Source: Euglena gracilis (Eukaryota). From it: a stretch of 64,000 nucleotides of DNA. This document shows, piece after piece, positions 1-64,000 of the stretch. The notes under the pieces are model-generated. The model had not been told where the DNA came from. It ran no database searches and saw nothing but the letters and a program-made list of their open reading frames with translations. Each line of letters begins with the position of its first letter. The first letter of the stretch is position 1. The DNA lies in NCBI GenBank assembly GCA_039621445.1, contig CP154954.1:26362954-26426953 (forward strand), in the 5' to 3' direction. A program made the position numbers and the translations under genes.

Positions 1-29
1 GGGGAGAAATTTTTGAATTACAGACCAGG

Positions 30-340
30 GGGGGGTTTGCATAAAGTCCTCCCATGTTGTCTAGTGGACATTGCAATGCATCCACTGCTGTGGCTCCCCA
101 GTGGGGCCACCTGGCCACAAATTGTGGCAGTTTTTTGTTGCCTGGTGAGGCAAAAAGGTCTGTTTTCAGGTTTATGTAATTTTTGAACTGCTGCCTCAGC
201 CATTGAAAAAGTTGGGGGACCAGGGAATAATCCCCCCTGTCCATTTCCCACCTGCTTATGGGGTCTTCCAGGCATTCCTGTGAAGGAACCCACTTTACTT
301 GTAGGTTTATGTTGTGTTCCATGCACCATTTGAAAAAGGG
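30..340 (-). pseudogene. DIRS N6-adenine methyltransferase domain (frameshifted)
   Basis: Minus-strand translation DLFASPGNKKLPQFVARWPHW...LYANPP, colinear with copy 2. Confidence 0.75.
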
Positions 341-342
341 TC

Positions 343-2979
343 TCAGCATGGAATTGAAGGGGTCTTTTCTGCCCCCCCCCCTTTTGTTAAGTAATAGTAA
401 ATTACTTGATTGTCCACTGACAGGGACACAGTTTCTCCTGGCTGGCTGAGGCTTTGAACTGTGCTTATTGCTGCACTTAATTCCTTGACATTTATGTGCA
501 AAATGGAGTTTTCTCTCCAAAATTCTTGCACAATTTTTCCTGTTCGAATGTCCAGCCCCCCCCCCCAGGCATGGGTGCTGCTGTCTGAGTGCAACTCTCT
601 GGTTGCACTTTGGGGGAAGGGTCTGCCCCCCCATGTGTCCAGCAGAAGTTTTATTTCTCTTAATTGGTCCTTTATTCTTTGAGAAATGGGGTGTTTTGAG
701 TCCCAGGGGGCTGTGGAATTTTCCACCAAAAAATTTGCCAGGGCATCCGTAAAGGCCCTTAGAAAGGGCAGGGCCCTTAGATTGCATCTGATTTGGCCCA
801 AAATGGCAGCCAGTTGCCTTTTTGACGTGTAATCTTTTTTCACTATTTTTCCCAGCTCCTTTTTTGCTGTTTTTATTTTCTGGGGGGGCACCTGTAATTT
901 TCCCTCTTGGAAGTTTAGCTGAAATCCAAGATGATTTACGATTTGGGTGGGCTGCAGGGTGGACTTTTTTACATTGATTTTGAATCCTGATTTGATTAAA
1001 TCCCTGACCACTGTGTTCAGGTGATTTTGTAAGATGTTTTGTGTTGGGGCCACCAGTAAAATGTCGTCCAGGTAAATAAATACCTGGATGCCCTTTCTCC
1101 TCCACAGCTTTTCGAATGTCTTCGTTACTGACATAAAAATTTGGGGCATTACATTTAGGCCAAAACAGCCTGCCTGGAATTCCCAGGTCTGCCCCCCCAC
1201 CTGATGTCTTAGAAAGGGCCTTAGGGCCTGGCTTACTGGGATGTGGAAGTAAGCATCCTTCAGGTCTATTTTTGCTGCCCAGTGGCCTTTTTCTAACACT
1301 GGAAAAATGTGCTGGATGCGATCCAGCTTGAAAGGTTTCACTTGGAATCGTTGATTTATTTCCCTGCAATCGCTTATTAATCTCCATTTTGTCTGCTCCC
1401 CTTCTGGTTTCGAAATCAGAAACCAGGGGATTAGGTGCTGGGTGGTTGAATCCCTCACCCTCTTTACGGATCCAGATTTTTCGTAATCCAGCAGTATTTT
1501 TTCTGCTTGGTGCAGGTTCAAATTTGCCCTGGGTTTTGGGTGGGTGGACAATTTTGGTGGTTTTACCCAAGGGGGTTGAATGCCATCCCTGATTAGTTGA
1601 CATGTTGTTGGGGGGGCATTTTTTGTCCACCATTTCAGGCTCTTTTGCAGCCTCTGATGGAGGGGGGTGTCTCCCCATTTTTCCTCCATGCAATTGATTT
1701 CTTGGATCAGATGATTGTGGGGGGGCTGGGCTGGAGATGTTGGACCTTTTAGGCTTTTTTGCAGCCTTTGATGGAGGGGGGTGTCTCCCCTTATTTCCTC
1801 CAGTGAATTTATTTTCTGGATAAGATGATTCTGGGGGGGCTGGGTTGGGGGTGTTGGACATTGCACCCCTAGGTCCCCTAGGGCTTGGGCCCTTGGAAAA
1901 AGAAATTTTTTCTGGGGGGATGTGCATGCACTCTCTCCATCTCTGCTCATCTCTCTGGATGATCTTGTTGTTGGGAGACATACCATAGGGCTTAAGGCCC
2001 CTGTTTGGCCTATCTGGTCTTCTCCATGTTGATGTGGTTGGTTGACATACCATAGGGGGGCCTCTGTGGGTCCCCCCCTTGATTGATTGATCGGGAATTG
2101 AGAAATAAATGTAGGAGGGGTTCCTGCCCCTCCCTCCAAAAGGGCCACTGTGGGTCCCTTTTCCTCCTGAGGCTGGGTCATTAAAGGGGCCACTGTGGGT
2201 CCCCTTTCCCCCCTTTTTTGGCAGAGGGCCTCTGTGGGTCCCTCGGGGGATTTCTCCAGCAGCTGTCTTAGCTTCTTGGTTGCCACTGTGGGTCCACCCT
2301 GCTGGTTGGGCATGATGCTCCTTAGCTTCTTGGTGGCCACTGTGGGTCCACCCTGCTGGTCTCCAAGGTCTTCATGTGTAAATTTTCTTCCATAATCCTT
2401 CTGCAGGTCTTCCAGGCCTTGATTTGGCCTCCAACCCCACTTGAAATCTGGGGGGGCTGCTGTGGCCCCCCCTTTTCCCCTTGAGAGGGGCTGTTGTGAT
2501 GGATGAATTGGTGGGGTTGGACAGACCTTTTCTGCCCCTTCCTGAGGGGATTTGCTTGTAAAACTGGCCCCCATGGCCCCTGTAGTGTTGTCCTCCTTGG
2601 CCTTGATTCCATCTCCCCATCCTTTGGCCAATTGTTGTATAGGCGACTGGGCGCCTTTGGGGGAGATGCCCCACATATGTGGGCTGTGGTTGTTCAATTG
2701 TGGAGCATTTTGGGCCCCCCTGGCCCATCCTTTGCCCATCAAGGGCTGGGGCAGACTTTTGTCTTCTGGGCCTTCTGGCCACAGTGGTCCAAGGACCGTG
2801 GCCGTCACTGGGGGGGGGGGGGTTTGGGATGGGAAATTTCTGGGGTGGGGGTCTGGGGGGGGGGGGGGAAACGGCCACGGTTCGCCGCGTGTCGACCGCA
2901 TCTCCAAGTTCTCCTGTTTCTGCGGCAACTGCTCCAGGACGTCCGTGGTCATGTAATCCCAATTTCTTCTCCACTGCAT
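343..2979 (-). CDS. DIRS pol: Pro/Gln-rich N-terminus, reverse transcriptase and RNase H
   Basis: Motifs WRLISDCR, KIDLKDAYFHIPV, FGL..PQIF, IYLDD; RNase H motifs HSDSS..AWG, HINVKEL, VDNQV. Frameshifted at the C-terminus. Confidence 0.92.
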   Translation of the reverse strand: MQWRRNWDYMTTDVLEQLPQKQENLEMRSTRGEPWPFPPPPPDPHPRNFPSQTPPPPVTATVLGPLWPEGPEDKSLPQPLMGKGWARGAQNAPQLNNHSPHMWGISPKGAQSPIQQLAKGWGDGIKAKEDNTTGAMGASFTSKSPQEGAEKVCPTPPIHPSQQPLSRGKGGATAAPPDFKWGWRPNQGLEDLQKDYGRKFTHEDLGDQQGGPTVATKKLRSIMPNQQGGPTVATKKLRQLLEKSPEGPTEALCQKRGERGPTVAPLMTQPQEEKGPTVALLEGGAGTPPTFISQFPINQSRGGPTEAPLWYVNQPHQHGEDQIGQTGALSPMVCLPTTRSSREMSRDGESACTSPQKKFLFPRAQALGDLGVQCPTPPTQPPQNHLIQKINSLEEIRGDTPLHQRLQKSLKGPTSPAQPPHNHLIQEINCMEEKWGDTPLHQRLQKSLKWWTKNAPPTTCQLIRDGIQPPWVKPPKLSTHPKPRANLNLHQAEKILLDYEKSGSVKRVRDSTTQHLIPWFLISKPEGEQTKWRLISDCREINQRFQVKPFKLDRIQHIFPVLEKGHWAAKIDLKDAYFHIPVSQALRPFLRHQVGGQTWEFQAGCFGLNVMPQIFMSVTKTFEKLWRRKGIQVFIYLDDILLVAPTQNILQNHLNTVVRDLIKSGFKINVKKSTLQPTQIVNHLGFQLNFQEGKLQVPPQKIKTAKKELGKIVKKDYTSKRQLAAILGQIRCNLRALPFLRAFTDALANFLVENSTAPWDSKHPISQRIKDQLREIKLLLDTWGGRPFPQSATRELHSDSSTHAWGGGLDIRTGKIVQEFWRENSILHINVKELSAAISTVQSLSQPGETVSLSVDNQVIYYYLTKGGGAEKTPSIPC

Positions 2980-2995
2980 TGCTCATTGAAGTCAA
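2372..2995 (-). CDS. DIRS ORF1/gag-like Gly/His/Gln-rich ORF overlapping pol in another frame
   Basis: SDGHG(P/S)WxTVxRRP and GHGGQ motifs recur in all three DIRS copies (also ORFs 3785+ and 9213-9755). Confidence 0.55.
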   Translation of the reverse strand: MTSMSNAVEKKLGLHDHGRPGAVAAETGELGDAVDTRRTVAVSPPPPRPPPQKFPIPNPPPPSDGHGPWTTVARRPRRQKSAPALDGQRMGQGGPKCSTIEQPQPTYVGHLPQRRPVAYTTIGQRMGRWNQGQGGQHYRGHGGQFYKQIPSGRGRKGLSNPTNSSITTAPLKGKRGGHSSPPRFQVGLEAKSRPGRPAEGLWKKIYT

Positions 2996-4699
2996 AATTG
3001 AAATTTGATAATTGAATTCTCAATTGCTGTTCGTCTGGATCGTGTCCTTCTGGATATTGAATTGATATTGACTTCTTTTCTCGGTTCTTCTTCGTTCGTG
3101 AACTCTTTTCCTTTCTTCTGGGTGTCGAAGGGCAAGTTAGGAATCAGTCAACTCCGGCGAAAAAAGGCACTAAGCGGGGCCTCCTAACCCAGCGCAGCGA
3201 ACAATCACACAACAAACCGCCGGCGAGCAAGGCACGGCCTCACAATGGCAAAGTGCGGAGCCCGAGGTGTCTTGGTGCCTTTTTCGCCGGAGTTGGCTGA
3301 TTCCTAATTACCCCTTCGACACCCAGGAGAAAGGAACGACACCTCGGGCTCCGCACTTTGCCATTGTGAGGCCATGCCTTGCTCGCCGGCGAAAAAAGGC
3401 ACTAAAGTGGGTTGCGCTGGGTTAGGAGGTCCCGCTTAGTGCCGCCTCGCCGGAGTTGGCTGCATCGTCTCCGACGTGGCGACCATGTCGCTTTCTTTTT
3501 CCCTGGGGGGGTCCCCCCCACCTCCCCCCCCTGGTCCCCATCTTTTGACCGAGGGCGTTTGAAGACAAATTTTCTTAAAGGGGTGGGGGGGTCGGGCTCA
3601 CAATATCTTTGTGCTTCGCCCTCGGTGTCCCTTCCTCCCTTCTCGGCTTGCCTCGAGGGAGTACGAATCAAATACTACACCAATTGAGCAAAGAAGAAGA
3701 CAATCAATCGATCCAAATTATCCAGAAAGCCACGCTCTTGCAGGACCTCAAATCAAAAGTTGTTGAATTTTTCGACAGGATTCAATGAAAGATGCAAATT
3801 CAAAGATGCACGGCGCTGGAGAACTTCAAGAGGGAGCAGCAGCAGAAGCTGGACAACCTGACGACGCGGGTCGACTGTGGCGAACCGTGGCTGTCACTTC
3901 CCCAAAAGAAACTTCCCCCGCAGAAATTTCCAGCACCCAAACCCCCCAAAGTGATGGCCACGGACCCTGGCAGACAGTGGTCAGAAGACCCCACAAGGGG
4001 CAGAAGCAACATCCACCAGCAGGCCACTACGGCCATTGGAGCCAGGGCCATGGGGGCCAACATTACACAACACAAAATGCATCCAAGCGGGGCTATGGCA
4101 GCCAAAACCGCACACGCCATGAAGGCAACAAAGGCCATGAAGGCACAACCGGCCATGACGGCATCTACACCATCAAAAGTCGCGGGAACAAATGCCAAGG
4201 AGGCCACCAGCACCAAGGCCCCACAGGACATGGCAGGGGCAGAAAAGGTCAAACACACACACCCCACCCTTTCTCATTCACATCACCCCTCAGGGGTCAA
4301 GGGTGGGGCCCCAGGAACCCCTCAAGTTTTCAAATGGGCTTGGCAGCCCCAAACCACTTCAGGAGTAAAGGAGTGGCCACCAGAGGCCCCCCAAGATTTT
4401 CAATGAGCATGGCGTCCCAAATCAAAGAAAAGTCAATGGAGCCAAGATTGTTATCAACAAGACCAACCGTTTCAAGGCAATTGGGGCCATCAATTATCAG
4501 AAGGGGGGAAACCCCAGAAGCCAAAAGACTGTCCCCCAACAGGGGAATTGTATATGCTACCCCAGTGGCAGGCCCAGGAGGATGCCGCCAAAGGGGCAGT
4601 GAAGGACAAGGGGGCAGCCTCCCCTCAAGTTTCTTCTTCAATGCCCATGGAAGGGACAAGTCAAAACAAGGGGGATACCTAACAAGGGGCCTCTATGGT

Positions 4700-6310
4700 A
4701 TGTCGAATGACAACACCAATGACAAAGTGGAGGATCAGAGAGCCTGTGAGAAGAGCATGCACACCCCCCAGAAACCCTTGCAGAATGCTCAAACCCAAGG
4801 GGCACCAGGGGTACAATGTCCAACGCCCCCCACCCAACCCCCAGAAAATCACCCGATTGGGAAATTAAATTCCATGGAGGAAAAATGGGTGGATACCCCC
4901 CTACACAAGATGCTTCAGAAAAGTCTAAAATGGTGGTCAAAAAAATGCCCCCCAGCAACATGTCAATTGATAATAATAAAAAATGGAATTCAACCCCCCT
5001 GGGTGAGTCCACCAAAATTGTCCACCCACCCAAAGCCCAGAGCCAACCTGGACCTGAACCAAGCAGAAAAAATTCTGCTGGGTTACAAAAAAACTGGGTC
5101 AGTGAAACGAGTTTGGGATTCAGAAACCCAGCATTTAATCCCATGGTTTTTAATTTCAAACGCAGAGGGGGGAACAACCAAGTGGAGAATGTTCAGCGAC
5201 TGCAGAGAAATCAATCAGCAGTTTCAAGTAAAACCTTTCAAGCTGGATCATATCCAGCACATTTTTCCAGTTTTGGAAAAAGGCCACTGGGCAGCAAAAA
5301 TAGACCTGAAAGATGCCTATTTTCATATTCCAGTAAGTCTGCCTAAGGCCATTTTTGAGACATCAGGTGGGGGGGGCAGCCCTGGGAATTTCAAACAGGC
5401 TGCTTTAATGCCCCAAATTTTCATGTCAGTCGTGAAAACTTTCGAGCTCTGGAGAAAAAGGGGCATCCAGGTGTTTGTTTACCTGGACGACATTTTGCTG
5501 GTGGCCCCCACCCAAAACACTTTGCAAAATCACCTGAACACAGTTTTCAAAGATTTGCTGAATTCAGGGTTCAAAATCAATGTGAAAAGTCCACCCTCCA
5601 GCCCGCCCAAGTAGTAACCCATCTGTGGTTTCAACTGAACTTCCAGGAAGGAAAGCTACAGGTGCCCCCTCAGAAATTCAAAACCATCAAAAAGGAACTG
5701 GGAAACATTGTGAAAAAAGATTACATGTCAATAAGGCAGTTGGCTGCCATTTTGGGTCAAATAAGATGCAATCTAATGGCCCTGCCCTTTTTAAGGGCTT
5801 TTACGGAAACCCTGGAAAAATTTTTGGTGGCAAAGTCCACAGCCCCCTGGGACTCAAAACACCCCATTTCTCCCGAAATCAAGGCCCAATTAAGGGAAAT
5901 AAAAATTCTGCTGGACACCTGGGGTGGCAGACCCTTCCCCCAAAATGCAACCAGGGAGTTGCACTCAGACAGCAGCACCCATGCTTGGTGGGGGGGGCTG
6001 TACATCCACACAGGAGAACTAGTGCAAGGATTTTGGAGAAAAGGCTCCATTTAAAAATAGATGTAAAGGAGCTCACTGCAGCAATCAGCACTGTGAAAAG
6101 TTTGAGCAAACCTGGGGAAACAGTTTCTTTGTCTGTAGACAACCAGGTAATTTACTATTACCCGACCGAAGGGGGGGGGGGGCAGAAAGGATCTTTCAAC
6201 ACAATGATGAGACCATTTTTCAAATGGTGCATAGAGCACCAAGTAAACCTCCAAGTCAACTGGGTGCCTTTAAAAGAATGCCTGGCAGACCCCATAAGCA
6301 GACGGGAAAT
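4700..6310 (+). pseudogene. DIRS RT-RNase H, frameshifted
   Basis: ORF pieces 3785-5614, 5662-6054 and 5625-6650 align with the copy 1 pol protein. Confidence 0.9.
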
Positions 6311-6319
6311 AGACAAGGG

Positions 6320-6650
6320 GGATTACTCCTTAGACCCCCAACTTTTTTCAATGGTTAAGACAGCAATTACAAAAATTCATAAAATTGGAAACAGATTTAT
6401 TTGCCTCCCCAGGCAACAAAAAATTACCCAATTTCGTGGCCAGATGGCCCCACTGGGATGCCACAGCCGTAAATGCATTACAATGTCCAATACAATGCAT
6501 TACAATGTCCGGGTTCTTTATGCAAACCCCCCCCTGGTCAATAATTCAAAATTTTCTCCCCAGGTTGAGAATGTTTCCCCAGACCAAAGTTTTTATGGTC
6601 ACCCCCTACTGGGATTCAGCCACCTGGTGGCCCCAATTAAAAAAAAATGA
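6320..6650 (+). pseudogene. DIRS N6-adenine methyltransferase domain
   Basis: DYSLDPQLF...DLFASPGNKKL...LYANPP(W)...VFMVTPYW, split across frames. Confidence 0.8.
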
Positions 6651-6972
6651 AAGTTCCGGGGACCCCCTTCCTGAAAATCACCCCCTACAAGGGTATGTTC
6701 ACTAATTGCAGGGGGGAACAAATGCCACCCCCAGGTGGCCCCTTCTTTGCATGATTTGCTCAGGCAAATATTGGAGGAGAGACAAATTAAGGTTAAAATC
6801 ATTGACGATTTCCTGGGGAGAAACCCAAGTTTAAAACATTGTCAGAGTGCTTTTGCACTTCTGTGGGTAATTTTGGAGCAAATGGGGTGCCCCCCCCTGA
6901 AACCACCACAGACCAAGTTGCTGAGACTTTAATACGATTATTCCAATTTTCCAAGGCCCAAGCCCGTAATGC

Positions 6973-7600
6973 ATGGGTGCAATGCTTTTGATTCCTGGGT
7001 TTGGTGGTCTAAGATTCCACACCCTGTTGACCCCTTGCAAGAGGCTTTGGAACCAAAATCTGGAGAAGTATGGGGAATTTTGGGATCCCCTCCCAATCGT
7101 CCTGTGGCTGGCCAAGGCCCCAATGCCCACTGATATTTGTACATTGCGTACACAACTTATTTTTCTCTCACGAATCCTCTGTTTATACAGATCCTCTGAC
7201 TTGGCACAAGTCAAACGAACCACCAGTGTGTTGGGTAGGGCACCCTATATAAAAATTAAGCGTAAAGGCCAGAAGTTTCACAAGTGGGAGAGGGTGGTGT
7301 CCATTCCCCAATGTCCACAAATAAGCCCCTTTCATTTAATGATGTCTTATGTGGCTGCCACACGTTCATTCGTCAGACCGGAGGGCCCCCTTCTGATTTC
7401 ATTAAAACCCTCCTTCAGGGCCATAAGTGCAGACACCGTGGCTTCTATCACAAAAGAATTTTTGGCCAAAAAAAGGGGTACCACCCCAGGTGTGGGGGGC
7501 ACACTCCACCAGATGAGCAGGAGCTGGTTTACTCAAAATTTGGGCCTATCGTCCCAACAAGTTTGTGAAATTGGCCAGTGGAGGGGGTGGAGGATTTTAC
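6973..7600 (+). pseudogene. Tyrosine recombinase of the DIRS element
   Basis: LCLYRSSDL (catalytic R), KIKRKG, frameshifted GAHSTR (HxxR) near 7495-7515, and EIGQW. Confidence 0.8.
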
Positions 7601-7629
7601 AGCCCAAAACTTTGCTGCCTGGCTGCCTG

Positions 7630-10040
7630 ATTGACATTAATTGGCGCCACCAAACATGATGTCGAAGCCCCGTGGTGTACGATCAGCAGAAAAATGAGTT
7701 CTGTATTCAGCATTAATCTCTGGACCCACTGTGGGATGATTCTCCGGGGAGGGTTTGCATAAACTGGGGTGATACCCCTTAAATTGCCTTCAAGGAATCC
7801 ATCAGCAAGCCCCTTGGTAGGGGTATCGGCAAATGAACCTGGGGAATTTTTTTGTTGCTGGGTGTGCAAAACATGTCCACCTCTGCGGTGATGTCTTTTT
7901 AAAAAAAACTGCAGAATCTGGTCGACTATGTGTAGTCTTAGGTATAATCCCCTGGGGTCTTTTTTCTCCCTGGTCAGGGAGTCTGCCAATTGCTCCTTGG
8001 TGGGAACCCAAACCACCTGCAAATTGATTTGCTTTTCTTGACAGTGGTACAGAAGGGGTTTTAAGATGAAATTTTGGTATGGCTTTTTGCCTCCCCATTT
8101 TGTTAAATAGCTTACAGCCACATGGCTGACATGAATCGCAATAGTTTGTTTTGGTTTGGCCAAAGCTTTAACTCTTTTTGATTGATGTGAAGGAAATGCA
8201 AGTCCCTCCAGGCTGGGTGGGGGTGTTGGACATTTCACAGCCCCTAGAGCCCCTAGGGCTTGTGCCCTTGGTAAAAGAAAATGTTCCTGGGGGGATGTGC
8301 CTGCACTCTCCTCTCTTCTCACTCTCTCTCTCTCTCTGGAAGATCTTTTGTTATTGGAATGCATACCATAGGGCCAGGGTTCAAAAAAGGACAGGTGGGG
8401 GGGTGGTCCGGTCCCCCCCCCCCTGCGGGCCAGGAGGGGGGGTAGGGGGGACACCCCCCTCCCCCACCTAAACAGTTGCGCGGTCTGGGTGACGGAAAAT
8501 TTTTGACCGCCCAAAACGACCAAAAGTGCCATTTTGGGCACTTTTTGGGCAAAAATGTGCCAAATATGCAAAAAAAAATTCGGCGCAAAGCGCCGGAGGA
8601 AAGAAATTGACCCTTTTGGGGGGGGGGGGTCCAGGATATCCCCCTCAGGGTCGGTCCGGACCACCTGGCAGGTGGGGGGGGGGGTCCCGACCCCCCCCCC
8701 CGCGGGCCAGGAGGGGGAGGGGACACCCCCCCACCTAAACCATGTACGCCCTCCTTATATCAAACCCTGCATAGGGCTTACTGCCCCTGTTTGGCCTATC
8801 TGGTCTGCTTGATGTTGATGGGGTTGGTAGCCATACCATAGGGGGGCCTCTGAGGGTACCCCCCTTGTTGATTGAATAAATGCTGGTGGGAAGTCTCCCC
8901 CTTCCTGTTGCCAGCTGGCCCCTGGGGGGCCATCTTCCTCCTGGGGCTGGGCAGGGGGCTGCCCATTTAAATTCAAAGCCCTTGCAGGGCTGTCCATTAG
9001 CTTCTGGGGGGCCTGTGAAGAACCCCCCAATGTGGCTTTTTGTAATTTCTGATCTTCTTGTTGAACTTTCTGGCCCCAGTGGCCTTGATGATAAAGGCCC
9101 CAATGGCCTGATTGGGTTCTGAGTCGCCATGCCATACTCACAAGGTCTTTGTGCTTCGCCCTCGGTGTCCCTTCCTCCCTGGTCGGTTTTCCTCGAGGGA
9201 GTACGAAAATCTTCAGGGGTTCTTTGGGTCCCACCCATGACCCCTGGGGGGTGGTGTGATTGAGAAAGGACGGGGATGGTGTGTCTGACCTTTTCTGCCC
9301 CTGCCATGTCCTGTAGGGTCTGGGTGCTGGTGGCCACCTTGGCATTTGTTCCAGCTACTGTTGATGCTGTAGATGCCTTCATGGCCGGTTGTGCCGTCAT
9401 GGCCCTTGTTGCCTTCATGGCCTGTGCGGTTTTGGCTGCCATTGCCCCGCTTAAATGCATTTTGTGTTTTGAATCGTTGGCCCCCATGGCCCTGGTTCCA
9501 ATGGCCGTAGTGGCCTACTGGTTGTTGTCTCTGCCCCTTGCGGGGTCTTCTGACCACTGTCTGCCAGGATCCGTGGCCATCACTTTTGGGGGTTTGGGTT
9601 GTGGAAGTTTCTTTGTGGGAAAGTTCTTTTGGGGAAGGGGCAGCCACGGTTCGCCACAGTCGACCCGCACCGTCAGGTTGTCCAGCTGCTGCTGCTTCTG
9701 CTGCTCCCTCTTGAAGTTCTCCAGCGCTATTCGGCTTGGAAATTGCATCTTCCATTGAAATCTGTCAGAAACTTCAACAATTTCAGCTTTGAGAATCTGC
9801 ACGAGCGTCTTTTTCTTGATAATTGACTTCATTGATTTCTTCTTCTGCTTTCAATTGAGGTGTTTGACGTTAAGGTGTTTGACGTTCCTGTCTTCTGGGT
9901 GTCGAAGGGCAAATTCAGAATCAGCTAACTCCGGCGAAAAAGGCGCTAAGCAGGGACTCCTCGCCCAACGCAGCAAACAATCCAAACAACACCGCCGCAA
10001 GGCATGGCCTCACAAGGGCAAAGTGCGGAGTCCGAGGTCC
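7630..10040 (-). mobile_element. DIRS-type copy 3, internally deleted (RT missing), interrupted by a MITE
   Basis: 5' terminus and gag-like region match copies 1 and 2. The sequence jumps near 8210 into the RNase H end and MTase (INLQVVWVP..QLADSLTR; VYANPP). Confidence 0.8.
8375..8769. mobile_element. hAT-like MITE family 1 (CAGGGTT...AACCCTG)
   Basis: TIRs plus 8-bp TSD CATAGGGC (8367-8374 and 8770-8777). Other copies at about 24950-25343, 32200-32604 and 36377-36783. Confidence 0.9.
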
Positions 10041-11274
10041 CCCTGGACGCTGGTTGGCTTCCACACGTGCGAGGTTGGTCCGCGGTGCATGTTAAAAAAA
10101 AAAAGGTTCCATAATAAACGGATGTAAGAAGGTGGAACCTTGGGGGTGAAGAGAACCTGCGCTTCTCCGGACCAGGCTGAATAAAATGACAATTCCCCAA
10201 CAATTTCCACCTGGATTGAAGGCAAAGACAGAGACTCCCCGACTGCACCAAAGAGCACTGCATCACATCGACGAGGCTCAAATCCAGTCCGGCAAGCTTA
10301 TGCAATGGGCCACAAGGCAGGTGCGTGCTGAAGCTTAGGTGGCGGATCTCGCAATATACGGCTTTTGCTTTGTGTGCACATTTGCGCAAATCGACGCTTT
10401 TTTCCTTCAAAACGACTACACCTGGATCCTGAAGTCAAATATGTGGAGGCGGAGATGGAAGCAGGGACTTTGCAGGTAGGGTGTCCAAGAGCAGGTGCCA
10501 CCACAGAAGGTGCATAATACCCAGCATGTGTGTTTGGGAACCTTGAAATGGCTGCCGCATGGGATGTTGCCAGAAAAATTTGGGGGCAGGTGAGACTTAG
10601 CCAGAAACGATGCCCCCAAAATTTTGACCGTGTGAGAATTCAATGGTTGGTGTGCACTTTTGTGCAAGCGAATGATGCGCGCAAATATGCAAATCAATCA
10701 TTTGTGCAAATGCGTAAACGGGCCACAGTACAAGCTGAAAGTGGTGTGCTTGTGAGTTGTACAAGTGGTTGGTTTGCACAAATGCGCAAACAGTCTGTCT
10801 GAAGTTCAGCATTTCTGCGATTTGAAAATCCTTAAATGCCAGATATTTCACAAAAGTCAAATACCACAAAAAGACCAGCTTCTGGGCCCGAATGTGGGCA
10901 TCGGTGATTGAACATATGCAAAAGAATTTTCAAAGCAACAAAATATATAAAAAACAAAAAAAAATCATCAAAACGGCATGTCCAGTGCCATCCTTGAAAA
11001 TTTAGTTTAAAGCTGCCCCTCAGCCCCAGTATTTTGGTCCGAAAGCGAGGCAAAATGCATTTGGCTGTAACTGGATGTGTCTACTCACTTGAAAATCCCT
11101 GGGTTCAGGGGGGGGCATAAAATGAAATACCCCGACACTTTATTTCACCTGTCAGACATACTGCACAACACCTCCACTTTGTGGACGCTGCTCTCCTCCT
11201 GTTTTCTCACATCTCTTGTCTCAGAAATCCCTGTTGTTAAGGTCCCAAAGCTAAAACAACATTTAGGTCAGTGT

Positions 11275-11574
11275 CAGGGGTTTTTTTTTAAGACCGGGGG
11301 GGGGGGGGGGGGGGAGGGGGTCGGCACCCACCCACCCACCCCCTGGCCACCCCCTGGGGTGGGGCCCCCCGGGGGGGGGGGGGGGGGGTCCCAGGGGACT
11401 TTTGCCCGAAAATGCTAAAAAAAGCACCTTTTTCAAAATTTTCGGCGCCAAAAGCGCCTAAAAAGATATACCCACCAGCCCCTACCCCCACCCCCCGGGC
11501 GGGGGAGGGTGGTCCAAGGGCCCCACCCACCCTCCCCCCCGGGGGAGGGGGTCCAAGACTAAAAAAAACCCCTG
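11275..11574. mobile_element. hAT-like MITE family 2 (CAGGGGTTTTTTT...AAAAAAACCCCTG)
   Basis: TIRs plus 8-bp TSD GTCAGTGT. Confidence 0.88.
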
Positions 11575-11635
11575 GTCAGTGTGTGCAATTAGAAATGTGC
11601 CATAATTTCTTCCAGATCAGTTTTTCTGAATAATG

Positions 11636-11708
11636 TAGATAGACAGATGGATAGATCGATAGATAGATAGAAAGATAATTAGATAGATAGATAGATAGAT
11701 AGATAGAT
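11636..11708 (+). repeat. (GATA)n microsatellite
   Basis: Direct reading. Confidence 0.9.
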
Positions 11709-11767
11709 GCCAAGTTTGCATTTAAGGAGAAGGGGGACCAAGCCCGAGGGCCTATCTGCCTATCCAT

Positions 11768-12186
11768 CAGGCTTTTGCTTAAGGACCCCCGGGGGGGGGG
11801 TACTGGCTAGCCAATCGGCTAGAAACTGGAAAAAGTGGACTAGCTAGACCCCCCTCCCCCCCGGGGGGGGGGGGGGGGGCCGGGGGTCCGGGGGTCCCCC
11901 GGACTGAAAAAATGAGGTTTTTAACAGGTTTTTGGCTGATTTTGTTCCAAAAAATCCCAAAAATGGCCAAAAACGGGCATTTTTGGCCATTTTTGGAGGT
12001 CCCAAAAAAATTTTCGGTGCTTCGCGCCGGTCACTGGAAAAATTTTTTTCAACTAGCTAGCCCTGCTAGCAGACCCCCCCCCGGGGGGGTCTGCTAGAAA
12101 ACCCACTAGCCAAATTTGGACTAGCTGCAGTCCAGCCCCCCCCCGGGGGGGGGGGGGGGTACTGCAATCCCTTAAGCAAAAGCCTG
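11768..12186. mobile_element. hAT-like MITE family 3 (CAGGCTTTTGCTTAAGG...CCTTAAGCAAAAGCCTG)
   Basis: 17-bp TIR and 8-bp TSD CTATCCAT. Related copies at about 22784-23142 and 29848-30277. Confidence 0.88.
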
Positions 12187-13137
12187 CTATCCATCCATCC
12201 ATCCATCCATCCATCCATCCATCTATCTACAGGCCTTTTGCACATGGACGACAAAATTCTTACCTTGGCCCAAACTTGGCCTCGCTGTCCCCCTGGCCTC
12301 ACCTTCAATCATAATCATGGCCCGGGCTACAGGGGGGGGGGGCATCTGGAGGTGGGGTTTTCCTTTATTTCCGGCGCAAAGCACGGAACTTTTTTTTGAC
12401 CACAAAATTACTCTCCAAAAGTGGTTCCCCTTGAGGCCCCCCCTGGGGGCCACAAGTGGCCACAAAGTGGCAACAAGTGTGTTGTCCCCTGGGGGACAAC
12501 ACACAAATTCTGAAGCAGATACGCCCCCGGACATACGGGGAAAGTGAAAGGGAGGGAAACATTACCATTAGGCTCTTGGAATTTTTGGATTGAAGCACTG
12601 ACCCAGTAAAAAAAAATGCATCCAGGTCGGCCGGTACAATCCAATTAATGTACCGCACAAAAAAACTGATGCTGAAATAAAAAAAGAACCAGACAGCCCA
12701 GCCCTCCTGAAAGAGAATGCAAAAAAATGACGCAAAAAAAGTGGAACTGCTTAGAAAGAGCTTTGGATTGCAGGTTTTTGGTTTTTCAGCGAACTAAATT
12801 CACTGATTCATCCGAAATTTGCTGTGGAGAGGACCCGTTTGGCAATCCTGGTGCTGTCATTTTCTCCACCAAGCGAGAGACCATGAAAAAATGAAAGAGA
12901 CCTGGCCAGGCAGTGAGAGTCCTTTGATGAAAAAAATGGGGGGGGGGGCAGCCCAGACCCATTTCCCCCCTCCGCCCCCGGGTCACCAAAGCTTAAAAAA
13001 AAAAGAACTTTTTGGAGGGAATACCACAGTTTCATCACATTCAGCTTCCAGCTCCAAATGCACTGACATAGGAGGCTTGAAAAATTTTCGACGTGTGCGC
13101 AAATACGTTGGTTGTTTTTTTGCTGTTGAGTGGGTGT

Positions 13138-13555
13138 CACCCCCCCCCCTATGTCCAACGACCCCCCTATGTCCAATGACCACCCCCCCGGTCAGAGGAC
13201 ACCTTTTCGGAGGTTTGACCAAAATTTTGGTCCCGGCGTGAAGCGCCGGGACGAAAAATTTTGCCCAAAATTTGGCCAAAAATTTGGCCAAAATGCCATT
13301 TTTGACACTTTTTTGGACAAAAATTTGTCAAAATTGCCCAAAATTTTCGGCGCAAAGCGCCGGAAGGGAAAATTTGGGCATTTTTGGGTGGGTAGGGACC
13401 CGGGTACCCACCAACTTTTTTTTGATCCCATGTCCAATGACCACCCCCCTGGTCAGAGGACACCTTTTTGGTCACTACCCTATGTCCAACGACCACCCCC
13501 CCGGTCAGAGGACAGAGGTTACCGGTCATTGGACATAGGGGGGGGGGGGAGGGTA
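13138..13555. mobile_element. MITE with poly-C-TATGTCCAA TIRs
   Basis: CCCCTATGTCCAA(C/T)GACC at the left end, inverse GGTCATTGGACATAGGGG at the right end, plus internal repeats. Confidence 0.7.
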
Positions 13556-15884
13556 GAGGCTGAAACATCAGTGTGGTGATGGAAAACCTGCCACTGAACT
13601 CAACAAGGTAACCACCTGATAAAAGCACGGGCTTATGGTGGACCGCCGACTCCAGCGGTGGGGGGTGCGCTTCTAACCGGACCCCACCTGGTGATTTTTG
13701 TTGCTTTCCTTTTGAGATACCACCAAAATGGGGGGAGGGGGGGGCTTGTAACGGACCCTGCCTTCGGCGGCAGGGAGGTGCGCTTTTATTTGGACCCTGC
13801 GCTTGCAGTGCGGCCCCGCACTTCTATTGGGGGGGTTAAACTGGTGGCAGTCCTCCTTCTTCATCCCCCTCATCAACCACCACTGGCAGAGTTCCCTGAC
13901 AACCCATTTCTTCCTGCTTCATTTGTTACATACAAACCTCCACCCCTTTTCATAACCAGCTTCAAAAGCCTCTACAACGTGCCGTAGTGCTTCGGAGATC
14001 AAGGGAAGGGGTGGGCCTGTCACCCCACTGGCGCTGGCAGTTGCGCATCCCCTTGTCTGCAACCCCTAACTGGGCGGTGGTCGGTACATAGGGGTGGGTG
14101 GTGGACAAGGGGGGGGTACCAACGATACGGTGTGTCTTGGACAGGGAGGCACCGGGGTTTTCGTGTATTTTTGGTGAATTTCTCTCTTTGAGGAGGTCAG
14201 TCCTGGGGGTTTCACAACTCGGCGACGTTTCAGAGGGTCAATGTGCACCATTCCCCTGAGTGTCAGAAGCAGTTCAAAGACATGGATACCAATTCTCCAA
14301 AATTAAAAATTGTGTCGGTGTGTGGACACACCGACACAAAAATCCTTGAGTGCGAGACGCCATCTAAGTTGAGGGTCGAGGCAGACACATCACACTGTGA
14401 GGGGTGTCAACGGCACGTTCCTGCCACAATCAGGGCGTCTCTTAACGACCCCTGGGGGGGGGGGGGTCCAACCCCGAGGCTAAAAAAAAAAAAAGGGCTG
14501 GCTGGAAAAAGGATGCTGACCCATAGGGGTCACCCAGCTGGGACTGAGCCTGACCCAGGGTCAAACTGGGTGTTAGAAAAAAAGCGAAACTACATAAATA
14601 CCCCAAAAAAACTGCCAATTATTCAAAAATCTTGTTACACTTACCTGGCCAGCCCATTTTCAACCCATTTTGCACCTCCAAAAGCAAAACTCCATGACCA
14701 TTTGATGAATGCATTCAGCAAACAAAATTTGTTGATGGGGGGGCTGGAAAAACATTTCAGGCTGGAGAAAACAATGCTGGCAGGCTGGACCCCCCAGTTT
14801 GGTTCCCCTTCCGCTCAAATCACGCCCTGGTCGCAATGGCTGCTCGTCTCGGCCTAGCCACCCGGGACAGAAAGACACCCCGAGGGTGGAGCAAATATAT
14901 AACCATGATTCAGGACGGAAATGGCGAGGGTGTACAAATGGACGGGGGCAATCCCGCATTCAGCAAAACAAACGGCATGCCAAGGCTGAATGCTGGACCT
15001 CTGGAAACTCGAGCCAACAGCCACAATGGTGTCCATAAATATTCACACCCCACTGCCCAGAAGGCACCCTTTAACGTTTAAATTGTTGGACAACGTCTCT
15101 GTGTGCTTGTCAGCTCGTTCTTGGGCCTGAGGAGTGGTGAGAAAGGCCTGGACATGGGGGCCAGGGAATTAAATGAGTGGGGGGGGGGGGTATGGACCCC
15201 CCTCGCCCCCCCACGGGGGGGGGGGGTCGTACCCGCCCCTCTTGTGAAAAAAATGCATATCCCCAAAGCGCCAGAAAAAGCTTTTGGGCCTTGAAAAATG
15301 TCCAAAGATCGTGGTTTCACAAACTTTTTTTTGAAAAGATTGGTCAAAATATGCACCAATTTTTCATCTTTTCCCGCGGGAAGCGCTGGAATTTTTTGGG
15401 GAGGTTCCGGACCCACCCCCCCTCAGTCCGAAGGGGGGGGTGGGGGTGGTCTGGACCCCCCTCCCCACTTCACAAAACCACTGCTCACCTAATACCCTGT
15501 GGGGTGCAAAAAACGTGGGGTGGAGACCATTAATACGGATCTCAAAAACCTCAAATGAACAATGAATCACCAGGCAAAAAAAAATGCAATAAACAAACTT
15601 TTTTCTTGGAATTCTGCACAAAGCTGATGGAAAAATGACCCCCATTTCAATTTTTCTTTGGCATTTTGCGCCGAAAATGCTGGTATCCAGCCCGGCCACA
15701 CCAGGCTGGCCCCGGCATTTTATTTCCAGTGGATCCCTTTGGTCGCCACCTGGCTGGGAGGTCCGCACCGGAAAAGGCATCGGCTGGACGGACCTCGTAT
15801 CGTGACCAGGGAATTCTTAAGGACCCCCGGGGGAGGGGGGTCCAGCCTCCGGCTGGCAAAAAGGCTGCTGGCTGGAAATGAGCA

Positions 15885-16155
15885 CAGGGGTTTTTTTTAA
15901 GACCGGGGGGGGGGGTGGGGGGCCCCCACCCACCCACCCCCTGGGGGGCCCCCCAGGGGGGGGGTCCCGGGGGACCCACAAAAAATGGCCGAAAAATTGC
16001 GGAAAGTGCTAAAAATGGCATTTTTTTCGGCGCCTGCGGCGCCGAAAAGTATATCCCACCCCCCTCCGGGGGGGACCCCCCGGGGGGGGGGGGGCTCGGC
16101 CGGACCCACCCACCCTACCCCCCCCCCCGGGGGTCCACGACAAAAAAAGCCCCTG
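15885..16155. mobile_element. hAT-like MITE family 2 copy
   Basis: CAGGGG...CCCCTG termini and 8-bp TSD AATGAGCA. Confidence 0.88.
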
Positions 16156-18719
16156 AATGAGCAGCTGGCTGGACCCTCCCGGGGGGGGGGGGTCCGGGGC
16201 TGGAGGAGGCTGGGCTGGGCTGGGTCGATGAAAAACAAAATTTTCTAAAACATTTTTGCCATTTTAGACATTTTGATGGATGGAGCTAGATCAAGGCTGG
16301 GGGCTGTGATGGAGGAAGCTGTGATGAGGGGGGAAAAATGCATGGATAGGTGAGCTGGGCAGCCCAGTTGGCTGTCCAGCCTGCGGACGGCTGGCCCGGC
16401 CTCCGGCCGGGCTGGACCCGACTTTATTTCACTCGACCTCTGGGGGGGGGTGGGGGCTCCCAGCCCGAATTTGGGCTGCTGGCTGGATTTGAGCTGCTGG
16501 CTGGCTGGACCCCCGGGGGGGGGGGGGGGGGTAGGGCACCCTCCGGCTTAAGAAATTCCCTGATCGTGACGTATCGTGGCGTACCAGTGACGTTACGGAG
16601 ATCAAAGATGAACGTCCTTCGCCCCAGAAGGGCCGTGCCTTGGCATTGCCGGAAAACAACAACCAAGGCATCACCTGCCCAACCGGACACTGCAGTGAAA
16701 TAGGAATACTGGGGCAGGGGCCGGGTGCGTGGCCGGACCACAGCCCGGCTGCGCATGGCCGGCTGCGACCCGTGGGCTGGCCCCCTCCCCAGACCACGCT
16801 TCTCTTGACCAACCCCAGGGGGGAAGGGGGGTGCCTTGTGCTATGGGATGCCTGCCCATAGCAGGCACACCCCTTGGGGGGGGGGGTCAGTTTCGGGCCC
16901 CGGTGCCTCCCGGCCAAGGCAAATTTCTTTTAAAAATGGCCATTTTCGGGCCCCGGCGAGCCCGGGCGCTTTGGCGCCGGGGGAGGGGGGGGGGGTGCTC
17001 TTGCACTACCCACCCCAAAACCCGCCCACCCCCCTTAGCTGCACTAAGGCTTCTTGTCTGTTTATGGCCGGCGCTGACTTCGCTTCTGGCCCAGTTTGCT
17101 GCGTGGTGAGTGGCCAGGGACCCCTTACACCAGTCCTCTTTTGTTGCTCCCCCTGGCCGGGTGAGTAACTCTGGTGTAATTCCAGCGCTGTAGGGACATA
17201 CACTCACCTTGTGTGGTTGGTGTGGTTCCCGTGGGTGGGTCTACACCCTTGCGCCCCAGTGCTGCCCTTGCCCTCTTCCCACTTTTCTGTGTGGGGGATG
17301 CATGGTGCAGGCACAACGCCATGACTTGAAAAATTCCAATGTGGCCTCACGGTCCCGCGGCTTAGGTAAACCCGGGTCACCAAGTCTCGGCCTTAGGGCG
17401 GGTGGCGGGTGGGTAGTGTGCTGCTGGGTACCAGTAGTTCCTTACATACTGGTACCTGCGCTCCGTGCCCTGTCCGGGGTTGGTTTGGGCGGTCCCACCC
17501 CCCCCCCCCCGGGGGTCGAAAATGCCCAACCCCCTGCCCCCCCGGGGGGGGGGGTGCGACTTCCCTTAAAAAAAGCCTGCCCCCGGACCATACAAGTTTG
17601 CTGACCCCTCCATCACTTCCACCCTTGGAGGGGGTTTGGCCCCTTTCAGCTTCAGCAATGGCCAATGGCCAATGCTAGCACAAAAGATTGGGGGCAAAAG
17701 AGTCAATTGAACACCCACAATCCGCCTTCAAGACAAGGACTCGCTTTCGGGAGTCATTTTTGAGGTTCATTCTCAGATTCTCACACACTTGGACATTTTC
17801 GACAAATAAACCCTCCTCCGGGGGGGAGGGGAGCCAACTAAACAAATAAGCCAACAAATGAAATGAGGAATCAGGAAAGCACCAGATCAGGAAGAGAGGT
17901 ATATAGTCCAGCTGGAGCACAGGTGATGTGATGTGATGGGGGCATTGGTTGTGAAAGTGTGGGCAGATCAAGCGACAAATGCCGGTTGGTGGCCTGTTAT
18001 TACCTTATGTGCACGAGCCTTTCACCTACTGCTTTGATGTCATCAAATGCCCCAGCAGAAGCGAATATCATACAGAGTGGACTGCAGGGGGCAGCGAGGA
18101 CAGCGTTCCGCTGGTGTGGAAGCGACTCCCACCGGGGTTGGTTTGGCATTTGCACATATGGGCCCCGGGGTAGGGCAGGGAGGGACGGTGTCTGAGCCAG
18201 ACACTACCCACCGGTTCCCCGTGTTTTGTTGTGCGGAGCGACGTCACGCAGACAAGTCCTGGCCGGCCCAGCCAGGCATATGACACCCCCTGTCACCCTT
18301 ATAGTGGCGGAATAGCGTCGCAAGTGACGGATGGGGCCGTTCGGAGGCTAGGCCCACTTTGAGACCTAAGAAGAAGAACAACCAACCCTTCCCAGCTGTC
18401 CAGTCTCAAGCCAGGGTCCCTTTGGTACCCCCCAGAGCAGATTTTTGGGTTTTTGAAGGAATAGGATGAGGGTTGGGCCTAAGTTTAGACTCATGCGCAG
18501 GCCTACCACTAATCTATAAATTAGGTCTAAGAGCCTAAGGCTGACCCCAACCCTGTTCTTTCAATCACCCAAAAATCCCCTCCGGGTCAAAGGGGGTATC
18601 AAAAGGTACACTTGCCAAAAACACACATAATATATATGTGTGTGTACATACATACATATGCATGCATACATACAATCCATATACATGTACATATATGTGT
18701 GTATGTGTGTGTGTATTGC

Positions 18720-19010
18720 CCCTTCCACCATTTGCGGCAGTTTCCCCCTCAGGAGTTCCTCTTCCGCTTGTTCCCTCACGAGTTCCATTTGCCAACGATG
18801 CCGACAAAGTTTGGTGAACCGCTGCAAAAAAAAGAATAGACTTGTTGTTGAACACTATTTGCAAATGCCAAAAAGAACTGAAATCCACAATTGGAGCCCA
18901 GTTTCTTTACCTTCTTGAGCAATTTTTGAGTCTGTTTCAAAAGGGCAAAATCCGCAAATTGTTCCTGAGGGCTGGGCTGCAAATGAAACCGCTCCGGAGC
19001 ACATGACAAA
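18720..19010 (-). CDS. Two putative exons of an unidentified gene, joined by a conventional 89-nt GT-AG intron (18822-18910)
   Basis: Junction AAG|GTAAAG...TTCTTTTTTTTGCAG|CGG. The join is in frame: ...KQTQKLLKK/RFTKLCRHRWQMELVREQAEEELLRGKLPQMVEG. Confidence 0.5.
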
Positions 19011-22000
19011 CGTTTACCGAGTCACAGATAATTTTTTTGCGGATCACAAAAGGGGGAAAAATAAGTGCAGTGGCATTGGATTACAAAAGACTTCATCCCA
19101 TGGCAAAAGCATGTCTGCTCATTACCAGAGGACGGAATGCCCATTTTTTTTGCCAGTGGGTAAAAGAGAATCAGCAACCATTCCTTTCTACAACGCAAGC
19201 CTGGAGGAGTGTGAGGCAACCGTGCTGCAGGGTTGAAAGACACCAGCCAGTGCCCCAATCCCATTGGGGGCAAACACTAACCCTAACCCTGCAACCTGCT
19301 GGTTCGTCAAATCAAACCAAACCACCCAAATGGGAACTTCCTGCATCATTGCCAAGGCAATGCACATTGGGTTCCAGCAACCATGCACATTCCCATGGAA
19401 ACCAGGCAAGGGCACAACAACTGGGCAAACCACGTTTTGCTATGTCAAGGACTCTGTCCAGACCAAGGGGTCAGGAGGAGTGGTTGGGACCATAGAGACA
19501 CTTGGTGACCCCCCCCTTGGATGGGACCCAAACCCACCCACCCATTTTTTTGAAAAACCACCCACCCACAACCCCGGGGGGCCACCCACCCAGCCACCCA
19601 AAATCCAGCCAACATCGACCGAAAATGCTGGAAAAAAAATTTCCGGGCTGGCCTTCGGCCGGCAAAAACCTGACCCGTGGCGCACCCCACTCGGGTTTTC
19701 CGCAGAGTGAAATCCGGGGGGCTTCTAATTGGGGGTTAAGTCAACAAGAGGCAACCGGTGCCAAACAATGCATGCAATGCCCAATGGTGCCCAATGGTGG
19801 ATTTATTGACTTCTTTACATCAGCGAAATTCATCCATGATGTGGAATGTAGCATTTTTGATCAGAATTTTTTAAGCAAATGTACACAGATCAGGAAGGAT
19901 ATGGATGGAGACTTTAAACAATCACTGTTGCGAAATTGCGACATTTTGCAGAATAATTTTCGGAAATTTGCGGAAATAGCAAAAAAAACAAAGTTGATGC
20001 CAAGGTCCAGAACAAGCATATGATGGTTACTGCAGATTCGAGCGTGAGGCCAAAACCCGAGGAGGTGAGTAATCCGGATCTGGTTGATTTTTGGACCCCC
20101 CCCCCCGGTCTCCCCCCTAGAACCTGACCGACCTGAACTTGACTGTTGACTTCCCAGGATGTGCACCGGCTGGGGGACAAGTGGGAGCTACAGAGCGGTA
20201 TGAAATAGACAGGGGACGACTGCCCAAAAGCGAGAACGGCCAGGGGCAGAGGGCAGCCAGAACCAAAACACTTCCGGCCCCTGAATGGACCCTGGGGTCA
20301 TTGCGGAAGGATTGACATCCCGATCCATACAAACATGTGATTTTGACTTCAAGAATTTTTGCACTTTGAGCAGTTTTCCGCCTGAGGAAGAAGATTTTGA
20401 ATTATGGGCCGATAAATGGGCATGTGGCACCAGAAATCCCCAAAAAACCGAGTTCTGGATCAACCACTACAGCTGCTGGTTGACCCAACTAGTTTGTTTT
20501 TTAGAGTTTTTTTGTTGAATTTATAATTTTTCTAAAGAAATGAAGTGTTGAGGCCCAAAATTTCCTTAAGCTCAAGTGACAATTCGATATTACTTTGCCT
20601 GAATATGTATATAGCTGCCACAAGAAATGAACAAATGATGTTAGAAAAAAGAGAAATATCTGCCAACTGCCCTCCTGCCCCTGCTGGGACTACACTACAG
20701 GAGCACAGGCAGCACACTCCAATATTTCCAGTTCAGCCAAAAGTGTGCCTGCCAATGTCCCTGACAGCACCGCCATTGCGCAATGGCACAAGCCTTGGCA
20801 GCCAGACGGATGCATATTCTTCCCCTGGGAATCCAAACTCTGTTGAACGTTCACTGGGATCCCAGTGGACAGTCTACCGTGTGAAGGTATTGGAATTTTC
20901 AATCCCTGCAAGGGTGAAAGAGAGTGCCATTAGGCCTTCAAAAATCACAATCATTTCTGGTATTTGATCACCCCTCCCCCCAAGTTGGAACATGGGGCCT
21001 GCCAGAAATGCCCAGGCACTTCGGCAATGTGCCACCCCCAGGGATGCAACTGTCCGTTTGATGAAGCAAAGCTGCCCCCCCTTTCCCCTGACCAGGCAGA
21101 AATCCAAGGACACCCCCAGCAGGGGATGCCTCCTGGACAGGTGCTTGACAGCAGATCTAAGGGGGGGGGGTTCTGATCGTCTGGGTGGAGGTGCTGGCCT
21201 CAAAGCAGCCACAGAAGGCTTGCCAAGGGGGTGATGGGGGTGGGTGAGATGCATGGAGAGGGAACGGTGCTGTACAGATCCAGCGGCGGTCCAAACTTCT
21301 GTTAGAATGGATCAGGCACAATGGAAAAGAACACAGGACAATTTGAGGGTGTGCAAGAGTGTGTAAGAGAATGTGGGGGGGGGCAATGGTTGACAGTGAT
21401 AACTGAATGCTTGGGAAAACCAAAAAATTTAGGGCGACAATTTTCAATTATTTCTCACTAGCAGCTCTCAAATTTCACCTCCTGTGAGGGCTGTAAACCC
21501 CCCCCACCCCCACCCTCAGGGTTTTGGGATTTCTGTAAATTCCCCATGGCGCTCCTGGCCAATAAGGGACGGGAAGGTTGGTTTTTATTTTCAAAGTCCA
21601 CCCCAAAGGGATCTTCAGGCCCCAGGGACGGCCAACGGCCGATCCAGGGATCGAACGGGGTCAAAAATTAAGAAGTCGAAAAGTGCAGTTTTATATTTTG
21701 GGTGGATGGACGATGTGTGTGAAGATGCAAGGAATAGCCTTTTCCCCCGAAATCGACACATTTTTTTTGCCAAAATATAATTATTTTCCAAACCATTTTG
21801 TTTTTTTCATTGAATGTGTTGAGACAGGAATTTTTTTTTTACCGCACGCCTTGACATCCCCTGCCCTTGCCCCTGTCTCAGAACATGGTGCCTACCTTAA
21901 TGGCCACATGTAAGGGAGGTCCCTCTTGACCTTTCTTTCAAAATGGAGGGGCACCCACCCTTGGCAATGCCCTTTTGAACTTTTCATGGGTCATGTGGAT

Positions 22001-22309
22001 TGGAACTGCAACACCGCCCCACAGTTTGCTTACTGAACCACGTCCCATCATTTGCGGGGTCCACAATGTTCATTTGTCCAAAGGTCATCAAAATGGGGTG
22101 TGAACTCGGCGAAAGAAATCAATTTCGTGGGATGCCCAGAGAAAACAGAATTTTAGAAAGAAAGAGGGTATACAAAGCAATATGAGTTTGAATACAGGAA
22201 GCGGATGCTGCCACGCCACCTGGAATGGAAATTTCACTTTTGACAATTCATCTGGGTGATTGTCAAATTGGATTGTCAAATTTCATCAATGTATATGTGT
22301 CCCCCCTGC

Positions 22310-22600
22310 CTGGGAAACTGTCACCTGACAGGTCGGCCAGTGCCGAGGACCCTGACAGCTTCCTATCATGACAGGTTGGCCAGCACCCAAGACCCTGACA
22401 GTTTCCAAGGAGGGGGGCCTTGACAGTTTCCTGGGAAGGGCATTTTAAGGGAAAATCAATGGGAAAAAAAGACCCTGTTGGTCAGCACCAGGGACCCTGA
22501 CAACTTCCTAAACTGACAGGTTGGCCGGTGACGGGGACCCTGACAGTTTCACAAGCAGGACCCTGACAGGTTCTCAGGCATGACAGTTTCCAATGGGAGG
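22310..22600. repeat. Dispersed element built from GACCCTGACAG(G/T)TT subrepeats
   Basis: Homologous copy at about 26480-26780, with GGGAAACTGTCA...TGACAGTTTCC inverted ends. Confidence 0.75.
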
Positions 22601-23577
22601 GAGGGAGGTGTGTGTGCAAATATGTACGCACGTCAACACCTGCCCCCCCCCTCAATCTAACAAACGTCCTGGTCCCTGTTCGGATCACAACTTTTGTCAC
22701 CTGGAATTTCATATTATGCATGAATATCTGTGCACATATCTGTATACATTGAAAATAACACATTCTTGGTCTATGCATTGTTGCCAGGCTATTGCTTAAG
22801 GTCCCCAGGAGGGTCACTGGTTAGCCATTTCACTAGACACTGGAAAAAAGGACTTGCTAGACCAGCCACCCCCCCCAGGAAAAAAAATTTCTCCAGGAAA
22901 GAAATGAAGTTTTTAATACATTTTTTTGGCTGATTTTGTTACAAAAATCCCAAAAATGGCCAAAAATGGGCCTGTTTGGCAAGTTTTGGGAGTCCTCCAA
23001 AAAATTGCGGCACTTCGCGCCGGTCACTGTAAAAAAATTTTTTCACCCAGCTAGCCCTGCTAGCGGACCCCCTCCAGGGAGGTCATTGGGATTTCGCTCG
23101 CCAAATTTGGCCAGCACCCCGGGTACTGTGAACCCTTAAGCAATGGACTGATTGTTGCAAAAAAAAATGTTGCACATCAAATTTCGAGAATTTGATGGAA
23201 CCCTTCATTGATATGGAAATTTTTGAAATGATAAATTGATATGCTATATTGTTGCTTCTGTGGCATATTGAAGGTTTTCAACAGCAAGCCTTGTCTGCAA
23301 AAAAAAAACCCAACGTCCAGCAATTCTTCAAAAGAATTATGCAGCCTTGGGGCATCAACAGCCATAAATATATCTGGCCTCTGGGTGAGGAACCAACTTT
23401 GAAGGAGGCCAAGTTTCCATGTGATTGTTAAAAGGGTATATGAGGCTAAACTGTGAGGGAAGATAACAGCCCTGGGTTTGAGAAAACTGAATGCGGTATT
23501 TTGGGCTCATTACAGACGGCAGAGAGGGGAGTGGTCAGCGTTCGGCGGGAACGCTGTAAAAAGGACCCAACGGGTGC

Positions 23578-23730
23578 CGCTCTACAACAGAAGGCGCAAA
23601 ATACTTTAAAAAATGCGGGAGCACCCCTTTGTCCGACTCTTCAAAGTGGCACACTGCTCTACAACAGAAGGCGCAAGATACTTTAAAAATGCGGGTGCAC
23701 CCTTTGTCCGACTCTTCAAAATGGCACACT
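23578..23730 (+). repeat. Tandem duplication of about 77 bp
   Basis: GCTCTACAACAGAAGGCGCAA...GTCCGACTCTTCAAA.TGGCACACT occurs twice. Confidence 0.85.
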
Positions 23731-24949
23731 GACATGTGAACACCCAGGGCTCATGTACCCCCCCTTTGCCCACCGACAGGGTTCCTACGACCCCTGACCG
23801 GGGAGGGTCGTACACGCCACCCAACCCACCACCCCCGACCAGGGGGTGGTCGGACGACTGAGTACAAAAACAAAAAAAACAACCCAGTTTTCAAAGCCAC
23901 CTACAACCCCGGCCAGGGTGGTCGTATGTACCCCCGAAACTGTAACCCCCAACTGGGGGTGGTCGTTGTTCATGGGTGGTTGGTGGGCAAAAGAAGGAGG
24001 TATGGGGGCTGTGGTGAGTTGGGTGGGATGACATTGGAACCTTCAAGAAAATTATGGATGACTGCAGAAAAGCTCACACTAGAACACATTTCCGCCGAAG
24101 AGGAAAAATTCACCTCAGGCTCAAAGTGCCAATTTTGTTCAAGTTGAAAAAAATTCCCAGCAGAACTGGGGGGGAGGGGCAAACTTGGCACGAAGAGTCC
24201 CCCTTGGGAACCAAAAAAATCCCAGGGTAGCTGAGGGAAAAGTTTGGCATAGAAATCGGCACCCCCCAGAAAAATGGAAAGGCCTGGTGGGGGACCCCAC
24301 CCCACAGCGATCCTTTAGGACATTAAAAAAAAAAACTTTGCTGTTCCAGCACAGTCAATGAAAAAAAAAAACAGGGAAGTGGGCAAGAAAAATTGATATT
24401 TTTCGGAAAGAAGGGGTCGACACCAGGAAAAAAATGATCCCTGGCATCCTTGGACCATCGCCCATCTACCCAAATCATCAAAAAAATGTGCATTTCGACT
24501 TTTGAGTATTTGACCCCGTTCAAATCCCAGTCCAGCCCTTGGTCGGCAGAAAGGGGGGGGGGGCAATCCTTAAGAAAACAAAAAAAACTTTGCTGACCCT
24601 TCCGGTTTCAAAGGACCGCCCTGTCCCCGCCCCACACACAGTTCTGTACAGCCCCTGGCAAATTCCGCCAAAAATAAAAAATACACAAATGCACCCTTGT
24701 GCCCCCCCTGCCTTGAGACCCATTTGAGGAATTGTCGGAACGCATTGCATCATCCATTGGGTGGATCTCAAGGAATCATTATTTTTTATTGAATTATTTT
24801 CACAGCGGGAGGGGTCCCAGCTCAGCCCACCCCACGGTGGATGGGGGTCCCTCTTTTTTTCAGTGCGAAGAACTAACATTTTTTGGGGACAAAATTGACC
24901 CCCCGAATCCCCTGTCCCACCCCAGGGGCTGGTTTGGTGCCGACCCTCC

Positions 24950-25343
24950 AGGGGACAGGTGGGGGGGTGGTCCGGCCCCCCCCCCCCCCTGCGGGCCAGG
25001 AGGGGGGGGGGTGGGGGGACACCCCCCCACCTAAACAGTTGCGCGGTCTGGGTGACCGAAAATTTTTGACCCTCCCAAAACGACCAAAAGTGCCATTTTG
25101 GGCACTTTTTGGGCAAAAATGTGCCAAAAATGCAAAAAATTTTCGGCGCAAAGCGCCGGAGGAAAAAATTGACCCTTTTTGCGGGGGGTCCCGGGTACCC
25201 CCCGAGGGTCGGTCCGGACCCCCTGGCAGGTGGGCGGGGGGGGGGGGGGGGCCGGACCACCCCCCCTGCGGGCCAGGAGGGGGGGGGGGCGGGGGGACAC
25301 CCCCCCACCTAAACCATGTACGCCCTCCTTATATCAAACCCTG
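24950..25343. mobile_element. MITE family 1 copy (left TIR eroded)
   Basis: Near-identical to 8375-8769. Confidence 0.85.
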
Positions 25344-26479
25344 GCCGACCCCTCCAGGTCCTAAAAAAAACATCTCACACCTCATCCATTTGATATTATG
25401 CATTTGAACCAATTTCTTTAAAAAAGGGTCGGACCAAAATGAGTTCCATCTGCTTCGACAAAACCCAAGTTAAAAAAAGTGCTGGGGGGATCGCTGGGGG
25501 AGGACCTGAACCAAAACCTCACAGAATAAAGAATCACCAAAATGAGAAAATGCCTTGTTCAAAAAAAAAAAAAACCCCAACATTACACCACTTCTCAGAC
25601 GCTCAATCCACCTCCATCATTTGCAGCAAAAGGATGAAATGTGAAATGGGGATTCCAATGTACATCAAAAGGACTGGTATGCTGACCTCCGCTCAGAATA
25701 TCACGGCATCCTCACACACCAACCCCCAAGGGAAACACATCTCTGGATTGCCAATTCTCAGGTAGCAGTCCCCCAATTGTCCCGACCTGTTGACTTCATA
25801 GTGGGCATTTTTTTTAAAAAAAGACAACGTGTTTTTTGAAGAAGAAAAAAAAACACCAAAAAATATAAAGGCACAAAAGGGAAATTTCATTGAAAAAACT
25901 CGTTATGAAACGCCCAAACCATACTTTGAATGCTACTAAGTTCAAAAACTGCCAAAACATGGTCAAAAACACCCAAAAATGCAGAAAAATGCAATTTTAT
26001 GACGTTTTCATGTTTGTGGAAATGAGTTTTTGGCAGAAATTACCTAGAGGTTGCCAAAATGATTGAAAATAAGCATATAAAATTTTTTGTGCAAAACCTG
26101 ATGGGCGTTTTTTTTAACATTGTCAAATTTTAAAAAAGCAAACAAAAAAACAACTTCAAAAAAACAGGCTGCCCACAATGGTTGACTTGTCAAGTTTCAA
26201 CTCCATTTGATAACGAAGGTGTTGTGAGGATTTCATAAATAATCAGAGCTGGAAGCGGAAGCCACCTTGGGGTGAACACCAGATGACCCTCATCCAGATA
26301 ACCCTCATTGCAGGAGGAGGACTCGCAACTGGCATCCAACCTTGAAAAGGATGGTGCAAAATCCGTTGTCTGGGTTTTTTGTTGGAAAAAGTGGCAATAA
26401 CATCTCAAAACAATCACCAATTTGACAAAATGACTGCAATTCCCACAATTTTCCCTCTGCTTTCCCCCACATACCTACC

Positions 26480-26780
26480 CCCCCCCGGGAAACTGTCACC
26501 TGACAGGTTGGCCAGTACCGGGGACCCTGACAACTTCCTATACTGACAGGTTGGCCGGTACCAGGGAACCTGACAGTTTCCCGGGCGGGACCCTGACAGT
26601 TTCCCGGGTAGGGCATTTCAAGGGAAAGTCAATGAAAAATGACCCTGACAGGTTGGCCGGTACCGGGGACCCTGACAACTTCCTATACTGACAGGTTGGC
26701 CGGTACCGGGGACCCTGACAGTTTCCCGGGCGGGACCCTGACAGGTTCTCGGGCATGACAGTTTCCCGGGGGGGGGTAGG
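26480..26780. repeat. Second copy of the GACCCTGACAG-subrepeat TIR element
   Basis: See 22310-22600. TIR CCTACCCCCCCCCGGGAAACTGTCA and its inverse. Confidence 0.75.
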
Positions 26781-28369
26781 TATTTTTCCTCTTTCTTTTC
26801 CGCAGTTTTCCTTCAATTTTTCTCAAGGCTTCCCTGGAAAATGGAGGGCAATGCAAAATGGGTCACTTTCCGGAACACACTGATTTCAGAAATAATTATA
26901 AATAATTTGTGATAGTTGGCAAACTTTGGCAAATTGGCAACAAAATATCAAAAATGCACCGGGGTTCCCTCATGAAACGCTCAAGGCATGGCCGGAACTC
27001 ACCTCGCCATCCGTTTCAGGTTCATGCGGAAAAATTGCGGAAAAGCTTCGGAAATGGACAACTGCAGATATTGCGGGAAAATTGCGGTTATCAATTCCCC
27101 ACCCCTGCATTTGAACCAACTGAATGTGACCCGAGAGAGCCAAAATCCAAAGCCAAAATTGCAGCTTCTTCACTCCACTCATTCCACTCCACTCATTCCC
27201 TGCCCAAGCACCCAAGAGTCAAAAAATTCCACAGAAGGGCCTCATCATGGCGTTGATTTTTCTTCAAGAAATTCCGGGAGTCACCCTGGCGGAAGATACC
27301 TCGGGCCAAGGCAGGGCTTCCAAACCCAAACATTGGCACTTGGGTCTGCCTGGGCGCGGCAGGGGCATACGCCGCGTGGGAGAGAGGGGTCGAGTTAGGC
27401 CAGATGCCCATCTGTGGTTGCGACAGGGTGCAAATCTGCTGTTGGCTCACCAAGAAAAAGGAATGCTGAGTTCAAGCCATTTTTTCTGTGCGAGCTGAGG
27501 GGTTGAAAAAAGGTGCTGGTCCAACCCGGGGTGGGAGGGGGTGCAGGATCCCACGCTGCCAGGGTGGACCAGGGTTCGATACAAGGGCAGGTGGGGGGTC
27601 GATAAGGTGACCGAAAATTTTCACCTCCCAAAATCTGCAGAATGCTATTTTGGAGACTTTTGGGGGAAAAAAACTGTCAAAAATGCGAAAAATTTTCAGT
27701 GGAAAGCACCAGAAGGGGAAAAAACCGGAAGGAAAAGACCTTTTGGGGTGGGTCCCGGGCAGGGGTTTTTTCAAGACAGGGGGTGTCCGCCCTCTCACCT
27801 GGTCCAGGAGGAGGGCACCCCTCCACCGAAGCCCCTCACACCCTCCTTGCACCCTTGCACCCTACACCCCACTTTTTACACCCTCCTCGAGGGGCTTCCT
27901 ACTCTAAACAGTGTCAAAAGGCGCAATAGACGACCAGAGACCGTGGAAAAAATAAAAATTCCACGACACACTCTTCTGATACCTGATTTGGTGGGCACCT
28001 CATACAGAAGGTGTTGGAACTTACAGCCAGAATTGATTTTTCTTCACATTTTTCGGATTTTTTTTGGAAACTGCGTTTTCTTTTGGCCCAGTCCAGTTGG
28101 GTTGGAACTTTTTTGAGTCAAAAACCCAGGTCAAATCCAAAAATACCTCAAACAGCCAAAAATAATAATTTTAGGCCATTTTTGCCCTTTTGAAAGAAAA
28201 AAACAATTGGCGATCTGTGTTATTTTTTTAGGTCCAGAAAGTCCTGTGCTCTTTCTTTCATTGAATCTTTCATTGAAAAAATAAAAAAACGTTTCCATCA
28301 ACTGAGGACAAAAAGAAGCCAAGGACGGACCCTTTTTGAAACGACATTACAAGTTTGCCCCCCATTGAG

Positions 28370-28478
28370 GTTGCCTGTCTGGCATCTGTTTTGCTGCAGG
28401 AAGCCGGGCTGCTGTTCGCTGGCGAGAAAGGTGGTCGGCCAGCTTGGTTAACGACATGACAGCCGCTTCATTGTCCTC
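28370..28478 (-). CDS. Downstream exon of the CCCH zinc-finger gene (3' boundary uncertain)
   Basis: Continues in frame (EDNEAAVMSLTKLADHLSRQR) once 28479-29501 is removed. Confidence 0.6.
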
Positions 28479-29501
28479 CCAGCCAGGCTTCTCTTCTCTG
28501 ACCCCAGGTGGTCCTTGCCCAAAGCACCACCCCCAGGGAGATGCGCAAAACCCCCCTTCTCTGTTTTTTTTTGGTGGTGGCACGTTTTCGGCGATCCACA
28601 GAGACGATGCTTTGCAGCCGAATATCACAAAAAACACACACAAAATTGAAAAGGGGGCTGATTGGCAGTTCCTGGTCTGAGAGTCCGTGCAGGGGAAAGC
28701 AAAAATCTCAGAAACCTCTTTCATGGGTTTTTAACAGTTTGAAAAACGAAAATTATGGGCCGGTGTTTTTTTTTTTCCACAGAAGGATTGCAAATAGTAG
28801 GTGTTTTCGGAGTGTCAGCGTGTCCGAGTGGTGTGCGCACTGGTTTCAGGGCTCACAACCAGACATCGGGGAAGCCAGGGTTGGAAGACAGGCAGACGGA
28901 CCTTTTCAGAAAGCAGAAAGAGGGAAGATTGTACTTTGTTTTTCCTTTGAAAAATAAGGGATGTAATACAATTTCAGTCGAAACATTTGTGCAAAATTGT
29001 GTGAAGGAGTCGGTGCAGTTTGTGCCACTCTTAATGAAGTTTGTTGGTTGGGCGCGTGTGGTCGGTTGATGCTGCCACAGCATCAAGGGAAATGTGTCAG
29101 CTTGTCTCAGGGCGAAGCGGGACAAAAAAAACATGGACACCTTCGTTGCTGTGTCCATTTGCTTTACCCCCAAAATGCATGTTTGAGATTGAGCATTGTC
29201 CAGGCTTCTGCTTAAGGGTTCAGCACCCCCTGGAGGGGGGGGACTCAACTGCAGCTTGTCCAAATTTGGCCAGTTGGAATTTTGTCACAAAAAAAACCAG
29301 CCCCAACCGAAAACACGAAACAAAGGCGAGAATTGCACCAGAAAAGAATATCTCTTTGTTTGCCTGACCTGAACATAGATGGTGCCTTACCTGAACATTG
29401 ATGGTGCTTTGACACTTCCCATCCCAAAAACCGACCCCCTCCCAGAAGAGGGGAAACTCTGAAAATGCCAGTGGCGGGGCCACATTCAAAAAAGCCTGCT
29501 C
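28479..29501 (-). other. Putative non-conventional intron retaining MITE termini (CAGGCTT...AAGCCTG, 28484-29498) and a 7/8 TSD
   Basis: TSD CTCCCAGC (28476-83) and CTCCCTGC (29499-506). No GT donor at the junction; excision restores the frame. Confidence 0.7.
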
Positions 29502-29675
29502 CCTGCAGCGCATTTCCTTAGCCCCATGGGCATAGACACAGGTGTCCCCGTAAGGGCACTTCCCAGTCTCCTTCCAATTGCGACACAGGCGCGTCTTGTA
29601 CTTGTTGTGGTCCACGGAGTGATCATCGTGATGGGTGCCCGAAACCTTGGCGGCCTTTGCATTCCTCTTGGCCTT
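29502..29675 (-). CDS. Exon encoding a TIS11/ZFP36-type CCCH zinc finger (RNA-binding protein)
   Basis: [27 protein letters not shown] fits YKTxL C-x8-C-x5-C-x3-H. The 5' boundary is inferred. Confidence 0.88.
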
Positions 29676-32161
29676 GGTCTCAGGGTTGGATACGCCCAAT
29701 CCAGAAGAAACCAGGATTCTTTCCTTGGAAAAAAGAGGGTCAAAAATAGGGGGAAACGGCATTTTCTCCTCAAAATTTTGGCTTAACAATCTCAACCCAG
29801 CTGGATTGGAATTTTTTCCGCCAACTTTTCAGAAGCTGGTTGGACTCCCTGGCTAGCCAATCGGCTAGACACTGGAAAAAAATGGACTAGCTAGACCCTC
29901 TCCTCCCCCCGGGGGGGGGGGTCCCCCAACTGGAAAAAATTTTCCTCCGGCGCTGTGCACCGAGGTGGAAATGAGGTGTTTAATAGGTTTTTGGCTGATT
30001 TTGATCCAAAAAATTCCCAAAAATGGCCAAAAGCAGGCATTTTGGGCCATTTTTGGGGGTCCCAACAAAAATTCAGTACTTCGCGCCGGTCACTTGGAAA
30101 AAAAATTTCCACTGGCTAGCCCTGCTAGCAGACCCCCCCCCCCGGGGGGGGGGGTCTGCTAGACCCCCCGGGGGGGGGGGTCTGCTAGAAATCCCACTAG
30201 CCAAATTTGGACTATCTGCAGTCCAGCCCCCCCCCGGGGGGGGGGGGGGGTACTGCAATCCCTTAAGCAGAAGCCTGGTCAGCCCCTTCTGGCGGCTGCA
30301 CCACTGCACTGTGATTGGCAGGCAGGTGACTGTCAGAGGAAATACATGCTTTTTTCTCTAGACTTCGTACCCAGTTTTTGGTTCCAACGAAGGGGAATTC
30401 CCTGGTTTGACATGCGCCTCTGATGGTGGTGTTCTTACGACTCGGGGGTCTGGATCATGCTGTTTTTACCAACCCCAGGGGGACGGGGGAGGGGGGTCCG
30501 GAGTGCCTGCCCAGGCAGGCACTACCCCCCCCCCCGGAGGGGGGGGTCGGATTTCGGCCAGTGCCCAGGCACATTCCTTTGAAAATAGGCCATTTTTGGC
30601 TCCCCGGCGCCTTTGGCGCCGGGGTTGTGCCAGGGCACTTTTGGCAGTTTGCCCTACCCCTCCCCCCGGGGGGGGAGTTGGATTTGGAGTGCCTTGGAAT
30701 GCCTGCCCAGGCAGGCACCCCCCCCCGGGGTGGGGTCGGCACCCGACTAAAAAAAACAGCCTCGTCTGGACAAACATTCACTTAGTGACCTGGGGGAGCA
30801 TTCTTCCCAGGCCCAAACCCACCCACCCACTTTTTTTTTGAAAAACCACCCACCCACCCACAATCACCATGGGTCAACCACTCACCCACCCACCCAAAAT
30901 CCAGCCAAAATTGGCCGAAAATGCTGGAAAGAATTCTCTGACCCTCTGGGCTCCCAGATCTGGCCTGGGGGGGGGGGATAGTGGGCCGACCCCAGGTTGG
31001 CCCACTACGACCCCAGGGGCGCTGGGGTCGACCCCCCAGGCTGTGTAGTGGGGGGGGGGGGTTCGGTCGGCGTTGCTTGCGCACCTGGGGCGCCAGCTGG
31101 GCTCCCTAGGGGTCACCTGGGAATTGCCCGCGTCCCAGTCCCCGTTAGGTGGGCGGCCCCTGTGCAGCTCTGCCATGGGCTCCCTCAGGTGGCCGCTGTG
31201 GTTGCAGCCAGGACCCGAGAGTGACCCGCCTCTTCCGCGGTGGTGCCTGCGACGACACGGTGGATGAAGGGGCGCCGAATTGCCGGCGCCGTGGGCGAGG
31301 TGGCCCCAGCTGAACTCGTTGTCACTTCGGCTGGGCGCACGGGAGGAGCCGTCCTCCTGTGTTTCAGGGCTGGCTCCCCGGCAGCTGCCCCTGTGCAAGA
31401 GCATCTGAACTCGATGTAGCTCCAGCGGACGGCAGCGCTGGTGCGGCCTGTGATGCTGGACACACAAGGGACAAAAAGTAGGCTTTCCATCGTCCCGAAA
31501 AATGGCTGAACCACGTTTCCAACGTGCCGCCGGAGGGGGTGATGACTTTCACAGGCCAGCGCACCTGATGGGAAGGTGGGAGACCTGGGTGGAGAGGGCA
31601 CTGCATGTCTTTCGGGACGAACCAGGCCTGAGCTTGGAGTCTTGCTCCGCTGTGGTTTTCAGCCGCCGTGAAAAGCCTGCCAACAAGGAAGAGGATCTAT
31701 CCCCAGCGTCGCTGGGGAAGGCGCAGCCATGGTCAACCTCCCACAAGAGGAGAAGGGCCATCCCGGAATCGCCCTCCTCGGGTGCCACCGGCTTCAGAAA
31801 CCGGTGGCACCGCAGCCAGGCGGCCGGGGTGGCGTTTGCTGCGGCTTTTGCACGCCCGCAGTGCTGGCACCACCTGTTGGCTGGAGGCACCCCCCTGCCT
31901 TGGGAACTCGGGACAGCAGAGGGGACAACGAGGGCGGGGGGTGCAGACACAGGAGGCCCAACACGCAGCCAATGGAGCCGACACGTTGCTGCACATTCAC
32001 CCCTGGGGTTGGAAGGACTCTCCGGTGCTGCGTTCGAAGAGAGCCAACAAGACCTCCGCCGAAGACCCAGCAGCTGACGGGCAGGTCTCCGTCTCCTCCT
32101 GCAGTAAAAAGACCAGGCGCTCCCGCAGCCACTTCAGGTGAACGGGCCCACACGATGGGAC

Positions 32162-32812
32162 CATGCTTGTGCTTACCGACCGGGGGGGGGGGGGGGGGGG
32201 AGGGTTCGATATAAGGACGGGGGGGGGGGGGGGGGTCGGGGCCCCCCCCCCTGGGGGCCGGGGGGGGGTGGGGCGGGGGGGGGACCCCCCCCCCCACCTA
32301 AACAGGTGCGCGGTCAGGGTGGCCGAAAATTTTTGACCCCCCAAAACGCCCAAAAGTGCCATTTTGGGCACTTTTTGGGCAAAAATGTGCCAAAAATGCA
32401 AAAAATTTTCGGCGCGAAGCGCCGGAGGAAAAAATTGACCCTTTTTTGGGGGGGTCAATTTTTGCCCCCAGGGTCGGTCCGGACCCCCCTTGCAGGTGGG
32501 GGGGGTGGTCCGGACCCCCCCTGCGGGCCAGGAGGGGGGGGGGGGGTGGGGGGGGGGACACCCCCCCACCTAAACCATGTACGCCCTCCTTATATCGAAC
32601 CCTGGGGGAGGGGGGTGGGTGCTACACGGTGCCTGCCCCCCAGGCACACCCCCGGGGGGGGGCAGAAAATTTTCATTGAAAATGGCCTTTTCCAGGCCCC
32701 AGCGCCGAAGGCGCCGGGGCCAGAGGGGGTGCCCCCCAAAACCCCCCCGGGGGGTCGGATCGGGTGCTATGGGGTGTCTGCCCAGGTAGGCACCCGACTA
32801 AGCACAAGCCTG
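32162..32812. mobile_element. hAT-like MITE family 4 (CAGGCTTGTGCTTA TIR) with a nested family 1 MITE
   Basis: 8-bp TSD GATGGGAC; nested copy at 32200-32604. Confidence 0.85.
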
Positions 32813-33098
32813 GATGGGACCTGGGATGATGGCAAGGGAGGCGGGGAGACCACATGAAAAAAAGGCATTGCGCACATGCGCAACAGTTTTACATTGCGCA
32901 TACGCGCAATGGATAACTGTTGTGCGGGCGCAACGTTTACCAACAGCAATGTGCAGTGTGTCGGGGGGCCCTCTCTTCCCAGATGGTGCTACACAGGCCA
33001 GGTGAATTTTGGCCCTTTTTGTTGCTTTTTTAGGCTCTAAATATTTCCGTGTTGCCAACGGAGGTGTCCAGAGGTATATAAACCAGGTTTTGAATAGT

Positions 33099-34025
33099 GC
33101 TGAGCTCTTAATAAGCGCGCACCCACCCCTTCATTGACCACTCCATACATACCGGCCCACTCCATGGAGCTCTTTTGCCTGAAATCCATGGGTTTTGTGC
33201 CAGAAACGGGGGCCTGGCGGGTCGAAAAACGCTCATTTTCGGCTCAAAAACAGTTTTTCTGGGTCCGGGAGGCCAAAAAAACATCGTTTCGGGCAAAATT
33301 TTTTTTCGATTGTTTTCGACTTTTTTGGCCGAAAAAGTCCAAGTCGGACAGTGGAAAAAGTGTACAAAATGGCCAAAATTGGCCAAAAAAACGCCCGTAT
33401 CTCGGGCTGGGCGGGGAGTTGCGGGGAAACCAAAATCCCAGTAGATAGCGTTCCAAGGGCTTCAATTCAGGTCTCACGACATTTCCTTTGATTTTGCATC
33501 ATTTTCGAGAAATTTTGAAAACATCGATTTTTTTTACCCCCCACCCCCCCCCCCGAAAACGGCCTAGTCGGACAGTGGGGAAAGTGTACAAAACGGCCAT
33601 GGAGTTGCGGGGAAATCAAAATACCGGTAGATGGAGCGTTCCAAGGGCTTCAAATTAGGTCTCCGGACATTTCCTTTGATTTGGCTTCATTTTGGAGATA
33701 TTTTGAAATTTGACATTTTTTTGGCCGAAACGGCAGAGTCCAAAGGGGGGGGGGGGCTTATCCAGGGGGGGGGGGCGATCCTACCCAGTTTGGACCCCTT
33801 CGCGCGTGAATAACTCGGGCCTGGCGGGGAGTTGGGGGTCAAACCCAGGTGATTCGGAAACTAGAAATCCAGTCGCTCGCGACTGAAAAAAAAAATCCGG
33901 GAACCGGACCGGGATCATGGTGATAATCCGTCGGTTCTCCTGGTGGCCCCGACCCGGGGGGGGGGGGAGGGGGGTTTCGCCAGGTGTAAGCTTCGCTCTT
34001 ACCCATAAAGGGATAAGAGCTCAGC
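33099..34025. mobile_element. Possible non-autonomous TIR element with an internal duplication
   Basis: 12-bp inverted ends GCTGAGCTCTTA / TAAGAGCTCAGC; 33343-33520 resembles 33567-33720. Confidence 0.45.
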
Positions 34026-35440
34026 GACCCCCCCCCAAATAATACCCCCCCCCTTGGGATCCGACTTCGGCCGCCGAAATAATACTCCCCCCCCCCGGTT
34101 TCGGGCCGAAACCGGGCGGGCAGACACCCTCTGCCTGTCACAACTCCGTCACCGTGAGGCAGCGCTCCGGTGGCAGGTGCGAAGGCTGACGTTGTCCCAG
34201 CACCCACTCCTGGGGTACCAGGCCCAGACCGTCCGGGACACATTGTGGGGCGGCGGCGATCAGCTCGCAGCAGCGACTCATCCACTTGGCCAGGCGTTCT
34301 GCGAGCAGGCAATGCAAACGAGCGAGGAAGCGCTGGGCATCCGATGGGGACAAGGGGCAGGCAGGTGGGACTCCGGCAACAGTGCAGCTGCGAGGGGGAT
34401 GTGGAAGGACGCCACCCAGTCCTCCGGCGGCAAAGGCAGGGAAGGCGGCATTGCTCACCTGCAGTGGACCAGTGGACAGGGGGGGGGGATGCGCTGGACG
34501 GCCCTCGGAAAAAATGCGCAAAAAAATGGGCAAAAAAATGCGCAAAAAAATGCGCTGAGTTTGTACATTCCTAAGGGAAAAAGGACTGAGAAAAATTCCA
34601 ACAATAAGCCCAAAATTAAACCAAAATGACCAAAAACAGCCGAAATGAAGGCATTTTTGGTATAAAAAAAATGCACGAGCAAGGCGTCACTCTCTGTTCA
34701 CCATAACCGACAATGTCAGCCATGGTGCCCCTTACTTGTGACCAGGGGAGTAGAATTCGATGTGGGGTCTCTGAAAACCCTAATGTCCTCATCATCATTG
34801 GATGAGTACCCACTCATCACCCAAGGGTTTTTTCTTGAGGCGGGTCCCTTGGGTGGGAAAAAAAGTGCGGAAATGGGTTCGTTGGTTATACAAATGGGTT
34901 AGTTGAACGTGGGCAAAATTTGGTGAGCATGTGGTTTGGTTGGTGTTGAAGAACGGTGTTGAAGAACACCAATGTCGAGTTCGTTTTTGACATACGGACA
35001 ATGTGGACAACATGGACAATAGGGAAAAAATGCCTCCAAGTGTAAAAAAGGTGGGAAAATGGAAAAAATGCGCAAAAAAATGCGCATTTTTGAAAAATTG
35101 ATAAAAATGCACAAAAAATGCACAAAAATGCGCAGCGCATTTCCCCCCCTGACCAGTGGACCAGTGGATGATGTGGACTATGTGGACCAGTGGACCATAC
35201 AAGGGCAAAGGAGGCTGCACAGGAGGCCGAGCCCGTGGCAGGGCACCCAATGAGGACATGGACATCATCTTACACTGGCGACTCACAGCACAAGCATGCA
35301 GGGGAGGGAGCTCCCAACCGGTGTCAGTGGCGACGGTACTGGGTGGCCAGACAGCCCGTCCGCACCTGGCCACCCACTTGATGGCTGCTGGAGTTGCTCG
35401 GTGCGTGAACCTGGTGGGAATGGCCACTGCCCGCCGGAAG

Positions 35441-37985
35441 CAGGGTTGCTCAATTAATCGCTCAAAAATTGACGACCGAACAATTAATCGGGGCGAACGA
35501 TTAATCGATTTAATCGATTACACCTAGCGTCCGAAATGTTTGCCCACGGCCGGCAAAAATATTTGCCCAAATCAGTCAAAATTTTCGCCCCTCAAAAAAA
35601 TTTGCCCAAAGCTCTCAAAAAAATTTGCACTGCGCCGCCAAAAATATTTGCACTTGCTCAAAAAATATTTGCCCTCCGTCATTTAATTTTTGCACAATGA
35701 AAAAAAGCCTTACATTGGACAATGGGAAAAGATCCACGCCGATTGAACGTCTTACGACGCATTTTTTTAAAAAAAATCTGAGTATTTGAGGCGCGGGGGC
35801 TCAGGACGGAGTCTGCATCTTTGAAGCCGATGAAAAACACAAATGTTTGTTGTGTTCAATCACGATGTTGCGCACGTAGAGCCGGTGAACACCCTATTTG
35901 TCTAAAGCCAACTGGGAGGCCTTGTGCAAGCAGCCAAAATGGCCAAAATGGACGGACACAGTTCAAAATATGGTCAGAAAAATGACATAAAAGGCCCAGC
36001 ATTTCCTAAACTTATTAAAAATATTTGAAAACATCCCAAAAAATGTTTGACGATCTGCCAGAAATTTGCCCAAAATGAAGCCTCAATGGATTGAACACAA
36101 CATCAAAAAATCCATGATGACCAGGGGTTTTTTTAGTCGTGGACCCCCGGGGGGGGGAGGGGGGGGGGAGGGGGGGTGGGTCCGGCCGCGCCCCCCCCGG
36201 GGGGGGGGGGTCCCCCCGGGGGGGATGGGATATACTTTTCAGCGCCGCAGGCGCCAAAAAATGCTATTTTTAGCACGTTTCGCGATTTTCGGCCATTTTT
36301 TGTGGGTCCCCCGGGACCCCCCCCCCCCGGGGGGCCCCCAGGGGGGGGGTGGGGGGGGGGGACCCCCTCCCCCCCCCAGGGTTCGCTCTAAGGACAGGTG
36401 GGGGGGGGGGCGGTCCGGACCCCCCCCCCCCCTGCGGGCCAGGAGGGGGGTTGGGGGGGGGGGGACCCCCCCCCACCTAAACAGGTGCGCGGTCAGGGTG
36501 GCCGAAAATTTTTGACCCCCCAAAACGACCAAAAGTGCCAGTTTGGGCACTTTTTGGGCAAAAATGTGCCAAAAATGCAAAAAAAAATTCGGTGCGAAGC
36601 GCCGAAGGAAAAAAATGACCCTTTTTGGGGGGGGGTCCCGGGAACCTCCCCGAGGGTCGGTCTGGACCCCCCTGGCAGGTGGGGGGGGGGGTCCGGACCC
36701 CCCCTGCGGGCCAGGAGGGGGGGGGGTGTGGGGGGGACACCCCCCCACCTAAACCATGTACGCCCTCCTTATATCGAACCCTGCCCCCCCCCCGGTATTA
36801 AAAAAAACCCCTGATGACGACCATGAATTGACCCCAAAAATTCTAAAATTTATTGCAAAAAAAAAATGCCTGAAATGGCAGAAAACCAGCCAAAAATGCA
36901 AAATATTTGGGGTTTTGATGCTGCCCACATATGCGGTGCTTTTCTTTGCCAAAAAATCATCACACTACCTCCCCCCCCCCTTGTCGTTGACACGCCAATG
37001 TTCCAGGAGAGTGCCGTTGACTCGGGGGGTGTGTCAACGACACGCCATGCCAATGTCACTGTGATTCAATAGGTAGTGTTCCAGAAAAGTGTCGTTGACA
37101 CGGGGGGGGGGGTGTCAACGACACGCCGTGTCAACGACAAGGGGGGGGGGGAGGTACATCACATCGCTATGTCTCTCCTTTCTAACATTGAGCGCGACAA
37201 ACGACAAACACTCAATGCGCTTCTTTGAGCAGTGCATTTGTGATGGTCAAGATTTTTCCCAACCATGAATGAATGCGCAAACTCCAAAACCAGAAATTGG
37301 TATTTGGAAATGTCCAAGAACTCCTGTCTTTGATTTTTCTCTATACCACATGTTGGCGTTGGAATTGTATTGTCCATTTACAACGATTTGTATTCTAACG
37401 GCTCAAAACGGCTTGAAACGAACCAATGTAACTCCGTTGTCAAAGGTTGGAATGAAGTGGGACAAATTCTGAGGTCAATGCGCTTTTGCAGCAATGACAT
37501 TTTCATTCAAACCATTCATTTCCGCTTTCTGAACCATTTTGGTCGGTTTTGGGGGTTCGAACAAATCATTATTCAAGACGCAGCATTTTGGACGGAGACT
37601 GCGTTTTAAGACACAGACCTGATGCCTGAAGTCCGGCGGCGTAGACGCACACCCTGTCCTGAGTCCCTGCACCTAAGGCGCGGACTTAAGGGCAAAAGTG
37701 CAAAACACCTGATCCGTGTGCAAAAAATTTCGGAACGTAGGCAAATATTTTTGAGATAAAATGCCAAACGTTTTTGAGATATGTGAACAAATTTTTAACA
37801 TGTGCAAACATTTTTGAGATAAAGTGCAAAAATATTGACCGGAAGTGCAAAAAAATACGGTGTGGAGTGCGAAAAAATCGGGATGTGCGGCATTGAAAAT
37901 CGATTAATCGATCACCGGACGAACAAACGATGATTGGGGGGGGTCTTGACCGATTGATCGACTTTCGATTAATCGAACAACCCTG
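35441..37985. mobile_element. Non-autonomous hAT-like element (CAGGGTTG..ATTAATCG TIR) carrying nested MITEs
   Basis: TIRs and subterminal GATTAATCG motifs resemble 59453-60114; TSD degenerate. Nested elements at 36122-36813 (TSD ATGA(T/C)GAC), 36377-36783 and 36969-37154. Confidence 0.7.
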
Positions 37986-38316
37986 CCGGGAAACGGCGAT
38001 TGGGGTGGATGCCGGGTAACAAAATGATGAGCGTTTCTCCCAGGAGACCCGGCACCTGAGCCACCAGGCCCAGGCGAACGCTGCGAGGAGGTCGTAGATC
38101 GTCAACCCTGAGGCGTCTTGCAGGAGCAAGGGATTGTCAAAGCATGGGGGGGGGAGGAGACCATGTTGATGCGGCCCGGCCAAGGGCAGCCTCCTTGGCC
38201 CAGAAGTCGGCGGAGTCGTTCCCCACTGCCTTGGGATGTCCAGCCTCGATGGCGGCCGTGTCATGCGCCCGCACCTTCTCCAGGAGTGGCGCCGTTGAGA
38301 GGGAGGAGGCTGCGGC

Positions 38317-38958
38317 CAGGCTTGTGCTTACCAACCGGGGGGGAGGGGGGTGGGTGGGTGCTATGGGGTGCCTGCCCCTAGCAGGCACACCCACCGGGGG
38401 GGGGGGTCCAAAATTCTCATTGAAAATGGCCTTTTCAGGGCCAGGCTGTTTTTTACCAACCCTGGGGGGGGGTCCGGAGAGCCTATGAGTGCCTGACCAG
38501 GCAGGCACTACCTCCTGTGTGCACTGTGGCTGTTTTTTTTTGGTGCCTTTTATCCCTTCTTCTGGCCTGGCGCTGTTGTTCGCCTCTGGCTCTTTTTGTC
38601 TGTGTGCGTGGAGGTGGCAGGCACTACCCCTCCGGGCCTCCGGGGGGGGGTCGGATTTCGGCCTGTGCCCAGGCACATTCTTTTGAAAATAGGCCATTTT
38701 TGGTTCCCCGGCGCCTTTGGTGCCGGGTCTGTGCTAGGGCACTTTTGGCCGTGCGCCCTACCCCCCCCCCCCGGGCAGGGGGGGTCCGATCGGGAGTGCC
38801 TTGGAGTGCCTGCCCAGGCAGGCACCCGACTAAAATACAGCCTGTTACCCCCAAAACCCTACCCCCCCGGGGGGGGTCAGATCGGGTGCTATGGGGTGCC
38901 TGCCCCTAGCAGCCCCCCCCCCCCCTGTGGGGTAGGCACTCGACTAAGCACAAGCCTG
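38317..38958. mobile_element. hAT-like MITE family 4 copy
   Basis: TIR CAGGCTTGTGCTTA and 8-bp TSD GCTGCGGC. Confidence 0.88.
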
Positions 38959-41900
38959 GCTGCGGCGATGATCTGGCACACTACCGGGGGGGGGGGGAAT
39001 TTTGTGCCAGAGAAATTTTGCGGCAACAAATTTCGCGGACGAAAAATTTCGCGGGATTCCTTAAAAATATCCGGAAATATTTTGCGGGATTTTTTTCTGT
39101 GAAGCAAAAAAGGGAAGCCTTGAGCACCTGAAAGGAAATACATAGACAAAAATTTCGCGGGATTCCTTAAAAAAGACTGGAAATATTTCGCGGGATTTGC
39201 TTCCGCGAAATTGTCTGTGCAAATTTTCTCTAGGGCAAAAATTTTGTCCCCCCCCCCCCGGTTGGGAGGGGAGACTGGAGGACACACGGAAGGGAGAAGG
39301 GATGCCCCCCTGCCAGCGTTTGGAGGGAGGTCAGTAAGTCTGTCAGGATGTGCGGGGCGGAGGCCTCCGCCGCCATGCGTTGGGCCACCAACTCGCAGAG
39401 GGTGGAGCTCAAGGGACCTGGAACAGAGTGAGGGCAGACTCGGTGTCTGGGGCCCAGACCGCGGCTCCCCCGGAGGACGCTAAGGAGTCATCTGTGAAGA
39501 CGGCACCCGGAGGGAGGAAGTCATCAACCGGTATCAGGACTATCTGTCCTGGGTAGGCCTGCTCGGGGCAGAGGCGCGGCCAAGGCTGCAGACCGAACAA
39601 GCGCAAGCCTGGTTGCGCACCACACGCCATCCCACTGAGAGGGCAGAGCGCAGAGCGGAGGATGTTTCTGCCCAGGTTTAGGGTGATGGCATTCGTGAAA
39701 AGTGGTCGGAAAGAAAAGAAAAAAATCGTGAAATTTCGTGAAATTTCAGGGGCCGGAAATTTCAGTCACCACCCTGCCGAGGTTGGGCCCGGGCAGGCGA
39801 CTGCCCGGTGGACGAAGCCTGAGATGGCAAAGGTGTTGCCCAGGGTCTGGAGCCATACCAGTTGCAGAAACCGCATGGTGGCGACCGGGTATGCCACAGC
39901 AGATTCTCCCAACGAGCCCCCCACTACCGCAGCGGGGAGCGCCAGGTGTTCAAGCGCAGGGGCTTGTGACCCATGGCCGCCACCCCGGCGGACATGAGCC
40001 GCTGGGGGGCCATCGGCTGGAGATCCCAGATCTGGTACACACCTGTGGGAGGACAGTGGCGCGCCACAGGAGGGAGCACAGCGCCTTCAGCCGGCGCAGG
40101 GTCTCCAAGGCCTTGCTCAGGCGAGGGGCGAAGTGCACCTCCGAGGCCTGGGGCTCTGGCAAGCCCAGCGCCACACCGACAAAGCGAAAACCTGAAGAGG
40201 AAACAATGTCCAGGTCGCCCACCTGGAGGTGTGCACGAGGTGTGCCCGGATGAGGGCCGTCATTTCTGTGGCCGAGGCGGCAATCAAGGCCACATCGTCC
40301 AGGAAGCTGATGGAGGGCAGTCGGATACCCGCCACCGGCACGCCCATATCGCTGGCAGCCGCCCAGCGGTGGAAGGTCTCCAGTAGAATATTGAGGAGAT
40401 CCGGGCTGTGTAGTGGGCAGACCCTGGGGTCGGCCCACCACACGACCTCACCCCCCCCCAAAAAACACACTGGAATTTTCTTGTGCGTTCAATCCAAGCC
40501 ACTCAAAGAACGAACATTTTGGGGAGGGGGGGCAAATCCCTTTTGTTGCTCAACTGTTCGAGGGCCCAAAATAACAACATCCCTTGTGTTACCAAGTCGT
40601 GTTGGGGGTGGGTGGGCGGGTCCAGACGATCGATTCACTTAACCTGGAGGGGGTCTTCGAGAGCAGGTGGTTTGGCTCCACCAAAACACATTCTGCAATA
40701 CGTTTACAGTTGGAAACAATGTTGTTTGGATTGCGCCGGTAGAAATAAATCCAATCCTGTTTACTTTCAATGGACGGGTCAGCCTGCTTCTTATGGCTGA
40801 CAAAGAAGTCCTTTGGCGGCATGGTCTGGATAATATCTGGAACCGCAATGGCAGCATAAGGGCTGTCCATAGTTGCCAACAGACCATTTTTGAACAACTA
40901 CGCCCTCCTTACGGAGTTGAGGGTTTTAAGGGGTTAAGGTTTCTGGCGCCTTCCAATGCCCGGCGAGGACAGGGGGAATCCACTTTGAGGGAAAACAGCC
41001 TGTTCAATTCAGGGGCAGAGTTGAAGCTGTTCGGTAAACTCAGATACCCCACACTGCCAGGGTTGGAAGAGCATGACCCAAAGCCACACCTCCCCACAAG
41101 GAGGGACGAGGGGTCAAAAAAAGGGCAAACTGAAACTTCACAAAATCAAAATTAGTTTGGGCCAGGAGTTGGGGTGCCCTGGGGGCAGGTTGCGAAGCGC
41201 CCTCGGGCCCCCCTTAGACCTTCTTGGTCTGAAATTGTGTTTGGCGAAGATTTAACCCGGCGTCTGACACCGGGTTCATGACAGAACTGGCGTTCCCCCC
41301 ACTGGTTTTAGGAACGTTGGTTCTGTCTGTGAGAAAGGGGTGAGGAACGGCGGTTCTGTTTTAACCCGGCGTTCCTAACGCCGGTTCTGTCATCAATAAC
41401 AAATGTCATCAAAAGAGCCAAAAAAAATGCCCAAATTGGTTATTGAGGTCCTGATATGACCGTTTCAACCATGTAGTAGAATGCAATTTGCCATTTGGGG
41501 ACTACCAGGGTGGTTATCCAATTTTGGTGAAAAATTGTTCCTGTTTTAGAATATGGGTACCGAGCATGGAAAAATCTGACTACCTCCACTGGACGTCTGT
41601 TGAAAAGAGATGCGCTCGCCATCGTCGGATCGACCAGAGTCGAAATTTGTGTTTGTTTTGATGTTTGGTTTTAGAAGCATAATGAACCATACAGAAGCGA
41701 GTTAGCATCTGTTCTTTGCTTTCGGGGGGGCGGACCACAAAAACGGGGGGAAAGGGAGGGTTTGTGTTCTGCAGCACATTGACAACTTTTTTCAGGGCAC
41801 TCCCCAAGAAAGGTTCCCCATCACATTTCTGGTTTTATGATGAGCCATGTCAAGCAGACTCCCGCAATGCTTGATTGTTGATTTAAAAAAACAACAACAG

Positions 41901-42234
41901 GGAAAGGTGTGGGCATGATCACTGCACCCATCGAAGGGAGCTCCAAAGGTCATTTCATCTTTGAGCCGAAGATCTACAGGGCACGCCTTCCCGACCAATG
42001 TGGGCTCACTTTTATCAATGCTCTCCAGCCAAGACTCTGACAGTACAAAGCAGTAAACTCATACCCCCCTCAAAGTGTCCCCCCCCCCAAACAGGCCAAA
42101 AGTTTTGACACATTTTGGTTTACCCCTTCTCAAAGTGGCCATTTTCCTTCGGCGCCTTTGACGCCAAAGGCCCCCCCAAATTTGGGTCAAACACAGGATG
42201 CCGGTTGGGCTTGAATTTGGGTGAGGGGTTACTA

Positions 42235-42416
42235 CCACCCCCCCCCCCCTTTATTGTCCCCCCCCCTTTATTGTCCCTGGGCCCCGGCCGACGGGGGGTT
42301 TTTTTGGCCCGGCCAATGAAATTCCTTTGGTACCCCTTTATTGTCCCCCCCCCTTTATTGTCCGGTCGGGCCTCCCGGGGGCAGGTCGGTGGGACAATAA
42401 AGGGGGGGGGGGGTGG
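42235..42416. mobile_element. TA-flanked (Tc1/mariner-like) MITE
   Basis: TA-CCACCCCC..TTTATTGTCCC / GGGACAATAAA..GGGGTGG-TA. Confidence 0.75.
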
Positions 42417-43080
42417 TATTATGGTCAGTTTTCGACTTACGTCAAGGAAGGGTTGATACAGGGTACCCTAACCCCAATCCCCCGCAAAAGGTCGAAAGGG
42501 CACGTCAATTATTAACATGCCCCCCCCTTCCTGCATGGCCCCGGGACCCTTTACGGCCCAATGGGGGTGTAGGGGACGGGGGGGGGACGCGGGGGGGGGA
42601 CGCCATTTTTGGGACGGTGAAATTAGGCGAGAAAATCTTTGCCAAATTAGGATTCTACCACAACAAATTAGGACTAACACACCCTAAATTAGGAATCACC
42701 CACCACAAGTTAGGAATCACCAACCCCAAATTTGCCTGAGATTAGGAATCAGCCTCCTAAATTTGGCTGTCTCGAGAACAAAATTTTGGTTCGAAAGTGG
42801 GACGCGGGGGGGATGTAGGGGGGGGGGACGCGGGGGGACGTGGGGGAGACACCCCCAATGGGAGCAGTACGGGGGGCCCGGTACTTGTCTGTTAGTCGAT
42901 CCACAGCAGTGCATCAAGTCTGTTAGTCGATCCACACCTATTTTTGGCCTACTTTGGGTCACTGATGGACAGGGAAAGCTCCTGTGCCGACACCAGCCGT
43001 GCCTCTGACCATCGACCCAAAAATAGGTGGAGGTACCTAAAAATAGGTGTGGATCGACCTGTTTTGCCGTGGATCGACTA

Positions 43081-43313
43081 CCACCTCCCCCCCCCTAATT
43101 GACCCCCCCCCTAATTGACCAAACGCCCCGGAGAAAATTTTTTCCACCCCCCCCCCTAATTGACTGCCCGGGGGGATTCTGTGCTGAAGTACCCCCTAAT
43201 TGACGGTACCCTCCCCCCTAATTGACGCCCCCCCTAGTTGAACCCCCCCCCTAATTGACCAAAAGGGGGGTCCCGTGGAGAGGTCCCACGGTCAATTAGG
43301 GGGGGGGAGGTGG
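43081..43313. mobile_element. TA-flanked (Tc1/mariner-like) MITE
   Basis: TIR CCACCTCCCCCCCCTAATTGACC. Excision with a TA TSD restores GGATCGACTAACAG, the inverse of a motif at 42889. Confidence 0.8.
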
Positions 43314-44664
43314 TAACAGGCACTTTTTATAAAGAACTTCCGAAAAAAGTGCTCAAAAATCGCAAATCCGGGAAAAAAAATTTGGGGTCGAAAATTGGTG
43401 CTCCCGAAAATACGGGAGGAGGTGGGAGGGGTCGATGGCTGTTTGGCCGATTCCCTTGCGATTCACCGTGCCACCCCACCTGGACACACACACTGGGATG
43501 ATAAAAGAGGAGCTTGACTGCCTTGGTCCACAAGTCAGTTGGAAGTTCAATCTCAGTGTAAATGGAATTTGGAAGGGGCAAAAAATCATCAAACTGAGGG
43601 GATGACATTGGTTGCCTGCAGACAGGGTGAATGGATTGTGGCCATGCCAGTTCAGAGGCGTTGGAGCTTTTGCGGCACAACCCATGTGCACTTGGACGCA
43701 AAGTTCAGGTGAAAATCTTGATTGAGACCATTGGCATATTGACACTTGGTGTGAAGCAACAAAAATTTTCTTCTTTCTCGGAAAATCTGCGATGATTTCT
43801 TCATCCTTGAGACAAGAGGTGGGGATGGGATTTCAAACTTTTTTTTGGTGCCTCCGGTCGATCCCACACACAGTTTAGAGGTATGACCTGAGGGCGGAAA
43901 TTTCGGGCTGCGTGGTCTGGCGATAGGTAGGGAAGTCCTAACGCGCGAAGGCCCGGTTACCGCCGTGTGATGCTGTCTCATAATTAATGGCCCCCCCATC
44001 TGGAACATTTGGAACCTGTCCCCCACATGTGCTCCCCCTTGTGCCCTGCCCTGTGCCCTGCCCAAGCCAAAGGGGGGAAGGGGGGGGGTCAGGAGGTATT
44101 TGAGGTCACAAAAAAGACAAGACCCCCCCAAATGCAAATGCAAAAAAATGCACCACAACACCCCAAATCCAGAGGATTCTGGAAAAATTAAGGACCAGGT
44201 CCACACTGGAAAAACAGCAAGTGGCACAGATTGTGGAGGAAAGAAAAACAGCACAGATGGCTGCACAAACCAGGGCTGACAAAACCCAAACCCCAGCAAA
44301 GCTGCCCACAAACTCGGTGACAGCCGCAGACGACTGGTCTGTGCTGTCCTCGACGGATGCCTCCATCTGGGGGGAGTGGACTGGCCAAAGAAAAAAATAC
44401 AAAAAAGCCCTCGTGGACCAGTGGTTGGAAAACATCCATATCACTGTGGCCCCCCTTCCCCCTCACCCCCCCGGACGCACCTGGTCTGACCTGGCGGACG
44501 ATGAGGTCCAGCTCCTCCTGTATGCACCTTGTGCTCCGCTCCAGGGCGGGGGAGTCCGGTGGAAGTTCCTCGCCAAATCATGGGGGACAGGACACACCCT
44601 GGGCACCCACAGGGCCGGCCCCCCCCTCTGGCCGGCAGACCTGTGGCTCAATCACCACACGAAC

Positions 44665-44718
44665 AAAAACCACAGGGACATTCTCTGCTGTGGGGATATC
44701 GAAGAAAACCCGGGCCCT
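44665..44718 (+). other. 2A (StopGo) motif 1: RDILCCGDIEENPGP
   Basis: Matches D(V/I)ExNPGP; conserved in copy 2 (51045-51068). Confidence 0.9.
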
Positions 44719-45294
44719 TCTTCCGGGGGGCCAGCCGGCCAAATAGCCCGTCTGACAACGGACGAGATATGGGACGAACTTTACTGGAATGGCCAGCGTT
44801 GGAGGTGGCAACGTCTGCGCACCCCGGCCACAGCGGGCCCATCCTCTGGGGCCCCGGCCCAGGTCGGCCCAGGGACCGAATTTGCGAAATGCCGCCTGTG
44901 CTTTCAGCACATCAACCTGTCGTCTCTCTGGGACATGCAGTCCCACCACTGCCAGGCAGGTTGACCGCTCGGCAACATCTTTTCGCTCACCACAGTCCGG
45001 GAAGACAATTGGCGTTGGGACCTACACCACCTGGAATCCCTACCAAATGGCGAGTGGTGGCTGGTCCGCTGCAAGGTCTGTGGATGGTCGACAGAAACCC
45101 CTTACCCGGCACCCCTACTGAGCCACACGCAACTGTGTACACCACCGTCTCTCTCTGACTTGGAAAGCGACTTGGAAGGCGACGATAAATACGACGAAGC
45201 TGATAACAAGCGTGCGGTCTACTCACACGGCCACACGGAGGTCACCGCCGCCGGATCCAACAGCCCGGTACCTTGCTCGCCTCACTCATCCACC

Positions 45295-45348
45295 GGCAGG
45301 GGCGATGACATCCTCACCGATGGAGACGTCGAATGCAATCCGGGCCCC
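45295..45348 (+). other. 2A motif 2: GRGDDILTDGDVECNPGP
   Basis: Matches D(V/I)ExNPGP; conserved in copy 3 (61709-61732). Confidence 0.9.
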
Positions 45349-45394
45349 AGTAGTGCCACACGACCCCCTGAGGACCTCCCACGCCGAGTACCAC

Positions 45395-45790
45395 GCGAGG
45401 ATTTTATGCTGGACCCCCCGTGGTTCCAGGTCGTAGTCCGGGCCCTTTCGCCGAACAACCCGCCCACCATCGACGCCTTCGCCGACCAGAACAACACACA
45501 GCTAGCCCACTTCTGGTCACAAAGGGAGGACGCCTTCCTCCAGAACTGGTTCCTGCCGAATCCAATTTGGTGCAACCCGCCTTTTTCCTTGCTCCCTCGT
45601 GTTCTTGAGCACGTCCTCCGCCATGGGGGCAACATCATCCTCCTCGCACCAGAATGGTCCAATGTGATGGCTGGCCTTCGGAGCATCTCCTCGGGCAGCT
45701 TGCCCCTACCACGGTGCCCTATCTATCGGGCCAGGGGGACGGCACTGCTCCCGACCCCAGGCTGGGCAACTGTGGCCCTGCGGATACACC
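45395..45790 (+). CDS. Dam-like DNA N6-adenine methyltransferase domain
   Basis: DFMLDPPWF...IDAFA...N......EDAF.Q.W....WCNPPFS...VL......IILLAPEW, the pattern of the phage Dam / DIRS MT family. NPPF lies at 45574-45585. Confidence 0.88.
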
Positions 45791-46287
45791 ACCCAGGCCA
45801 CCCTCCACTGAGCAGTGCCCCGGGGCCAGTGAGGCCCGTCTCCCGCGCAAGCTACTCGGAACGTCCACATCGTGCCTCGCACACACCGTATCCGCTCGTG
45901 CCCCTCCTCTCCCTGGGACAGCACCGCCTCATCAGAAAGCGAACCGCCTGTCACGGCGGGGAAACATTCCACCTGGGGGACTACGCGGGCCGGACTTTCC
46001 TGATCCACCACGACGCCCTCTGGGACATCCGGGGCACCTCACCCCACTGGTGCCAACGCTGTGGACTGTGGCAATGGCCATGGGACTGTCCCACGCTACT
46101 TCCCCAACACTTCGCCGCACCCAAAACACCACTTCTCCGGCCTGCCTTCCGGCTGAACCCCACCCCACGCTCCCTCCTTGGCGCTGTACAAGCACCACCA
46201 GCTGAGACAGCGCCGGTCCACCCGGCATCAGAAAACGACCGGCGTAGTCCGTCACTGGGCGGTCCCTCCACCTTGGGGACCAACCGT

Positions 46288-46338
46288 GGACGGGGTAGCC
46301 TCCTCACCTGTGGGGATGTGGAGGGGAACCCTGGGCCG
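46288..46338 (+). other. 2A motif 3: GRGSLLTCGDVEGNPGP
   Basis: Matches D(V/I)ExNPGP; identical peptide in copy 3 (62659-62709). Confidence 0.9.
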
Positions 46339-46829
46339 GCCAAGCGCCCAGCACCGCCATCCCCCCGCGGCGCGCCAACCGAAACTGAGGCCAGGGAACA
46401 TGACCACCTTTTCCTGGACCTCGCTCACCCGGAACGTGACGCGGCGATGGTCATCGACAGTGCCGGCCAGGAGTCCAATCTCCGAGGACAGCCTGCGCAC
46501 AGTCTGGTGGTTGGCGCTCCCCCCTGCGACATAACCCACCTTCTCCAACAGAGAATTCCGACCCTCCTCCACCTGCCCTCGGCCTGCCAACAACCCGTCT
46601 TTGACACCATGGCATACGCCATCACGGCATACGTACGAGCACCCACGGACGCGGCATTGTTCGCCGTGCTCTCCTTCCCCAAGCTTGTCCTCCGCCCGCC
46701 ATCACCAAACCACTGCCACCAGCAGAACTGGAGTCCATCCTGCTGCGACGCGCCAGACTATTCCGCGAAGGGGATTACGCTACCCTGCTGACAGAAGCCC
46801 AAAAGGACACCCAGTCACGACACTCCATT

Positions 46830-49322
46830 GTGGAGACCAGGGCAGAAAAACGTTCCAGGACACAGCCCACCGCCCTCAGCGAAGCAATGACGAGACGCGT
46901 ACGCACCCTCACCGCAGAGGGGGCTTCTGAAAAGGCTGTTCAGATTCTGATGTCCGAGGGTGCGCACCAACCGGACGACCCAGAGGTCTGGGGCGCCCTG
47001 GAAAAGCTACACCCCGCCGGCAGGAATGTTGACACCAACCGCCTGCCACGTCATGTCCGCCCTTTCCCCGAGAACCACACCCCCGAGTGGGAGGACCGAC
47101 TGAAGGATGTCATCCGTCGCTTCCCACGGCCATCGGCGCCGGGGCCATCTGGGTTGCGACCAAGCCACCTCCAAGACTGCCTGCGGAGACCAGGTCGAGG
47201 AGCAAGGCTGATCACGGCCCTCGCACTCCTGACCCATGTCTGGGTGGACGGCCAGCTAGCCGCGGCCTGGTGCTGTGCGAACCTAACGCCGCTCCGCAAA
47301 AAGGACAACGGGATACGCCCGGTGGCGGTTGAGGAAACTATACGTCGCTTGGTGGGGAAAGCCCTGCTCCATACACCAAACGCCAGATCCGAGGTCGCAA
47401 CCCTCGCCCCTACCCAAGTAGGGGTTGGGGTACGAAACGCGGCTGAGGCCGTCGCTTTGGGTATGCAACACCTGGTCATTCAGCTGGGGGACACGGCGCC
47501 CTGGGTTTCTCTCCAGGTGGACTACTCCAATGCGTTCAACACGGTGGACCGAGGAGCAATTCTGACGGAGGCGGAAACACGCACCCCCAGCCTGTTCAAC
47601 TTTCTGAGATTTGCGTACAGTGGGCACGTTCCCTTGTTCTGCGGTGGTCGCTCCATCCTGTCACAGAGAGGCACCCACCAGGGCTGCCCATTGGGCCCCA
47701 TAGGGTTCGCACTCGCGCTACAGCCTCTACTGGAACAGATCACCAACGATGGTCAGCTGCTGTGGAACAGCTGGTACTTGGATGACGGCCTGCTGGTCGG
47801 GACTCCAGACCGGATTGAGCACTGCATTCGTTTCTTGATGCAAGAGTCCCATCGAATAGGGCTCGGCCTCAACCTGCAGAAGTGCGTCATGTGGGGCCCG
47901 GGATCCAGGAGCACGCCGAGTTCTGAAAGGATGCAAGTGGTCCCTTGGACCCCAGGGGAAGGCATCACCGTCCTGGGCATCCCAGTCGACCACCCAGCGT
48001 CTACGGACACCACACAAACGGCGTGGGAGACTGCCGCCGCCAAAATCGAGAAGGCCGCATCCACCATCACGTCCGTCACCGACGCTCAGGTAGCGCATCA
48101 TCTGCTTCGGAGCTGTCTGGATGGCTGCAAGGTTAACCACCTGCTTCGGGCATCCCACTCATATGGCAGCCAGGACCAGGTGAGAAGCTGTGCTGAGGTG
48201 ATCCTTAACTCCTTTGAAGACATCCTGGGCACGGCACTGAACACACAACAGCGGGCCCAGGCTTCCCTGCCATTGTCAAGTGGCGGCTGCGGCCTCCGCA
48301 TCCCAACCTTCACACAGCCTGCGGCCAGGATTTCCTGCCTTGCAGACTTCTACTCTGATGGGGCACGACGGGTTGGCGTTCCCGGCTACGCAACCTCCCC
48401 ACAGCCCTCCCTCGTTACGCCTGTCCTGGACGACCTCAGGGGCAGGCTAGGGGCAAACCACGCCACGGTCACCACCTTCCTCAGCAACCCTCAACGTATC
48501 GCGTCTGCGGACCCAGAAGCCCAGAAACAGAAATGGTGGAATCATGAGCTGGGCAACAAGACGATGGATGACCTGGTGGACCAGGCTCGTCCCCGGGACC
48601 AGAACCGCCTCCTCGAACAGGCCACAGGCTTCGGACATGGTTGGATGGCAGCAACCCCCTCCAACAACTCCCACACCAGTTTCTCCAGTGAGGAGTACAC
48701 CTTGGGGTTGAAGTGGTGGCTGGGTCTCCCGGTGCTGAACGACGTCAGTCAATCATGCACGGGATGCAACCAGCCCCTGGACAAGGAGGGTGACCACCTC
48801 CTTTGCTGTCGGCGGAATAACTTCGCCACCCGCCACAACGCTGTTCAGGACGCACTGTTCCAAACCTTGTCCAACAGCGGACAGCGGGTACAGAAGGAGG
48901 TTTCCCTGCCAACGGCCCGAGATAGCCACCTCCGCCCGGCCGACCTCCTCCTAGACTGTTGGTCTGACGGGAAGCCGACAGCGTTGGATGTCACCGTGTG
49001 CCACGGATGGCAGGCGACTGAACACACTGCCACCCGCGAACGGTGGAGATCCTTCCTGAAGAGAAGGGAGAAGGCTAAAAAGCAGAAGTACAATATCCCA
49101 TGCCAGCAGGCAGGCTGGGGCTTCACGCCCTTTGCCCTGGGAACCTGGGGGGGCATGGGGCCCGAGACAGCCAAAACCCTGAGCCGGGTGGCGAAACGCG
49201 CCTCGTCCTGGCAACAGGGGGCAGAACGAGAATTAAAGGAAGCGGAGATCTGCCAGAACGTCGCAATCGCCCTATTACACGAAGTCTTCCATCTCCTACA
49301 ACCCAAGCACATTCTCCGGTAA
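46830..49322 (+). CDS. Reverse transcriptase, zinc knuckle and restriction-like endonuclease (CRE-like)
   Basis: SAPGPSG, IRPVAV, VDYSNAFN, QGCPLGP, WYLDDG; CxxC..DH...C; RHN, RPAD, LDVT, KxxKY. Confidence 0.95.
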   Translation: METRAEKRSRTQPTALSEAMTRRVRTLTAEGASEKAVQILMSEGAHQPDDPEVWGALEKLHPAGRNVDTNRLPRHVRPFPENHTPEWEDRLKDVIRRFPRPSAPGPSGLRPSHLQDCLRRPGRGARLITALALLTHVWVDGQLAAAWCCANLTPLRKKDNGIRPVAVEETIRRLVGKALLHTPNARSEVATLAPTQVGVGVRNAAEAVALGMQHLVIQLGDTAPWVSLQVDYSNAFNTVDRGAILTEAETRTPSLFNFLRFAYSGHVPLFCGGRSILSQRGTHQGCPLGPIGFALALQPLLEQITNDGQLLWNSWYLDDGLLVGTPDRIEHCIRFLMQESHRIGLGLNLQKCVMWGPGSRSTPSSERMQVVPWTPGEGITVLGIPVDHPASTDTTQTAWETAAAKIEKAASTITSVTDAQVAHHLLRSCLDGCKVNHLLRASHSYGSQDQVRSCAEVILNSFEDILGTALNTQQRAQASLPLSSGGCGLRIPTFTQPAARISCLADFYSDGARRVGVPGYATSPQPSLVTPVLDDLRGRLGANHATVTTFLSNPQRIASADPEAQKQKWWNHELGNKTMDDLVDQARPRDQNRLLEQATGFGHGWMAATPSNNSHTSFSSEEYTLGLKWWLGLPVLNDVSQSCTGCNQPLDKEGDHLLCCRRNNFATRHNAVQDALFQTLSNSGQRVQKEVSLPTARDSHLRPADLLLDCWSDGKPTALDVTVCHGWQATEHTATRERWRSFLKRREKAKKQKYNIPCQQAGWGFTPFALGTWGGMGPETAKTLSRVAKRASSWQQGAERELKEAEICQNVAIALLHEVFHLLQPKHILR

Positions 49323-49571
49323 GGAGGAAAAAAAAACCCACAACAAGCACACACACACACACAACCACGACCCACCGCCACTCTCCCCGTCAAGCCACGT
49401 ACCGCTGCCCTGCCCCCGACCCCTCTACACTCCAGCACTGCCGTTCCCCTCAGCTCCCCGCTCCCCCTCGCCTCTCTACCCTCGCGTTACTTATTGAAGG
49501 TGGGCCTAGCCCATTTTCCACCCTCCATCCTATACCCCTGCTGTAAATTATTGTAACCGCCTGCGGACCTG

Positions 49572-49624
49572 CAAATCCAGTAGGCTGTGCCACTGGTCGG
49601 TGGATTCGGTTCGCCCCACCACCG
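49572..49624 (+). other. Conserved 3'-terminal double-hairpin element of family A
   Basis: 51/53 identical to 61461-61513. Stems CCAGT/ACTGG with GGC/GCC, and CGGTGG/CCACCG. Confidence 0.8.
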
Positions 49625-49668
49625 TGATTTGACCGCCGTGTGATAGTATGCACGCCGTGTGATAATAG

Positions 49669-49696
49669 ACACTTTCTGAGTGTCTATTTTTTTTCG
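49669..49696 (+). other. Euglenid spliced-leader exon sequence at the 5' end of family A copy 2
   Basis: (AC)ACTTTCTGAGTGTCTATTTTTTTTCG, followed 18 nt later by gccATG; no GT donor follows. Confidence 0.93.
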
Positions 49697-51562
49697 ATCT
49701 CCGCATAATCCGCCATGTCGGGGGCCGCGGCCCCAGAAGACCCGCCAGCTGTGCTAGAAGTGCCGCTGGACAACGTCATCCTCAACAAAAAATTGACTTC
49801 GGTGCTGGACCAAATGGGCCTGGTGGCCCAGAATATGATGCATTTGGCGAGCAAGGTGGAAGCCCTGGCCGACAAGGTGGAGGAAGGTCGACCAGGAAAA
49901 ATAAAAAGACAAGCAGAAGAAGACTATGAAGACTACCTCAGACAAAAGCACCAGAACAAGTACATCCCCCGCCACCTCCGCCACCAGCAACAGCAGCAGC
50001 CTGAGCAGCCCTTACCTCTCCCCTGTCCCCCCCACACACACACCCACACCACCACTCACACACCACACTTTTAATTTCCCAGGGGATGCCTGGAAGGACT
50101 GCCCAGCAACAACAGCAACAGCAACAGCTGCAGCCCCAAATGGGGCCACAAATGGGCAGCCAAATGGGGACCCAGATGGGCATGGGCAGTGCAACAGCCA
50201 ACAACCACCGACCCGCAGCAACTCCCCACCGACCTGCTGCGACAGCTGCTGGTGCAAATCATGTTGCTGCTGTTTGGAAATGTTACAAATGTTACAAATC
50301 AAAATGCCAGCAACATGCCCAATGCTGTCTCACAATTAATGGCCCCCCCCGCTGGAACATTTCGACCCTTTCCTCCACAAGTGCTCCCCCTTGTGCCCTG
50401 CCCTGTGCCCTGCCCAGGCCAAAGGGGGGAGGGGGGGAACAGGAAGTATTTGAGGTCCCAAAAAAGACAGGACCCCCCCCAAATGCAAATGCAAAAAAAT
50501 GCACCACAACACCCCAAATCCAGAGGATTCTGGAAAAATTAAGGACCAGGTCCACACTGGAAAAACAGCAAGTGGAAGAGATAGTGGAGGAAAGAAAAAC
50601 AGCACTAAAGGCTGAACAAGCCAGGGTTGGTAAAACCCAAACCCCAGCTGCCCACAAACTCGGTGACAGCCGCAGACGACTGGTCTGTGCTGTCCTCGAG
50701 GGACGCCTCCATCTGGGGGGAATGGACCGGCCAAAGAAAAATCTACAAAAAAAGCCCTCGTGGATCATTGGCTGGAAAACATCCATATCACTGCGACCCC
50801 CCTTCCCCCTCACCCCCCCGGACGCACCTGGTCTGACCTAGCGGACGATGAGGTCCAGCTCCTCCTGTACGTACCTTGTGCTCTACCCCAGGGAGGGGGG
50901 GAAGTCTCGTGGCTGCTCCTCGCCAAATCATGGGGGACTGGGCGCACCCTGGGCACCCACAAGGCCGGCGGACCCCTCTGGCCCACAGGCCTGTGGCTTG
51001 ACCCCCAAAGACAAAAATGCAATAGGGACGTCCTTCGCTGTGGGGATATCGAAGAAAACCCGGGCCCTTCCTCCAGGGGGCCAGCAGGCCAACCAGCCCC
51101 CCTGACACCGGACGACGTATGGGATGAACTGTACTGGAGTGGCCAGCGCTGGAGGTGGCAACGTCTGCGCACACAGCAGGCCCATCCTCTGCGGTCCCTG
51201 CCCAGGTCGGCCCAGGGACCGAATTTGAGAAATGCCGCCTGTGCTTTCAGCACATCAACCTGTCGTCCCTCTGGGACGTGCAGTCTCATCACTGCCAGGC
51301 AGGTAGACCGTTCGGCAACATCTTTTCGCTCACCACAGTCCGGGAAGACAATTGGCGCTGGGACCTCCAACACCTGGAATCCCTACCAAATGGCGAGTGG
51401 TGGCTGGTCCGCTGCAACGTTTGTGGGTGGTCGACAGAAACCCCTTACCCGGCACCCCTACTGAGCCACATCCAAGTCTCTCTCTGACTTGGAAAGCGAC
51501 TTGGAAGGGGACGATGAACACGACGAAGATGATAACAAGCATGATGACTACTCACACGGCCA
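49669..51562 (+). mobile_element. Family A copy 2, 5' portion (SL, ATG 49715, Q-rich region, 2A-1, zinc fingers; frameshifted)
   Basis: 50323-51562 is colinear with 43972-45233. Confidence 0.9.
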
Positions 51563-51584
51563 TTCTTCTCATTGGGGGCGTTTG

Positions 51585-51660
51585 GCCGGACCAACCTAGC
51601 CGGCCGGCAGACCAACCTAGCCGGCTGGCAGACCAACCTAGCCGACCAGCATGCCGGCTG
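51585..51660 (+). repeat. Short tandem repeat (GACCAACCTAGCCGG..., about 21 bp x3)
   Basis: Direct reading. The adjacent CTGTCCAGCCGTCCGTCCAGATGAAAG recurs at 61564. Confidence 0.7.
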
Positions 51661-52718
51661 TCCAGCCGTCCGTCCAGATGAAAGCCACTGTCGCTAGCCG
51701 CCCGGCTATCCAGACCAAGCAGCACGTACGCCGCACGCAGTGATGGCCGGATAAGAAGTCAATGTGTGCACCGGAGGGTGACTCCGTTCCTCCGGCCCGA
51801 GTGAATGTTCGGACCGAAAAAAAGGCCGCCTGTTGGCTTTAACCCGGAGGAGCTCAGAACAAGGAGACCCCGCCCCAAATAACTTGTGGCCATTGGTTCG
51901 CCTCCTTGAAAATATATCGTCAACAAAACTGGCCCAAAACCTTGCCACCCATCGGTTCCAAAACTGGCCACCACAAACCCTCCAAAACTGACCCACTTGC
52001 CATACTCAGAAACTGCACCTCCCCAATTTATTTAGCTTTCGTGTGTAAAGTGGACTTGTTTCACAGCAAAAAAACACTGTAAGGAACAAAAAAAAGCAAG
52101 TTTCAGAAGAAAAAGAGCATCTCATGATAAAACGTTTCTGGTCAAAATCTGGCACCATCTGGCCCAAAACTGGCCACCACATCTGGCCCAAAACTGGCCA
52201 ACACATGTGGTCCAAAAACTGGCCACCATCTGTGGCACAAAAATCGCCAAAATCTTCGGAATCTTCAAAATCCCTTCACATTTTGCACATTGGCACAATC
52301 TGAACGGGAGCTTTGCAAAAAAAGACCATAGTTCCTCGGTTTCCTTTGGTCTGGGGCTATTTTGTAAACAGAAACAATAAGAAAAGGCAAGAAACCAAAC
52401 ACAGTTCACAGAAACAGACCGACTTAAAGTCAATTCTGCAGCAGTCACAGCATAAGGCCAAATAAGCCCCAGCACTAAGGCTGGAAGCATTGTCCACCAG
52501 GGAACATATACTCTTGCAAATAGTCCTCCACTTCACCTTGGTCCTGTACTTCGACTTACAAGTTGTACTTGAACTTCAAAATTGACAAATTGTACTTGAT
52601 AATCCCAGCTTGTAACGAACCCCGCCAGGGGTCTCAGCCATGACATCGAAAAAACACAAGCAGAAAAGCCACAGTAATTAGGAATAAGTTTACTATCGCG
52701 ATTTTGAGACCAACCTGG

Positions 52719-52743
52719 CTTTCTGAGTGTCTATTTTTTTTCG
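52719..52743 (+). other. Euglenid spliced-leader exon sequence at the 5' end of family B
   Basis: CTTTCTGAGTGTCTATTTTTTTTCG directly after the left TSD. Confidence 0.92.
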
Positions 52744-53029
52744 CCCCGAGTGGGGTCTGAAGTTCAGAAGTACAATTGCCATCAGCAAGCAACCCCAAGG
52801 TTTGAAGAGTGGATTTGAACTACCTGAAGTTCCAACCTACAACTCAAAAGTGCAAATCCGAGATACAGTACAGTACATACAGACACTGGAGTGGTTCATC
52901 TCCTTGAGGAAGCTGCAGCAGCACAACATCATCATCTGCACCAGTTGGATGGAAGTATTATCCCTGTTTCACTATACTTTGCTGTACCACCTGTGCTGTA
53001 ACATAGCGTTCACAGTTCCAACCTGCACT

Positions 53030-53755
53030 GTGGCCCCAGGGCCTTATAAACATTTCACAGAGTTGGCCCCAGGGCCCAAGACTTCAGCCATGATGCTGTC
53101 CAATTTTGCCCCAGGGCCAAACACATTTCAAGCCAAAACTGGCACAGGAAAGTTTTTCACAAATGTGGCCCCAGGGCCCCAGACTTTTGCCATGATGCTG
53201 TTAAATTTTGCCACAGGGATCAACACATTTCCAACCAAACAACACATTTCCAACCAAATGTGGCACAGAAAAGATTTTCACAAATGTCGCCCCAGGGCCC
53301 AAGGCTTTTGCCATGATGCTGTCAAATTTTGCCACAGGGATCAACACACTTCCAACCAAATGTGGCACAGAAAAGTTTTTCACAGATGTGGCCCAAGGGC
53401 CCAAGGCTCCAGCCAAGATGCTGTCCAATTCTGCCCCAGGGCTCAACACATTCCAAGCCAAAACTGGCACAGAAATGTTTTTCATAGATGTGGCCAAAGG
53501 GCCCAAGGCTCCAGCCAAGACGCTGTCCAATTCTGCCCCAGGGCTCAACACTTTCCAAGCCAAAACTGGCACGGAAATGTTTTTCAGAGATGGGGCCCCA
53601 GGGCCCGAGATTTCAGCCAAGATGCTGTCAAATTTTGCCCCAGGGCACAACATATTTCCAGCCAAAACAGGCACGGAAGCAGAAAAGTTTTTCAAAGGTG
53701 TGGCCCGAAGGCCCGAAGCTTTTGTCAGGATGCTGTGGAATGTGGCCCCAGGGCA
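53030..53755 (+). repeat. Coding tandem repeat, 102 bp (34 aa) x about 7
   Basis: Unit resembles VAPGPKxxAxMLSNFAPGxNTFQAKTGTExFFTx. Confidence 0.9.
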
Positions 53756-53843
53756 CGACAGCCACGGACGGCAACCAAACAGGCTGAATATCACAGCAAA
53801 TGACCAGGAAAAAACACGGTCTGAGTACAGTCCCCCCCGTCAT

Positions 53844-53897
53844 GGCAGGGGCGAAAGCCCTGCCAGTTGTGGGGATATTGAAAGAAACCCAGGGCCC
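53844..53897 (+). other. 2A motif of family B: GRGESPASCGDIERNPGP
   Basis: Matches D(V/I)ExNPGP. Confidence 0.8.
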
Positions 53898-54385
53898 ACA
53901 GAAACCCGCCCTCCCCAGCAGGAGGACGTTGAAATGGCCTCAGCCTCGCAGAGCTTTGCGTCGCCGCCGACGGAGCAGCCACTCCTCGGATCTTGGTTTC
54001 CAATGCACTCGACGCCGCTGTTCTCGCCTGCTTTGCCCCAGGCTATAATGCCGCTTCCCAGTTTGAACGGGGGCCCCGGGACACCTTCAGCAGAACAAAC
54101 CATGGTCATTGACGAACTAGAGTCCCGGGTGCGCTCAGCGATTTCCGAAATTCACGGGTGTGGGCCACAGGGCCACGGGTTAATCGGGAATTTTGCGCCA
54201 TCTCCACCACAAGGGCAGGAGCAGGAGCGCCTAAATGGTCGAAGACAGCAGCCCCCCGTGGTTCCAGCACCAGCGCAATCCTCGACGAGCGCTGATCCGC
54301 TGCAAGTCACTCCCTTCTCGCAACCTTGCCCACCACTGCAACCATCCTGGGAAGAGATTTCCCAAGACACACGGGGCACCTTGGT

Positions 54386-55880
54386 CAAGACTGGGCATTC
54401 AATTCGCTCGTGAAATTTTTCCATCGTGAAATTTATGTCCGGCCGTTGAAAATTTCACGCATTTTTTCAAAAATTTCACTCGTCCTTAGTATGGAAGACG
54501 TATGTCCTTCGTTGTCCCTATTGCACGCAATGAAGATTTGCGTTCCGCTCGTGCATGCGACGCAGGGGGTCTCCAGTTCTTTTTCCAAATACGTTGACAA
54601 GCCCCCCCCACCAAAGCTGGCCATGGCCCAAAATTGGCAAGCACCTGTGACCCAAAACTGGCCAGCACCCGAGCCCAAAACTGGCCAGCACCCGTGGCCC
54701 AAAACTGGCCAGCACCCGTGGCCCAAAACTGGCCAGCACCTGTGGCCCAAAACTGGCCAGCACCCGTGGCAGCACCCGTGGCCAAAAACTGGCCAGCACT
54801 TGTGGCCAAAAACTGGCCAGCACCCGTGGCCAAAAACTGGCCAGCACTTGTGGCCAAAAACTGGCCAACACCTGTGGCCAAAAACTGGCCAGCACCATCT
54901 GTGGCCCAAAACTGGCCAGCACCTGTGGCCCAAAACTGGCCAGCACCCGTGGCAGCACCCGTGGCCAAAAACTGGCCAGCACTTGTGGCCAAAAACTGGC
55001 CAACACCTGTGGCCAAAAACTGGCCAGCACCATCTGTGGCCCAAAACTGGCCAGCACCTGTGCTGGCCACCACTAGTGGCCCAAAATTGGCCAACAAAAC
55101 AACAAATCAGAATGCACCAGATTACCATTTTGAAAACAAAACGGACAGACAAACAAAAACCTTCAATCCCAGTCACGGCAATCACAGCAGAATCAGAAAA
55201 TACACGCATTGTCTCTGATGGTTGCAATAAAAACAAAATGGAGCAGTTTTGCAGGGACATGCTCAGGTCCAGATTATCAATGTTTCCAAAGGCTCATCAT
55301 CATGTGCTTCCAATGACCTCATTGCCCAAGCATATACTTCAACAACTGTGAGATCTGTGAGAGAAAAATGAAAATTCACTGACAGAATTGTTTGGCAAAC
55401 CTTTGTCATGGGGAGCTTGGCAATACAAAACCAACACAAAGTTTTCACCAGTGTCTCATCCACTTTCTTTCGCATCTGCACCAGACTGTCCACAATGTCC
55501 AAAGTGATGTAGCCAGTGGCTTTCCCAAAACGTTCGGATAACACAACGTCGAACTGTTTATGAAGTTGAACTCCACTGCCACTCTTTCAATCCTCCAGAA
55601 GCCTTCTGCATATCATCCCAGTGAACAATAATTGCAACAAACATTTGTGACAACAATTGAAATTGAAACTCCGTCTCCTTCAGGATCTGCAATGAGCGTT
55701 TCCGGGCCACCCGACCGCTTGTCCGAAATGTTCATGAGAGAAAAATGGACGCTCAGAAGGAACGGCCGCTTGGGTATTTCCTAGTAGGATTCTCCTATTT
55801 TTTCAATGAAAATATTGAAATTTTTGAAAATTTTGAAATTTTCTGAAAAAATAAAAAATCCTGAAATTTGCCCAGTCTTG
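54386..55880. mobile_element. hAT-like non-autonomous element with an internal minisatellite
   Basis: TIR CAAGACTGGGCA and 8-bp TSD ACCTTGGT. Confidence 0.88.
54620..55095 (+). repeat. Minisatellite of about 24 bp (TGGCCCAAAACTGGCCAGCACC.G)
   Basis: About 17 units; related units at 51925-51995 and 52150-52235. Confidence 0.92.
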
Positions 55881-56416
55881 ACCTTGGTCCATATCCCACG
55901 GGGAGCTTTGCGAACCGTTGGGCTCGCCTTTTGCAGCATCCTCGGTCGCTTTGTGTCAAAGCAAGGTTGGGAGACCCTGCACGCACTTTGGTGCTTCCCA
56001 AAAGCCGTGCTTGCTCCATTGAAGCGGAGCGGGAAAAGCCATTGGGCTGCAGTTGGACGGAAAATTACCGACAGGGCCAATGCCTACCTCAACTGGTCCA
56101 CAGAAGTTTCGTGGAATGAGACGCGCCAAATTCGCGCTGCACAAAACCCAAAGAAGAGAACACGAAGTCAGACAAAAAATTTCCCCGCTGAAAGCCAAGA
56201 AAGGTTGTGCAACCGTGTTCAAAGCCTTGTCAGCCATGGGGCGGTCAGCAAAGCCTGCCGCATGCTGACTTCTGATGGAATCCAAGATGCAGATGACCCG
56301 CTGATCTTGGAACGGTTGGCTGCCTTGCACCCTCCTGAACCCCAACCTGGAAGGCAAAATTTGCCTCCGGACTTCCCGCGCCTCGAATTCGACCTGAGTG
56401 AAGATGCAACCAGGGA

Positions 56417-57936
56417 GGCGCAAGGCGGTAGACTGGGGGGGGGGGGGTAGTGGGTAGTCGGCCGACTAGTCGGCCGACTACCCAATTGGTCCACCGACTA
56501 GTCCTAGTCGGTAGCTAGTCGGCGAGACAGGGGGGGGGGGGGGTAGTGGGTAGTCGGCCAACTAGTCGGCCGACTACCCACTCTAATGTACTAACGGGTC
56601 AAAACCGCCGACTTTTAAGCCCCCCCCCCCATGAACAAAATCCAATGCAATCTAGTCGGTGGCTAGTCGGCGGTCATAAAAATGGTCTGTGGCGGGCCCA
56701 AATCACCCGGAAATGGTCCGGATGGGTCCAAATAAGTGTCTTACGCCTAAATAAACACCCCCAGATGGAAATCTTTGGTCAGTGGGGGGTCGGTGGGCCC
56801 TTGATGGGGGTCCGGAGGGGTAAAGAACCAATGATGAAACAGGGATTACATTAAAATCCTTTAGAAATGCAATCTGCAATCTGCGTTTTGCATCACGAGA
56901 GGCAGAAAACTCCCCCCTCCACGCCAATCCGAGACTCAAATAACAAAATCCCTTCTGTGTTGGCAACGTACTCGGGGGCTAAGTCGTTTTTGTGGCTCAC
57001 TTTGGCATAGGCGGGGGGGCTCCGCCCCCCCGCACCCCCCCCCTCAAATAACAAAATCCCTTCTGTGTTTGCAACATACTCGGGGGCTAAGTCGTTTTTG
57101 TGGCTCACTTTGGCATAGGCGGGGGGGGCTCCGCCCCCCCCGCACCCCCCCCCCCCCTCAAATAACAAAATCCCTTCTGTGTTGGCAACATACTCGGGGG
57201 CTAAGTCGTTTTTGTGGCTCATTTTGGCATAGGCGGGGGGGGCTCCGCCCCCCCCGCACCCCCCCCCTCAAATAACAAAATCCCTTCTGTGTTTGCAACA
57301 TACTCGGGGGCTAAGTCGTTTTTGTGGCTCACTTTGGCATAGGCGGGGGGGGCTCCCGCCCCCCCCGCACCCCCCCCCTCAAATAACAAAATCCCTTCTG
57401 TGTTTGCAACATACTCGGGGGCTAAGTCGTTTTTGTGGCTCACTTTGGCATAGGCGGGGGGGGCTCCGCCCCCCCCGCACCCCCCCCCCTCAAATAACAA
57501 AATCCCTTCTATGTTGGCTATAGACTTGGGGGATAAGACCCTTTTTTTGTGCAAATTTTGACTTATACTGAAAATTCAATGGGGAGAGGAGTACTTTTGT
57601 CAAAAGTGGCCCAAAATGGACATTTTCCCCCAATTTTTTTGCATATTCACCCCCGATTGGGGGGTTCTGGAGCCATTTGGGTCGGTTTTGACCGGAGTTG
57701 AGGTGATTTAGACATTTTTTTTTACCAGGGGGGGGGGGCTTAAAAGTCGGCGGTTTTGACCCGTTAGTACATTAGAGTGGGTAGTCGGCCGACTAGTCGG
57801 CCGACTACCCACCACCCCCCCGCCGACTAGCCACCGACCAATTAGTCGGCCGACTAGTCGGTGGACCAATTGGGTAGTCGGCCGACTAGTCGGCCGACTA
57901 CCCACTACCCCCCCCCCCAGTCTACCGTTTGGCACT
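56417..57936. mobile_element. Mutator-like non-autonomous element
   Basis: Long TIRs (GGTAGACTGGG...GTAGTCGGCCGACTAG) and 9-bp TSD AACCAGGGA. Confidence 0.85.
56935..57520 (+). repeat. Tandem repeat of about 110 bp, 5+ units
   Basis: Unit CTCAAATAACAAAATCCCTTCTGTG...GGCATAGGCGGG... Confidence 0.92.
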
Positions 57937-59452
57937 AACCAGGGAGCGCCTGATTGAAATACGGAAAGCAGTCATGTCTTTCCCGAAGGAATCCTCGCCA
58001 GGACCGTCTGGACTTCGGCCAGATCATCTTAAAGACATGCTCTCTGATCCTCTGGGGACACAATCAGATCAACTCCTCACAATTCTGGAGCAATTCGTCC
58101 GAACATGTTTGACCAACGGAATCCACAACTCTGCGGCTTGGATTTTCGCTGGTGCCCGTCTGACTCCTCTTCGAAAACCCTGCAATCCAAGCGAAAACCT
58201 CGATGAGCTTGGCAATACCAACGCCATTCCTGACCCAAAGAAGGATGGCACGCGACCAATTGCAGCTGGGGAATGCCTGCGCCGATTGGTGGGCAAATAT
58301 TTGATGAGACACCCCAAAATCAGGGACCGCCTAAAAGAACTGCAGCCACTACAATGCGGTGTAGGGATCCAGGGGGCATGTGAACTCATTGCCATGGGAC
58401 TGCAGCAAGAAGTAAATCACCTGCATATGCAACAAGACAACACCTGGGCTTTGCTACAGGTAGATTTCAGCAATGCTTTTAATTGCGTAAAAAGAAAGAC
58501 AGTCCTTGCTGAAGTGGCCAAACGCTGCCCGGAGGCGTATGTTTGGTTCGAGAGCTGCTACGCCGAACACAGCCCGCTCTTTTGTGGGTCATCACACCTT
58601 CGCAGTGCTTCTGGTGTACAACAAGGTGACCCTTGTGGCCCAGCCGGATTCGCCTTGGCGTTACAATCTCTCGTTGAGTCCTTGCAAGACGTGGTGCCAC
58701 TGCAATTGTGGTATTTGGATGATGGACACATCCTGGGAACCCTCCCACAATTACATGAAGCAATTACAGAAATCCAACGACAGGGGACGCTACTAGGCAT
58801 ACACCTCAACGCAAAAAAATGCCGCCTGTGGGGACCTGCAGCAACAGAAGCCAATCGTGCTGAAATGCCGCCAAACAGCCCACTTCGTGCAGTCCCAATC
58901 GTGAACTACTCCCCCGATTCTGGTATACGTGCCTTGGGAATCCCGGTTTGCCATCCACAAAGCGGTGGCTTTGCGGGGGAAGTGTGGGCTGAACGTGCAA
59001 CAGGTGTGCAGAAAGCTTGCCGGGCCCTTTTGAACCTGCCGCAAGCCCATATTCAGTTCTGCCTTTTGCGATCTTGCCTAGATGCATGCAAAGTTAACGA
59101 CCTCATGCGTGCAACAGAACTGGGGCAGGCAAAAGACGCATGTGCACTGCTGACTAAAGAAATCAGGAACACATTGAGCAACATTGTTGGATCCCCAATC
59201 GATGACAACCAATGGGCTCAGGCCACCCTGCCCGCGCGTCATGGCGGACTCGGAATTCGGGACCCATCGCTGGAACGTCTCCCAGCACGCATATCCGGCA
59301 TTGTGACATTTGTCAGCAATGGCAGACGCACCTTGGGCCTGGCAGACCGAGGAGTACCGAAAGACACTGCGGAGTGCTTGTTCTCTGCCAACTCCATCCT
59401 CGAAGGAACGCCCCCAACGGAAACATGGGCCGCGGATGTATCACTCCTGAAC

Positions 59453-60114
59453 TAAGGTTGTTTCGATTAATCGATTTTTTGATTAATCGTTCGCCACCCC
59501 TTGATTAATCGTTCATTCGGCCAGGGGGTGATTAATCGAAATAATCGGTCTTCCCAAGGAAACCATTGAAAAAGCAGTGCAAGAAAACACTTGGGATTGA
59601 TCATTTTGGAGGCTCTGTCTCACAGAAATGTCACTGTGTGTTGCTTTCTTTTGGGGGAGACCCGTTAGGAAACAAACGACGCACAGACATCAGAGCACAG
59701 ATGGAAGAGTCATCCAGCTTAGCGCGCAAGTCGCTATGCAGGAGACTCTGGTGAGAAAAACTGCGCTCAACACAAGCTTCTGAAACACCAAGGCTGAAAA
59801 TTGCAATGGCAACTTTGGCCAAAATCGGCACATGCAAAGCAACCGCCTCCTAAAATTGCACAGGCTGAGGAAGTGGCCGAGCAGTGATGCCCAAAGGGCC
59901 ATTTCGGGTCACCCATTGCCCCACCTCCCGTTTAAGCTGTGGCAAAATATCTTTTTTCAAAACATTATTTTTCAAGGGAAATGAAGTGTTTGTTGGTCAT
60001 CATAATGCTAGGAACCCAAAGGGGGCATTAATCGTTCGGTAATCGTTCGCCACCCCCCGATTAATCGGCATTAATCGTTCGGTGCCGTCGATTAAGATTA
60101 ATCGTCCAACCTTA
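59453..60114 (-). mobile_element. Internally deleted hAT transposon retaining a dimerisation-domain fragment
   Basis: TIR TAAGGTTG..CGATTAATC and TSD CCTGAAC (7 bp). 59631-59837 reads PILAKVAIAIFS...SEACVERSFS.....H...R..L. Confidence 0.88.
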
Positions 60115-61460
60115 CCTGAACGAAGCCCAAAGCCCTCACATTCAACAGAAGTGGTGGGGTGAATGCTTTGCGAAACAACGACAAAAGGCATTATCTTCCA
60201 ACCTTCACGGTCAAGACGCCGTCCGGTTCGCAAGCCAACAACGGCCCCACGCAATGGCCTGGGCTTCTGTCTCACCATCCTCTGGACTGAAAACATTGGT
60301 CGCATCTGCCGAATTCAAAGGCTTTCTAAAGTGGTCACTGGGAGCACCAGTATGCCCACCAACGGGATCTACGTGCCCACGCTGCTCCAAGCCAATGGAC
60401 AACCTGGGTAATCACCTTGTATGCTGCAGCTCAAATGGCATCACGCGGCGACACGGTGCGATCCAGGACTTTGTGTTCCAATTGGCACATGATGCCGGGT
60501 TTACAGCAAAAAAAGAACAAGGTGGTCCAGAGAGAACACGCCCGGGCGATGTTCTCATCAGCAGACTTGACGCCAATGGTCCTGGAGCAGTGGATATCAC
60601 AGTGAGACACACAGCAGCACCATACAGACCGTTGCGTGACACAGCCGAACTAACCGAATGGTATGAACGCCAAGAGAAGGAAAAGCATTCAAAATATGAC
60701 GCCACCTGTAGGAGGCTGGGATGGACCTGCATCCCATTCGTTGTCGACTGCTATGGCGGCCTAGGCCAAGAAGCGCTAACCCTAATGTCAACACTGATGA
60801 AGCTTCTCCTCGGTCAACAAGATGCATGGTCAAAACGCAAAACTGAAGCCAACACATGGCAACTTCTATCAATAACTGTTGCGCGAGAGATCGCGCGACA
60901 AGTAATCTGGGGACGGTATGCAGGTAACGACACAGATCCAGAAGCAACAAACACCATACACCAGCCGTACTGTCTGTAAAGAAGACCATTGTGATCCCTG
61001 GTCCCAGAGTAAATAATTCACCTAAGACCATCCACAACTCTTCATCAAGCAAACAACCATACCCAATCATCCATAACCTGTGCCTCACATTGGCAAGACA
61101 AGTGGCCCGCCAGCCGGCATGGGGAACTATGGCGGTACCTACCTGGAGCGGTGGATCCCACCACCCAAAGCCAATACGAATTGGAGTGAGCAATTTGACC
61201 AACCGCTCTCCCACCCCATCCCTCCAAACAAAAACAAAAAAAAACCACAAGCACACACACACCACACACACACACACACACACACCAGCCACCACGCCCC
61301 CCGCCTCTCACCCCCAACGCACCTCACACAACATCCGCCAAGCTTCCCCTCGCCCCTCCGTCTTACCTGCTACCAAGGCCGCTCGTCTTTACACTCCCTC
61401 ACCTGTACCTCGGACTGCCCGCTGATTCCGCTTCTGTATATAGCCCTACCCCTGAACACT

Positions 61461-61513
61461 CAAATCCAGTAGGCTGTGCCACTGGTCGGTGGACTCGGCT
61501 CGCCCCACCACCG
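61461..61513 (+). other. Conserved 3'-terminal double-hairpin element of family B
   Basis: 51/53 identical to 49572-49624. Confidence 0.8.
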
Positions 61514-61603
61514 GTTTCAGTGAATCCAACCTGGCCATCCGTCCGTCCAGACCAAAATGCACCCTGTCCAGCCGTCCGTCCAGATGAAAGGAATTTTCTC
61601 TAG

Positions 61604-61646
61604 CCGTCCGTCCGTCCGTCCGTCCGTCCGTCCGTCCGTCCGTCCG
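61604..61646 (+). repeat. (CCGT)n microsatellite
   Basis: Direct reading. Confidence 0.9.
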
Positions 61647-61659
61647 CACAGCTCCATTT

Positions 61660-63276
61660 CTCGCCTCATTCATCCACCGGCAGGGGCGATGACATCCTCA
61701 CCGTTGGAGACGTCGAATGCAATCCGGGCCCCAGTAGTGCCAAACGACCCCCTGAGGACCTCTCACGCCGAGTACCACGCGAGGATTTTATGCTGGACCC
61801 CCCGTGGTTCCAGGTCGTAGTCCGGGCCCTTTCGCCTCACAACCCGCCCACCATCGACGCCTTCGCTGACCAGAACAACACACAGCTAGCCCACTTTTGG
61901 TCACAAAGGGAGGACGCCTTCCTCCAGAACTGGAACCTGCCGAACCCAATATGGTGCAACCCGCCTTTTTCCTTGCTCCCTCGTGTTCTTGAGCACGTCC
62001 TCCGCTATGGGGGCAACATCATCCTCCTCGCACCGGACTGGTCCAAGGTGCTGGCTGCCCTTCAGAGCATCTCCTCGGGCAGCATGACCCTGCCACGGTG
62101 CCCTATCTACCGGCACTGCTCCCGGCCCCGGTCTGGGCAACTGTAGCCCTGCGGATACACCACCCAGGCCACCCTCCACTGAGCAGTGCCCCGGGGCCAG
62201 TGAGGCCCGTCTCCCGCGCAAGCTACTCGGAGCGTCCGCCTCGTGCCTCGTACACACCATATCCGCTCGCGCCACTTCTCTCCCTGGGGCAGCACCGCCT
62301 CATCAGCAAGCGAACCGCCTTACACGGCGGCGAAACATTCCACCTGGGGGACTACGCGGGCCGGACTTTCCTGATCTACCACGACGCCCTCTGGGACATC
62401 CGGGGTACCTCCCCCCACTGGTGCCAATGCTGTGGACTGTGGCAATGGCCATGGGACTGTCCCACGCTACTTCCCCAACACTTTGCCGCACCCAAAACAC
62501 CACTTCTCCGGCCTGCCTTCCGGCTGAACCCCACCCCACACTCCTTCCTTGACGCCGTACAAGCACCACCAGCTGAGACAGCGCCGGCTCATCCGTCACC
62601 AAAAAACGACCGTCGTAGTCCGTCACTAGGCGGTGCCTACACCTTGGGGACCAACCGTGGACGGGGTAGCCTCCTCACCTGTGGGGATGTGGAGGGGAAC
62701 CCTGGGCCAGCCAAGCGCCCAGCACCGCCATCCCCCCGCGGAGCGCCAACCGAAACTGAGGCCAGAGAACATGACAACCTTTTCCTGGACCTCGCTCACC
62801 CGGAACGTGACGCGGCGATGGTCATCGACGGCGCCAGCCAGGAGTCCAATCTCCGAGGACAGCATGCGCACAGTCTGGTGGTTGGCGCTCCCCCCTGCGA
62901 CATAACCCACCTTCTCCAACAGAGAATTCCGACCCTCCTCCACCTGCCCTCGGCCTGCCAACAACCTGTCTTTGACACCATGGCAGACGCCATTACGGCA
63001 TATGTACGAGCACCCACGGACGCGGCATTGTTCGCCGTGCTCTCCTTCCCCAAGCTTGTCCTCCGCCCTGCATCAACAACCAAACCACCGCCACCAGCAG
63101 AACTGGAGTCCATCCTGCTGCGACGCGCCAGACTATTCCGCGAAGGGGATTACGCTACCCTGCTGACAGAGGCCCAAAAGGACACCCAGACACGACACTC
63201 CATTGGGGAAACCAGGGCAGAAAAACGCTCCAGGACACAGCCCACCGCCCTCAGTGAAGCAATGACGAGACGCGTA
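61660..63276 (+). mobile_element. Family A internal segment, copy 3 (2A-2, MTase, 2A-3, pre-RT region)
   Basis: Colinear with 45276-46901. It ends at TA followed by CCTCCCCCC, the terminus type of the local TA-MITEs. Confidence 0.92.
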
Positions 63277-64000
63277 CCTCCCCCCATGGAATCTCGACTG
63301 GCATGAATGTCGACAAGTAATTTCTCGGCCAATAAAATGCCGACAGCCGGCTCCGGTCGAACAGACTTTTGTCGAAGGTTGGTTTTTGGCATGAGTTTCC
63401 CCATAGGTCGCCGCGCTGCTTCCCGCCAGTAAATATGTAACTTACCTGTCCCGACGAGGCTTCTTTTTAAGGTGCAGAGTCTCCCGGGGGGTGGGTCCGG
63501 GCCGGACCCCCCCCCCCGGGGGTGTTCCCCCCGTGACCCACCCGTGACCCCCCCCGTGACCCCCCCGTGACCCGAACAAGGACCCTTTTCGGCGAAATTT
63601 TGTAGGGAAAATTTTTGGCCGGTGATGCCCAATTTGATAAAATTCTCATGCAGATTCCTAATTTTGAGGTGTAAAATTTGCAAATTTGGGCTTGGTGATT
63701 CCTAATTTTGTGTCAAATTCCTAATTTCAGGTGTGGAGATTCCTAATTTGTGGAATTTTTCCACAAAAATTCCGGCTCGGTGATTCCTAATTTTGCCACC
63801 AAAAATGTGGTGTTCCCCCCGTGTCCCCCCCCCGTGACCCCCCCGTGACCCTCCCCGTGACCCGAACCACCCCCCCCCCGGGCGCCGGAGGCGCTGGGTA
63901 TACCTTTTCCGCGCGAAGCGCCGAAAAATTTTGGAAATTGCCTTTAATGGGCCCATTTTTGGGGGGTCCCCGCCCCCCGGGGGGGGTCCAGCCACCCTGC

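Follow-up and report, generated by a model that had tools for sequence, protein, structure and literature searches.

Within the 64-kb stretch of Euglena gracilis DNA analysed here (hereafter the window), a CCCH zinc-finger gene on the minus strand is interrupted by 1,023 nt (28476..29498) that form a genuine euglenid nonconventional intron, a conclusion about which we have practically no doubt. The splice was observed in RNA, its borders lie outside the GT-AG type, the published euglenid splicing code is matched in full and the two intron ends have the potential to pair. An origin of this intron from a hAT-like MITE appears plausible, with a rough probability of 65%, because the intron carries a 7-nt terminal inverted repeat (TIR), is flanked by 8-mers identical at seven of eight positions and lies among elements with perfect 8-bp duplications.

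RNA evidence for splicing

Four public runs were mapped to positions 27000-32000 of the window, the RNA runs stemming from three studies. One run consists of raw RNA-seq reads (X21), two of contigs whose RNA label is a guess (X1 and X2), and the fourth is DNA-like (X20). Position 28475 is joined to position 29499, across a gap of exactly 1,023 nt, in 215 reads of X21 (91 + 124, with 107 start places) and in one contig each of X1 (depth 678) and X2 (depth 2,872). The same joint is absent from the DNA-like run, the contigs of which cross both borders (27782-28604 and 29244-29876). In X21 the depth is 0-0.15 in the five fully intronic bins (28503-29337) compared to 82-163 in the bins of the flanking exons, so that intron retention is negligible and splicing is efficient. 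No back-splice joint was present among the joints listed for the mapped runs.

A first-pass annotation, made from the sequence alone, had described this segment as a non-GT-AG intron composed of an element plus one copy of its target-site duplication (TSD), 1023 nt in all, the removal of which yields an in-frame product of 31 letters, and had suggested RNA-seq across the junction as a check. The spliced joint found in three studies bears this out: the reads and the two contigs support the intron, no permitted register has GT-AG borders, the skipped length agrees to the nucleotide and the predicted peptide is present in the protein P0003. The description of the ends and of the flanking 8-mers proved correct to the base. 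Of the outcomes that the annotation had named as speaking against it (retention of the segment, use of GT-AG sites or an untranscribed pseudogene), none was seen; the intron depth in X21 is close to 0 and the gene is transcribed.

At 28397, 29616, 27311, 27320 and 27389, the exons of the window differ by single bases from all three RNA runs, which represent another strain or allele than the assembly. The change at 28397 (C>G) replaces Ala by Pro, the same residue as in P0003.

The zinc-finger gene and its other introns

The gene was mapped to 26309..43608 (minus strand) from a tblastn search with P0003, from junction scans and from the joints and loose ends of the RNA runs. It was resolved into eight exons and seven introns. 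Exons 1-4 (43608-43528, 42040-41914, 41078-41004 and 40872-40763, minus strand) were placed by mapping of P0003, and the first three junctions of the gene, taken from protein alignment only, are accurate to about 2 nt. The exon upstream of the intron under study (29499..29675, minus strand; 59 codons), delimited by RNA contigs and reads, encodes a C-x8-C-x5-C-x3-H zinc finger. It matches Pfam zf-CCCH (PF00642) with E=4.2e-13 and 49.3 bits against a cut-off of 20.5, in agreement with the earlier assignment to a CCCH zinc-finger gene, and is 98% identical to residues 130-190 of P0003. The downstream exon (28365..28475, minus strand; 37 codons, beginning DNEAAVMSLTKLADHLSRQR...), defined by RNA joints and tblastn, has no Pfam match over its 37 aa. 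It is followed by an exon at 27417-27291 and by another that runs from 26309 to lower coordinates, both on the minus strand and placed by RNA joints, loose ends and P0003.

P0003 (270 aa, label eukprot:EG_transcript_18911) was found by a protein search with the zinc-finger exon; it holds the spliced product and has a single CCCH finger. Its label presumably refers to the Euglena gracilis transcriptome. Two further proteins, P0001 and P0002, are read-through ORFs of unspliced contigs. The more distantly related homologues P0004 and P0005 show no gap where their alignment crosses the splice junction. A metagenome scan with alignment A1 gave 157 pattern matches; three of these loci (L001-L003) were considered as orthologues and rejected, as they are unrelated tandem CCCH proteins that have the finger alone in common.

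A GT-AG reading is possible for none of the seven introns. The CAG/CTG code fits three of them, namely 28476-29498, an 11-kb intron and a 131-nt intron at ~41005-40875. Among the other four, one shows CAC/GTG in the same geometry and three show no fit.

Several features of these other introns were recorded. In the 835-nt intron at ~41914-41080, a perfect inverted repeat of 8 bp (CCACACCT/AGGTGTGG) contains CAC at +4..+6 and GTG at -8..-6; this CAC/GTG pair is outside the published C-D-G/C-H'-G rule, and the junction was taken from protein alignment only. The nonconventional intron at 29676-40762 (minus strand; 11,087 nt) is dense with MITE-like elements. Its two ends (CAGGATTGGAT, and CAGGGTTGGAT as the reverse complement) share 10 of 11 positions and resemble the CAGGGTT(T/C)GATA termini of the elements 8375-8769 and 36377-36783; the 8-mers that flank the intron agree at only 4/8. 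The 947-nt nonconventional intron at 28364-27418, documented by the RNA joint 27417->28365, has no CAG/CTG fit and includes a nested MITE end (27569-27724) similar to 36376-36615.

Intron borders and the published splicing code

Read on the minus strand, the upstream exon ends ...CGC TGC AGG GAG and continues into the intron as CAGGCTTTTTTGAATG; the intron terminates in GAGAAGCCTG followed by GCTGGGAG, after which the next exon begins GAC AAT GAA (the contiguous intron end before this exon reads GAGAAGCCTGGCTGGGAG). The first TIR, CAGGCTT, occupies 29492..29498 and its perfect 7-nt partner AAGCCTG occupies 28484..28490, both on the minus strand; on extension, 9 of 11 positions match. Flanking these TIRs are the two copies of a TSD-like repeat. 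The upstream copy, GCAGGGAG (29506-29499, minus strand), constitutes the last 8 nt of the upstream exon, and the downstream copy, GCTGGGAG, lies at 28476..28483 (minus strand). The copies agree at 7/8 positions, or with one mismatch as CTCCCAGC/CTCCCTGC on the plus strand, and neighbouring MITE-like elements have perfect 8-bp TSDs. For a pre-defined pair of 8-mers, at least 7/8 matches are expected with P ~3.8e-4 under equal base frequencies. The element alone measures 1,015 nt, the element with one 8-mer 1,023 nt, and no coding capacity was detected in the 1,015 bp.

The ambiguous letters GGGAG allow the intron to slide by at most 5 nt, up to 28481-29503, which gives six registers with the borders CA..AG, GC..GA, AG..GG, GA..GG, GG..TG and GG..CT. 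None of these has GT/GC-AG or AT-AC borders. The RNA reads do not discriminate the code register at 29501 from the other five; the register that matches the published code is 28479-29501, with GAG-CAG at the donor side and CTG-GCTGG before an exonic G at the acceptor side.

According to the account of Nomura et al. (2025; PMC12501133), the code reads 5'-N3CDG-/-CH'GN5-6 before an exonic R and was set by knock-in genetics. The donor spacer is given there as strictly 3 nt and the acceptor spacer as 5 nt, although 6 nt are also accepted; the first base of the downstream exon is a purine, and no preference is reported for the last base of the upstream exon (PMC12501133). The same source states that CAG/CTG and pairing of the ends are functionally required for splicing, and that in E. 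agilis 71.8% of the introns are nonconventional and 84.4% are 'slidable', with short junction repeats (PMC12501133). In the register 29501..28479 the fit is complete: N3 is GAG, CAG...CTG follow, N5 is GCTGG and the exon starts with G. The downstream 8-mer is thereby divided into GCTGG, the intronic spacer, and GAG, which is exonic. CAG thus stands at +4..+6 and CTG, within the 3' TIR, at -8..-6, as the first-pass annotation had placed them for its chosen register, and the rule that it stated for euglenid introns is in print, as far as the consulted text of PMC11282704 and PMC12501133 goes. Its reservation about a G on both sides of the junction is no obstacle, since the code demands only a purine at the start of the downstream exon, here G.

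A conventional spliceosomal intron with non-canonical sites, or a segment of an untranscribed pseudogene, is extremely improbable. As the intron length is divisible by 3, retention would leave the frame unshifted, and nothing else was found that would favour such an explanation; the absence of GT/GC-AG and AT-AC borders from all six registers speaks against it, as do transcription and splicing of the gene in three studies and a stop codon that ends the read-through frame of P0002 92 codons inside the intron.

Pairing of the intron ends

The intron ends are predicted to be able to base-pair and would thereby draw the junctions together. A duplex of the two 30-nt ends has a calculated energy of -32.5 kcal/mol compared to -17.4 +/- 3.4 for shuffled ends, and none of 500 shuffles reaches the native value. 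As RNA, CAGGCTT forms part of an extended 11-bp helix with two G-U pairs, and a second helix joins GGCCCC to GGGGUC. When the whole 1,086-nt RNA is folded, the terminal helix has an ensemble probability of ~0.38 and enforcing it costs 2.5 kcal/mol; when only the MFE structure of the complete intron is considered, the 5' end is paired to an internal site and not to the 3' end.

MITE-like elements in the window

All CAGG...CCTG pairs 60-3,000 nt apart were collected from the window, and 100 shuffles served as control. Flanking 8-bp repeats with no more than one mismatch accompany 19 of the pairs, compared to a mean of 1.44 (maximum 4) in the shuffles, and seven pairs have a perfect 8-bp repeat where 0.03 are expected. 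Among 353 pairs with at least 9/12 TIR matches, perfect abutting repeats of 6, 7, 8, 9 and 10 bp were counted 2, 2, 7, 1 and 0 times, respectively, with a sharp maximum at 8 bp.

Two of these elements share the terminal heptamer of the intron and serve as comparators (strand unassigned). The first, 419 bp at 11768..12186, has a 17-nt perfect TIR (CAGGCTTTTGCTTAAGG) and a perfect 8-bp TSD (CTATCCAT). The second, 642 bp at 38317..38958, has a 14-nt perfect TIR (CAGGCTTGTGCTTA) and a perfect 8-bp TSD (GCTGCGGC) and sits in the 11-kb upstream intron of the same zinc-finger gene. As claimed from the first inspection, the intron termini therefore match those of MITEs in the window. In total, CAGGCTT starts two perfect-TSD elements and four solo termini, as it does at both intron ends; the heptamer as such shows no enrichment across the window (17 sites compared to 12.95 expected). 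One solo MITE terminus is nested in the intron itself (29197..29281, plus strand; CAGGCTTCTGCTTAAGGG...). It starts with CAGGCTT at 29201 and is 75% identical to 30281-30189 and 12186-12102. The DNA-like depth in the bin 29171-29337 is 445, compared to ~50 for single-copy sequence.

A young MITE acting as an intron was sought by removing nine elements with one TSD each in silico, and a long frame resulted only at 8375-8769. This element is 395 bp long, starts CAGGGTT..., has a perfect TSD (CATAGGGC) and breaks a long minus-strand frame. Its excision leaves 245 + 259 codons open, both limited by the 900-nt flanks, and thus at least 504. The flanks were rejected as host exon, as they look like a retroelement pol ORF that by eye resembles 5586-6647; neither the flanking ORF nor the ORF at 5586-6647 has a Pfam match.

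Origin of the intron

MITEs with an 8-bp TSD are conventionally placed in the hAT superfamily (PMC7385995). hAT-superfamily MITEs are non-coding, shorter than ~1 kb and have short TIRs next to 8-bp TSDs; the intron resembles them in its TIRs (7 nt perfect, ~25 nt imperfect), its 8-bp flanking repeat (7/8), its 1,015 bp and the heptamer common to the perfect-TSD elements of the window. Unlike such MITEs, it is single copy in the window, interrupts a coding exon and is lost from the transcript by splicing. The reading of the first-pass annotation, in which a hAT-like insertion would have created the intron, is supported in part: the TIR and the 7/8 8-mers speak for it, and the lack of a second copy and of a transposase in the window speaks against it. 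Apart from the 85-nt nested MITE end, the 64 kb contain no further copy of the intron, and the depth of the DNA-like run at both intron ends (~55-59) is at the single-copy level. Past the first 9-11 nt, the intron ends show no similarity to the MITE TIRs. The 64 ORFs of at least 170 aa in the window include no transposase ORF, only RVT_1 and Dam-like matches. Further points against a transposon origin are the lack of CAGGCTT enrichment, the four of the seven introns that deviate from the CAG/CTG code and the internal pairing of the 5' end in the MFE structure.

It is also conceivable, if unlikely, that an ordinary nonconventional intron arose without any transposon, splicing having selected the inverted ends, and that the 7/8 repeat came about by chance or through another mechanism of intron gain, for example repair of a staggered break. 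As CAG/CTG and pairing of the ends are functionally required (PMC12501133), selection may either have preserved the inverted repeat or given rise to it, and junction repeats are common in E. agilis, where 84.4% of introns have short ones, according to the same source. The single-copy state of the intron and the divergence of its ends from the MITE TIRs after 9-11 nt agree with such an origin, as does the absence of a TSD from the gene's two further introns that fit the code, at which the flanking 8-mers match at 4/8 and 1/8. Selection for CAG/CTG and pairing would not, however, explain the direct repeat: the code leaves the N3 and N5 spacers free, and a 7/8 repeat beside CAG/CTG in the exact 8-bp register (P ~3.8e-4) is therefore not accounted for by the code. 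Moreover, the extra TIR letters GCTT match a MITE terminus that is present six more times in the window, where bona fide CAGG-ended elements with 8-bp TSDs are abundant.

If the intron descends from a transposon, hAT is likely to be the superfamily concerned rather than another one with 8-bp duplications. A source in a non-hAT group such as Merlin or P-like elements is quite improbable. For E. gracilis, two Merlin families are described whose TSDs are 8 bp long and whose DDE motifs are intact (PMC8101967); Merlin is the only DNA transposon superfamily that we found reported for this species, and no hAT transposase occurs among the 64 ORFs of the window. In the parts of that report consulted, Merlin TIRs have a conserved terminal 5'-GG, whereas the window elements have 5'-CAGG directly against the TSD, and the E. 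gracilis Merlin alignment in its supplement ends ...CAAGTAC before variable flank and not ...CCTG (PMC8101967).

On the preferred hAT-like reading, the intron would be a descendant of a non-autonomous DNA transposon with CAGG...CCTG termini and 8-bp target-site duplications, and the insertion would be old, as the TSD has one mismatch, the TIRs have diverged, repeats are nested in the intron and a sister copy is missing from the window. As for splicing, pairing of the inverted ends (CAGGCUUUUUU... with ...AAGAGAAGCCUG and GGCCCC with GGGGUC) can bring the junctions together in the pre-mRNA. The nonconventional splicing machinery would then cut 3 nt 5' of CAG and 5 nt 3' of CTG, before a purine, and ...TGC AGG would be ligated to GAG GAC..., with the loss of 1,023 nt that the RNA runs document. 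Since the spacers add up to 3 + 5 = 8, splicing would take out the element together with exactly one copy of the duplication and restore the frame that existed before the insertion.

Relation to earlier work

The intron type and the idea of a MITE origin are already known, and the locus is a well-documented further example. A MITE-like origin of euglenid nonconventional introns was proposed in 2013, at a time when, in the words of that paper as consulted, no transposable elements were known in euglenids (PMC3935182). The proposal was repeated in 2018, 2024 and 2025, and according to a 2024 review (PMC11282704) nonconventional introns possess TSD-like repeats as well as TIRs, the latter with CAG/CTG at +4..6 and -8..-6, so that the present intron adds an instance and not a new idea. 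The origins of these introns, for which the locus matters, were still called unclear in 2025 (PMC12501133). The contribution beyond earlier print is the spacer arithmetic, in which 3 nt and 5 nt equal the 8-bp duplication. A literature search, confined to the text of accessible papers, found no named Euglena family with CAGG...CCTG termini and 8-bp TSDs and no statement that 3+5=8; in the text that was available, the word 'duplication' has 0 occurrences in PMC12501133 and 'target site' has 0 in PMC3935182.

Compared to the euglenid nonconventional introns described so far (Milanowski et al. 2014, PMC3935182; PMC12501133), nothing essential differs in the accounts consulted. Non-GT-AG borders, CAG at +4..+6 and CTG at -8..-6, spacers of 3 and 5 nt, the downstream purine, 'slidable' junction repeats and pairing inverted ends are common to both; here the direct repeat (7/8) is longer and the TIR exceeds what the code demands.

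Introners offer a second comparison. They are reportedly transposon-derived spliceosomal introns (reviewed in PMC11282704; see also Huff et al. 2016). The geometry would be alike, with a DNA transposon spliced out together with one TSD copy and the mRNA restored. Introners recruit the GT-AG spliceosome, whereas the intron described here has non-canonical borders and no GT-AG/GC-AG register, and no multi-copy family of it emerged from the window. Merlin of E. gracilis, too, shares the 8-bp TSD but differs in its termini, which begin 5'-GG where the window elements begin 5'-CAGG (PMC8101967, as consulted).

A more general reading, for which we consider the case evenly balanced, is that the nonconventional splicing code of Euglena mirrors at the RNA level one transposon superfamily (CAGG...CCTG, 8-bp duplication, 3 + 5 = 8). 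If so, an exonic CAGG...CCTG element in either orientation, with a purine at position 6 of the duplication, would be an instantly and precisely removable intron. The segment at 28476-29498 would be an old example that keeps both hallmarks, and the perfect-TSD elements of the window would represent the still-mobile source. The tolerated 6-nt spacer would then correspond to a 9-bp duplication, as at 34477-35151. One intron proves little; together with the surrounding CAGG...CCTG elements and their 8-bp duplications, the locus allows the MITE hypothesis to be put as a numerical prediction, open to a test on the whole genome. Should this prediction hold, Euglena would possess a dedicated RNA excision system that neutralises one transposon superfamily.

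Other elements of the window

The element at 34477-35151 (CAGG...CCTG, 675 bp) has a perfect 9-bp repeat (ACCAGTGGA) and is the sole case of this length; the repeat would match the tolerated acceptor spacer of 6 nt. A nested pair was also seen, in which a 271-bp CAGGGG(T)n element (15885-16155; TSD AATGAGCA) lies within a 756-bp CAGGGAATT element (15807-16562; TSD ATCGTGAC), both TSDs being perfect 8-mers. At 29839-30840, the summed contig depth of the DNA-like run is ~1e4-5e5 compared to ~50, which marks a very high-copy repeat cluster rich in C/G runs (PPPGGG-type ORF noise).

ORFs with RVT_1 matches are located at 346-2982 (minus strand) and at 3767-5611, 44965-49319 and 57890-63303 (plus strand), two of them with Dam-like methyltransferase matches, a pairing that presumably points to DIRS-like retrotransposons. 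An ORF at 54598-55215 (plus strand) contains three DUF3432 repeats (E=3.7e-16).

Follow-up and report, generated by a model that had tools for sequence, protein, structure and literature searches.

Full-length copies of two retroelement families in a Euglena gracilis contig begin with the host spliced leader

Two families of retrotransposon, A and B, were each represented by one full-length copy in a 64-kb stretch of Euglena gracilis DNA (64,000 nt of contig CP154954.1, hereafter the window), and both of these copies began with the host spliced leader (SL) exon. That both families start in this way had been proposed in the original prediction and was upheld by these two copies, together with indirect contig evidence for family A. 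The element mRNAs are probably SL trans-spliced, with target-primed reverse transcription (TPRT) copying the mature mRNA to its 5' end.

The 24-nt core of the SL had two exact matches in the window, at 49673-49696 and 52720-52743, both on the + strand, and no match in 100 shuffles of the window. The first match was part of a complete 28-nt SL exon (49669-49696, + strand, exact word match) that formed the 5' end of family A copy 2; the second was part of an exact 25-nt SL (52719-52743, + strand) at the 5' end of family B, which lacked the first 3 nt of the 28-mer. The family A sequence was letter for letter the 28-nt E. gracilis SL primer given in PMC5654406, contained the 26-nt SL published in PMC6242988, and was identical to the 28-mer of five metagenome SL-gene matches.

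The SL was followed directly by ATCT in family A (...TTTTCG/ATCT) and by CCCC in family B (...TTTTCG/CCCC), with a GT donor in neither case, and the Sm-like motif AATTTTTG[GA] was absent within 3 kb downstream of either SL. Metagenome SL genes served as the positive control: GTAT directly followed the SL in eight of nine matches (...TTTTCG/GTAT), and six of those eight GTAT-type matches had AATTTTTG[GA] within 160 nt. The 14-nt 3' part of the SL occurred in the window only at the two full SLs, so that a second or relic SL was not found there, and Rfam gave no match at gathering score, with no SL RNA or 5S gene in the window. The two window SL copies are not SL RNA genes. The original prediction proved accurate on these points: exact coordinates placed the family A exon 18 nt before the ATG, the family B SL lay directly inside the target site duplication (TSD), with a 9-bp repeat adjoining both element ends, and neither a donor or Sm site nor tandem SL relics were present.

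Judged from their sequences, families A and B are R2-like (RLE-type) non-LTR retrotransposons with reverse transcriptase (RT), CCHC and RLE regions; the families share 37% RT identity and 30% RLE identity. A profile of 29 homologues matched R2 proteins in the PDB (9nl3_A, E = 1.4e-34) and LINE-1 ORF2p at ~1e-13. The R2 match extended from the RT to the C-terminus of the chain (profile 192-908 of 933 against chain 411-1155), and C718, C721, H731, C735, R743, H744, E765, D780 and D795 were invariant in the 29 sequences. The profile was required for this result, as family A ORF2 had no PDB match when searched as a single sequence. Pfam identified no APE nuclease family in 13 ORFs. At E values up to 1 it gave nothing meaningful for six ORFs: A ORF1 matched only DUF1003 (E = 0.72, below the cut-off), and there was no family for the A ORF at 50667-51464, the RLE-bearing pieces at 48600-49322 and 60065-60979, the family B 2A ORF or the ORF of DNA contig L003. 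Informative names were absent from the first 120 homologues listed, 12 of which were labelled 'hypothetical protein'; clusters of ten homologues comprised nine without a name and one 'hypothetical protein', with no clade assignment. A search of viral contigs for related loci with the RT profile gave 63 pattern matches, none of which was confirmed.

The hallmarks of TPRT were found: LTRs were absent, TSDs flanked family B (9 bp) and family A copy 1 (12 bp), the latter copy was 5'-truncated, and a 3' motif was common to the two families. A 28-mer core of this motif was exact in both families, and in DNA contigs the word depth of the motif was ~30 times that of the element body. Two hairpins were predicted in its fold, with z-scores (-0.74 and -0.61) that were not significant. 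The motif is a putative RT recognition site. Seven 2A-like D(V/I)ExNPGP motifs were present in the window, all on the + strand and all inside the three LINE copies, and a 2A-like motif was also found in 14 of the first 120 homologues examined; these motifs are predicted to mark polyprotein cleavage sites.

In family A copy 2 the SL is followed by an 18-nt 5' UTR and the ATG (49715) of the first ORF (49697-49717, + strand), with an in-frame TAA 9 nt upstream of that ATG. The 5' part of this copy (49669-51562, + strand), which carries a 2A-like motif at 51045-51068, was 88% identical to copy 1 over 50322-51562. Past a ~10-kb interruption, copy 2 continues at 61657-64000 (+ strand; 94% identical to 45273-46902), with a Dam-like methyltransferase region detected by tblastn and two 2A motifs, and runs off the window. 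Its right end therefore lies outside the window, and the TSD evidence in family A concerns copy 1 only.

Family A copy 1 (43972-49632, + strand) lacks the SL; its order is a zinc-finger-like region, Dam-like domain, RT, CCHC and RLE (Pfam: Dam, 1.6e-07; RVT_1, 3.9e-12), with one in-frame TGA (44962-44964) and one frame change near 46600-46790. Its 54-nt conserved 3' motif (49572-49625, + strand) is followed by an 8-nt tail (49625-49632), and the copy is enclosed by a 12-bp TSD (CCGCCGTGTGAT at 43960-43971 on the left, and 49633-49644 on the right, both + strand). The right TSD is separated from the SL of copy 2 by 24 nt (49645-49668), with a near-repeat, CGCCGTGTGATA, at 49653-49664. An origin of the tandem arrangement of copies 1 and 2 from a single template-jump event was rejected because a 12-bp duplication flanks copy 1 by itself. 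Full-length copies in the window number one per family; copy 1, the third copy, is truncated and uninformative about the 5' end.

Family B (52719-61525, + strand) consists of the SL, a 5' region with ~102-bp tandem repeats, a 2A motif (53874-53897), RT (57890-59455; Pfam RVT_1, 1.1e-13), CCHC and RLE (60065-60979), the 3' motif (61461-61514, + strand; two differences in 54 nt compared to family A) and a 12-nt tail (61514-61525). The element has broken reading frames and contains an inverted duplication (56426-56630 versus 57927-57728). The 125-aa 5' frame that runs across the SL had no homologue among sequences of 68-219 residues, the lengths searched. The 9-bp TSD, CCAACCTGG, stands directly before the SL (52710-52718, + strand) and directly after the 3' tail (61526-61534, + strand); since C is the next base on both sides, a 10-bp repeat that adjoins a 24-nt SL is an alternative reading. 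An X1 DNA contig carried the family B target repeat uninterrupted, with neither the element nor the SL (joint 52720 to 51658, 27 letters between). Two 4-nt indels and one substitution distinguish this target from the window flanks, and it is consequently a paralogue, not an allele.

The SL inside the family B TSD, the SL-free paralogous target, the boundary at the exon end and a probable RNA contig (described below) all support the original prediction that the SL belonged to the RNA that was reverse-transcribed. Three mechanisms had been put forward for this association: trans-splicing of the element RNA, a promoter and cap borrowed from SL genes, and an SL hard-wired as the 5' end of the element. 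The evidence leans to the first, and the other two keep lower weight. We infer that the SL was added by trans-splicing, which is established for Euglena mRNA (PMC6242988, PMC11170887); in Hydra, ~30% of transposon Iso-Seq reads have been reported to carry an SL (PMC12220107).

A source copy would be transcribed within a longer precursor, and the host spliceosome would splice the SL exon onto an acceptor located just 5' of the first ORF (in family A, 18 nt before the ATG), so that the SL would supply the cap and the 5' end of the element RNA. This mRNA would be translated into a polyprotein that is cut at the 2A-like sites; the RT/RLE protein would then recognise the common 54-nt 3' motif and nick the target, and TPRT would proceed to the extreme 5' end of the mRNA. 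Copying to that end would give a new copy that starts with the SL (28 of 28 nt in family A, 25 of 28 in family B) and has short flanking TSDs. The two elements have unrelated 5' sequences and share the same exon boundary, as splicing predicts.

The SL junctions were also found in contigs and reads from other sources. A probable RNA contig of 220 nt (X15 record 9; 7 mismatches, 97% identical) covered 49675-49894, from within the SL into A ORF1; transcription from a DNA-encoded SL explains this contig equally well. In at least ten X1 DNA contigs, with at least nine joints, a 3' motif was followed by a short variable spacer and then by the start of an SL, at nt 2, 3, 4 or 5 of the 28-mer. These joints led to 49670, 49671 or 49672 and to 52719 or 52720, and one contig aligned from 52716; such variable SL starts are expected for cDNA ends. 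SLs joined to element 3' ends were present in DNA contigs from an independent run, and an assembly artefact or cDNA contamination as the source of the SL was rejected on this ground. SL scans gave no match in viral contigs, one in prokaryote genome contigs (L009) and nine in metagenome contigs, none of the nine being homologous to A or B beyond the SL. In L003 and L009, further DNA contigs from other sources, the SL was followed by non-intron sequence and upstream DNA was present.

RNA that carried the family B 5' body from 52743 onward was represented by 12 X21 reads and by X15 record 16, a contig of 318 nt with a single mismatch in 312 nt; upstream of 52743 these RNAs had a different, non-SL sequence that ended in AAA. 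Together with G52743 this places an AG before the B body, and the joint indicates that, in a different but nearly identical copy, the boundary between SL and B is a junction or an acceptor at the RNA level. The non-SL sequence could derive from the last part of a cis exon or from the flank of a truncated copy. It reads AAAG up to 52743, compared to the CAG with a C-rich tract favoured by E. gracilis outrons (PMC11170887). At two other RNA breakpoints, 52783 and 52818, canonical splice signals were absent from the window sequence. In two raw-read runs, ~5-6% of each of which was read, RNA depth was 0 over the A body at 50252-51547 and below 2.5 over 49676-50251; beyond 53132 in family B, X21 had a depth of 0 and X24 a depth of no more than 0.55. 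A run search with a stretch of the window listed no RNA run as carrying that stretch.

A daughter copy without an AG at the junction of SL and body could not be precisely re-spliced, and since tandem relic SLs are also lacking, continued propagation would depend on master copies. The few privileged masters that this implies would also fit the proposal that masters occupy SL RNA genes, inserted exactly where the SL exon ends, so that their RNA starts with the SL by borrowed transcription and no trans-splicing occurs. SLACS is transcribed from +1 of the SL gene that it interrupts, and its RNA likewise begins with SL bases. Site specificity is typical of R2-like RLE elements, and SL genes are the targets of CRE/SLACS/CZAR and NeSL elements (PMC4640811); in addition, the family A copy has all 28 SL nt from the first base. 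Against this, two families with unrelated 5' ends would have to insert at the exact splice donor boundary, and the B 5' body is joined in RNA, at that same base, to non-SL sequence. Furthermore, neither insertion site in the window resembles an SL gene, and the eight metagenome SL-gene matches were uninterrupted, although these are a small sample from other genomes. A master within an SL gene is considered quite improbable, as is the corollary that the dispersed window copies are daughters of such masters.

The state of the SLs themselves bears on whether a DNA-encoded SL has been kept as the element's own 5' module, with daughters that are autonomous. Such a module could serve transcription, as an internal initiator or promoter, or translation, as a signal, or it could provide the site on which the RT lands when it jumps between templates. 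The SL is free of mutations in both families (28 of 28 nt in A, 25 of 25 in B) despite decayed bodies and 37% RT identity, and relic SLs were not seen in the window. The joints of 3' motif, spacer and SL (at least nine in X1) suggest that the SL end is active in integration or template jumping. Word depth in DNA contigs, which is a poor proxy for copy number, was ~37,000 at the A 5' UTR (49709) compared to 12,000-40,000 in the A body, and thus not below body depth. The trypanosomatid LINE promoter Pr77 binds SNAP50 and TBP (PMC8190864). However, an intact 28 nt is not unexpected at a divergence of a few percent (by rough estimate, the chance of no change is ~0.2-0.4), and no transcription starts, that is, places where many molecules begin, were detected in the reads. 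A hard-wired SL is on balance unlikely.

The genome-encoded SL may even be more than a scar and function as the 5' module of an R2-like LINE lineage that lacks a promoter, a reading that we regard as rather improbable. Equally tentative are its two components, namely that transcription and capping start at SL position 1, as in some SL genes, and that the SL is also, or instead, the end from which the RT jumps to the 3' motif of a second element RNA. Such a module would explain the head-to-tail joints of 3' motif, spacer and SL, the absence of relics and propagation by daughters. If it exists, trans-splicing replaces the ribozyme or promoter of other LINEs as the 5'-end device.

R2-type RTs jump between templates, and the SL could have been acquired when the RT left the element RNA for SL RNA or for some unrelated host mRNA with an SL; the SL and its adjoining sequence would then be foreign to the element. 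Parts of the first 300 nt of family B (52743-53054) were expressed in RNA in other sequence contexts, and these 300 nt had no protein homologue. Conversely, the family B 5' region was itself multi-copy in DNA contigs, at a depth similar to that of the flanking repeats, and the family A SL lies 18 nt from the element's own start codon, and X15 record 9 has the same junction from another copy. Had the RT jumped onto SL RNA, the intron part of that RNA would have been copied too, and it is absent here. Such a template switch is very improbable, and a foreign origin of the adjoining sequence equally so.

A LINE is copied through RNA and must in the process keep its promoter or the definition of its 5' end, and the solutions include internal promoters, ribozymes and insertion behind host promoters. 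Families A and B appear to use host SL trans-splicing for this purpose, and the SL in the DNA copy records that use. The SL would therefore be a built-in marker of full-length, mRNA-derived insertions in the large, repeat-rich Euglena genome and a direct approach to the question of which copies are masters; the A and B RTs are a possible source of the activity behind SL-tagged retrocopies. No description of SL-bearing retrotransposon copies in Euglena was found in the literature searched. Euglena elements whose RTs are LINE-like appear in a 2026 preprint about DAM-encoding retrotransposons, the text of which contains 'spliced leader' 0 times.

In their order of RT, CCHC and RLE and in their association with the host SL, families A and B resemble CRE1/CRE2, SLACS and CZAR of kinetoplastids and NeSL-1 of nematodes; the CRE/SLACS/CZAR elements also share a euglenozoan host, in a comparison made on architecture. 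In all these SL-gene-specific elements, insertion is at one set position within the SL RNA gene, the two halves of which lie on either side. In contrast, the A and B insertions include the whole exon up to the donor boundary, are flanked by unrelated repeats and have no SL gene nearby: no donor, intron or Sm-like site was found within 3 kb, and the Rfam search was empty. A genome-encoded SL directly on a 5' UTR, without a donor site, is the arrangement of the recycled cDNAs of dinoflagellates, in which a DNA-encoded 5' SL is reported to mark the copy of a trans-spliced mRNA (PMC12014239, PMC6050394). The dinoflagellate copies described there are host genes, often with tandem truncated relic SLs, whereas the tagged copies in the window are autonomous retrotransposons of two families and have no relic SL of that type.

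R2 has a protein architecture like that of A and B and a 5' end that is defined by a ribozyme. L1Tc/ingi elements have the Pr77 promoter and an HDV-like ribozyme, and L1Tc carries a 2A peptide; the D(V/I)ExNPGP motifs of A and B are likewise 2A-like, as in trypanosomatid LINEs. Family A differs from R2 and L1Tc/ingi in its Dam-like adenine methyltransferase domain. An element that is promoterless or co-transcribed needs a device that defines its 5' end, and in A and B this end is apparently set by host trans-splicing rather than by a self-cleaving ribozyme or an internal promoter. The internal promoter of trypanosomatid LINEs is reported to give unspliced RNA (PMC1874656). The transposon RNAs of Hydra also use host SL trans-splicing; that report concerns transcripts (PMC12220107), whereas in E. 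gracilis it is the genomic copies that begin with the SL.

The original prediction placed a copy of the host spliced leader (SL) exon at the start of each of two retroelement families, A and B, and both copies were found there. A 24-nt SL core had exactly two exact matches, both on the plus strand, in the 64-kb window (49673-49696 and 52720-52743); no match was obtained in 100 dinucleotide-preserving shuffles of the window. Read in context, the SL comprised 28 nt in the second copy of family A (49669-49696, plus strand) and 25 nt in family B (52719-52743, plus strand). The 28-mer is identical in every letter to the Euglena gracilis cDNA spliced-leader primer in an excerpt of PMC5654406, and the 26-nt E. 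gracilis SL given in an excerpt of PMC6242988 lies within it. In line with the prediction, neither copy was followed by the GT donor or Sm site of an SL RNA gene: the bases directly 3' of the SL were ATCT in family A and CCCC in family B, and the Sm-like motif AATTTTTG[GA] was absent within 3 kb downstream of either window SL. Rfam analysis revealed no SL RNA gene and no 5S gene within the 64-kb window. The 14-nt 3' part of the SL had no window occurrence besides these two copies and relic SLs are therefore absent, in agreement with the earlier claim that no tandem relics were visible. Every part of the observation was borne out.

As a positive control for SL RNA genes, public contigs were scanned with an SL 23-mer, which gave nine matches within eight metagenome contigs. 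GTAT directly followed ...TTTTCG in 8 of the 9, AATTTTTG[GA] was present at most 160 nt away in 6 of these 8 GTAT-type matches, and the 28-mer of the window was present unchanged in five metagenome matches. In two of the metagenome SL RNA genes (contigs L002 and L007), runs of TTAGGG-type repeats were observed approximately 130 nt after the SL exon. Contig L003 carried an SL variant with upstream DNA and without a donor; an ATG with an open frame of 264 codons lay 17 nt past this variant. Contig L009, from a bacterial MAG record in which the sequence is probably contamination, likewise showed DNA upstream of its SL and lacked a donor after it. Neither showed homology to families A and B outside the SL. 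The ten SL matches outside the window comprised eight SL genes and two retrocopy-like sequences. ATC directly followed the SL in three of the four copies without an intron behind them, namely family A (49697-49699), L003 (809-807, minus strand) and L009 (817-819), and not in family B; this may reflect chance, a preference in acceptor context or distant 5' UTR relatedness.

Self-comparison of the window revealed two plus-strand copies of family A. Copy 1 (A1; 43972-49632) is 5'-truncated and is flanked at both ends by a 12-bp duplication, CCGCCGTGTGAT (43960-43971 and 49633-49644). Starting from its own SL at 49669, copy 2 (A2) matches A1 as far as 51562; after an interruption of approximately 10 kb it continues from 61657 past the window end. 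The right end of A2 lies beyond the window, and insertion of the SL was judged by the duplication in family B only. The family B element (52719-61525) lies inside the A2 interruption, and its SL was confirmed to lie inside the target site duplication, with the two copies of CCAACCTGG abutting the SL on the left (52710-52718) and the 3' tail on the right (61526-61534). The SL is part of the family B insertion.

Reads were taken from one DNA-contig run (X1), one probable RNA-contig run (X15) and two raw RNA runs (X21 and X24). In one X1 contig the left flank of B was joined to the sequence after B, with neither B nor SL between (joint 52720 to 51658, with 27 letters between). Relative to the window flanks, one substitution and two indels of 4 nt each were present in this contig, which represents a paralogue of B's target repeat rather than an allele. 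The original prediction had named an empty site already containing the SL as evidence against itself; judged by this one paralogue, the empty site has no SL. The target of B is another repeat of approximately 1.3 kb (51563-52709 and 61535-61656), which replaces approximately 40 nt of A2 and contains three GACCAACCTAGCC units and CCGT-rich runs. Positions 52412-52716 of this repeat were covered by RNA reads and by X15 record 15, the RNA stemming from a paralogue with consistent differences. Within family B, an inverted duplication (56426-56630 versus 57728-57927, 87% identity) brackets approximately 1.3 kb with tandem repeats of approximately 110 bp (56935-57560); this segment could represent a nested insertion interrupting the family B reverse transcriptase (RT) frame.

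The Pfam domain RVT_1 was present in both families. The 905-residue RT frame of family A had 149 homologues in the protein collection; among the 120 listed, no name was informative and 12 were 'hypothetical protein' only. A profile of 29 homologues matched R2 retrotransposon proteins of known structure across the RT and on to the C-terminal nuclease (9nl3_A, E = 1.4e-34, profile 192-908 of 933); Cys, His, Arg-His, Glu and Asp columns downstream of the RT were invariant. Identity between A and B was 37% across the RT and 30% across the nuclease part; they are therefore distinct families of one R2-like group of the restriction-like endonuclease (RLE) type. Between modules, both families contain 2A-like D(V/I)ExNPGP motifs, of which the window has seven (44695-44718, 45325-45348, 46315-46338, 51045-51068, 53874-53897, 61709-61732 and 62686-62709), all on the plus strand and every one within the three LINE copies. 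The motif also occurred in 14 of the 120 listed homologues (149 in all) and would divide the LINE polyproteins into modules. In family A, a Dam-like N6-adenine methyltransferase region with an NPPF motif (PF05869, E = 1.6e-07; A1 44965-46791, A2 61657-63277) lies upstream of the R2-like RT/RLE, set off by 2A motifs; PF05869 was also carried by 4 of the 120 listed homologues of the RT frame. DAM domains in Euglena retroelements, given as DIRS/LTR types, were described in a 2026 preprint on DAM-encoding retrotransposons.

X15 record 9, a 220-nt contig with 7 mismatches, extends from 49675, inside the SL, into ORF1 of family A; the SL-A junction that it spans is thus present in another copy or in that copy's transcript. 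The X15 run behaves like RNA because other mRNAs in it diverge just after the SL. At 49709, 13 nt past the SL, the X1 majority letter had a depth of 36,903 of 37,288 (six contigs) and lies at a distance of 34 letters from the end of a contig; should this be the left end, most family A 5' UTRs in DNA would continue into the SL. The body of family B from 52743 onward was represented by 12 X21 reads and by an X15 contig of 318 nt with a single mismatch over 312 nt; in these, different upstream sequence was joined at 52743, its last letters with G52743 making AG. A near-identical copy thus has an RNA junction at the SL/B boundary. The junction resembles an outron acceptor, or a cis acceptor doubling for trans-splicing, which is supportive, not decisive; agreement with the acceptor consensus of E. 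gracilis given in an excerpt of PMC11170887 (a C-rich tract and then CAG) is only moderate. Two further RNA breakpoints, 52783 and 52818, had no canonical splice signals. In approximately 5-6% of each of X21 and X24, family A RNA depth was 0 over 50252-51547 and <2.5 over 49676-50251, family B depth past 53132 did not exceed 0.55 in X24 and was 0 in X21, and full-length element expression was not seen. The read table had no rows for places where many molecules begin.

We consider it probable that A and B are promoterless R2-like LINEs transcribed inside longer precursors, that SL trans-splicing would supply their RNA with a 5' end and cap, and that target-primed reverse transcription would copy the mature mRNA through to its 5' end. 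Because a daughter copy lacks an AG where the SL meets the body, it could not be re-spliced precisely; use of the AG within the SL would produce relic SLs, and none was seen in the window. Together these points argue for few master loci or for a function of the encoded SL. Master loci could be copies joined to SL genes where the SL exon ends, which we regard as unlikely; the acceptor-like junction at 52743 speaks for trans-splicing. A hard-wired, functional SL module is slightly less doubtful, although still improbable, and would be compatible with an origin by trans-splicing. Chimeric template-switch products are a very improbable source of the SL-bearing copies.

Both families end in a 54-nt 3' motif (A1 49572-49625; B 61461-61514), which is followed by a tail of 8 or 12 nt, has 2 differences between the families and is near-identical although their RTs are only 37% identical. 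Its word depth in the X1 DNA contigs was approximately 30 times that of either element body, and 140 contigs diverged just upstream of it, at 49571/49572; the motif is therefore common to many elements, probably of many LINE and SINE-like families, and is probably an RT recognition site. The motif end (49602-49625) was linked to the SL start in at least 10 X1 contigs, which fall on nine of the joints listed, with 23 further joints existing. Spacers were short and differing (e.g. 12 nt, 35 nt), and the SL began at nt 2, 3, 4 or 5 of the 28-mer, one contig aligning from 52716. These variable starts fit cDNA ends. As estimated from depths, head-to-tail joints of a 3' end and an SL-bearing 5' end occur far above chance frequency. 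An example in the window lies between A1 and A2 (49625-49672), where 44 nt separate motif and SL; the right duplication of A1 ends 24 nt upstream of the A2 SL, or 23 nt when the shared A at 49645 is counted, next to a 12-mer that is present twice, CGCCGTGTGATA (49634-49645 and 49653-49664). Having its own duplication, A1 is an independent insertion. The other joints could stem from either targeted insertion or end-to-end template jumping. Template jumping is known for R2 RTs.

Full-text literature searches found no description of SL-bearing retrotransposon copies in Euglena; the 2026 preprint reports Euglena elements with LINE-like RTs, and SL is unmentioned in its text. Families A and B partly resemble SLACS and NeSL through their link to the SL, but the insertion into SL genes that defines that type was not found for either. 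They are also partly like the SL-tagged retrocopies of dinoflagellates; in contrast to those retrogenes, the tagged copy here is the autonomous element itself, without relic SLs.
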